Source of the DNA: Candidatus Ruthturnera sp.
Lineage (GTDB): Bacteria; Pseudomonadota; Gammaproteobacteria; PS1; Pseudothioglobaceae
Direction: 5' to 3'
Length of the DNA stretch: 41,746 nucleotides
NCBI GenBank assembly: GCA_018648985.1
Contig: JABGOT010000145.1
Coordinates: forward strand, 1-41,746
The notes beneath the pieces are model-generated. The model was not told the DNA's origin. It saw only the letters and a program-made list of their open reading frames with translations, and did not search any database. The position numbers were made by a program, and so were the translations under genes. Shown here in pieces: positions 1 to 41,746 of this stretch (position 1 is the first letter of the stretch; each line of letters starts with the position of its first letter).

Positions 1-848
1 GTGCTTTTAGCATTTACAATCACATCATCACAGATGTTTAAATGACCTACAATACCGACCATACCGCCAATCATGCAACGCTTTCCAAGTGTCGTACTGC
101 CGGCAATACCTGTGTTGGCTGCAATTGCAGTATCTTGGCCGATAATCACATTGTGTGCAATGTGTATTAAATTATCAAGCCGTACACCGTCATGTATTTG
201 CGTATCTTCTAAAGTACCTCTGTCAATTGTAGTGTTAGCACCAATAGTGACATTATTACCAACAACGACATTACCTAGATGTGCGATGGTGTGCCATTGA
301 TTTTGCTTATCTCGGGCATTGCCAAACCCTTCGGCGCCAATTACAGCGCCTGGAGAGATTACCACGTTATCACCTATTGAGCAGCCTTGTAAAATCGTAA
401 CATTGGGATGCAGATAAGCATTCTCACCAATAGTAACATTGTCTTCAATAACGGTATTTGGACCAATAGTAGCGTTAGAGCCAATGACAACATTTTTTCC
501 GATTGCGCAGTTTTCTGCAATGATTGCTTGATTGGTTTGAGCGCTAGAATGAACACCACTAAAAGGCGTTACTTCTTTTTTAAAATAATGAGTAATTTTG
601 GCAAATGACAAGTAAACATCATCAACCACTAAGGCGTTAGTAGGGCAGTCTTTTGCTAAATCTTGATTAAGAATAACCACGCCTGCTTGTGTAGCCATAA
701 GATCTAATTTGTATTTTTGACCAATCACATAAGTCAGCTGATTACTTTTTGCTGAAGCGGGGGAGGCAATACTGTCGATCTTGATTGACTCATCGCCAAT
801 CAGATTAGCGTTAATAACTTTAGCAATATCCCCAAGTGTGTGCATCAT
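1..848 (-). CDS. lpxD: UDP-3-O-(3-hydroxyacyl)glucosamine N-acyltransferase LpxD, N-terminal ~282 codons (C-terminus lies beyond window start)
   Basis: Absent from ORF track because truncated. My minus-strand translation from ATG 848-846 reads MMHTLGDIAKVINANLIGDESIKIDSIASPASAKSNQLTYV, followed by repeated hexapeptide (IGxNxxIG) left-handed beta-helix units. The start overlaps the skp stop (TAATG). Canonical position after bamA-skp. Confidence 0.85.
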   Translation of the reverse strand, partial: MMHTLGDIAKVINANLIGDESIKIDSIASPASAKSNQLTYVIGQKYKLDLMATQAGVVILNQDLAKDCPTNALVVDDVYLSFAKITHYFKKEVTPFSGVHSSAQTNQAIIAENCAIGKNVVIGSNATIGPNTVIEDNVTIGENAYLHPNVTILQGCSIGDNVVISPGAVIGAEGFGNARDKQNQWHTIAHLGNVVVGNNVTIGANTTIDRGTLEDTQIHDGVRLDNLIHIAHNVIIGQDTAIAANTGIAGSTTLGKRCMIGGMVGIVGHLNICDDVIVNAKS

Positions 849-1342
849 TAAAAGAGCTGTCTGAGTTTTTGCTTGATAATCGGTGTAATATTGACTTTTT
901 TACTAGCAAAAGCTACTTCTTGGTATAAGATTAAATCAAATTTTTGTGTTTCAGCAACTTCCTTGATTACTTTGTTAATTACAGCTTGAATTTTGCCTAA
1001 TTCTTGCTCATTTTTAAGTTTTAATTGTTTTTTTAGGGATAAGGCTTGTTGTTTGAGTTGGCGCTCTAAATTGGCAATTTTTTGGATCTCAGTCTTGCGT
1101 TCAGATTGCGTAAGCGATTTACTATTTTTATTAAAGTCATCTGCTAACAACTGTATTGTTTGACTAAGTAGTAATAACTCTTCTTCTTGAGGTTTGAACT
1201 CTTTAATAACAATTTGATTTGCTTGAATGAATTGCGGCGAACTACTAACAAGGTAGTCGATATTGATGTAGCCAATTTTTAGAGACTCTGCATGCAGAGT
1301 GGTGCTAAACACCAATAATGCAAAAACAATATTTTTCATCAT
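848..1342 (-). CDS. skp: periplasmic chaperone Skp (OmpH family)
   Basis: 164 aa with signal peptide MMKNIVFALLVFSTTLHA. Long K/Q/E-rich coiled-coil body. Located between bamA and lpxD. Confidence 0.8.
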   Translation of the reverse strand: MMKNIVFALLVFSTTLHAESLKIGYINIDYLVSSSPQFIQANQIVIKEFKPQEEELLLLSQTIQLLADDFNKNSKSLTQSERKTEIQKIANLERQLKQQALSLKKQLKLKNEQELGKIQAVINKVIKEVAETQKFDLILYQEVAFASKKVNITPIIKQKLRQLF

Positions 1343-1349
1343 CTACGTG

Positions 1350-3638
1350 TTAGAAGCTTGTACCAAGGGTAAATTCAACAGTCTTTGTTTTGTCTGATGA
1401 TTTTTTAACCAAAGGTGTGGCAGCGTAAATACCTAATGGACCAACTGGTGTTAACCAAGAAAAGGCTACACCAGTCGACATGCGAATCTCATCAAAGCTA
1501 AGATTGGAGGCTTTCTCTTCTACTGAGCCTGCATCAATGAAAGCGCTCATACGCATATTTTTACTGTCATTAATAAACTTCATTGGTGAGATGACCGATG
1601 TACCTGCTAGTAGTGATAATTCACCACCTTTAGCCTTACCATCTGAGTAAGTTGCACCTAATGAGTTAAAGTCAAAGCCACGAACGGATGATGAACCACC
1701 ACCGTAGTAACGCTTAAAGAAAGGTAGATCTTTACCGCCATAGCCTTGTGCTAAGCCTAAACTGCCATTAACCTTCCAAGTAATATCGTTACCCATTGGT
1801 CGGTAGCTCTTATGCGAAGCATCAAGTTTGTAATAACGGAAATCTGCGATTGGTAATGTTAGATCCAAACTTAAACTGTTCTTTTGTCCGTCAGTTGGGT
1901 AGTTGAAATTATCCAGTGTATTGTTAGACCAGCGAACATTGGTTTTAACCTCTGTCTTATCGCCACTGGCACATTGCGTCGCCTCGTGATTTGCATCTGA
2001 AAAGGTTGTGCCACAAGTAATGTCACGGCTAGAAATACGAACATCAGCACTAATACGCGTGTCTTCGGTTAAAGGTATGCCATAACCTAAGCTTAAACCA
2101 GCTTCATCAATCTTATAGGAAGATACGTCTAAGCTTGCACCGTCAATAGACTTAGTGAAAACACCGTAACTAATACTGTGCTTGTCTTCGGTAAAGTAAG
2201 GGTCTGAGAAATAAAAGCTCATTTCTTGTACCGCTTCTGAATTTGATAAAGCAGCGTTAAGTGTGTTACCTGTACCTAAGAAGTTGTTTTCTTTAATACC
2301 CATATTAAAGGCAGCACCTGAGCTATTTGAATGTGATAAGCCAATTGAAAAAGTACCGGTTTTAGTTTCTTCAACACTAAAGTGTAAATTAATTTTATCA
2401 TCAAATTCTTTGAGTTTTGTTACTTCCATTTGCACATCAGAGAAGAAGCCTAATCGTTTAATCTTTTTAACTGACTCATCTAACTCAGTATTTGAATATA
2501 GACCGCCTTCGTTAATTCCAATTTCACGACGAATAACCTCGTCTTGAGTACGTGTGTTGCCAACAATGGTGATACGATTAATGTACACTTTTTTGTTTAG
2601 ATTAATATTAATATCTAAATCAATTACATGCGCCTTGGTATCTTCTTTGGTGATTGGATCAACTTTGGCAAATGCATAACCCTGGTCTGCAAACAAATCA
2701 GTAATCGCCTGAATGCTTTCAATTACCTTTTTACGTTTAAATACTGCACCTTCGGTAATTGTTAGTAAGTCATTAAGATCGTCAATTGATTGGTTGAGTA
2801 GATTACCACTAAACTTAATATCGCCTACTTTATATTCCGAACCTTCATTAATTTGAATGTTAATGTCAATACTTTGCTTGTCATCGGACAAGTCTGTTTT
2901 AATATTGCTAACTTTAAAATCAAGGTAACCAGAATTAACATAGAGTGATTTCATTGCTTCAACGCCCGCATCTAGCGCAACTTTAGAATAGTGATCTTTC
3001 TCAGTAAAGTAATTTATGATGAAAAAATCAGCCTCACCGATTTCAAATAAATCTAATAAGTCATCTTCGTCATGCACTTGGTTGCCACTGATTTTCATTG
3101 TGCTAATACGCGCAACCTCGCCTTCATTAATATCGAGCTCTATACCAACCCTGTTTTGATCATCAATTTCAATAGTCTTGGTAATTTTGATGCCGTAATA
3201 ACCCTTAGAAATGTAAGACGCCTCTATTTGCGAGATAAGTTTATCCAATTGTCTTTTATTAAAAATCTTGCCTTGGGATAAATCCATGCTTTTTAGCACT
3301 TGCTTAATAGACTCTTCTTCAATCACCTTGTCTGAATAATTTAACAGTTCAACATATTTAATATGTGGGTTTTCTTGAAGCTTTATTTCTAACACTTGGT
3401 CTGATTGTGAGACTTCGATATCTTTGAAAAAATGCGTTTTATAAAGTGCACGAATAATTTGTGCTGAGGTTTTTTTACTGTAATCATCGCCGACTTCAAC
3501 AGGTAAGTAGCTCAAAACGGTACCTCTAGAAATAGCGTTAAGACCAATTATATCAATGCTTTTAATGAGATCTGCCTGTGCGATAGAAGTAATAGACAGC
3601 GTTAAAATTAAAGAGATTTTAGTGAGAATTTTTTTCAT
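1350..3638 (-). CDS. bamA: outer membrane protein assembly factor BamA
   Basis: 762 aa with a signal peptide and repeated POTRA-like modules in the N-terminal half. C-terminal beta-barrel region ends in an aromatic residue (TLGTSF). rseP-bamA-skp synteny. Confidence 0.95.
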   Translation of the reverse strand: MKKILTKISLILTLSITSIAQADLIKSIDIIGLNAISRGTVLSYLPVEVGDDYSKKTSAQIIRALYKTHFFKDIEVSQSDQVLEIKLQENPHIKYVELLNYSDKVIEEESIKQVLKSMDLSQGKIFNKRQLDKLISQIEASYISKGYYGIKITKTIEIDDQNRVGIELDINEGEVARISTMKISGNQVHDEDDLLDLFEIGEADFFIINYFTEKDHYSKVALDAGVEAMKSLYVNSGYLDFKVSNIKTDLSDDKQSIDINIQINEGSEYKVGDIKFSGNLLNQSIDDLNDLLTITEGAVFKRKKVIESIQAITDLFADQGYAFAKVDPITKEDTKAHVIDLDININLNKKVYINRITIVGNTRTQDEVIRREIGINEGGLYSNTELDESVKKIKRLGFFSDVQMEVTKLKEFDDKINLHFSVEETKTGTFSIGLSHSNSSGAAFNMGIKENNFLGTGNTLNAALSNSEAVQEMSFYFSDPYFTEDKHSISYGVFTKSIDGASLDVSSYKIDEAGLSLGYGIPLTEDTRISADVRISSRDITCGTTFSDANHEATQCASGDKTEVKTNVRWSNNTLDNFNYPTDGQKNSLSLDLTLPIADFRYYKLDASHKSYRPMGNDITWKVNGSLGLAQGYGGKDLPFFKRYYGGGSSSVRGFDFNSLGATYSDGKAKGGELSLLAGTSVISPMKFINDSKNMRMSAFIDAGSVEEKASNLSFDEIRMSTGVAFSWLTPVGPLGIYAATPLVKKSSDKTKTVEFTLGTSF

Positions 3639-3648
3639 GGTTTAAAAT

Positions 3649-4989
3649 TTATGATAATAATCGTAAAAAATCATTATACATCGCTATGAAGGTAAGCGAG
3701 AGGATAACAAACAAGCCAAATTTTAATGCGTTTTGTTGCAAAGCCTGGCTTACGGGAGAGCCTTTTACAATTTCAATTAGATAAAAGAACAAGTGCCCGC
3801 CATCAAGTAGAGGGATGGGTAGCAAATTAAGTAAACCTAAACCAATGCTGATTAAAGCTAAAAATGACAAAAAAGAGACCAAGCCGACACTCGCTGTTTT
3901 ACCTGCATAATCCGCAATACTGATCGGACCACTGATTTGTTTAACAGAAGCTTCACCCAAAATCATCTTTTGAATCATTTTTAGGTTTAATACAGTGAGT
4001 TGGTAGGTTTTAACATTGGCAGATAAAAAGGCGTCAAATGGTTGTTTTTTGACCAAGACACGCCATTCGTCTAAGTAGCCTTTTGGCGCCATAACGCTCA
4101 CACCTATCTTAAGTGTTCCATTGTCATTTTTTGGTGCGAGTGCGCGTGCAATAGTCTGGCCATTTCTTAGAATGTTTAATTGCATTGTTTGGCCTTTGCT
4201 TTGCTTAATCGTTACAACAAAATCACGCCAAGTATTGACCGGCTTACTATTTACGCTGAGTATTTGATCACCTGATTGGATGCCAGCCAAGCTTGCCGGG
4301 CTTTCACTTATGACTTGATCAATAATAGGTTTAAGTGCTGGTAGGGCGAATTCAAAACCTAAATATTGTTCAACGCCTTGCTCTGGGTTGGCTAAAAAGT
4401 CTTTTTTTAAATCTAGCGTTAATGTTTTTAAATTATCAGTTTTTGAATGTATATCAAGTTGCATTGTTGGTGCTTGGGCCGCACGAACAAAGGCAAAAGA
4501 AAATTCACTAATACTAGGTGTGTCTTGCGTATTGATGCTTAGCAGCCGATCGCCAGTTTTTAATCCAGCCTGCTGGGCAATGCCATCATTTTCAATCACA
4601 CCGACCACAGGCTTGATGCCATGAGTACCAATGATAAAGATGGCGGTATAAATAATAATGGCCAATATGAAGTTTGCCGCAGGTCCTGCCACAACAACTG
4701 CTATACGTTTATAAACAGTTTGAGCATTAAAGGCTCGGTGTTTTTCACTCGGATCAACCTTGCCTTCGTTTTCATCCAGCATTTTGACAAAGCCACCCAA
4801 GGGCAGGGCACATAAAGTGTATTGGGTTTCACCAATTTGCCATGATTTTAAGATTTTGCCAAAGCCTACTGAGAATCGTAGCACCTTGATGCCGAGTTTT
4901 TTCGCCACCCAAAAATGGCCAAATTCATGCACCGTCACCAAAATACCAATGGTGACAATAAAAGCAATTAAAGCATTTAAAAATGCCAT
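3649..4989 (-). CDS. rseP: RIP zinc metalloprotease RseP (site-2 protease)
   Basis: HEFGH zinc motif in first TM segment. Two PDZ-like regions. NLLPIPLLDGGH motif near C-terminus. 446 aa. Confidence 0.93.
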   Translation of the reverse strand: MAFLNALIAFIVTIGILVTVHEFGHFWVAKKLGIKVLRFSVGFGKILKSWQIGETQYTLCALPLGGFVKMLDENEGKVDPSEKHRAFNAQTVYKRIAVVVAGPAANFILAIIIYTAIFIIGTHGIKPVVGVIENDGIAQQAGLKTGDRLLSINTQDTPSISEFSFAFVRAAQAPTMQLDIHSKTDNLKTLTLDLKKDFLANPEQGVEQYLGFEFALPALKPIIDQVISESPASLAGIQSGDQILSVNSKPVNTWRDFVVTIKQSKGQTMQLNILRNGQTIARALAPKNDNGTLKIGVSVMAPKGYLDEWRVLVKKQPFDAFLSANVKTYQLTVLNLKMIQKMILGEASVKQISGPISIADYAGKTASVGLVSFLSFLALISIGLGLLNLLPIPLLDGGHLFFYLIEIVKGSPVSQALQQNALKFGLFVILSLTFIAMYNDFLRLLS

Positions 4990-5001
4990 AAGATTTAAAT
5001 C

Positions 5002-5355
5002 TTAAAGTTCAGGATGTGCATGTCCTGCTGCTTTTAATCTAGTCAAGTACTCAGGCCAAAGATCCTGATGATTAGTGGCTAAATGATGTAAATGGGACCA
5101 AGAATAAATACCACTATCGTGACCATCACTAAAGAATAAGACAACCGCGTAATTACCGGTTGGCTCAATACGTGTAATAGTGACATTACCCTTGCCAACT
5201 TGCAAAGTTTCTTGCCCAGGACCATGGCCAACTACTTCTGCAGAAGGCGAGTAAACTCTTAAATATTCGCTAGTTAGTGGATAATCAACACCCTCAAATG
5301 TAATGGTTAATAGTGTTTTTTCTTTATTAAGGGTGATGTTGCTAGGCGTGATCAT
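5002..5355 (-). CDS. DUF971 (gamma-butyrobetaine hydroxylase-like N-terminal domain) family protein
   Basis: LRVYSPSAEVVGHGPGQ...NYAVVLFFSDGHDSGIYSWSHLHHL matches the DUF971 pattern as I recall it. I chose the ATG at 5355 (MITPSN) instead of the 20-codon longer track ORF. Confidence 0.7.
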   Translation of the reverse strand: MITPSNITLNKEKTLLTITFEGVDYPLTSEYLRVYSPSAEVVGHGPGQETLQVGKGNVTITRIEPTGNYAVVLFFSDGHDSGIYSWSHLHHLATNHQDLWPEYLTRLKAAGHAHPEL

Positions 5356-5435
5356 GATGAAATCCAAATTAAATGAGGTGCTAATTTTAGCAGATACTTT
5401 AATTTGTAAACACACAAGAAACTAACAGTTAAAAT

Positions 5436-6254
5436 GTGCGTATGATTAATTTTACAAAAATGCATGGATTGGGCAATGACTTTATGGTGATTGACAATAC
5501 CTTAGGCGCTATCACTTTAAGTGCTGAGCAGATTATTACCCTGGCACACCGACATTTTGGCGTTGGGTTTGATCAGCTTTTAATGGTGGAATCAACTACC
5601 ACACCTGGAGTGGATTTTCGCTATGTTATTTACAATGCAGATGGTACTGAGGTAGAGCAGTGCGGCAATGGCGCACGTTGTTTTGCGCGTTTTGTAACAG
5701 CAAAAGGCTTAACAGCAAATAACCCGATTAATGTTGAGACTCGAGCTGGGTTAATGAGTTTATTTATTAATGAAGACAATACGGTACAAGTCGACATGGG
5801 CAAGCCCAACTTTCAACCTATTGGCATTCCGCTACACTCAAATCAGCAAGCCACCACTTATCAAGTAGCAGGCTATGAGCTTGGCGCATTGTCAATCGGC
5901 AACCCACATTGTGTTTTATTGGTTGATGATGTTAATACAGTTGATGTTGCCAACATTGCTCAGCAAATCCAGCAAAGTGAGTTATTACCCAATCAAGCTA
6001 ACATTGGCTTTATGCAAATATTAAGTAATAATGAAATTAACTTACGTGTGTATGAGCGTGGTGCTGGTGAAACGCTGGCTTGTGGCTCAGGCGCTTGTGC
6101 GGCTGTTATCCATGGTGTAAAGCTAGGCTTGCTAGATTCCACCGTAATTGCCCACCTAAGGGGTGGAGATGCGCTAATTGAATACACTGAAGACGAGCAC
6201 GTGTTTTTATCTGGCCCAGCACAATTTGTTTACGAAGGTCAGGTTGAGATCTAA
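5436..6254 (+). CDS. dapF: diaminopimelate epimerase
   Basis: MHGLGNDF, catalytic Cys motifs CGNGARC and ACGSGACA. 272 aa from GTG 5436; ATG at 5442 is an alternative start. Confidence 0.93.
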
Positions 6255-7048
6255 CAGTCTATTGAAGTGATTTGCTTGTCTTTAAGGCGAATAGCACTAA
6301 GTGCACCACCCCAGGCGCAGCCTTGATCCATCGGATAAATATGTGCTTGCTTAACATTAGATAGGGTCGACCAATGTCCAAAAAATATATCAGTGTCTTT
6401 TAAAGCTCGGTCATCATGCAAAAACCAAGCTTTAAACCCGTCTGGTGCGGCATCATGACCCATTTTATGACTAAATTCTAAAGCACCATCTGGCTTGCAA
6501 ACACGCATTCTCATACAAGCATTAATGGTGTATCGGCAAACATCCATCTCGTTTAAATCATTCGACCAAGTGTAAGGATGGTTGTCGTACATATTATTAA
6601 TAAAATTACCAACATCATTACTTTGTAAGTGTTTCTGCACTTTAAGCGATTGCTTTAAAGCCATCTTTTCATCCCAACTTGGTGGAATACCTGCGTGTAC
6701 CAAAATCGCCTTTTTATGTTGAATAACCAAAGGCTGTTGTAATAAAAAATCAATAAGCGCTTGAGAGTCACTTGCAGCTAAAATATCATCAAAAGTATCT
6801 TTGGAATGAGGTTTCCTGACACCTAGGGCGCAAGCTAATAAATGAAAATCATGATTACCTAAAACCATTTTTGCGTTCTCACCCAAATCTTTAATAAAGC
6901 GCAAAGTGGCTAATGATTGATCACCACGATTAACCACATCACCTAAAAAGAACAGTTGGTCTTTATCAATAGAAAATTTAATTTTTTTTAATAAAGCTTG
7001 CAGTGGGCCAAAGCAGCCTTGAACATCACCAATCAAATAATCAGACAT
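6251..7048 (-). CDS. apaH: bis(5'-nucleosyl)-tetraphosphatase (symmetrical) ApaH
   Basis: Metallophosphatase motifs GDVQGC, GDVVNRG, GNHD. Follows apaG as in the E. coli pdxA-rsmA-apaG-apaH cluster. Confidence 0.9.
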
Positions 7049-7050
7049 GA

Positions 7051-7422
7051 TTAGTGCAGTGTGTAAGGCTCACTAAGTACAAACTCAGATATTTCAGCCT
7101 CAAATAAATCACCTTCGTCATTCACCATGCCGTAAGCTCCTTTCATTAGACCGGTAACCGTCTTAATCATCGCACCTGAAGAATACTCAAAACTCTCACC
7201 AGGCATTAAATGTGGCTGATGACCCACCACACCTTCGCCAATTACTTCTTCTACGTGTCCAGTTTCATCCTGAATATGCCAACGACGTGTGCGTAATTGA
7301 GCGCCTATTTGCCCATTGTTGGTAATTGTGATGGTGTAGGCGTAAGCGTATTGACTATGCCCGACATCAGACTGGTCTTCTAAATAAGCAACTTGGACAT
7401 CAACTTTAATGTTGTTTTTCAT
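7051..7422 (-). CDS. apaG: ApaG (DUF525) protein
   Basis: 123 aa. WHIQDETGHVEEVIGEGVVGHQPHLMPGESFEYSS is the typical ApaG core. Synteny supports the call. Confidence 0.9.
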   Translation of the reverse strand: MKNNIKVDVQVAYLEDQSDVGHSQYAYAYTITITNNGQIGAQLRTRRWHIQDETGHVEEVIGEGVVGHQPHLMPGESFEYSSGAMIKTVTGLMKGAYGMVNDEGDLFEAEISEFVLSEPYTLH

Positions 7423-8200
7423 AATCTTGAGTTAGTTTAATAAAATCTGACACGCTGAGCATTTCCGCTCTTTGCGATAAATCAATTGAAGTTTGTTCTT
7501 GCGTTAGTAAAGATTTTAAACAATTTCTTAAGGTTTTTCGTCGCTGCGCAAAGGCGGCTTTAACCACTTTTTCAAATATAGCCACATCACTAACCAAAGA
7601 CTGAGTCAAAGGCTTAAGGTAAACAATAGCAGAATCAACTTTGGGTGCTGGATTAAACGACGCTGGCGGCACAATAAAAATCAACTCCACCTCAAAGAAA
7701 GCCTGCATCATCACACTAAGGCGACCATAGGTTTTGTTACCGTGGCTGGCCACCATGCGTTCAACCACCTCTTTTTGTAACATAAAGGTCATGTCTTCAA
7801 CCAAGGCTCGGTTCTCTAGCAAGTGAAACAAAATAGGGGAGGATATATTATAAGGCAAGTTACCCACCACGCGAATTGGTGTAGGCAGGGTGCTTAGGTC
7901 AAATTTCATGGCATCACCCTGATGGATGATTAAGTTGTCCTTGTCAAGAGATTCTAGCAAGCCAATTAGATCTCGATCAATTTCAATCACATGAAGTTGG
8001 TTTAATTTTTCTAACAAAGGTAGCGTCATTGCACCTTGTCCAGGGCCGATCTCAAGCAGGTTGTCTTCTGCCTTTGGTGCAATGGTGGCAACAATACGAT
8101 CAACAACCTTAGTATCGATTAAAAAATTTTGCCCAAAACGTTTGCGCGCTTTGTGGTTTCCAGTAGTTGTGGCGTAAGTTTTATGCATATTGATTGTCAA
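7406..8200 (-). CDS. rsmA: 16S rRNA (adenine1518/1519-N6)-dimethyltransferase RsmA/KsgA
   Basis: RFGQNFL motif, SAM-binding LEIGPGQGAMT, NLPYNISS. Overlaps apaG start by 17 nt and pdxA stop by 20 nt. Confidence 0.93.
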   Translation of the reverse strand: MTINMHKTYATTTGNHKARKRFGQNFLIDTKVVDRIVATIAPKAEDNLLEIGPGQGAMTLPLLEKLNQLHVIEIDRDLIGLLESLDKDNLIIHQGDAMKFDLSTLPTPIRVVGNLPYNISSPILFHLLENRALVEDMTFMLQKEVVERMVASHGNKTYGRLSVMMQAFFEVELIFIVPPASFNPAPKVDSAIVYLKPLTQSLVSDVAIFEKVVKAAFAQRRKTLRNCLKSLLTQEQTSIDLSQRAEMLSVSDFIKLTQDYEKQH

Positions 8201-9143
8201 TAAAATTTTGTGCGTAATCTAGTGCAGTGTGTAAGCTGCCCAGGCTAATGTTACCTGTGCCCGCTAAATCAAGCGCCGTACCATGGTCAACCGAAGTACG
8301 AATAAAGGGTAGGCCTAAGGTAATGTTAACAGCCTTTTTAAAGCCCAGTGTTTTAAGTACAGGCAGCCCTTGGTCGTGATACATGGCTAATACACAATCA
8401 ACACCTTTGAGTGCATCAGGGGTGAAAGCCGTATCTGCAGGCACACTGCCGCTTAAATTTAGCCCTTGATGGTTAAGTTGTTTAATTAAAGGGTTGATAA
8501 TTTCAATCTCTTCACTACCAAGATAACCATCTTCTCCAGCATGGGGGTTTAAGCCACAAACAACAATGCGAGGGCTTGCTATGCCATAGCCTTGAAAAGA
8601 GTTATGAATAATTCTAATGGTTTGTTCAAGCGAATCAGCCTGAATGTGCTGAGCCACTTTTGATAAAGGAATATGCGTGGTTGCTAAAGCCACTCGCAAA
8701 CCTTCAGTGGCCAATACCATGACTGTTTTAGGAGTGTCAGTCAAATTAGCCAAATATTCTGTATGGCCAGTAAAATCAATGCCTGATTGATTGATAATGC
8801 CCTTATGAACAGGGCCAGTAACCAAAGCATCGCAGTGCTTATCAAGACAATGCTGTGTGGCAACATCAAGCGTGTTTAAAACAAACTGCGCATTATCGAC
8901 ATTCAGGACACCGGCTTTGGTTTGGATGTTTGTTTTGACTGGGAAAACACAAATTTCACCCGGGTGTTGAGTACTGTTTTTCTCTTTGATTTTAATAGAT
9001 AAATTAAGTTTTTTTGCACGTGCTAACAACAGATCTGGATCGGTAAAAACCAATAGATTTTTACGAGTTTTTTTCTGTGCATAAATAACAGCCAAATCAG
9101 GGCCGATGCCGGCAGGTTCTCCAGGGGTGAAAGCGATTGACAT
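8181..9143 (-). CDS. pdxA: 4-hydroxythreonine-4-phosphate dehydrogenase PdxA
   Basis: GEPAGIGPD, GHTEYL, NPHAGEDG, SVDHGTA motifs. 320 aa. First gene of the pdxA-rsmA-apaG-apaH operon. Confidence 0.93.
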   Translation of the reverse strand: MSIAFTPGEPAGIGPDLAVIYAQKKTRKNLLVFTDPDLLLARAKKLNLSIKIKEKNSTQHPGEICVFPVKTNIQTKAGVLNVDNAQFVLNTLDVATQHCLDKHCDALVTGPVHKGIINQSGIDFTGHTEYLANLTDTPKTVMVLATEGLRVALATTHIPLSKVAQHIQADSLEQTIRIIHNSFQGYGIASPRIVVCGLNPHAGEDGYLGSEEIEIINPLIKQLNHQGLNLSGSVPADTAFTPDALKGVDCVLAMYHDQGLPVLKTLGFKKAVNITLGLPFIRTSVDHGTALDLAGTGNISLGSLHTALDYAQNFIDNQYA

Positions 9144-9360
9144 AAAGGTATAAAATTATCTATATTAAAAGGTTAGAATATAATCAAGATTTTATATATA
9201 TTTATCAAGATAAAAAATATATAAAATATATTTAAAAACAACAACTTACAATGAAATTAAGTATTATTTAAATTATTTATTTAAAATAATATACACAGCA
9301 TATTTTAATCATATAAAATTCGATTTAAAGTTTATTTTCTTACTTAATAAAAGGTCAACT

Positions 9361-10509
9361 ATGAACTCACCGATTACCCCTTTAGTCACTTCAGTTTTAT
9401 TGGCGTTTTCTCTCCCTTCTCAATCCCAAATTTATAATCAAAATTCCGACAGCTTTGAGTCGGTTTACAACCTCCAATCTGTCAGCGGAATGTCTCTTGA
9501 TAAAAGGGCGCTTTTAGGTGGTGTGGTTGTTTCATCTGCACAGGTGAGTCTGTCTGCACAAGTTTCAGGTGATGTATTAAGTGTCAGCGGTAAAGAAGGT
9601 GACATGTTTAAGCGAGGTTCAACCCTGGTAACACTTGAGCAAGAATCTATCCAAGCACAAAGAGATTCGGCCTACGCAGATATCTCATCAGCCAATGAGG
9701 CACTTAGAAATGCTGGTGTTCAATATTCACAATCCATTGTATCTCCTAACTCTAATGGCATGTTTGGTGGTATTCCAGGTATGTTCTCAATGTTTACAGA
9801 TCCAATGTTAAAGATGAGTGGTCAAGGCAACCCTGAGTTTGATAAGTTTGCCAATAGAACCTCTCGTTACACAGGCTATCAACAAGCCAAAAACAAATTA
9901 AGACAAGCAGAGCTTAACCTTAAGCAAGTAGAAGAGCGCTTAAAAGATGCCAATGTGGTTGCACCTTTCGACGGTGTGATTGTAGTGAAAAACATCAATC
10001 AAGGCGATGTCGTGCAGCCGGGGCAAGTACTGATGAAGTTTGCCAACATTAAAGATCTTCAAGTAGAGGTCAATGTTCCTTCTCGCTTAGTTGCCAGCTT
10101 AAAGCTGGACAAAAAATACCGTATTAAGCTAGACATTGCTAATATTGTGGTTGATGCGACTTTATCACAAATCTACCCAATTGCTGACAACAACAAACAC
10201 AGTGTTAAAGTAAAGTTTGACTTACCGGAAAGCGTACCAGTGTTAGCGGGTGCTTATGCAGAGGTAGAGATTTTTGAAACAGATTCAGGTGTACTAACCC
10301 CAATTATTCCAGAAGTGGCGATTATGTGGCGCTCTAGCTTGCCGAGTGTTTTTGTTATTAATCCAAAAACAAGCAAAACCGAATTAAGATTTGTGCGTTT
10401 AGGTGAGCAGGTAGGTAAAAGTAAGAAAAGTGTTTTATCAGGCTTAAAGATTGGTGAAAAAATTGTTGCCAATCCTAATATCTTAATGGTTTCAGGAATG
10501 GATATCTAA
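9361..10509 (+). CDS. efflux RND transporter periplasmic adaptor (membrane fusion protein, HlyD-like)
   Basis: Signal-like N-terminus without a lipobox Cys. Lipoyl/barrel-sandwich halves (VSGKEGDMFKRGSTLV ... VVAPFDGVIVVKNINQGDVV). Coiled-coil hairpin and beta-barrel C-terminal part. Immediately precedes an RND permease. AAGG Shine-Dalgarno about 7 nt upstream. Confidence 0.85.
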   Translation: MNSPITPLVTSVLLAFSLPSQSQIYNQNSDSFESVYNLQSVSGMSLDKRALLGGVVVSSAQVSLSAQVSGDVLSVSGKEGDMFKRGSTLVTLEQESIQAQRDSAYADISSANEALRNAGVQYSQSIVSPNSNGMFGGIPGMFSMFTDPMLKMSGQGNPEFDKFANRTSRYTGYQQAKNKLRQAELNLKQVEERLKDANVVAPFDGVIVVKNINQGDVVQPGQVLMKFANIKDLQVEVNVPSRLVASLKLDKKYRIKLDIANIVVDATLSQIYPIADNNKHSVKVKFDLPESVPVLAGAYAEVEIFETDSGVLTPIIPEVAIMWRSSLPSVFVINPKTSKTELRFVRLGEQVGKSKKSVLSGLKIGEKIVANPNILMVSGMDI

Positions 10510-10519
10510 TAAAAAAATT

Positions 10520-13500
10520 ATGCCACATCATCATCACGACGATTTATCGAAAGACGAAAACATAACGCATGATTTAATTACTGAGGCCTATAAAGATCAC
10601 GAACTCGGTATTGCGGGTAAGCTAACCAAAGCCTTTATAACCTCACCGCTCTCAATCATTCTATTCTTCGCTATGTTAGGCGCAGGTATTATTGGTTTAA
10701 TCTCCACACCAAGACAAGAAGACCCGCAGATCTCGGTACCAATGATCGACCTCTTTGTTGAGTATCCTGGCGCCTCTTCTGACGAAGTTGCTAATATCGT
10801 AGTCAAGCCATTAGAGCGCTTAATGTCACATATTCTAGGTGTGAAGCATGTCTATTCAGTCAGTGACAAGAGCCAAGGTATTATCACAGTTGAGTTTGAT
10901 GTAGGTCAAGAGATGAACGCCTCTATTATCAAGGTGCGTGACAAAATGCTCGCCAACCTTGACTTTATGCCGCCAGGCGTTAGAAGCCCCTTAATCAAAC
11001 CTAAAGAGATTGACGACGTACCTATTATTAATTTAACGCTTTGGTCTAAGTCACTTGATGATGGCCAGCTACGTTCGTTAGGTTTAGAGTTGTTACAACA
11101 ACTTGAAAAGGTTAAAGACACCAACAATGGTTTTGTGGTTGGTGGCCGAAAAGAAATCTTCCATATCGATGCTTATCCCGGGCGTTTAGCTGGTTACGGC
11201 GTTTCAATTCAACAAATCGCAGGCACTGTCGGCTCGGCCAATGTCAGTGATCATACTGGTGATATTGAACTCAATGGCTATAAGATGGAGGTCTATTCAG
11301 GTGACTTCTTCAAAAAAGTTGAAGACATTGAAAACTTAGTAATTGCTGTTAATGACGGCAGGCCAGTTTATGTACGTGATGTAGCTGATGTCTACTACGC
11401 CCCAGAAGAAACAGACCATATGGTTAATTACTACACAGGTAAAGCCAATAAAACTGACGTAAAAGCTAGCGGTGAGCAAGCAGTCACGATCGCCATTGCA
11501 AAAAAATTCGGCACCAATGGTGTTGCAGTTGCAGAAAATATTTTAGCCAGAGTAGAGGAGCTTAAAGGCCGACTCATTCCAGACAATGTTGAGGTTAGCG
11601 TTACCAGGAACTACGGTAAATCTGCCAAAGATAAAGTCAATGCATTACTTAAAAAGCTCTTCATTGCCACAGGCGCAGTAACGTTACTGGTTTGGTTTGC
11701 ATTAGGCTGGCGTCCTGCGGTTGTGGTAACGCTAGTGATTCCAGTGGTTTTATTAATGACCATCTTCGCAGCTTGGATTTTTGGTATGACCATCGACCGA
11801 GTGAGTTTATTCGCACTGATTTTCTCGATTGGTATTTTGGTAGATGATGCCATTGTTGTGACTGAGAATATATACAGGCGCTGGCTAATAGATAATAAAA
11901 TTACCATTGGAACAGCGATTGACGCAGTAAGAGAAGTAGGCAACCCAACCATTCTAGCAACCTTTACCGTGGTCGCAGCATTGGTACCAATGGCAGCTGT
12001 TAGTGGCATGATGGGGCCTTACATGGCGCCAATTCCAGTCTTAGGTTCAGTGGCTATGATGATATCGCTATTTGCAGCTTTTGTCTTTACACCGTACTTT
12101 ATTATGAAGATTGTGCCACCACTCGGTGTGTTGCACAAAATGCATGAAAAAGAAGAAAAAGAAAGCAAAGTATTGTATGCATTCTTCCATTCTACAATTT
12201 CAAAATTATTTCATATCAAGGCTTACGGTTGGGGCTTTTTAATTACCTTGTTTGTCGCCTTCTTTATGTCAATGTCAATGTTCTACACAACCACAGTGCC
12301 AGTAAAAATGCTGCCATTGGATAATAAGTCAGAATTTGGTGTTGTCTTAGATATGGCAGATGGTACCGCATTGGCAGATACCGCTTCAGCGTTGCATAAA
12401 ATGGCACAAGTATTGCGCAATATGCCAGAAGTAGTTGCGATTCAATCTTACGCAGGTACCGCCAAACCATTTGATTTTAACGGTTTGGTTCGACACTACT
12501 ACCTTAGACAAAACTCATCAGAAGGCGAGCTACAAATTCAGCTAGCTGAAAAAGCAGATCGTAAGCGCTCTAGTCATGAAATTGCATTGGAAGCAAGACA
12601 AATGATCAAGCAAATTGCTGCTGACGCAGGCGCTAACTACGCCGTAGTAGAGATGCCACCAGGCCCACCAGTGTTGCGCCCTGTGGTTGCAGAGGTGTAT
12701 GGCCCAGACAAGGAGACTCGTCGTAAACTAGCCAATGACCTAACTCAGATGTTTAAAGAGTCAGGCACAATGACCGATGTTGATAACTTGATGCGTGACG
12801 AATACCCAGTTATTAATTTCCAAGTAGATACTGAAAAAGCCTCTCGTTTTGGTGTGAGTGTACAAACCATTAAAGAGACGTTAGCAATGGCCATGAGTAG
12901 CTTTAACGTTACCACTATTCGTCTTAAGAACGCATTAGAGCCTTCACGTGTTTGCTTAAAAGTACCATTGTCTAAGCGTTCACAATTGTCATACTTAACA
13001 CAACTGCCAGTCCCTTCTCAGCAGGGTGGTATGATTCCTATTTCTGAGTTGGGCTCGTTTATTTACAAAAAACAAGACGATCTAATCTTCCATAAAGATC
13101 TGGCTGATGTTGAATATGTTTTAGGTGAGCCTATTGGTCGCTTAAGTGCGCCAATTTACGCTATGTTTGGCGTGGATGATTTACTACTTAGATATCAAAC
13201 AGTAGATGGTAAAGAATTACAAGGCGAGTACTTAGGTCCGCCTAAAGATCAAACCGTACCAGGTTTTGAGTGGGCTGGTGAGTGGACAGTAACTTACGAA
13301 ACTTTCCGCGACATGGGTACTGCATTTGGTGTGGCGCTAGTGGTTATTTACATGCTAGTGGTATGGCAGTTTGGTAACTTTATTATCCCTGCGGTAATTA
13401 TGGCGCCAATTCCATTGACGCTCTTAGGTGTTGTACCAGGACACTGGCTATTAGGCGCTGAATTTACAGCCACCTCAATGATTGGCTGGATTGCATTGGC

Positions 13501-14023
13501 CGGTATTATTGTGCGAAACTCCATTCTTTTGGTGGACTTTACCGTGCAAGAATATGCCAAAGGCATGCCATTCTTTGATGCTGTCATTAGCTCTTGCGCA
13601 TCACGTACAAGACCAATTTTGATTACTGCTTTTGCATTGGTAGGCGGCGCAAGCGTTATCTTAACAGACCCTATTTTCCAAGGCATGGCGATTTCATTAT
13701 TGTTCGGTGTGTTGATCTCAACTGTACTAACACTGATTGTAATACCTTTAGGTACGCTATCAGCAGGTGAGGCTTCTTGTCGCAATATTGCAGTTAGTAT
13801 GGGGTTATTGCCAGGTGATGCTGATGCTGATGCAAAATACAATGTAGAAAAAGCAGAGAAGCCTAAAAAGGAAAAATCTGAAAAATCAAGCAAAGATCCA
13901 AAAGAATGGATTAAAGCAGCACTAGGTAAAAAGAAGAAAGCTGACGATGCTGAAAAAGAAACTTCTGAAGAAAAAATAGACACCAACGGTCTACTTAAAA
14001 AAGAAGACAAAAATGATGTTTAG
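10520..14023 (+). CDS. RND superfamily efflux permease (AcrB/CzcA-like), 1167 aa with N-terminal His4 and C-terminal Lys/Glu-rich extension
   Basis: Two-fold architecture: TM1, large periplasmic loop and a TM cluster (aa ~370-530), then a second large loop and second TM cluster (aa ~915-1085). ILVDDAIVVTENI-type TM4 motif. 10-nt gap after the adaptor gene. Confidence 0.9.
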   Translation: MPHHHHDDLSKDENITHDLITEAYKDHELGIAGKLTKAFITSPLSIILFFAMLGAGIIGLISTPRQEDPQISVPMIDLFVEYPGASSDEVANIVVKPLERLMSHILGVKHVYSVSDKSQGIITVEFDVGQEMNASIIKVRDKMLANLDFMPPGVRSPLIKPKEIDDVPIINLTLWSKSLDDGQLRSLGLELLQQLEKVKDTNNGFVVGGRKEIFHIDAYPGRLAGYGVSIQQIAGTVGSANVSDHTGDIELNGYKMEVYSGDFFKKVEDIENLVIAVNDGRPVYVRDVADVYYAPEETDHMVNYYTGKANKTDVKASGEQAVTIAIAKKFGTNGVAVAENILARVEELKGRLIPDNVEVSVTRNYGKSAKDKVNALLKKLFIATGAVTLLVWFALGWRPAVVVTLVIPVVLLMTIFAAWIFGMTIDRVSLFALIFSIGILVDDAIVVTENIYRRWLIDNKITIGTAIDAVREVGNPTILATFTVVAALVPMAAVSGMMGPYMAPIPVLGSVAMMISLFAAFVFTPYFIMKIVPPLGVLHKMHEKEEKESKVLYAFFHSTISKLFHIKAYGWGFLITLFVAFFMSMSMFYTTTVPVKMLPLDNKSEFGVVLDMADGTALADTASALHKMAQVLRNMPEVVAIQSYAGTAKPFDFNGLVRHYYLRQNSSEGELQIQLAEKADRKRSSHEIALEARQMIKQIAADAGANYAVVEMPPGPPVLRPVVAEVYGPDKETRRKLANDLTQMFKESGTMTDVDNLMRDEYPVINFQVDTEKASRFGVSVQTIKETLAMAMSSFNVTTIRLKNALEPSRVCLKVPLSKRSQLSYLTQLPVPSQQGGMIPISELGSFIYKKQDDLIFHKDLADVEYVLGEPIGRLSAPIYAMFGVDDLLLRYQTVDGKELQGEYLGPPKDQTVPGFEWAGEWTVTYETFRDMGTAFGVALVVIYMLVVWQFGNFIIPAVIMAPIPLTLLGVVPGHWLLGAEFTATSMIGWIALAGIIVRNSILLVDFTVQEYAKGMPFFDAVISSCASRTRPILITAFALVGGASVILTDPIFQGMAISLLFGVLISTVLTLIVIPLGTLSAGEASCRNIAVSMGLLPGDADADAKYNVEKAEKPKKEKSEKSSKDPKEWIKAALGKKKKADDAEKETSEEKIDTNGLLKKEDKNDV
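13816..13833 (+). repeat. in-frame hexanucleotide tandem repeat (GATGCT)x2 + GATGCA encoding DADADA at the start of the RND C-terminal tail
   Basis: Read directly: gatgct gatgct gatgca. Confidence 0.9.
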
Positions 14024-14043
14024 TATTGATTAACAGTAACAAT

Positions 14044-14077
14044 AAAAAATGGCTTCAATTTGAAGCCATTTTTTTTC
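14044..14077. terminator. bidirectional rho-independent terminator between convergent RND permease and lipA
   Basis: aaaaaATGGCTTCAattTGAAGCCATttttttt: 9-bp perfect stem (14049-14057 / 14061-14069). Flanked by an A-run on the left and a T-run on the right, giving a U-tract on either transcript. Confidence 0.75.
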
Positions 14078-14101
14078 GTCTAATTAAAAGTGATTAAAGC
14101 A

Positions 14102-15049
14102 TTAACCGATTGATTCGCCAGCTGCTTGTAAATCAGCATGATACGATGAGCGCACCATTGGCCCACTGGCCACTTGTGAAAAACCCATTTCAGTCGCCAA
14201 TACCTTATAACGATCAAACTGCTCAGGTGTAATGTATTTCTCAACAGCCAAGTGATGCTTACTTGGCTGCAAGTACTGGCCCAATGTAAGCATATCAACA
14301 TCATGCGCTCTAAGATCAGACAGTACATCTAATACCTGTTGCTCACTTTCACCAACACCCAGCATTAAGCCTGACTTGGTTGTCACATCTGGGTGCTGTT
14401 GTTTGAATGACTGCAATAGCTTTAATGAATACTCATAACTCGCCCCTGGTCGTACTTGAGGATACAAGCTTGGTACAGTTTCAAGATTATGATTAAACAC
14501 GTCAGGCGGGCAGGTTTCGAATATCTCTAAGGCTTTTTCTACTCGCCCTCTAAAATCAGGGGTGAGTATTTCAATTTTAACCTGCGGTGTGGTTTGCCTA
14601 ATTTGATCAATACATTGTTTGAAATGATCGGCACCGCCATCACGTAAATCATCACGATCCACTGAAGTAATTACCACATATTTAAGCGTCATTTTTTCAA
14701 TCGTTTCGGCCAAATGTTTTGGCTCGTCTGCGTCAAGTGGCTTAGGTTTGCCATGCGCCACATCGCAAAATGGGCAGCGGCGTGTACAAATCTGCCCCAT
14801 AATCATAAAGGTAGCTGTACCGTGATTAAAGCATTCACCTAGATTAGGGCATTGCGCTTCTTCACAAACGGTAAACAGTTTTTGATCACGCAAGGTCTTT
14901 TTAAGCTTATCTACTTTAGATCCGGCAGGGTGTTTGATACGAATCCAGCTTGGCTTTCTAAGCGGAGCACGTGTAGCATCCGGCTTAATTTTTAAGCGTG
15001 CTGTTTTTGATTCGCCTTTAAGGGCTTTAATTTCAATGTCTTGTAACAT
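14102..15049 (-). CDS. lipA: lipoyl synthase
   Basis: [12 protein letters not shown] auxiliary cluster motif and radical-SAM CTRRCPFC. 315 aa. lipB-lipA overlap of 17 nt. Confidence 0.95.
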
Positions 15050-15638
15050 GACCGCTTAAGATTTGTGTGAGTTCATTGCCAATACTGTCTAAGTTGATAT
15101 TATCCGTTAAATCACTCAGCTGTGTTACTTTCAACCCTTGATATCCACAAGGGTTTATTTGAGAGAAGGCAGACAAGTCCATATTCACGTTTAAACTGAG
15201 CCCATGATAAGTTCTGCCATTTTTTACTTTTAAACCAAGAGCGGCAATTTTGGCGTCATCTACATACACACCAGGTGCACCACCTTGCAGATGTGATTTA
15301 ATTTGATACTTGGCAAGTAAATCAATAATTGATTGCTCAATAATCGACACCATTTTCTTCACCCCGATACCCAAGCGCTTAAGATCAATCAAACAGTAAA
15401 CAATCAACTGCCCGGGGGCGTGGTAAGTAATCTGCCCACCACGATCAGTATTAATCACAGGGATTTCACTATTTTCTAACAAGTGCTCAGCTTTACCAGA
15501 AATGCCTTGGGTAAAAACACTTGGATGTTCACAAATCCAAAGTTCATCTTCGGTATTGGTATCACGCGCTTGGGTGAAACCTTTCATATCACCCCAAGTT
15601 TTGGCGTAATCCTGCAGACCTAGATTAACAACTTTCAT
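15033..15638 (-). CDS. lipB: octanoyltransferase LipB
   Basis: [27 protein letters not shown] motifs. 201 aa. Confidence 0.93.
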
Positions 15639-15644
15639 GGATAA

Positions 15645-15929
15645 CTACAGAATGTAAGCAACCAAAGGATTGTCTTGTAATTCTTGATTAATCGAATCAA
15701 GCTGCACTCTACTGGTGGCGATAATTCTAACCGTGTAAGAAATATAAGCACCTTTCGAGCTTTTCCTGCTGGTGATTTGATTAGGGTGTATCTCACCGGC
15801 ATGGCGCTCAATAATCGCGCACATCTCAGTATTTAACTCAACACAATCCTTACCCATGATTTTTATTGGGTAATCACAAGGGAAGTTAAATAAATCGTCT
15901 GAACTTGGTTCGGTAGTAGGCTTAGTCAT
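15645..15929 (-). CDS. ybeD: YbeD family protein (DUF493/UPF0250)
   Basis: 94 aa with FPCDYPIKIMG motif. Conserved ybeD-lipB-lipA order. Confidence 0.8.
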   Translation of the reverse strand: MTKPTTEPSSDDLFNFPCDYPIKIMGKDCVELNTEMCAIIERHAGEIHPNQITSRKSSKGAYISYTVRIIATSRVQLDSINQELQDNPLVAYIL

Positions 15930-16003
15930 ATTGGGTAATTTTATCGTCTATTACGGTAGAATAGGGTCACTTTTATATTTTTCAAGCTAAAAGGATACCT
16001 TTA

Positions 16004-17044
16004 ATGCGTCCAGAACAAGTCAGCAAAATCCTCACTCAAGAATTCGAATCTGTTATTCACGGCCACCACACGCCAGTAATGCTTTGGGGTGCGCCAGGTA
16101 TTGGTAAGTCACAAATCATCTCACAAGTGGCTGTTGACCACAACGTACCAATGATTGATATTCGTCTTTCACAGATGGAGCCAAGTGATTTACGTGGCAT
16201 CCCCTTTAAAAACGGTGAACAAGTTGATTGGGCGGTCCCATCATTATTACCTGATGCATCTCGCCATGGTGAGCAGGGCATCTTATTTTTAGATGAGATT
16301 ACTTCAGCACCACCAACAGTTTCCGCAGCAGCATACCAGTTAATTCTAGACCGTCGTTTGGGTGATTATATTGTGCCAGATGGTTGGGTCATTTTTGCTG
16401 CGGGTAACCGCCAAGGCGACCGCGGTGTTACTTACTCGATGCCAGCACCGTTGGCCAATCGTTTTTCTCATTATGAGCTTGATGTCAACCTTGATGATTG
16501 GGCAGCTTGGGCTTATAAAAACAACATTGATGAGCGCATTATTGGTTTCTTACGTTACCGTCCAGAGCATTTGTTTGAGTTTGATCCTGCGCACAATCCG
16601 GTGGCTTTTCCATCACCAAGAACTTGGGAATTCACCCATCGTGCCTTACAAAAATTTGATGACAATCTCAACCTATTTAGACAAGCCGCCAGCGCTTGTG
16701 TCGGCGAAGTTGCCGGTGTTGAGGTTGCTACTTTTATTGAACACCTTGAGGATTTACCAGATCTTGATGCCATCGTTAATGGTGAGTCGGTCTCTATTCC
16801 CGATGCTATTGACCTTCAATACGCCATTTGTTCGGCGCTTGTGGGTAGGGCAATTAGCGTTAAAGACAAAGATAATGCAAAACAAGTTTGGGGCAATATT
16901 CTTAATTTTGCACGCGACTTTCCACAAAAAGAACTCGGCGTTATGCTGGTGTCAGACATGCAGCGTGCAATCGGTGAAGAAATTTTCAGCATTCCTGAGT
17001 TTGCCGATTGGGCCAGCAAAATCGCTGATACGATGTTTGATTAG
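16004..17044 (+). CDS. AAA+ ATPase, MoxR/AAA_5-like single-module (partner of downstream VWA protein)
   Basis: Walker A GAPGIGKS (nt 16088-16111), Walker B ILFLDEIT, AAGN sensor-1-like, PLANRF. AAGGA Shine-Dalgarno 8 nt upstream of ATG. Confidence 0.85.
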   Translation: MRPEQVSKILTQEFESVIHGHHTPVMLWGAPGIGKSQIISQVAVDHNVPMIDIRLSQMEPSDLRGIPFKNGEQVDWAVPSLLPDASRHGEQGILFLDEITSAPPTVSAAAYQLILDRRLGDYIVPDGWVIFAAGNRQGDRGVTYSMPAPLANRFSHYELDVNLDDWAAWAYKNNIDERIIGFLRYRPEHLFEFDPAHNPVAFPSPRTWEFTHRALQKFDDNLNLFRQAASACVGEVAGVEVATFIEHLEDLPDLDAIVNGESVSIPDAIDLQYAICSALVGRAISVKDKDNAKQVWGNILNFARDFPQKELGVMLVSDMQRAIGEEIFSIPEFADWASKIADTMFD

Positions 17045-17052
17045 GATTAACT

Positions 17053-18396
17053 TTGGACAAGTACCCAACTTGGCAAGATGAACCCTTTAAACCTGAGCAA
17101 CAGGTTAGAGTCGTTGGCGAAGACATTGTCCAGCCACAGCAAGACAAAACACTAAGTACTACCGAGCTAGAAGCCATCAAAAACCGTCTAACTAAGGCGC
17201 GTACACAACTCATGCTCGACAAGCCTTTTTTGGGTAATCTAGTATTACGCCTACCTTTAATCGCAGCCGATTCTTGGTGTAAAACCAGCGCTACAGACGC
17301 CAAAAGTTTTTACTACAATCCTGAGTTTGTTGATTCACTTAACAATCATCAAATCAAATTTATTCTTATTCACGAAGCCCTACACTGTGCACTTACACAC
17401 TTTGCACGCCGCGGTAATCGCACCAAGCATAAGTGGGATCTTGCCTGTGATTTTGCCATTAACCCACTCTTGGTTAAAGAAGGTTTTCACCCACCGATTG
17501 ATGTGCCAATTTTTCGTCAATACGAAGGCATGATCGCCGAAGAAATCTACCCAATGATTGATGACAACCTTGACCAAGAGCCAATGGATCAACACCTATA
17601 TGATGACAATGCTAACGATGATTCCAAGCAGTCCGATGGCGGACTACGTGAAGACGATCTGCAAAAAGAACAAGAGCAAGAATCCACATCAGACTCTAAA
17701 TCAAACCAAGATAATAAAGCTGGTGCTTCTCAGCTCGCACAACAGCCACCCAAATTACAACCTGATGAAGTGGATAAACTTGCCACACAATGGCAAAAAA
17801 ACCTTGCTTCAAGTGCGCAATTAGCACAGCAAGCTGGCAAACTCGATGGCGAATTTGCCAAACTGATTGATTTCTTTTTACAACCCCAAGTCTCTTGGCA
17901 ATCGCTTTTGGCACAATACATGTCTACCTTTGCCAGAGATGATTTTTCCTATTCGCGCCCATCGCGCCGAGCAGGTGAGGTAATCATGCCATCACTCAGA
18001 TCACACCAGCTTGATATCACCGTAGCAATTGACACCTCTGGCTCGATCTCACAAGAAGAAATTAATGAATTTGTCTCTGAGGTTGGTGCTATCAAGGCCA
18101 ATTTACGTGCTGGCATTTCTTTACTAGCTTGCGACGACACTCTTTCTGAGTATTCACCTTGGCGCTATGAAGCCTGGGAAGAGTTGCAGTTTCCCGCATC
18201 ACTCGGTGGTGGAAAGGGCACTAACTTTAACCCAGTATTTGATCACATCAACACCCAAGATACACCGTCAGATGTACTGATTTACTTTACTGATGCCAAA
18301 GGCAAGTTCCCTGAGTTTGAGCCCGATTATCCAGTTTTGTGGCTTATTAAAGGCAAAGAGCGTGTACCATGGGGCTCTCGTATCCAACTAAATTAA
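17053..18396 (+). CDS. putative metallopeptidase-domain / VWA-domain fusion protein (DUF2201_N + DUF2201-like)
   Basis: LDKPFLGNL...FILIHEALHCALTH with HEALH at nt 17371-17385, then WDLACDFAIN. Acidic/Gln-rich linker at aa ~170-260. C-terminal VWA with MIDAS-like DTSGS at nt 18031-18045, GGGKGTNF and VLIYFTDAKG. Track start is TTG 17053, 8 nt after the ATPase stop, so the start is uncertain. Confidence 0.8.
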   Translation: MDKYPTWQDEPFKPEQQVRVVGEDIVQPQQDKTLSTTELEAIKNRLTKARTQLMLDKPFLGNLVLRLPLIAADSWCKTSATDAKSFYYNPEFVDSLNNHQIKFILIHEALHCALTHFARRGNRTKHKWDLACDFAINPLLVKEGFHPPIDVPIFRQYEGMIAEEIYPMIDDNLDQEPMDQHLYDDNANDDSKQSDGGLREDDLQKEQEQESTSDSKSNQDNKAGASQLAQQPPKLQPDEVDKLATQWQKNLASSAQLAQQAGKLDGEFAKLIDFFLQPQVSWQSLLAQYMSTFARDDFSYSRPSRRAGEVIMPSLRSHQLDITVAIDTSGSISQEEINEFVSEVGAIKANLRAGISLLACDDTLSEYSPWRYEAWEELQFPASLGGGKGTNFNPVFDHINTQDTPSDVLIYFTDAKGKFPEFEPDYPVLWLIKGKERVPWGSRIQLN

Positions 18397-18399
18397 ACC

Positions 18400-18714
18400 A
18401 TGAGAGATTTTTCTGCCATTGAGCTTGATGAATATCTAGAAGACAACCAGCCGTTGCTACTAGATGTGCGTGAACAATGGGAATGGAACAAATGCCATTT
18501 TGAAGATGCTACCTTACTACCCATGGGTCAAATTATGGCAAATATCGACACCCTAGATAAAACCCAAGAAACTGTCATTATTTGTCATCATGGTATTCGC
18601 TCTATGCAGGTAGCGCGTTATTTTGACTCAGTTGGTTTCGAGGATATTATCAATCTACGTGGTGGTATTGATGCTTGGGCCAAGCAAGTCGATAGCTCGA
18701 TGGAATTGTACTAA
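18400..18714 (+). CDS. single-domain rhodanese (thiosulfate sulfurtransferase GlpE-like)
   Basis: 104 aa. LLLDVREQWEW and active-site loop ICHHGIRS, then LRGGIDAW. Starts 3 nt after the VWA gene stop. Confidence 0.85.
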   Translation: MRDFSAIELDEYLEDNQPLLLDVREQWEWNKCHFEDATLLPMGQIMANIDTLDKTQETVIICHHGIRSMQVARYFDSVGFEDIINLRGGIDAWAKQVDSSMELY

Positions 18715-19619
18715 AAGCTGATTTCGAAGAACTCGTTAAATTTCTTTCGTTCTTTTTGAGCCTCGTGTATATCTATTAATTTAAACCTAAGTTTGGTGTT
18801 GGGCTGGCGCTGTGCCAGCTTGGCCAAATCCAATGAAAACACCGTGCCAATTTTTGGATAACCGCCAATACTTGGCGTGTCTTTTAACAAAATAATAGGC
18901 AAACCATCGGTCGCGATCTCCACACTACCATAGCTAATTCCCTCTGATATCATCCGCTCTTTTTTAATGGAAATCGGCGCACCGCTAAGTCGACATCCGG
19001 TTCGGTCATTAGCATTGGTAATAGTGTAATTTTGGTTAAAAAATAAATCTCGTTGATTAATACTAAACTCATTAAATTGATAAGTCGGCAATATTCTTAT
19101 TGTAAGATCTTGATTGTAATTCGGCACATATTTAGGCGGGATAAATCGATAAGTCGCCTCATCAAAACCCTTGCATGGCAACACATCACCTTTAACCAAT
19201 TTAGCACCAATATGCTCACGCAAATTCACTGATCTTGAATCAAACAGTACCGGTGTGTCAAAACCACCTTTAACCGATAAATACGCACGCACACCACTCT
19301 TAGGGATATCCCAGCTGATAATATCACCTTTGTGAATTTGTAAGCCGTGCCATAGTTGCACCGATTGATTGTTAATTTTAAAACCCAGGTCTGCACCCGT
19401 GACAGCGATAAACGTATCTATCTGCGCCTCAAGTACCAACCCACCAAAAGTAATCTCAACCACCGCATCGTTAAAATCATTATGAAGCAGATGGTTGCCC
19501 CAAGTATAAGCGTGCTCATCCATCACCCCTGATTGACTCATACCATGCTCGCCATGGTTGAGGCGCCCGTAGTCTTGTACGGTGGATAAAAAGCTAGATT
19601 TAATGACCTTAAAACTCAC
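18711..19619 (-). CDS. pxpC: 5-oxoprolinase subunit C (PxpC; allophanate hydrolase subunit 2 / KipA family)
   Basis: 302 aa. VQDYGR, DRTGCRL, PSIGGYPKIGTV motifs. 4-nt overlap with pxpB. Confidence 0.88.
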   Translation of the reverse strand: MSFKVIKSSFLSTVQDYGRLNHGEHGMSQSGVMDEHAYTWGNHLLHNDFNDAVVEITFGGLVLEAQIDTFIAVTGADLGFKINNQSVQLWHGLQIHKGDIISWDIPKSGVRAYLSVKGGFDTPVLFDSRSVNLREHIGAKLVKGDVLPCKGFDEATYRFIPPKYVPNYNQDLTIRILPTYQFNEFSINQRDLFFNQNYTITNANDRTGCRLSGAPISIKKERMISEGISYGSVEIATDGLPIILLKDTPSIGGYPKIGTVFSLDLAKLAQRQPNTKLRFKLIDIHEAQKERKKFNEFFEISF

Positions 19620-20299
19620 AGATTGCCGCCATTTTTCAAATACTCATCACGCGTGATTGAGTAAAATTTCACCTTATCGCCAACACGGAATTTATCAATA
19701 TTCTCAGGATTTTCTAAAGACAAATCTAACAATGTCCTCCCTACAATATTCCAACCGCCGGATGAATCAGTAGGGTAGACGGCAGTTTGACTCTCAGCGA
19801 TACCAACACTACCAGCAGGAATTTTAATTCTAGGTGTGGCCAAGCGTGGTGTTTGTATGCGCTTATCTACTTCACCCAAAAAAGCAAACACCGGACTAAA
19901 GCCAATCGCATAAACCAAATATTCTTGTGAGGTATGAATCTCGATAAAGGAGGCTAAATCCAGATTTTTCTCAGATAATAATCGCTCAAGATCTAAACCA
20001 ACCTCTACACCGTAATAAACCGGTATATGGGTTGTTTGAGCTTCTATACCAGCACCACTAGAAGCTTGCTGAGTTAAAAGACCTTCTACTTTATCAAAAA
20101 ACGCCTGAAAACTGATTTTGTTTAAATCATAACTCACATGCAGCGAAGTGTAAGAGGGGATAGCGTCAATAACGACATCACTCAGCGTGTTTTTTAGCTG
20201 ATTTGCAAAATTTCCGATTTTTTTAGGCAGCGAAGCATCGATCTTATCGCCAAAATAAATCAGTATTGCATTTTCACCCGCTGAAACAATATTATGCAT
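19616..20299 (-). CDS. pxpB: 5-oxoprolinase subunit B (PxpB; KipI family)
   Basis: 227 aa. IPVYYG, PAGSVGIAESQTAVYP, SSGGWNIVGRT motifs. Confidence 0.88.
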   Translation of the reverse strand: MHNIVSAGENAILIYFGDKIDASLPKKIGNFANQLKNTLSDVVIDAIPSYTSLHVSYDLNKISFQAFFDKVEGLLTQQASSGAGIEAQTTHIPVYYGVEVGLDLERLLSEKNLDLASFIEIHTSQEYLVYAIGFSPVFAFLGEVDKRIQTPRLATPRIKIPAGSVGIAESQTAVYPTDSSGGWNIVGRTLLDLSLENPENIDKFRVGDKVKFYSITRDEYLKNGGNL

Positions 20300-20978
20300 T
20301 ATTAAGCCGTTTTAACGCCTCTACAGAGGCTAAATTATCACTATGGAAACAAATTGTATCGATTTTAAAAGATTTTTCACTTAAAAAACGCTGATATTGT
20401 TCAATAATGGCGTTTTCATTAGTTAATACTGCACCTTTTTCACCTCTAGAAATCATGTGCGAACCAACATACCCTCTATCTGCAAAAACTTCATGCAAAA
20501 ACAATCCATTTGCATTATTTCCGAAATTTTTAAAATGCTCCTCATTACCCGCCTGAACTACCAAAGCTAAATTCATGTCTAATTTATCAATAACCTGGCA
20601 CATGACTTCTAGCACAGGCTGCTGGTGAGTCATATCGTGATACAACGCGCCATGAGGCTTGATGTATTTAAGGGTTGCACCATTGTCAAGGCAAAGATTT
20701 TGAAAATGATAAACTTGATCATAAATCAATTTGTACAAAGCTTTATCATCTAAATTATGATTTATACGGCCAAAGTTGGTTTTATCTGCATAGCTTGGGT
20801 GTGCACCAATTTTTACATTATTTTTCTTGGCAAGCTTAATAGTTGCAACCATACTTGCATCATCACCTGCATGCCCACCACAGGCAATATTAGCCATATT
20901 AATCAGTGGCATAATTTCATTGTCCGGACTAGGTGTTAGACACTCGCCAAGATCACAATTAATTAGCTTTTTACTCAC
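20292..20978 (-). CDS. pxpA: 5-oxoprolinase subunit A (PxpA; LamB/YcsF family)
   Basis: INCDLGE, NIACGGHAGD, IGAHPSYADKTNFGR, IKPHGALY motifs. Confidence 0.9.
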   Translation of the reverse strand: MSKKLINCDLGECLTPSPDNEIMPLINMANIACGGHAGDDASMVATIKLAKKNNVKIGAHPSYADKTNFGRINHNLDDKALYKLIYDQVYHFQNLCLDNGATLKYIKPHGALYHDMTHQQPVLEVMCQVIDKLDMNLALVVQAGNEEHFKNFGNNANGLFLHEVFADRGYVGSHMISRGEKGAVLTNENAIIEQYQRFLSEKSFKIDTICFHSDNLASVEALKRLNNA

Positions 20979-21032
20979 ACTCGGTTGTATAATGTTTATC
21001 GATAAATTTCGTATTATTATAAGGTTTTATTC

Positions 21033-21686
21033 ATGAATCAAATCAAACAAATGTTCGAGCTGCAACAAAAGCTTAATGATGCTACTAACGGCATTATTTG
21101 GACCGAAGGCGCTACTAAAGATGGTCGCCATATCTCATGGTTTCGTTGTATTTATATGGAAGCTGCAGAGGCGATTGATTCGTTTAACTGGAAACATTGG
21201 AAAAATATTGACGGCCAGCCTGACTTAGATAATGCCAAAGTGGAGTTGGTGGATATTTGGCACTTTATTATGTCTGAGGCAATTCACTTTGGTGATACGC
21301 GTTTTGCTGAGGCGTATGAAAATATGGAACCTGAAAAAGAAATCGACCCAGAGCTGATGGTAGAGATTTTGGAAGAAATGGTGGCGGTTTCTGCTGGCGC
21401 TACTGTCGATGTTGATAAAGCACAAGATGCCTTGTATAAAGTCACCGGTATTTTCTTTAAAGCATTGGCCAATATGAATATGGATGTACCAGAGCTCTAC
21501 AAACGTTATTTGGTTAAAAATCAACTTAACACCTTTAGACAAGATCATGGTTATAAAGAAGGCACTTATGTCAAGATCTGGGATGCAGTTGAAGACAATG
21601 TGGTTGCCTTTAATATCATGGATGAACACCCTGATTTGACCCCTGAGCAATTATATAAAAAGTTAGAGGCGGAGTATAAGCCATAA
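21033..21686 (+). CDS. all-alpha NTP pyrophosphatase, dimeric dUTPase (dUTPase_2)/MazG-like family
   Basis: MFELQQKLND..., EAAEAIDSFNWKHWK, ELVDIWHFIMSEA and C-terminal KNQLNTFRQDHGYKEGTYVKIWD. These resemble the dimeric dUTPase-like family as I recall it. Substrate not inferable. Confidence 0.6.
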   Translation: MNQIKQMFELQQKLNDATNGIIWTEGATKDGRHISWFRCIYMEAAEAIDSFNWKHWKNIDGQPDLDNAKVELVDIWHFIMSEAIHFGDTRFAEAYENMEPEKEIDPELMVEILEEMVAVSAGATVDVDKAQDALYKVTGIFFKALANMNMDVPELYKRYLVKNQLNTFRQDHGYKEGTYVKIWDAVEDNVVAFNIMDEHPDLTPEQLYKKLEAEYKP

Positions 21687-21697
21687 GGCTATAATTC

Positions 21698-22642
21698 TTG
21701 CTTATGATTGATACAATAAAAGCTGAAATTCAAAAAATTATTATCGGTCAAGAGAATTTGGTCGATAACTTATTAATAGGTTTGATCACTGGCGGACATA
21801 TCTTGGTAGAGAGTGTGCCAGGATTAGCAAAAACCACCGCAATTAATACGTTGGCTAAAGCCTTAGGCATTGATTTTAAACGGATTCAATTTACCCCTGA
21901 TTTGTTACCCAGTGATTTAACTGGCTCACAAATCTACAACCCAAAAAGTGGCGAATTTAGTATTAAACAAGGGCCGATTTTTACCAACTTATTATTAGCA
22001 GACGAGATTAACCGTTCACCTGCGAAGGTGCAATCAGCGTTACTTGAAGTGATGGCTGAGAAGCAAGTAACCATTGCTAACGAAAGTTTTAAAATCGATG
22101 GGCCTTTTTTGGTGATGGCGACACAAAACCCAGTAGAGCAAGAAGGAACCTATCAATTACCAGAAGCGCAACTTGATCGCTTTATGCTAAAAACCGTACT
22201 GGATTACAACACCATTGATGAAGAGTTAGAAGTGGTTAACAGAGTCGCTGTTAGTGGGTTTGACACCGTGAATCAAGTGGCTAATATGGATGATATAGAA
22301 GCGCTTCGCTCTAATTTCAAACAGGTTCACATGGATGAAGCTGTTAAGCAATACATACTCAAAATTATTTTTGCGACACGCTATCCACAAAAATATGGTT
22401 TAAGTGAAATACAAGATTTGATTGACTTTGGCGCTAGCCCCAGAGGTAGTATCGATTTATTTAAAGCCAGCTGCGCCAAGGCACTGATACGAGGCAATGA
22501 TTTTGCAACGCCGCTTGATGTTGCTAGCGTGGTGACAGAGGTCTTACAACATCGTATTGTGCTCAGCTATCAAGCGCAGGCAGATAATATTAGCGCACAA
22601 TCAGTTATCCAAAAAATACTCAAGGTGATAAAAGCACCGTAA
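21698..22642 (+). CDS. moxR: MoxR-family AAA+ ATPase (first gene of Bat-type module)
   Basis: IIGQENLV, VESVPGLAKTT (Walker A), LLADEINRSPAKVQSALLEVM (Walker B), VMATQNPVEQEGTYQLPEAQLDRF. Track start is TTG 21698; ATG at 21704 is more likely. Confidence 0.92.
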   Translation: MLMIDTIKAEIQKIIIGQENLVDNLLIGLITGGHILVESVPGLAKTTAINTLAKALGIDFKRIQFTPDLLPSDLTGSQIYNPKSGEFSIKQGPIFTNLLLADEINRSPAKVQSALLEVMAEKQVTIANESFKIDGPFLVMATQNPVEQEGTYQLPEAQLDRFMLKTVLDYNTIDEELEVVNRVAVSGFDTVNQVANMDDIEALRSNFKQVHMDEAVKQYILKIIFATRYPQKYGLSEIQDLIDFGASPRGSIDLFKASCAKALIRGNDFATPLDVASVVTEVLQHRIVLSYQAQADNISAQSVIQKILKVIKAP

Positions 22643-22650
22643 ACATCGCC

Positions 22651-23463
22651 ATGCTAGCTCAAGAGATACTACTACGCGCTAAGAAGAATGTTTTCACCAA
22701 CAAATCGGCCGGGGAATTATCAAAAATACGTGGAGAGGGGTTAGATTTTTGTGAGATTCGCCCGTACGAGCCAGGTGATGATATTCGTAAAATTAACTTC
22801 ACTGCCAGTGGTAAAACCGGTGAGTTACAAACCAATATCTTTAACGAAAATAAGCAAATCAATGTAGTGATTTGTATTATGTTGTCAAGCAGTTTGCACT
22901 TTGGTAGTCAGTGTTTAAAGAGTGAAACAATCGCTCAAATTATTGCTTTATTGGGCTGCTCATCCATCAAGCAACACAATCAAACACAGTTGGTGTTCTT
23001 TTCAAAAAATGAACAACAGCTGTTTCGTTTTAATAATACGAGTGACGTGCTTCATGCGATTGAAGCCATACTATCGTGGGATTTGTTAAAAACAAAGCCT
23101 GACTTTCAAGCGCTTAATGATTACCTACTACAACAGCAAAAATCACTGGTATTTGTTATTGGTGATTTTTATCAACAGGATGATTACTCGCTGATTGCTC
23201 ACAAGAATCAAATGAACGCCTTGGTGGTGCGAGACAGACTAGAAGAAATGCCAAATTTTGCTACAGAGTTAGATCTGGTCAATGCAGAAGACGGCAATAC
23301 CACTGAAGCCAGTATGAATAAAAAATTAGCGACAAAGTACCAAACAAAGCTAAACGCTCAGGACGACAAGCTGTTTTCTCATTTTGCCAAGCATGGTATC
23401 AATGTTGGCAAACTTTACACCAGTGATGATGCCTTTATCAAGTTGTCTCAAATCCTACGCTGA
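22651..23463 (+). CDS. DUF58 domain protein (MoxR-associated, degenerate VWA-like)
   Basis: IRGEGLDFCEIRPYEPGDDIRKINFTASGKTGELQTNIF is the DUF58 signature. Standard position after moxR. Confidence 0.85.
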   Translation: MLAQEILLRAKKNVFTNKSAGELSKIRGEGLDFCEIRPYEPGDDIRKINFTASGKTGELQTNIFNENKQINVVICIMLSSSLHFGSQCLKSETIAQIIALLGCSSIKQHNQTQLVFFSKNEQQLFRFNNTSDVLHAIEAILSWDLLKTKPDFQALNDYLLQQQKSLVFVIGDFYQQDDYSLIAHKNQMNALVVRDRLEEMPNFATELDLVNAEDGNTTEASMNKKLATKYQTKLNAQDDKLFSHFAKHGINVGKLYTSDDAFIKLSQILR

Positions 23464-23819
23464 TGAGTAATTTAAAAGACATTAAGCCCATTGTTAGCAT
23501 TGCAGATGATTCGTTGAGTTATTTGCTTATGGTTATTGCTGTTTTATTAATAGCTGTCTTTTTTATAAGGAAAATTATTAAATCTAGGAAAAAGAATGAC
23601 AAGCAAGTGGCTATTGAGAAGCTGCAAAAACTTGATTTTTCTGAGAGTAAATCGGTTGCTTATGGTTTTAAAAAATATGCAGAGGTATTATGCAATAGTG
23701 ATAACAAGGCTCAATTTAAACAAATAAATAATGACTTAGAAAAATATAAATACAAGAAGTATGTAGATGATCTAGACCCAATATTGATACAACAAATCAA
23801 GAGCTTTATTCATGTTTAG
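23463..23819 (+). CDS. small single-pass membrane protein (DUF4381-like slot of Bat operons)
   Basis: 118 aa with one TM (LSYLLMVIAVLLIAVFFI) followed by a basic stretch. ATG overlaps DUF58 stop (TGATG). Assignment by position only. Confidence 0.5.
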   Translation: MSNLKDIKPIVSIADDSLSYLLMVIAVLLIAVFFIRKIIKSRKKNDKQVAIEKLQKLDFSESKSVAYGFKKYAEVLCNSDNKAQFKQINNDLEKYKYKKYVDDLDPILIQQIKSFIHV

Positions 23820-24705
23820 CTTTGAATACCCTTATGTTTTATTGCTGCTTGTCTTGGTGGTGGTGTGTATTGTGTTTTGCAAAGAGAAAAAGCGTGCCAT
23901 TTATTTCCCCCACACTGAATTATTAACCAGTCTAGTAAAATCTAAACAAATACTGCTTAATACGCTTAGAGTGCTTATTCTTGGCCTATTAGTTGTTGGG
24001 CTTTCAAGCCCAATCAAAACCGAACAAATCATATTAGACAACACTAAGGGTTATGAAATTTCCCTAATTTTAGATGCCTCTGGCTCAATGAAGCGTTTTG
24101 ATAAATTTAAAATTGTTAAAGAAATCATGGTTGATTTTATCTCAAAGCGCAAAACTGATAAATTGGCGCTGAGTGTTTTTGCAGATTTTGCCTATACGGT
24201 TGTGCCCCTTACCTATGACAAGAAAAGTGTTATTAAAATGCTAGATAATATCGAAATTGGTGTTGCCGGCAGGCGGAAAACTGCGCTGTATGAGGCTTTA
24301 TTTTTAAGCTCGAAACTGTTTAATAATTCTAAGTCAAAAGAAAGGATTGCTATTTTACTCACTGATGGCAAAGACAATACTAACAGCGTGCCACTTGATA
24401 TGGCGCTTGAGCGCGCCAAAGATAACAAAATTAAAGTTTACACCGTTGCTGTAGGCGATAAAAGAGACTACAACGCACAGGTATTAAAATACATTGCAAA
24501 TAGCACAGGCGCTAAATTCTTCTCGGCCAATAGTCGTGAAAGTATTCAAAATATTTATAAGCAAATTAATCAGTTAGAAAAAAGCAAAATAAATATTAGC
24601 AAATACGATAAAAAAACTTACTATTTTCATTACCCACTAGGCCTAGCATTAGTGCTTTTATTGATTTATTTTTGGCGGAAAAACACATGGGTTTTGAACA
24701 AGTAG
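23812..24705 (+). CDS. batA: VWA domain membrane protein BatA
   Basis: Two N-terminal TM segments. MIDAS DASGSM, LLTDGKDN, VYTVAVG. C-terminal TM. Confidence 0.85.
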   Translation: MFSFEYPYVLLLLVLVVVCIVFCKEKKRAIYFPHTELLTSLVKSKQILLNTLRVLILGLLVVGLSSPIKTEQIILDNTKGYEISLILDASGSMKRFDKFKIVKEIMVDFISKRKTDKLALSVFADFAYTVVPLTYDKKSVIKMLDNIEIGVAGRRKTALYEALFLSSKLFNNSKSKERIAILLTDGKDNTNSVPLDMALERAKDNKIKVYTVAVGDKRDYNAQVLKYIANSTGAKFFSANSRESIQNIYKQINQLEKSKINISKYDKKTYYFHYPLGLALVLLLIYFWRKNTWVLNK

Positions 24706-25637
24706 AACTACTCTATCTAACCATTCCAGTGGTTTTGCTGTGGTTTTTTATTCACAGTAAGAATAATAGCATTGAAGCTTTATTTTCAGCTGAAGTGTTG
24801 GAAAAAATCAGCCTCAATAACCACAAGATATCAACCAAAATACGCCTTAGATTACTGCTATTAAGCATGATATTGATTCTAATTGCACTCAGCAAACCAA
24901 CACTTGAAAGTGGTGAAATAAAGGTAAATAAACGTCTAAGTGATTTGGTGGTGGCGATTGATATGTCAAAATCAATGCTGGCTAATGATATCTACCCTAA
25001 TCGGTTTGAGTTTGCAAAAAACAAACTACTGAATAGTTTTGATGGCATTAAAAACACACGCATTGCAATTTTAGGATTTGCCAATCAAGCCTTTTTAATT
25101 TCCCCCTTAACAGATGATTTAAGCAGCCTTAAATTCTTAATAAAAAATCTTTACTTAGACAGTATCAGTCTAACAGGTACCAACATACTTAATATTCTAC
25201 AATCATCCAACGATCTGTTTGGTGGCGCTTTAAACAAGCAGGTATTATTGTTAACCGATGGTGGTGACAACGACAACTTTGATAAAGAAATTGATTATGC
25301 AAACGAACACAATATTCAGGTTTTTATATTTGATATTACCAGTGAGCGGGGCAGTAGTATTCAAACCGAAGAGGGTGCTTTGGAAGATGCGTATGGAAAC
25401 CTTGTGATTGTTAGAGAAAATCTAAATATTAAGAATCTAGCCAATCAAACGCAAGGGAAGTATCTGAAGTACTCATTAAATAACGATGATTTATCAAAAT
25501 TCATTAATACCTTTAAAAGACTTAGTAGCAGCAAGAACATTAGTATTACTCAAAAACAACAACTGTTTTATTACCCATTGATATTGGCTTTGATCTTGTT
25601 GTTTTCTGCATTTTTCTCATTACCAAAAAAATCATGA
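24672..25637 (+). CDS. batB: VWA domain membrane protein BatB
   Basis: N-terminal TMs. MIDAS AIDMSKSM, LLTDGGDN, VFIFDI. C-terminal TM. Track start is a TTG; ATG at 24687 is the alternative. Confidence 0.85.
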   Translation: MAEKHMGFEQVELLYLTIPVVLLWFFIHSKNNSIEALFSAEVLEKISLNNHKISTKIRLRLLLLSMILILIALSKPTLESGEIKVNKRLSDLVVAIDMSKSMLANDIYPNRFEFAKNKLLNSFDGIKNTRIAILGFANQAFLISPLTDDLSSLKFLIKNLYLDSISLTGTNILNILQSSNDLFGGALNKQVLLLTDGGDNDNFDKEIDYANEHNIQVFIFDITSERGSSIQTEEGALEDAYGNLVIVRENLNIKNLANQTQGKYLKYSLNNDDLSKFINTFKRLSSSKNISITQKQQLFYYPLILALILLFSAFFSLPKKS

Positions 25638-26227
25638 GATTTATTTTCCTATTACTGCTGTCAATAAACACACAAGCAGGGTTGTTTGACTTTGTTAGTA
25701 TTCATCAGGCTAATAAAGCTTATGAAAACAAGGATTACCAGCTAGCTGCAGAAAAGTTTGATAATATTAACAATGATGCTGCACGTTTAAACCAGGCAAA
25801 CAGCTTATATAAGCAAGGTTTGTATAAGCAAGCATTGAAAAAATACCAAAGTGTTAAGCGAGAAGACTTAGCCTTTGACCGTTTGTATAATTCTGGTAAT
25901 GCCTATGCTAAATCGGGCAAAATTAACGAAGCAATTGACAGCTATGAGAAAGCACTAAAATTACAAAAAGACAAAGATGCGTTGTTTAACCTAGAGCTAC
26001 TCAAGAAGCAAAAAAGACGGAAAATATCAGACACAAAACAGAAAAATAAAAAACACAGAAAACAAAAAAATAAGAAAAAGAAAAAATCTAAAAGCAAGCA
26101 ACAGCAAAAAGAAAAGCTCAACAAAATTAAACAGCAACGATGGGAAAAAGCGCTTAATAAAAAACTTAGAACCTTAATGATTCCACTGACTAAACCGCAA
26201 AATGATAATGAACAAAATCCTTGGTAA
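25634..26227 (+). CDS. batC: TPR-repeat protein BatC with Lys-rich C-terminal tail
   Basis: Signal/anchor MRFIFLLLLSINTQA. TPR-like repeats (ANKAYENKDYQLAAEKF, ANSLYKQGLYKQALKKY, GNAYAKSGKINEAIDSYEKALKL). ATGA overlap with batB. Confidence 0.7.
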   Translation: MRFIFLLLLSINTQAGLFDFVSIHQANKAYENKDYQLAAEKFDNINNDAARLNQANSLYKQGLYKQALKKYQSVKREDLAFDRLYNSGNAYAKSGKINEAIDSYEKALKLQKDKDALFNLELLKKQKRRKISDTKQKNKKHRKQKNKKKKKSKSKQQQKEKLNKIKQQRWEKALNKKLRTLMIPLTKPQNDNEQNPW

Positions 26228-27629
26228 TTTACTCTTTTTAATGAGTGCACCAATTTTTGCACTGAGCACGGCAAGTGTTAATCAAACTTGGTTTTATCCG
26301 GGCGATCAAATCATCCTAACGTTGAGCTCTGATGGTGATAAAGTTAGTTTTCCTTCTCTAAATAATATTTCAGGGAGCCCTGTTTTATATACCAGTAATT
26401 CGCAGAAAATTAGCATTGTTAATAACAAGCGCTCTAAACAAAGTAGTAAGTCGTATATTTTCAAACCCGCTAAAAGCTTAAGCATTCCAGCTTACACGCT
26501 GATGGTGGATGGAGATAAGCAAAGCACTCGAGCAATTGAAATAATGCTAAAAAAGCCATCGCAAGCTAAGGCAGGTGATGACTATATTTTACAAATGAAA
26601 GCTGATAAACAAACATTTTTCTTGGGTGATGAAATCAATCTAAAAGTAATCTTTAAAGAAAAAAAATCACTCACATCCAATAGTCCGGTTAGCATCGCCA
26701 TGCCAGAGGTGAAAGATTTGTTGTTTATAAAAAATCAAAAATCCACTCAAAGCACTGATGACAATTACAACATTCACACACTTAGCTACCGACTGAGTGC
26801 TGATAATTTTGGCACGTTTAACATCCCAAGTGCAGTGGCTAGTATTGGTAATCAAAATAATAATATATTTGGTGATTTTTCGACTACTAAAATAAAAAAA
26901 ATCCACTCAAACCCATTAACATTAACCGTCAAACCTTTGCCAGATGCATTAAGGGTTTTTGGTGATTTCAATATTAAAGCCAGCATTGACAAAACCCAAG
27001 CCACACAAGGAAAGGCCGTTAATTTGACGGTTGCGATTCATGGCAAGGGCAATTTTGAAGACATCCAGAAGTTTAGCCTTGATATTGAAGGGACTACCAT
27101 TTACAGCGATGAGGCCGAGTTTAGCTACAATCAATGGCAGCAAAAATTCGCCATTGTTGGTGGGCAGGATTTTGTGATACCCAGTTTTGAGTTTAACTAC
27201 TTTGACAAAATAACCCAAAGTAAAAAACGCATTGCAACCAAGCCGATTAGTATTCAAATTAAAAGTGAAAAAGGCGTGCAAAAGTTAATCAAAAAAATAG
27301 ATAAAAAGCCGTCAAACATTAATGATAATGCGCCAACTAACAATTTAAAATACTACTACCTATTGCTAGGCATTGCCATTGGCACTTTCATCAGTATTTT
27401 GTTTGTTGTACTTAAAAATAAACAACCAAGTAAAGACAGAAGTTTAGTTAACCAAATCAAACTTGCTAGGGGTGATAAGGCTTTGTTTGATTTGTTATTA
27501 CCACTTAATATGCTTAGTTTGGAAACCGTATTGCAACAATTAGAGGCTAATATTTATAAAAATGCCCAACATAAAATTAGAAAAAAGGACATTATTAATG
27601 CCATCAAATTTGAACATAAAATTAACTGA
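26202..27629 (+). CDS. batD: BatD (oxygen-tolerance family) protein
   Basis: 475 aa. Signal peptide, long beta-rich periplasmic region, single C-terminal TM ([21 protein letters not shown]) and cytoplasmic tail. Follows batC. Confidence 0.7.
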
Positions 27630-28647
27630 ATACAGCCATGGTCAAGGCTGTGGTTGTAAGATTTCACCTAAAGTATTAGATACAATTTTAGAGTCATCTT
27701 TAGATGAATTTATAGACCCTAATCTACTGGTTGGCAATGCCTCGCGTGATGATGCCGCTGTGTATGATCTGGGCAATGGTGAGGCGGTAATTAGCACCAC
27801 TGATTTCTTTATGCCGATTGTGGATGACCCATTTACCTTTGGACGTATTGCTGCCACCAATGCGATTAGTGATATTTACGCGATGGGTGGCTCACCGATT
27901 ATGGCAATTGCTATCTTTGGCTGGCCATTAGACAAGCTACCACCTGAAGTTGGTCAACAAGTGATTGAAGGTGGACGTAGTGTGTGTGCTGATGCAGGCA
28001 TATCCTTAGCAGGTGGGCATAGTATTGATGCACCAGAGCCAATCTTTGGTTTGGCTGTAACTGGTCGCGTGGCTATCAAACATCTTAAGGAAAATTCAAA
28101 AGCGCAAGTAGGGGATAAGATTTACCTAACCAAACCTCTGGGCATTGGCATACTAACCACAGCGCAAAAGCAAAAGAAAATCACCAAAGAAGATGAGACC
28201 CGTGCGATTGATACCATGTGTCAGCTGAATGATATCGGCTCTAAGCTAGCGAAGATTGACGGTATTAACGCGATTACCGATGTTACTGGCTTTGGCTTAG
28301 GTGGGCATTTATCTGAAGTCTGTTTAGGCTCAGATGTAGCCGCTGTGATTGATTACAATAAAGTACCAACACTGCCCAATATTAAAGATTATTTGGCTAA
28401 TGGCTGCTCGCCTGGCGGTGCACAGCGTAACTTTGACAGCTATGGACACAACCTTAGCAAAATGGAAGCCGAGGTGCAATCTATTATTTGTGACCCACAA
28501 ACCAGTGGTGGATTACTAATTATGGTGTCAAGCGCTGCGAAAAATGAATTTGATCAAATGATGACAGATGCAGGGTTTGAGTTAGAAGCTATTGGCGAGA
28601 TTGTTAAGCCTAACAGTCAATCAGCATTAGTGCAAATCAATGTCTAG
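27598..28647 (+). CDS. selD: selenide, water dikinase (selenophosphate synthetase), Cys-type
   Basis: [20 protein letters not shown]-terminal glycine-rich loop (Cys, no TGA), then DDAAVY and TTDFF. I prefer ATG 27598 (MPSNLN...); the track ORF starts at 27562. Either start overlaps the batD 3' end. Confidence 0.93.
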
Positions 28648-29740
28648 CGAATTAACTCAGATAGACGATTTTACTCAACTGTTTATTGGCGACACACCAC
28701 TGATTGATACTCGTGCGCCGATAGAATTTGACCAGGGTGCTTTTCCATATACAACTAGCTTGCCACTAATGAGTGATAAAGAGCGCGAGTTGGTAGGTAC
28801 TTGTTATAAAAACAAGGGTCAAGAAAAAGCGATTGAACTTGGTCATGAATTAGTTCAAGGAGAAGTTAAACAAGAGCGATTAGATACGTGGCTTGAATTT
28901 ATCAAAAACAACCCAAATGGGGCGCTTTATTGCTTTCGTGGAGGAATGCGTAGCCAAATCACTCAACAGTGGATTTATGAGGCTTCTGGGATTAACTATC
29001 CACGTATCAAAGGTGGATACAAAGCACTACGTCGATTTTTGATTGATGAAACTGATCGAATCATGGGTCAAGTTACTCCGATTGTGATTGGTGGGCAAAC
29101 TGGCTGTGGTAAGACATTATTACTTGATCAGCTTAAAGATACGATTGATCTTGAGGGTTTGGCTAATCATCGTGGCTCTGCCTTTGGCAATACCACCACG
29201 CCACAACCAACGCAAATTAACTTTGAAAACACCTTAGCAATTGAGCTGATTAAAAAACAAGCGAACTCTCGTTTGGTATTTGAAGATGAAGGATCAAACG
29301 TAGGAACAGTACATATCCCGCAATGCGTGCAGGACAAAACATCTCAGACAGAGTTGATCTTGCTTGAAGCCAGTGTTGCTGAACGCCTAGAGGTGAGTAT
29401 GGATGCGTATGTGATCAATATGCAGCAAGATTTCATTACCCAAGATACTACCAATGGTTTTGATAATTTTAGCAATTATTGGCTGAATAGCTTAGAAAAA
29501 ATACAAAGGCGTTTAGGTTTAGAGCGATACAAAAGTCTATTGCAGCTGGTTAATAGTGCGCTTGTAAAATACAAGGAGCAGGGCGACCCTGAAGGTTTTT
29601 ATCCTGTGGTAGAAGAGCTACTAGTGGGTTATTACGACCCGATGTATGATTATCAAATTCAAAAAAAGATGGGTCGAGTTATATTTAAGGGCAATGCTGA
29701 CGAAGTGTTAAGCTACCTTAATGATCGATCAATCGCTTAA
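28640..29740 (+). CDS. selU: tRNA 2-selenouridine synthase (SelU/MnmH/YbbB)
   Basis: Rhodanese domain [16 protein letters not shown]...CFRGGMRS. P-loop GGQTGCGKT. 8-nt overlap with selD. Confidence 0.9.
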
Positions 29741-30003
29741 TAATCTCGCACGCCAATTTTAATATCGGTAATCGGTGTGGCACGACAAGCCAAAATCTCC
29801 CCCTGAGACAGTGGCACCAAACAATCTTGATGTATAACATCACCTGACAGCAGCTGTAATACACACGAACCACAATGGCCTTGTCGGCAAGAATAGTTGA
29901 TCACCACGTTGTGTTCTTCGAGCTCGGTTAAGATCGAATGCTCGCCATACACATATAGCGATTCGGTTTTGCCGTTGATGTTATCAACATCGATCTTAAA
30001 CAT
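29737..30003 (-). CDS. yfaE: 2Fe-2S ferredoxin YfaE (RNR diferric-tyrosyl radical maintenance)
   Basis: 88 aa. CRQGHCGSCVLQL plus ILACRA cysteines. Directly downstream of nrdB. Confidence 0.8.
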   Translation of the reverse strand: MFKIDVDNINGKTESLYVYGEHSILTELEEHNVVINYSCRQGHCGSCVLQLLSGDVIHQDCLVPLSQGEILACRATPITDIKIGVRDY

Positions 30004-30013
30004 GGGTTATTGG

Positions 30014-31150
30014 CTATAGTTTAAAGTCGCCAAAATCAGAGTCATCGGCTTCCATATTGTTGTCAATTGCACTGACAAGATAAGAGGTGATTTCAGTTTC
30101 CTGTGGGGCAACTTGTACATTGTCTGAATCTAACCAATGGTTAATCCAAGGTAGTGGGTTGGCACGTTCTTCAAAAATTGGCGTAAGTCCTAATGCACCC
30201 ATACGCACATTAGTAATGTATTCTAAGTACTGCTTTAAAATTTCAGCATTAAGGCCAATCATAGAGCCATCACGGAATAAGTACTCTGCCCATTCTTTTT
30301 CTTGTTGGCAAGCTTCTTTAAACATCTCAATCACTTCACTTTCACACTCTTTGGCAATTTCTTGCATTTCAAGGTCATCTTTACCATCGCGTATTAGGTT
30401 GAGCATATGCTGAGTACCAGTAAGATGCAGCGCCTCATCGCGGGCAATCATCTTAATAATCTTGGCATTTCCTTCCATGACTTTACGCTCAGCAAAGGCA
30501 AATGAACAAGCAAAAGATACGTAGAAACGCACAGCTTCTAAGATGTTTACCGACATAATAGTAAGGTAAAGCTTTCTCTTTAAACAGTGAAGATCAATCG
30601 TAGTCTCTTCACCGTTAAGATCGTGCTTGCCTTCGCCGTGTAGTAAATAAGCTTGTGAGCATTTAATCAATTCATCGTAGTGCTTAGAAACACTTTCAGC
30701 ACGTTGAATGATTTCATCGGTTTTCATAATGTCATCAAACACTGCGCCTGGCTCGTTAACAATAGCTCGGATGATGTGCGTATACGAACGCGAGTGAATG
30801 GTCTCAGAGAAAGACCAAGTTTCAATCCAATTTTCTAACTCTGGCAAAGATACAATCGGTAAAAAAGCAATATTTGGGCTACGACCTTGTACTGAATCTA
30901 ACAAGATTTGGTATTGAAGGTTAGAGATAAAAATATGCTTTTCATTGGGCAGGAGCTTGGCGAAATCCATTTTATCTTTAGAGACATCAATCTCTTCGGG
31001 GCGCCAAAAGAAAGACAGTTGTTTTTCAGTAAGCTTTTCAAACATCTCAAACTTCTGTTTGTCGAATCGGGCAACATTGACCGAGTCGCCAAAAAACATC
31101 GGCTGAGTTAATGTGTCGCTAACAGTTTTATTAAAAATACTATATGACAT
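30014..31150 (-). CDS. nrdB: class Ia ribonucleotide reductase beta subunit
   Basis: [37 protein letters not shown] diiron ligand motifs. Start taken at MSYSIFN (ATG 31150), 10 nt after the nrdA stop; the longer track ORF would overlap nrdA. Confidence 0.95.
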
Positions 31151-31160
31151 AATCCCCCCC

Positions 31161-33437
31161 TTAAAGTTTACAAACGCCATCAGCACAGGCGTTATCATCT
31201 TCTTTTTCAATAGCACCTTCACCGCCACCATCACGTGTGGTGTGGTAATAAAGCGTTTTAACACCGTATTTATAAGCCTTTAATAGATCCATCAAGAATA
31301 ACTTCATCGGTACTTTATTGCCATCATATTGAGATGGGTCGTAATGTGTATTGGTAGAAATTGATTGGTCAACAAACTTTTGCATAATCGCACAAAGCTG
31401 CAAGTAACCTTCATTGTCTTTGATATCCCAAAGCAGTTCATATTGGTTTTTTAAAGCTTCGTACTCAGGCACAATTTGCTTCAAGATACCGTCTTTAGAT
31501 TGCTTGATCGAAACAAAACCTCGAGGTGGCTCAATACCATTGGTAGAGTTAGAGATTTGAGATGAACTCTCACATGGCATGAGTGCTGTTAGGGTTGAGT
31601 TTCTAAGACCAGTAGCTTTAATGTCTTGGCGTAATTTATCCCAATCCAGCTCTAATGCGTTACTGCAAAATGCATCAACATCTTTTTTATAAGTGTCAAT
31701 CGGCATTTGTCCTTGTGCGTATTTGGTTTCACCGAATGATGGGCATGCACCCAGCTCACCAGCCAATATGTTAGAAGCTTTAAGAGAATAGTATTGTAAG
31801 GCTTCAAAGGTTTTGTGAACGAGCTCGTTACCTGATCCATCCGAATATTTAGCACCGTTTTTAGCCAGGTAATAAGCCAGGTTAGTAACACCAATACCAA
31901 GTGTACGACGGTTCATACTGGCTAGCTCTGCCGCTCTGATTGGGTAGTCTTGATAATCAAGCAATGAATCTAACGCACGAACAATAATCTCAGTAATGTC
32001 TTCTAGCTCATCTAAGCTATCAAGTGCACCTAGGTTAACCGCTGAAAGCGTACACAAGGCCACTTCGCCATTTTCATCTTGTACAGAATACAACGGCTTG
32101 GTTGGTAGGGTGATTTCCATACACAAGTTAGATTGGCGTACTGGCGCCACGCTTGGGTCAAATGCACCATGGGTGTTGCAGTGATCAACATTTTGTAAAT
32201 AGATACGCCCAGTGTTAGCACGCTCTTGCATAAACTTAGCAAAGAGCTCTCTGGCCTTAATGGTTTCTTTACGAATCGAATCATCTTGTTCGTATTGCTC
32301 GTACAAACGATTAAACTCTTCTTGATCTTCAAAAAAAGAATCATACAAGCCCGGCACATCATGTGGAGAGAATAAAGTGATATCACCATCTGCTAAAAAG
32401 CGTTGGTACATCAGGCCGTTAAACTGCACACCGTAGTCTAGGTGGCGAACACGGTTTTCATCTGTACCGGCGTTGTTTTTAAGCACTAACAGCTCTTTTA
32501 CTTCTAAATGCCACAATGGGTAGAAGAGGGTAGCTGCACCACCGCGCACACCGCCTTGAGAGCAAGACTTAACCGCTGTATGAAAATGCTTGTAAAAAGG
32601 AATACAACCTGTGTGTGTTGCCTCACCGCCACGAATAGGGCTGCCAATAGCGCGAATCCTACCGGCATTAACACCAATACCAGCACGCTGAGACACATAC
32701 TTAACAATAGCACCTGCTGCTGCACTAATTGAATCAAGATCATCAGCTGCTTCAATCAATACACATGAGGAGAATTGACGAGTTGGTGTGCGCACACCCG
32801 CCATAATCGGTGTTGGCAGCGATATCTTAAACAAAGACACCGCATCATAAAAACGTTTAACAATATCCATACGCGCTTTAGGCTCGTACTCTTGAAACAA
32901 ACACATACCAACCAATACGTATAGCAATTGTGGTGATTCGTAAATATCGCCAGTCACACGATTTTGCACTAGGTATTTACCTTCGAGTTGCTTCACCGCT
33001 GCATAAGAGAATTTCATATCGCGCCAATGATCGATATATTCATCCAATTCGTTGATTTCTTCCTCGGAGTATTTAGCAAGAATATCGGTATCGTAAATAC
33101 CTAAATCGGTAAATTTTTTAACATGCGCATATAGGTGTGGCGGAGTGAAAGATTTAAAGGCTTTTTTACGTAAATGGAAGATTGCCAAACGCGCTGCTAA
33201 ATATTGATAATCGGGTGAATCTGTAGAGATTAAATCAGCCGCTGATTTAATAATGGTTTCATGGATATCTTCAGTCCTAATACCATCGAAAAAAGCCAGC
33301 TGCGCATTAATCTCAACTTGGGAAACACTGACCCCGTCTAAGTCCTGAGAAGCCCAGTGAACCACACGATGAATTTTCTCCATATCGATGGGCTCTTTTA
33401 TGCCATTTCGTTTGGTGACTTGAATGTGTTCGTTCAT
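31161..33437 (-). CDS. nrdA: class Ia ribonucleotide reductase alpha subunit
   Basis: N-terminal ATP-cone ([19 protein letters not shown]). Active-site NLCMEI. C-terminal redox Cys pair [11 protein letters not shown] 33437 preceded by GGGGGAG Shine-Dalgarno; the track TTG at 33449 lies inside the SD. Confidence 0.95.
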
Positions 33438-33456
33438 TTTCTCCCCCAATAGAGAA

Positions 33457-33472
33457 ACACTACATATAGTGT
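33457..33472 (-). promoter_or_regulatory. NrdR box 1 (proximal)
   Basis: ACACTACATATAGTGT matches the 16-bp NrdR palindrome consensus acaCwAtATaTwGtgt at 15/16 positions. Lies between the promoter -10 and the nrdA start. Confidence 0.75.
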
Positions 33473-33487
33473 TATTAGATTTAACTG

Positions 33488-33503
33488 CAACTAAATATAG
33501 TGT
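33488..33503 (-). promoter_or_regulatory. NrdR box 2 (distal, overlaps -10)
   Basis: The minus strand reads ACACTATATTTAGTTG (13/16 to consensus). Start-to-start spacing to box 1 is 31 bp, about three helical turns, the typical tandem arrangement. Confidence 0.65.
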
Positions 33504-33522
33504 ATTTGAGATTATTTTGCAA
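33494..33522 (-). promoter_or_regulatory. sigma70-type nrdAB promoter
   Basis: The minus strand reads TTGCAA (33522-33517), a 17-nt spacer, then TATATT (33499-33494). Confidence 0.6.
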
Positions 33523-33759
33523 GTGGGTTTTCTGTCATTTTTACTACAAAATCGCCGAATGTTTTGCCACTAAAGGGATAGCGAGATTGAAAATAAATTA
33601 AAATAAATTTGAACGATTTTTAGCAAAAAATATCACTATTTTATGATGTCATAATATTACTTTTTGGTAATAAAAAGTGCAAAGCCTTATGGGTCAATAG
33701 GTGTGAAAAATGATGGCAATAAAATCAACCAAAAAGATCGAAAATTTGACCAATTTTTA

Positions 33760-34779
33760 CTAAATTGGAGAAGCGATAAGTCGAGCCTCATTCAGGCCAT
33801 TTTCAAGCAATAATTCACCTAAATAAATCAACACTTCAGCCGGTGCACAAAGATACAAATCAGACTGATTAATGATGTTTAAATCTAGTGCATCAAAAAT
33901 CTGTTTTGCCACCTTATGGCAATCATTTTTACTAGACCTGTCAAACTCACAAGCAATCGGTATGTAAGTATAGTTATCCATAATCGCTTGCCAAGATTTC
34001 GCATGGTTATCTAAATAAGGCACCTGCTCATCAGCAGGGTAGGCCCAATAGAAATTTACCGGGTTGGGCATTTCTAGTGAAAAGGCATGCTCTACTAGGC
34101 TTCTGATTGGTGCAAATCCACTATCCCAGGCAATGAATGTCATTGGGCGTTTAGAGGTTTCTTTAAGTACAAAGATGCCTTTAGGGCCTTCTAAATCAAT
34201 GACTGACTTAGATTTAATCTTCTTAGTAAATAGGGAAGTGGCAAAAGCATCTTCAGGCATGTTTCTAATATGAAACTCTAGCTCCATGCCGTGACAAGGA
34301 CAAGAAGCTAATGGGTAACGAGAGGTTTTTCCTTTAAAAGATAACTCAACATCTTGACCTGCCATAAACTGCAAAGTTTTAGAGCGTGGCGTTCTGAGTG
34401 TAATAATAGCTAAATCATCATTAACAAAGCTAACTTTTTTAACTTTGGTCTCAATGTTTTGAATGGGGATTGATTTAACATCGCCAATAAGATCAATCTT
34501 AAGATTAAGGTCTGAAGCGGGTGCGTTGCAGCACATTAAAAACTCACCTTGGTTTTTTTGCTCATCACTCAAGGAAAAATCATGATGTTTTATTTGTTTA
34601 ATATCACCATCAATCAACTTAGCCACGCACGCACCACAGGTGCCATTACTACACTCATAGCGCATTGCCAAACCATATCTTAAACCACCTTCAAGAACTG
34701 AGTCGTTTTCTGAGCATTCAAAATTCCGCTTATTGTTCTTAAGTTGAATATTAAAGATCTGATTAGACATGCTTGTCAT
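33760..34779 (-). CDS. [2Fe-2S] ferredoxin / ferredoxin-NAD(P) reductase-like fusion oxidoreductase
   Basis: N-terminal plant-type cluster motif CSNGTCGAC plus a later Cys pair (FLMCCNA). Followed by an FNR-like beta-barrel and Rossmann-like half. ATG at 34779 or 34770 is preferred over the track TTG at 34800. Confidence 0.7.
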   Translation of the reverse strand: MTSMSNQIFNIQLKNNKRNFECSENDSVLEGGLRYGLAMRYECSNGTCGACVAKLIDGDIKQIKHHDFSLSDEQKNQGEFLMCCNAPASDLNLKIDLIGDVKSIPIQNIETKVKKVSFVNDDLAIITLRTPRSKTLQFMAGQDVELSFKGKTSRYPLASCPCHGMELEFHIRNMPEDAFATSLFTKKIKSKSVIDLEGPKGIFVLKETSKRPMTFIAWDSGFAPIRSLVEHAFSLEMPNPVNFYWAYPADEQVPYLDNHAKSWQAIMDNYTYIPIACEFDRSSKNDCHKVAKQIFDALDLNIINQSDLYLCAPAEVLIYLGELLLENGLNEARLIASPI

Positions 34780-34835
34780 TATAAAGAGTAAGCCGTACAA
34801 TGATAACCAAACAAAGCAAGATAAGGTGTTAATAG

Positions 34836-35321
34836 ATGGCCAAATTCAAAGTATTACTGTTATTACTAATAAGTAGCACTGTTGCGGCTAATTACACGCA
34901 TCCTAGTGTTAGCCACCTCATACAGGCTGATAATAACCCTGATGGCGTTGTATTTGAGCTGATTGAGAGCGATAAACGCACTTGGGAGTGGGCCGCACCT
35001 ATGATTAAAGACTTAAAAGATCAGTTAAAAGAAAAATACCCAGAAATTGAGATTGCCGTGGTATCCCATGGTCGTGAGCAATTTCAGTTAACCAAGAAGC
35101 GTGCTAATCGCCAAAAAGTAGCAATATCGATACTGGAAGACCTGGTGCGCAAAGAAGATGTAAGTTTACATGTGTGCGGCACACACTCATCATGGTACGA
35201 CATACCGGAAAGTAGTTATATTGATATTGTCGATGTAGCAGTGAGTGGGCCGGCTAAGATTAATGATTATATTAATTTAGGTTATCAGCCAATCCAATTG
35301 TATAAAAAATCAGACAAGTGA
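34836..35321 (+). CDS. secreted DsrE/DsrF-like family protein (COG1416-like)
   Basis: Signal peptide MAKFKVLLLLLISSTVAA. GVVFELIE, EIAVVSHGREQFQL, LHVCGTHSS, VSGPAKINDYINLGYQPI fit the DsrE-like fold pattern from memory. Confidence 0.55.
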   Translation: MAKFKVLLLLLISSTVAANYTHPSVSHLIQADNNPDGVVFELIESDKRTWEWAAPMIKDLKDQLKEKYPEIEIAVVSHGREQFQLTKKRANRQKVAISILEDLVRKEDVSLHVCGTHSSWYDIPESSYIDIVDVAVSGPAKINDYINLGYQPIQLYKKSDK

Positions 35322-35397
35322 AGTAGGGCTGTTGATTTTCCTTTTGATTTTAACTTTTAAAACTATAATTTAACATAATATAAATTATGCGAAGTTA

Positions 35398-36372
35398 TTA
35401 GAGTTGTTTGGCAATAATGCTTGAGAGCGCTTGTATGTGATCATCACGGTCGTTTAATGCGGGAATATAACTAAAGTCTTTACCGCCAGCCTCCATGAAA
35501 TAACCTCTATTCTCTTCATCGATCTCTTCTAGTGTTTCTAAACAATCAACAGAAAAACCGGGGCAGATTACTTGCACGTGCCCAACACCATCTTTTGCTA
35601 AAGATTCTAAGCTGCTTTTGGTTTGTGGCTTAAGCCACTCCTCACGGCCAAAGATCGACTGAAAGCATAACTGATGCTCATCTGCCTGTAAATTAAGCGC
35701 TTTAGCAAGTAATCGAGTCGTATTAACACAGTGATCGTAATAAACATCACCATTATCAACAAAACGCTGTGGAATGCCGTGAAACGAGATCATTAGCTTA
35801 TCTGGCTTACCATGTAGCATTTGGTGCTCAGTCACTGAATTAACCAAAGATTGAATATAACCGTCATCTTGGTAGTAATCATTAATAAAGGTCAACTCTG
35901 GTGTGTTTTCCCAAGTGTTAAGCGATTTATTAATTTCATCAAGAGTTGAAAGGCTTGTTGTTTCTGAAAATTGAGGGTACATCGGTAAGGCAATAATTTT
36001 GTCGCAACCTTTGATTTTTAGGTTTTGTAACGCCAAAGGGATCGATGGATTGCCATAACGCATACCAACTTCAAATTCCAAATCATCATATTGATTTAAC
36101 AGTGTTTTTTTAATGCCTTTAAGTTGTAAATTACTGATGTTTAATAGCGGTGAGCCTTTACCAAACTTATCCCAAATTTTGGCGTAATTTTGGGCAGATT
36201 TTGCAGGGCGAATATTAAGAATCACCACATTCAAAGCCAACCACCAGATAAGTTTATTAGGTGCTTGAATCACTCGATCATCTGAGAGAAATTGCTTTAA
36301 ATATCGCTTTAAAGCAGGCTTTGTAGGCGCATCAGGCGTTCCAAGATTAGTGAGTAAAATACCAGTTTTCAT
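35398..36372 (-). CDS. hemH: ferrochelatase
   Basis: GILLTNLGTPDAPT, MRYGNPS, SFHGIPQR, CPGFSVDCLETLEEI motifs. 324 aa. Confidence 0.93.
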   Translation of the reverse strand: MKTGILLTNLGTPDAPTKPALKRYLKQFLSDDRVIQAPNKLIWWLALNVVILNIRPAKSAQNYAKIWDKFGKGSPLLNISNLQLKGIKKTLLNQYDDLEFEVGMRYGNPSIPLALQNLKIKGCDKIIALPMYPQFSETTSLSTLDEINKSLNTWENTPELTFINDYYQDDGYIQSLVNSVTEHQMLHGKPDKLMISFHGIPQRFVDNGDVYYDHCVNTTRLLAKALNLQADEHQLCFQSIFGREEWLKPQTKSSLESLAKDGVGHVQVICPGFSVDCLETLEEIDEENRGYFMEAGGKDFSYIPALNDRDDHIQALSSIIAKQL

Positions 36373-36722
36373 TAAAATTTTTCTAAGTTTTGGTCAATAA
36401 AATCACGTACAAAATCATGGGTTTGTGCAGAATGGAAACGATCCACTTCTTCGCCATCAATAAAGGCAATAACGGTTGGAAAACCCCGCACTGAAAACTG
36501 CCCAGCAATCTTCATATTTTCATCTTCTGCTTCAAGCTTTGTTAATGAAAATTCACCCTCATTATACTCTGCTGCCACACTATTTAAGATGGGCTCTAAA
36601 ATCTTACATGGGCCACACCAATCGGCTGAAATATCCAAAATAACCAGTTGAGTATGTGATGACTCAATCACCAGGGTTTGGAAAGTCTCGATCGAGACCT
36701 CAACAGAAGTAACGCTAGCCAT
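36372..36722 (-). CDS. thioredoxin
   Basis: WCGPCK active site, GFPTVIAF. 116 aa. Stop overlaps the hemH start (TAATG). Confidence 0.85.
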   Translation of the reverse strand: MASVTSVEVSIETFQTLVIESSHTQLVILDISADWCGPCKILEPILNSVAAEYNEGEFSLTKLEAEDENMKIAGQFSVRGFPTVIAFIDGEEVDRFHSAQTHDFVRDFIDQNLEKF

Positions 36723-36731
36723 AAATATTGA

Positions 36732-37385
36732 TTAATATGAGCGACTAATGGTATTGAAGCTGTCGCGTTTTTTCTGAGCTGATCGAGCAATAACAACACT
36801 GGTAATAACACCAATAATTAAGCCCAATATAAATATAAATAAAGTGTTAATATTGTTGTCTGTATCGACAGAGTCAAGCTGTGATTGTAAGTCATTATTA
36901 TAAGTAGAAAGCTCGTTATTTTTCTGCTCAAGCGAGTCAAAATCAGCAGTAGTTTTATTGGTTGATTCGGCGTTAAGAACTTTAATATCAACGATTTCAG
37001 AAGATAAGTTTTTATTTTTTAGTTGTGACTTTTCTAAAGATTCTTTAAGGTTGTTAATTTGTTTAATGTACTTAGAATTATCGCTTTTAACACCAGATTT
37101 AGCCACTATATTGCGGGTATTTTCTGGCATTGTTTTGGTTAAATGGCTTGACAAAACCCAGCCATTTAAACCCTTCAAATCTACCTTTGACCAGCCAGAA
37201 TAATGCATAGTTAATCTTTGTAATCTTGTATCTTTAACAAGCACTTTCAGCACTTTAGAATTAGATGATTTGTCTGATCTTAAAGCAGTGTCATCTTGAA
37301 CTGTGTAAACACTAGAAGCAGAAAACACGCCAAAAGACAGAAATAAAAGCGCAACAGATAAAGTAGATAAGGTGATTTTTTTCAT
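36732..37385 (-). CDS. SH3-domain membrane-anchored protein (YgiM/TIGR04211-like)
   Basis: Signal peptide. Bacterial SH3-like region (LRSDKSSNSKVLKVLVKDTRLQ...SGWSKVDLKGLNGWVLSSHL). Coiled-coil middle and a C-terminal TM anchor (LFIFILGLIIGVITSVVIA). Confidence 0.7.
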   Translation of the reverse strand: MKKITLSTLSVALLFLSFGVFSASSVYTVQDDTALRSDKSSNSKVLKVLVKDTRLQRLTMHYSGWSKVDLKGLNGWVLSSHLTKTMPENTRNIVAKSGVKSDNSKYIKQINNLKESLEKSQLKNKNLSSEIVDIKVLNAESTNKTTADFDSLEQKNNELSTYNNDLQSQLDSVDTDNNINTLFIFILGLIIGVITSVVIARSAQKKRDSFNTISRSY

Positions 37386-37647
37386 ACTGATTAATTTTGT
37401 AAAATTTACACTATAGTATAAGCAAAAATAGGCGTAAAAACCTAAAATTAATGAAAAATACTATAAAAATCATTAAAAATCAATGACTTATATATTTTAT
37501 TTCGGTTTTATTTTATTTAAACGATTAAGGTATGTGGTTAGTCACGATATTACTTTTTCAAGAAAGTGGCTTAAATCGAATATTTGAAACTAATTAACAA
37601 AAATAGGGTGGGATACTGTCTTTTTTGAATCGCAAACGCCACAAAAA

Positions 37648-38103
37648 CTAATTGCTGCTTTTTTTGCTGACGAACTTCCCAGTTAGGCGATATTTTAATT
37701 TTGGACTGGTTGACCATTTTTCTTTCCCATCTTTAAGAATGGGTGGAATCGTTAACTCAAAAAAACCATAATCAACTAATGGCTTTAAAATTGTTTGCTT
37801 GAATTTTGACTTGTTAGTCCTTTTTAGGATTTTTATAAGATCAGCGGCTGTGTTTTCAACTGCACAACTCTTTAGAATTTTGACTTGGTCCTGGGTTATT
37901 TTGTCGACGTTTATACTTGGTCCCTTCTTAATCCCTGATGTATCTTTTGGCCTTTTATTATCAGTGTTTTCGTCGAATTCAAAGCCTTGTTGGGATGACC
38001 CTGTTTTGTTAATAGTATTGCGCTTAAGGTCTGAGTTCCATTTTGAATTTTGCTCGCCTTTCTCATGCTCTACGTTCTTTTTGCGTCGACCAAACAGATT
38101 CAT
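37648..38103 (-). CDS. hypothetical basic protein; disordered N-half, possible winged-helix C-half
   Basis: 151 aa ORF isolated by 262-bp and 104-bp AT-rich spacers. C-terminal ILKSCAVENTAADLIKIL...FKQTILKPLVDYGFFELTIPP...SPKLKYRLTGK loosely resembles the wHTH tail seen on Fic/AlbA_2-type proteins (from memory, weak). Confidence 0.4.
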   Translation of the reverse strand: MNLFGRRKKNVEHEKGEQNSKWNSDLKRNTINKTGSSQQGFEFDENTDNKRPKDTSGIKKGPSINVDKITQDQVKILKSCAVENTAADLIKILKRTNKSKFKQTILKPLVDYGFFELTIPPILKDGKEKWSTSPKLKYRLTGKFVSKKSSN

Positions 38104-38207
38104 AATGATTTAAATTTAAGCTTGTTTTTATGTGATACCGGTCAAAAAACTTAATTTTTAACCAAATTATTTAGAAAAACCTATGTCTTGGATAACAATA
38201 TAACAGA

Positions 38208-38984
38208 TTATTGACTCAAAATTTGATCTAAAAATAGTTTTAAGCGGTCAGACTCTGGGTTTTTAAAGAAGGATTCTGGTTCATTCTCTTCAATGATCTG
38301 CCCTTCGTCCATAAAGATAATGCGGTCTGCCACCTTTTTAGCAAAGCCCATTTCATGGGTTACACAAATCATGGTTATACCCTCTTTAGCCAACTCCACC
38401 ATAACATCTAATACTTCTGAGATCATCTCTGGATCAAGCGCTGAGGTTGGTTCATCAAATAGCATAATCTTAGGCGAGGTACATAAAGCCCTAGCGATAG
38501 CCACACGTTGTTGTTGGCCACCACTTAGTTGATTTGGATACTTTTCAGCTTGGTCCTTAATGCCCACTCTATCCAGCAACTGCAAGGCTTTATCTCTTGC
38601 ATTTTGCTTGGTTTCGTTATGCACCCAAATAGGCGCTAAAGTCAAGTTGTCAATAATACTCAGGTGTGGAAAAAGGTTAAAGTGTTGAAACACCATAGAA
38701 ACCTCAGAGCGTACCTGTCTGATCTTTTTAACATCATCAGTAAGCTCTGTACCATCTACAACAATACTACCCTCTTGAAACTTTTCTAAGAAATTAACAC
38801 AGCGTATTAAGGTTGACTTACCACTGCCTGAAGGCCCACAAACCACGATGATCTCACCCTCTTTAACTTTAAGATCAATGTCTTTAAGTGCATGGAAGTC
38901 GCCATACCACTTGTTAAGAGCGCTAATCTCGATAATATCACAGCAACCTTTCTCACCAACTTCTTTGTTTATTAAATCACTCAT
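38208..38984 (-). CDS. aapP: polar/general amino-acid ABC transporter ATP-binding protein
   Basis: Walker [10 protein letters not shown], signature LSGGQQQR, Walker [13 protein letters not shown]-loop VTHEM. Confidence 0.92.
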
Positions 38985-38992
38985 TGTCCTAC

Positions 38993-40090
38993 CTATTTAT
39001 GTTCAGTACTAAAACGTGCTTCTAATTTTTTTGAATATCGACTCATTGAATACAAGATTACCCAAATTACCATGGCGACAAACACATAGCCTTCGGTATC
39101 TCTGCCTAACCAACTAGAGTTACTGGTGGCTGCCCCTACAATTGCCAACATGTCGAATAGCCCAATAATTAACACCAGGGTTGTGTCTTTAAATAAAGCG
39201 ATAAACGAGCCAACAATGTTTGGAATAGAAACCTTTAGGGCTTGTGGCAAAATAACCAACACTGTTTTTTTCATAAAACTAAGTCCTGCGGCGTCTGCAG
39301 CCTCATATTGCCCTTTAGGAATGGCTTGTAAGCCGCCACGAATTACCTCTGCAATGTAAGCAGTTTGGAATAAGGTGATACCAATTAAGGCCCTAAGTAG
39401 CTTGTCAAAGTCCATTCCTGCAGAGAAAAACAACGGCAGCACAACAGATGCCATAAACAAAATAGTAATCAATGGTACGCCACGCACAAACTCAATGTAG
39501 ACCACTGAAATAAACCTTACAACTCGCATTTTGGATTGTCGACCTAATGCAAATAAGATGCCCAATGGGAAAGAGGCGACAATACCAATGGCGGCCACCA
39601 CAACAGTTAGGGTAAGGCCACCCCACTTGTCAGTCCCAACAACTTCTAAGCCTAGTCCCCCATGTAACAAAATAAAGGCAACAACAGGGTAAATTAAAAA
39701 ACACCCGATAATATAATGCGCTCTGTATTGTGACTTTTTAATCAATGATCCGAATACAGCAAGCGCCACAATAATGCCAAACATTGTATTGACACGCCAT
39801 AGCTCTTCTTGTGGATAAAATCCATAAATAAACATCTTAAGGTTAGAGTCAATAAAAGCCCAGCACGCACCTTCTCGGCCACAAGAATCATTGTCTGCAG
39901 TTAAATCAAAATTAGCATCAAAGATCATCCAGTCTAAAATCGGTGGCAATATCAAATAAATCAAATACAAAGCTATAAAAGTCAATGCAGCGTTAGACAA
40001 AGATGAAAACAAGTTATCTTTCAGCCATGAGAGCACCTTAATTTGCGATTGTGGCGACTCTCTTGTTTCTTTTAACGGATAGATTGGCAT
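38993..40090 (-). CDS. aapM: amino-acid ABC transporter permease (AapM-like)
   Basis: 365 aa, multi-TM. EAA loop [24 protein letters not shown]. Confidence 0.88.
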
Positions 40091-40095
40091 AATGA

Positions 40096-41259
40096 TTAAT
40101 TACCTTTAATTTGCATTTTTTTGTTAAAGGTATTTAAAATTAACGATATAACCAATGATATCGTTAAATACACCAACATTGTCAAGGTGATAATTTCAAT
40201 CGCTTGACCGATTACATTCAAAACCGTGCCTGAAAATATAGTCACTAACTCTGTATAACCAACCGCTGCTGCCAAAGAAGAGTTCTTAGTCAAGTTTAAA
40301 TATTGGTTAATGATCGGTGGTATTGCCACTCTGAATGCTTGAGGTAGTATTACTAGGCGCATTGCCCAGCTGTCTTTTAACCCTAATGCTGCTGCCGCTT
40401 CTTTTTGACCTTTGTCTACAGACTCAACACCTGAGCGAATAGCTTCAGCAATATAAGTAGCTGTGTAAATACTTAAAGAAAAAGCCAAAGCAAAAAACTC
40501 AATAGATAGATCGACACCACCTTTGAAATTAAAGCCCTTTAACGCCGGATATTCCAATTGCGCACCAAAAACAAAATAAGCCACTATTGGCAATAGCAGT
40601 ACAAGCCCTAGAAAGTGCGGAATAGTATTGGTCTTAATTCCTGTTTCATCGTGCTTTTTATTACTGCGTTTTTTAATAAAAATATAGCTAACAATACCGA
40701 TAACAAAGCTTGCAAGAACGATATATAACTCAAAACCCATGATGGGCTTGGGTAAATATAACCCTCTTGAATTAAGAAAAATAGTATCAAAGAAATTAAT
40801 GCTATTTCTAGCAGAAGGAAGCGCATTAAGTGCTATTGAATACCAAAATAGAATTTGTAACAATATTGGTATATTTCTAAAAATTTCAATATAGATGGTG
40901 GCTATTTTTTTAATTAGGTAGTTACTAGATAAGCGAGCAATACCAACAATAAGACCGATGATTGAGGCCAAAAATATACCTGTTATTGCAACCATTAAGG
41001 TGTTAACAATACCCACATAAAAGGCTTGAAGATTGGTTGATGCTGGGGAATATTCTAAAAAGAAATTATCATTAACAGCAAAACCCGCTTCGTCATTTAA
41101 AAAACCAAAACCACTTCTAATGCCTCTTTGCTCAATATTAAGCATTAGGTTGTCAAACGCTTGATAAGCAAAATAAGCAATAACAGCAACAGCTAGCACC
41201 TGAAATAGGATTGCCCTAACTTCGTTGTTATATAGTAGTGATTTTAGTTTTGTAAACAT
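40096..41259 (-). CDS. aapQ: amino-acid ABC transporter permease (AapQ-like)
   Basis: 387 aa, multi-TM. EAA loop AEAIRSGVESVDKGQKEAAAALGL. Confidence 0.88.
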   Translation of the reverse strand: MFTKLKSLLYNNEVRAILFQVLAVAVIAYFAYQAFDNLMLNIEQRGIRSGFGFLNDEAGFAVNDNFFLEYSPASTNLQAFYVGIVNTLMVAITGIFLASIIGLIVGIARLSSNYLIKKIATIYIEIFRNIPILLQILFWYSIALNALPSARNSINFFDTIFLNSRGLYLPKPIMGFELYIVLASFVIGIVSYIFIKKRSNKKHDETGIKTNTIPHFLGLVLLLPIVAYFVFGAQLEYPALKGFNFKGGVDLSIEFFALAFSLSIYTATYIAEAIRSGVESVDKGQKEAAAALGLKDSWAMRLVILPQAFRVAIPPIINQYLNLTKNSSLAAAVGYTELVTIFSGTVLNVIGQAIEIITLTMLVYLTISLVISLILNTFNKKMQIKGN

Positions 41260-41271
41260 AAGAAATCTTGA

Positions 41272-41305
41272 TAAAAAAATGGCTAACTCAAGAGTTAGCC
41301 ATTTT
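41272..41305 (-). terminator. intrinsic terminator/attenuator hairpin between aapJ and aapQ
   Basis: The minus strand reads AAAATGGCTAACTCTTGAGTTAGCCATTTTTTTAT: an 11-bp stem (41279-41289 / 41292-41302) followed by a U-run. Confidence 0.65.
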
Positions 41306-41321
41306 ATATTTTATTTAGATC

Positions 41322-41746
41322 TTATCTAAACGCTGGAGCGTACAAGATGCCACCTTTAATCCACAACTGGTTTACACCACGTGGAAGCTGGATCGGTGTT
41401 GACATACCAATGTTTCTCTCGAAACTTTCGCCATAGTTGCCCACTTGCGCAATAATGTTACGAGACCAATCTTTATCAAGACCTAAGCTTTCGTTAAGCT
41501 TACCAGATTTACCTTGTAATCTCTGTACACCAGGACTAGTAGAAGCGTCATCAATCGTAGCTGAAGTAATACCTAACTCTTCTGCTTCAATCATCGCGTT
41601 AAGTGACCATCTAACAATATTAAGCCAAGTGTTGTCGTCTTTACGCACAACTGGACCTAAAGGCTCTTTAGAGATAACGTCACCCAAAACTACAGCAGAA
41701 CTAGGATCTTTAAGTGTTGATCTAAGACCAGCAAGCTGAGATACGT
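41322..41746 (-). CDS. aapJ: amino-acid ABC transporter periplasmic substrate-binding protein, C-terminal part (N-terminus beyond window end)
   Basis: The reading frame stays open from 41687 to the window edge (my translation ...VSQLAGLRSTLKDPSSAVVLGDVISKEPLGPVVRKDD...). Upstream of aapQMP. Confidence 0.8.
   Translation of the reverse strand, partial: VSQLAGLRSTLKDPSSAVVLGDVISKEPLGPVVRKDDNTWLNIVRWSLNAMIEAEELGITSATIDDASTSPGVQRLQGKSGKLNESLGLDKDWSRNIIAQVGNYGESFERNIGMSTPIQLPRGVNQLWIKGGILYAPAFR

Follow-up and report, generated by a model that had tools for sequence, protein, structure and literature searches.

A conserved gene pair encoding a MoxR/midasin-type ATPase and a zincin-VWA protein, with a lineage-specific rhodanese in SUP05 bacteria

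Do three tightly packed genes on a contig of Candidatus Ruthturnera sp., a marine sulfur oxidiser of the SUP05 group, form a single machine and, if not, which of them belong together and what might they do? The stretch of DNA that was analysed, 41,746 nucleotides long and called the window here, carries genes for an AAA+ ATPase (g1), for a DUF2201 protein in which a zincin-like and a VWA domain are fused (g2) and for a rhodanese (g3), all on the + strand. An earlier note had read them as a three-gene unit whose sulfurtransferase pointed to a persulfide-dependent mechanism.

The three genes and their setting

The three open reading frames are co-oriented, with intergenic gaps of 8 nt (g1-g2) and 3 nt (g2-g3), and they lie far beyond chance because they are long and have thousands of homologues. 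Their coordinates (Table 1) were confirmed, and so was the presence of the motifs on which the earlier note had relied, namely Walker A and B in g1, HEALH, WDLACDFAIN, the acidic/Gln-rich linker and DTSGS in g2, and CHHGIRS in g3. The domain families that it had suggested (AAA_5, PF13203, PF09967 and Rhodanese) all scored above their Pfam cut-offs.

Table 1. Features of the locus, with nucleotide positions in the window and residue positions in the protein
Feature	Position	Strand	Residues	Remarks
Divergent intergenic region, ybeD (DUF493, - strand)/g1	15930..16003	+		SUP05-conserved block
g1	16004-17044	+	346 aa	Single-module AAA+ ATPase, MoxR/midasin (AAA_5) clade
g2	17053-18396	+	447 aa	TTG start; AGGA ~6 nt upstream
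g2 N-terminus			1-34	SUP05-specific, disordered
g2 zincin-like domain			~35-175	AlphaFold2 pLDDT 80-94
g2 zincin motif HEALHCALTH	17371..17400	+	H107, E108, H111, C112, H116	HEALH at 17371-17385, residues 107-111
g2 WDLACDFAIN helix	17434..17463	+	128-137
g2 linker			~176-235	Disordered, acidic/Gln-rich
g2 helical region			237-295
g2 VWA domain			~320-447	AlphaFold2 pLDDT 72-90
g2 MIDAS, DTSGS	18031..18045	+	327-331	D327, S329, S331, with T390 and D414
g3	18400-18714	+	104 aa	Single-domain rhodanese

The region between ybeD and g1 is probably the promoter and leader of the operon, as judged from its sequence. SUP05 loci share in it the block GATTTTATC.TCTATTACGGTAGAATA.GG...TTTTCAA.TTTTTCAAG, inside which a -10-like TAGAAT is found; a consensus promoter scan made no call on this block. 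Housekeeping genes lie on both sides, with lipA, lipB and ybeD upstream and, downstream of g3, pxpCBA, then a dUTPase gene and a Bat operon, the stop codons of g3 and of the convergent pxpC overlapping by 4 nt. The flanking core genes are kept throughout SUP05, so that the locus occupies the same core-genome position, and no mobile-element genes, nor integrase, transposase or tRNA flanks, were found at it. GC3 of the three genes is 0.37-0.39, in a neighbourhood ranging from 0.28 to 0.41. This native GC3 and the conserved core flanks indicate that the g1/g2 locus was not acquired by recent horizontal transfer.

The product of g1 matches Pfam AAA_5 over residues 24-140 (33.1 bits against a cut-off of 22), and its Walker A (GAPGIGKS, residues 29-36) and Walker B (ILFLDE, residues 93-98) motifs are intact. 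Across 27 sequences, phage and plasmid homologues among them, no variation is seen at G29, P31, G32, G34, K35, S36, D97, N135, R153 or R206, and N135, R153 and R206 would be the candidates for sensor 1, the Arg finger and sensor 2. A profile built from 27 orthologues matched best the AAA modules of Midasin/Rea1 (E 9e-26), followed by CbbQ (E 6e-5) and NorQ (E 2e-3).

In g2, PF13203 (DUF2201_N; E 2e-43, 149.4 bits, cut-off 23.2) is followed, in the expected order, by PF09967 (DUF2201; E 3e-21, 76.2 bits, cut-off 26.4); the NCBIfam search with g2 gave no match. The 90 residues from 176 to 265 include 15 Q and 13 D, and AlphaFold pLDDT is below 50 at residues 185-225. HEALH lies within helix 98-113 of the confidently modelled N-terminal domain, for which a Foldseek search of the PDB gave selecase (4qhi) as the nearest solved fold (TM 0.43 on target, 24% identity), and the matches of the VWA domain were integrin I-domains, ArnB VWA2 and the CLCA1 VWA, at a target TM of about 0.5. 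The zincin-type N-terminal domain postulated in the earlier note was thus recovered by AlphaFold and Foldseek as a selecase-like minimal zincin.

Residue conservation was assessed in 85 orthologues and, separately, in 58 diverse family members. In the zincin motif H107, H111, C112 and H116 are each present in 85/85 orthologues and position 108 is E in 82 and D in 3, while in the wider set H111 and H116 are found in 58/58, H107 in 54/58 and E108 in 47/58. W128, C132, D133 and N137 are likewise kept in 85/85 orthologues, and D133 in 56/58 of the diverse members; H116 and D133 are candidates for third or additional zinc ligands. None of the five MIDAS residues varies in either set (85/85 and 58/58). 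The zincin motif and the MIDAS, which had been described as intact, are indeed so in the window and, by these alignments, under strong purifying selection.

Partners of the pair across genomes

The loci kept for comparison, 80 in number, are the closest relatives of the SUP05 query. Gene g1 lies immediately upstream of g2 in 81 of the 82 informative loci, and the two constitute a genuine, strongly conserved two-gene system, as had been supposed of the ATPase/DUF2201 pairing, which thus withstands the synteny test that the earlier note had set for it; g1/g2-type pairs are also present on the cyanobacterial plasmid pSYSA of Synechocystis and in N4-like phages. Outside SUP05, in other orders and classes, g1 orthologues are 63-73% identical, and g2 orthologues outside SUP05 47-56%. 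On the other side of g2 the adjacent gene depends on the lineage, being a rhodanese, an M48-TPR gene or a gene for a 375-aa protein. No third gene is conserved across the loci, and hence there is no universal partner that would indicate the client. In agreement with the earlier note, which knew of no assigned biochemistry for the pairing, neither biochemistry nor any experiment on a member of the g1/g2 family was found in the searchable literature.

The rhodanese g3 (Pfam Rhodanese, E 1.4e-17, 64.5 bits against a cut-off of 22.2) has an intact catalytic Cys loop of six residues, C62-H-H-G-I-R, within CHHGIRS (residues 62-68). Its PDB homologues include GlpE (1gmx), and NCBIfam shows similarities, both below cut-off, to GlpE and to the MoeZ C-terminal rhodanese; as it falls short of the equivalog cut-offs (50 against 102 for GlpE, and also that for PspE), it was assigned to neither GlpE nor PspE. 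A rhodanese gene stands 3' of g2 in 12 of 13 SUP05-family loci, and in loci L089, L092 and L093, at a SUP05 spacing of 3-14 nt or with a small overlap, and it is absent from one SUP05-clade genome (L012). Beyond it the DNA varies by locus (pxpC, dUTPase, SpoU or ilvD). The linkage is not limited to this genome and is therefore more than plain compaction, but it is specific to the lineage and does not define the system, since outside SUP05 a rhodanese adjoins the pair in 0/72 orthologous loci. Outside SUP05, the homologues closest to g3 (54-58% identity) are located between pcm and a tolC-like gene, and g3 therefore looks like a relocated housekeeping rhodanese. These results indicate that g3 is a lineage-specific addition to the operon in SUP05 and not a core component, so that the proposed three-gene unit reduces to a pair.

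Other genes have a similarly restricted presence. In several SUP05 genomes, including that of the cultured Ca. T. autotrophicus, g1 and g2 are separated by an inserted gene for NnrS (Pfam E 2e-87) and/or for a hemerythrin, in many cases such that stop and start codons overlap, and the hemerythrin bears a faint likeness, far below cut-off, to the di-iron Fe-S repair protein RIC (E 1e-3). The insertion is absent from the window, from L005, L007, L008 and L009, and from all 72 non-SUP05 loci. The rhodanese, a housekeeping-type sulfurtransferase, would have joined the operon in the SUP05 family only, and NnrS and hemerythrin would likewise have joined it in some of its members.

It could still be argued that the three genes make up one persulfide-dependent machine for cofactor maturation or repair, in which the rhodanese would give sulfane sulfur and the MoxR/VWA pair would insert or repair a metal-sulfur centre in a CoxD/E-like manner. 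The rhodanese is tightly linked 3' of g2 in essentially every SUP05 locus despite the differing downstream DNA, its catalytic loop is intact, the invariant C112 and C132 flank the metal site, and the hemerythrin and NnrS insertions fit a theme of metal-centre or NO-damage repair. We nevertheless regard this mechanism, which rested on the rhodanese, as unlikely, given that the rhodanese is confined to SUP05, and missing even there from L012, that its outside homologues belong to a pcm/tolC-like context, that the window has neither NnrS nor hemerythrin, and that the phage and plasmid relatives of the pair have no sulfurtransferase. Damage control under nitrosative or oxidative stress is another use to which the SUP05 operon might be put, with g1/g2 remodelling or clearing NO-damaged metalloproteins together with NnrS, hemerythrin and the rhodanese; in function the operon would then be like NorQ/NorD. 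The NnrS and hemerythrin insertions speak for this, and NorQ/NorD is also a MoxR/VWA pair and serves NO reductase. This reading is quite unlikely in view of the limited occurrence of the insertion; moreover, the N-terminal domain of g2 is unrelated to NorD, the g1-NorQ match is weak, and no NO-regulator site was seen upstream on inspection by eye.

Of the 72 loci outside SUP05, all those with a named taxon come from sulfur- or iron-lithotroph (autotroph) lineages. About 28 loci have an M48-TPR gene downstream together with soxYZ, to which soxX and soxA may be added, and in at least 11 a gene for an Alvin_2107-family 'globule sulfur oxidation protein' is located just upstream of the pair; in Chromatiales-type genomes the pair adjoins the Alvin_2107-family gene, the M48-TPR peptidase gene and soxXYZA. 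In the published numbering of Allochromatium vinosum, Alvin_2110 is an M48 peptidase and Alvin_2111/2112 are SoxYZ, and Alvin_2108-2112 were grouped as 'sox cluster one' in the genome paper (PMC3368242). The gene order of the Chromatiaceae loci L054 and L055 (Alvin_2107-family gene, g1, g2, M48 peptidase, soxY, soxZ) fits this numbering, and synteny thus suggests that Alvin_2108/2109 are the orthologues of g1/g2, a function being assigned in neither organism. The SUP05 locus differs from that of A. vinosum in having no sox or M48 neighbours and a rhodanese instead. RNA-seq of A. vinosum on pyrite showed an induction of Alvin_2110 and soxYZ by 2.4 log2-fold or more; neither Alvin_2108 nor Alvin_2109 is among the genes listed as changed by at least 2 log2-fold.

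It is possible therefore that the g1/g2 module is tied to the physiology of sulfur oxidisers. Against this, only Chromatiales-type genomes show the sox adjacency, and g1 and g2 have no signal peptides, whereas the products of the sox genes are periplasmic. It could also be the case that the link reflects phylogenetic inertia, the loci kept being the closest relatives of the SUP05 query.

A possible remodelling and proteolysis machine

From what has been shown above of the genes, their domains and conserved motifs, their synteny and their distribution, and by analogy with solved MoxR/VWA systems, we infer that g1 and g2 may be a self-contained two-component machine for ATP-driven, MIDAS-targeted remodelling and proteolysis, with a client that is likely cytoplasmic and belongs to sulfur-oxidiser physiology; we would give this reading a probability of roughly 0.55. 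In it, g1 would be the ATPase, presumably hexameric, and g2 an adaptor-effector in which a long and flexible linker tethers the VWA domain, with a complete MIDAS, to a minimal zincin domain. As in the solved systems, the VWA domain would dock onto the ATPase ring or enter it, the MIDAS would capture an acidic residue of the client, and ATP hydrolysis would pull on the linker that joins the N-terminal domain to the VWA. Hydrolysis would in this way remodel g2 and the MIDAS-bound client and let the zinc site act, most likely by site-specific cleavage or removal of the bound protein. Since the branch is confined to lineages of sulfur- or iron-oxidising autotrophs, often beside sox and sulfur-globule genes, the client would most likely be a cytoplasmic component of that physiology.

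A more far-reaching version, which we consider doubtful, holds both that the pair stands for a new class of ATP-dependent protease, its protease borne on the VWA adaptor, its substrates selected when the MIDAS captures an acidic residue and its cleavage gated by the pull of the ATPase on the linker, and that the chromosomal orthogroup is a hitherto unrecognised accessory factor of dissimilatory sulfur oxidation. If this were so, Alvin_2108/2109 and their SUP05 counterparts g1/g2 would be needed for the maturation or turnover of a cytoplasmic component of the stored-sulfur (rDsr-type) pathway, and the rhodanese, hemerythrin and NnrS of SUP05 would be lineage-specific helpers.

About 19% of the diverse family members lack the catalytic Glu, yet H111, H116, D133 and the MIDAS are kept, so that catalysis may not be the essential activity. 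Taken further, g2 could be a non-proteolytic adaptor or metallochaperone, its HExxH...H...D site delivering a metal or holding the fold, and the pair a pure MoxR/VWA chaperone for remodelling or insertion, as the looser conservation of E108 and H107 in those 58 members would allow; moreover, every characterised MoxR/VWA system is a chaperone or insertase and not a protease. Proteolysis is nevertheless preferred and this alternative judged very unlikely, because the full HExxH is kept in the orthogroup (H107 in 85/85, and E or D at position 108 in 82 and 3), the fold is closest to that of an active minimal peptidase, selecase, and the loss of catalytic residues in a minority of members is common among true peptidase families.

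Mobile relatives and comparison with known systems

The pair in the window belongs to a very large family, present on phages and plasmids too, of which it represents a branch that is chromosomal and inherited vertically. Records of the family comprise 690 from phages, including N4-like, rV5-like and jumbo phages, and 130 from plasmids, and the phage and plasmid relatives are 22-32% identical (22-30% for the phage proteins). Full-length matches were obtained between g1 and phrog_1297 'ATPase' (E 2e-97), between g2 and phrog_1314 (E 7e-86), and, in a Foldseek search of BFVD, between g2 and phage proteins (E 3e-23). On a conjugative Burkholderia plasmid the family is found beside T4SS genes, on pSYSA the pair is among toxin-antitoxin genes, and in the N4-like phage nACB1 its members are one gene apart, beside helicase and DNA polymerase genes. 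In many phage records the g2-type protein carries the wrong label 'HNH endonuclease'. The abundance on phages and plasmids, the prior report on jumbo phages (PMC7824862) and the tracking of the chromosomal orthogroup with sulfur oxidisers and sox genes were all absent from the earlier note.

This abundance and the full-length phage matches would suit a conflict system that came from mobile elements and is now domesticated or resident, its ATPase gating a peptidase effector in defence or counter-defence, but we hold this to be the least probable reading and highly unlikely, because the locus has a constant core-genome position throughout SUP05, native GC3 and no integrase, transposase or tRNA flanks, its sequences are highly conserved, without the rapid diversification typical of conflict systems, the phage relatives are only 22-30% identical, and PADLOC-DB v2 gave no matches for g2 and g3 and only P-loop-level ones for g1 (E 1e-4 or weaker). 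The housekeeping context had already been taken as an argument against conflict, and the core-genomic setting, the lack of mobile elements and the lack of a match to an anti-phage family uphold it. The vWA-MoxR-VMAP and MoxR-vWA-beta-propeller ternary systems (Kaur et al. 2020, PMC7159879) were considered and rejected, as g1 has no match to PF20030 bpMoxR and the pair has no conserved third gene. Another MoxR gene of the window, at 21698-22642, does match PF20030 bpMoxR.

In a computational study of 2021, Iyer et al. had pointed out a MoxR AAA+/metallopeptidase-vWA pair in jumbo phages of group 2.2 and proposed for it a role in virion assembly and processing (PMC7824862). The phage pair (phrog_1297 and phrog_1314) is like g1/g2 in its full-length families, in the order zincin-linker-VWA and in the adjacency of the ATPase and VWA genes; it is unlike them in its phage-genome setting, and the proposed virion role cannot apply to the chromosomal copy. 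With selecase/minigluzincins and M48 peptidases g2 shares the LAHExxH helix and the surrounding N-terminal domain fold, a similarity at fold or clan level only, with marginal profile matches (E 0.02-0.04); these peptidases are stand-alone or membrane-bound and have no VWA or ATPase partner.

Midasin/Rea1, the best solved-structure match of g1 (E 9e-26), is likewise an AAA_5-type ATPase. In Midasin such an ATPase works with a MIDAS domain that grasps an acidic residue of the client, which is then pulled off. Unlike g1/g2, it is a single eukaryotic polypeptide of 4,700-4,900 aa in which six AAA modules are fused and which brings a MIDAS domain of its own. It functions in ribosome biogenesis and, unlike g2, has no peptidase.

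Membership of the NorQ/NorD or CbbQ/CbbO systems was rejected on account of the weak matches of g1 (E 2e-3 and 6e-5), the lack of an NCBIfam match for g2 and the absence of nor and cbb genes from the window. These systems, which act in Fe_B insertion into cNOR and as Rubisco activase, respectively, provide the mechanistic template (PMC13036017, PMC9976466): in NorQD a finger of the VWA domain enters the ATPase pore, and the linker of NorD is stretched by the ATPase (PMC13036017). They share with g1/g2 a MoxR-class ATPase and an adjacent partner built of an N-terminal domain, a linker and a C-terminal VWA domain with a MIDAS. On the other hand, g1 is closer to the Midasin modules than to CbbQ or NorQ and has a C-terminal region of about 170 aa which these lack, and NorD and CbbO have no peptidase domain, whereas the N-terminal domain of g2 is a zincin with HExxH.

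The gene pair and the rhodanese

The three genes studied here, namely g1 (encoding an AAA_5-type MoxR/midasin ATPase), g2 (a DUF2201 zincin-VWA fusion) and g3 (a rhodanese), all read along the + strand; 8 nt separate g1 from g2, and 3 nt separate g2 from g3. ORF calls and a motif check reproduced the layout, the gaps and every motif position described in the earlier note, made from the sequence alone, including GAPGIGKS and ILFLDE in g1, WDLACDFAIN in g2 and CHHGIRS in g3. The Pfam matches were also those that it had predicted: g1 matched AAA_5, g2 matched PF13203 (DUF2201_N) and PF09967 (DUF2201), and g3 matched Rhodanese; no NCBIfam model matches g2. The same note had interpreted the three genes as one unit and had suggested a persulfide-dependent maturation or repair machine. 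A real two-gene system remains of this interpretation, but the rhodanese is an accessory specific to the SUP05 clade and no part of the core.

With each GTDB species represented by a single genome, a scan seeded with an alignment of 12 closer sequences (a 58-sequence alignment had no conserved stretch) gave at least 595 loci, the best 80 of which were retained; because 12 closer sequences were used, these are biased towards the nearest relatives of the query. ORFs were called and clustered in the best 80 loci, the SUP05 loci fetched before and the window, 85 loci in all. Synteny in other genomes had been set beforehand as the test of a system, and g1 was found immediately upstream of g2 in 81 of the 85 loci, three of the four exceptions being contig ends and a single locus (L061) truly lacking g1. 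Outside SUP05, g1 is 63-73% identical, with many invariant alignment columns, and g2 is 47-56% identical. Neither seven residues of the g2 zincin domain (H107, H111, C112, H116, C132, D133 and N137) nor the five MIDAS residues vary among the 85 orthologues; at position 108, 82 have Glu and three have Asp. On pSYSA, a Synechocystis plasmid, the pair is again adjacent (sll7028 with a MoxR gene beside it), and its members are one gene apart in the N4-like Acinetobacter phage nACB1. The reading of g1 and g2 as a real two-gene system stands.

No universal third gene was found among the clustered ORFs of the 85 loci. The gene located 3' of g2 varies, being a rhodanese in SUP05, an M48-TPR peptidase in loci of the Chromatiales type, or an unannotated 375-aa protein (cluster c4). 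The rhodanese follows g2 in 12 of the 13 SUP05 loci of the clustered set and in three more that were located from the rhodanese itself, and the DNA past it differs among SUP05 genomes (pxpC, dUTPase, SpoU or ilvD). Outside SUP05, it is next to the pair in none of the 72 orthologous loci, which contradicts its proposed place in the core of a three-gene unit; the closest g3 homologues from outside the clade (54-58% identical) are flanked by a gene for a protein-isoaspartate methyltransferase and a tolC-like one. As the linkage recurs across SUP05, it goes beyond compaction in a single genome; even so, the rhodanese was recruited in this lineage alone and does not define the system.

Positions of the features in the window and in loci with g2 homologues from other genomes (L-numbers)
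Feature	Sequence and position (nt)	Strand	Description
AcrB-family efflux pump	window 10520-14023	+	
ybeD-g1 intergenic region	window 15930-16003		
g1	window 16004-17044	+	346 aa
g2	window 17053-18396	+	447 aa; TTG start, AGGA ~6 nt upstream
HEALH	window 17371-17385	+	g2 zincin motif
DTSGS	window 18031-18045	+	g2 MIDAS motif
g3	window 18400-18714	+	104 aa
pxpC, pxpB, pxpA-like genes	window 18711-20978	-	CT_A_B, CT_C_D, LamB_YcsF domains; 5-oxoprolinase type
Bat operon	window 21698-27629	+	MoxR (AAA_3, bpMoxR match), DUF58, BatA (VWA), BatB (VWA), TPR protein, BatD
selD and following ORF	window 27562-29740	+	AIRS/AIRS_C; 366-aa ORF without Pfam match
NnrS and/or hemerythrin inserts	L002 6377-8004; L010; L012; L014; L089 2029-3656; L003 5561-6004		
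c4	L060 1903-3030; L026 8454-9587; ~30 other loci	same as g2	~375 aa; typical gap 0-200 nt
Upstream set	L094 3329-5600; L095 3644-5627; L038 4711-5271	DUF6866 on -	DUF6866, 186-aa protein, 65-89-aa Alvin_2107-family protein

Genomic setting in SUP05

Close homologues of g2 (70-100% identical) are found in Candidatus Thioglobus and in thiotrophic symbionts that live in the gills of Bathymodiolus and related bivalves, and the window is accordingly assigned to a sulfur oxidiser of the SUP05 clade. In several SUP05 genomes, that of the cultured Ca. T. autotrophicus among them, further genes have been inserted between g1 and g2, and their stop and start codons overlap. The inserted genes encode NnrS (393 aa) together with a hemerythrin-domain protein of 147 aa in some of these genomes and the hemerythrin alone in others, and neither insert is present in the window. 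At the same position, one further locus (L092) has a 131-aa ORF without Pfam match.

The flanks of the locus in the window are housekeeping genes. Upstream of g1 are an RND efflux pump and then lipA, lipB and ybeD (divergent); downstream of g3 is a convergent pxpCBA, the pxpC stop overlapping the g3 stop by 4 nt, followed by a dUTPase gene, a MoxR(AAA_3)-DUF58-BatA-BatB-TPR-BatD operon, selD and nrdAB. The GC3 of g1-g3 (0.37-0.39) is in line with that of the neighbouring genes, and recent horizontal transfer of the locus was rejected on this native-like GC3 together with the conserved core flanks. A promoter and terminator scan of the locus was uninformative, since the counts equalled the shuffled expectation. 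Conservation across SUP05 loci extends to the ybeD-g1 intergenic region; within it are TATTACGGTAGAAT and, just 5' of the g1 start codon, a repeated TTTTCAA(n)TTTTTCAAG element that may serve as a regulator site.

Other features of the window deserve mention. The Bat ('aerotolerance') operon, 3 kb downstream, is a second, canonical MoxR/VWA system, and the window therefore has two unrelated MoxR-VWA systems. The gene that occupies in L093 the same post-selD position as the 366-aa ORF is recorded as AAA_SelU, tRNA 2-selenouridine synthase, pointing to a selenium-utilisation pair near the rhodanese. In none of the other SUP05 loci examined does the pxp trio stand in this position, and for this reason it appears to be a lineage-specific rearrangement or insertion. 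The N-terminus of the AcrB-family pump is unusual in being rich in His (MPHHHHDD), and past the ACR_tran domain the protein continues in a C-terminal tail of ~90 aa rich in Lys, Glu and Asp.

Sulfur oxidisers, phages and plasmids

In Thiodiazotropha, Sedimenticolaceae, Chromatiaceae and a Solemya symbiont, a gene for a BepA-like M48-TPR peptidase lies directly 3' of g2, and in most cases soxX, soxY, soxZ and soxA come next; in Thiolapillus, the start of the peptidase gene overlaps the stop of g2. That position is occupied by c4 in Thiotrichales, Sulfuricellaceae, Gallionellaceae, Acidiferrobacterales and others. The c4 gene, which occurs in sulfur oxidisers of the Gamma- and Betaproteobacteria, is often followed by genes for a 178-aa protein without known family and a glutaredoxin, and in the lineages that carry it c4 may act as a third component. 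Just upstream, many loci of the Chromatiales type have a short gene that matches the 'Alvin_2107 family globule sulfur oxidation protein' (NF049856, E 1.7e-32), accompanied by genes for a 186-aa protein without family and a DUF6866 protein; this set of uncharacterised genes recurs in genomes of the Sedimenticolaceae and Chromatiaceae types and seems specific to sulfur oxidisers. The neighbour clusters c4, c12 (186 aa) and c25 (178 aa) match no Pfam or NCBIfam family and have no homologue in the window.

Of the 72 non-SUP05 loci, every one that has a name below class level belongs to a lineage that we take to be of sulfur or iron lithotrophs or phototrophs, and so do the named proteins (Thiosocius, Thiolapillus, Thiodiazotropha, Sulfuricella and Gallionellaceae). 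An association of one chromosomal branch with sulfur-oxidiser genomes becomes newly visible among the best 80 loci, a set biased towards the query, in which this branch is restricted to autotrophs that oxidise sulfur or iron. In Allochromatium vinosum, Alvin_2110 is the M48 peptidase and Alvin_2111/2112 are SoxYZ, and the genome paper places Alvin_2108-2112 together as 'sox cluster one' (PMC3368242). As the gene order of our loci fits this numbering, we infer that Alvin_2108/2109 are the g1/g2 orthologues. In the one A. vinosum expression dataset consulted (RNA-seq on pyrite, genes changed by 2 log2-fold or more), Alvin_2110, soxY and soxZ are listed; Alvin_2108/2109 are absent from it. The presumed place of the branch in 'sox cluster one' of a genetically tractable organism makes its function open to a knockout test.

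The wider g2 family comprises 18,959 clusters at 50% identity (E <=0.001), distributed among chromosomes, plasmids and hundreds of phage genomes. Relatives on mobile elements, 22-32% identical to g2, are found in 690 phage and 130 plasmid records; g1 and g2 match phrog_1297 and phrog_1314, respectively, over their full length, and a Foldseek search of the g2 model against phage proteins gave matches at E 3e-23. The phrog_1314 family is annotated as 'HNH endonuclease', and phage homologues of g2 are widely labelled 'HNH endonuclease' or 'homing endonuclease' (records H3, H4, H6-H8, H11, H12 and others). Since the phrog_1314 protein is a zincin-VWA fusion, the HNH label is evidently a propagated error, which reaches hundreds of phage genomes.

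No meaningful PADLOC match was obtained, and a known defence system was rejected. Iyer et al. (2021; PMC7824862) noted a pair of MoxR and peptidase-vWA genes in jumbo phages of group 2.2, for which they guessed a role in virion assembly and processing. In nACB1, however, the sole N4-like phage examined, the pair lies by helicase and DNA polymerase genes and away from structural genes, and the chromosomal branch does not fit with a purely virion-related role. For the g1/g2 family, catalogued as DUFs and noted once computationally, the searchable literature yielded no experimental study, in agreement with the earlier statement that it has no assigned biochemistry.

Structure and relation to known MoxR/VWA systems

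An AlphaFold2 model of g2, built on a 57-sequence alignment, predicts an N-terminal domain (residues 35-175, pLDDT 80-94) with HEALH within helix 98-113, a disordered stretch (185-225), a helical one (237-295) and the VWA domain (320-447, pLDDT 72-90). Foldseek against the PDB matched the C-terminal part to VWA/I-domains and the N-terminal domain to the minimal zincin selecase, and profile searches agree; sequence and fold searches of the PDB match separate domains alone, with no solved full-length relative.

In an alignment of 58 diverse family members, H111, H116 and the complete MIDAS are present in 58/58 and D133 in 56/58, whereas the catalytic Glu is present in 47/58, being replaced by V, A, L, D, S, C or T in ~19% of these DUF2201 proteins. 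Because of this difference, the N-terminal domain may be metal-binding and non-proteolytic in part of the family. The full HExxH is kept in the orthogroup of the window, except for the three proteins of 85 with Asp at E108.

The profile of g1 is nearest to Midasin/Rea1 AAA modules (E 9e-26) and then to CbbQ and NorQ. Membership in NorQD, CbbQO or CobST was rejected, the similarity being weak and at the level of the P-loop and g2 having no NCBIfam family. NorD and CbbO are laid out like g2, with a linker between the N-terminal domain and a VWA domain at the C-terminus. In the cryo-EM structure of NorQD, a VWA finger is in the ATPase pore and the NorD linker is stretched by ATP (PMC13036017). 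By analogy, the VWA domain of g2 would engage the g1 ATPase in the manner of NorQD, with its MIDAS site gripping an acidic client residue and the zincin domain under the control of the ATPase as a gate. Were a proteolytic mechanism true, it would represent a new architecture among ATP-dependent proteases and would account for a gene pair that phage annotators have mislabelled as 'HNH endonuclease'.

MoxR/VWA systems are recognised ATP-driven remodelling chaperones, and their peptidase-VWA branch is very large yet known as DUFs. Our analysis divides its two-gene core from the rhodanese, a lineage-specific passenger, and the pair belongs to the known MoxR/VWA kind as a variant with a zincin-VWA partner.
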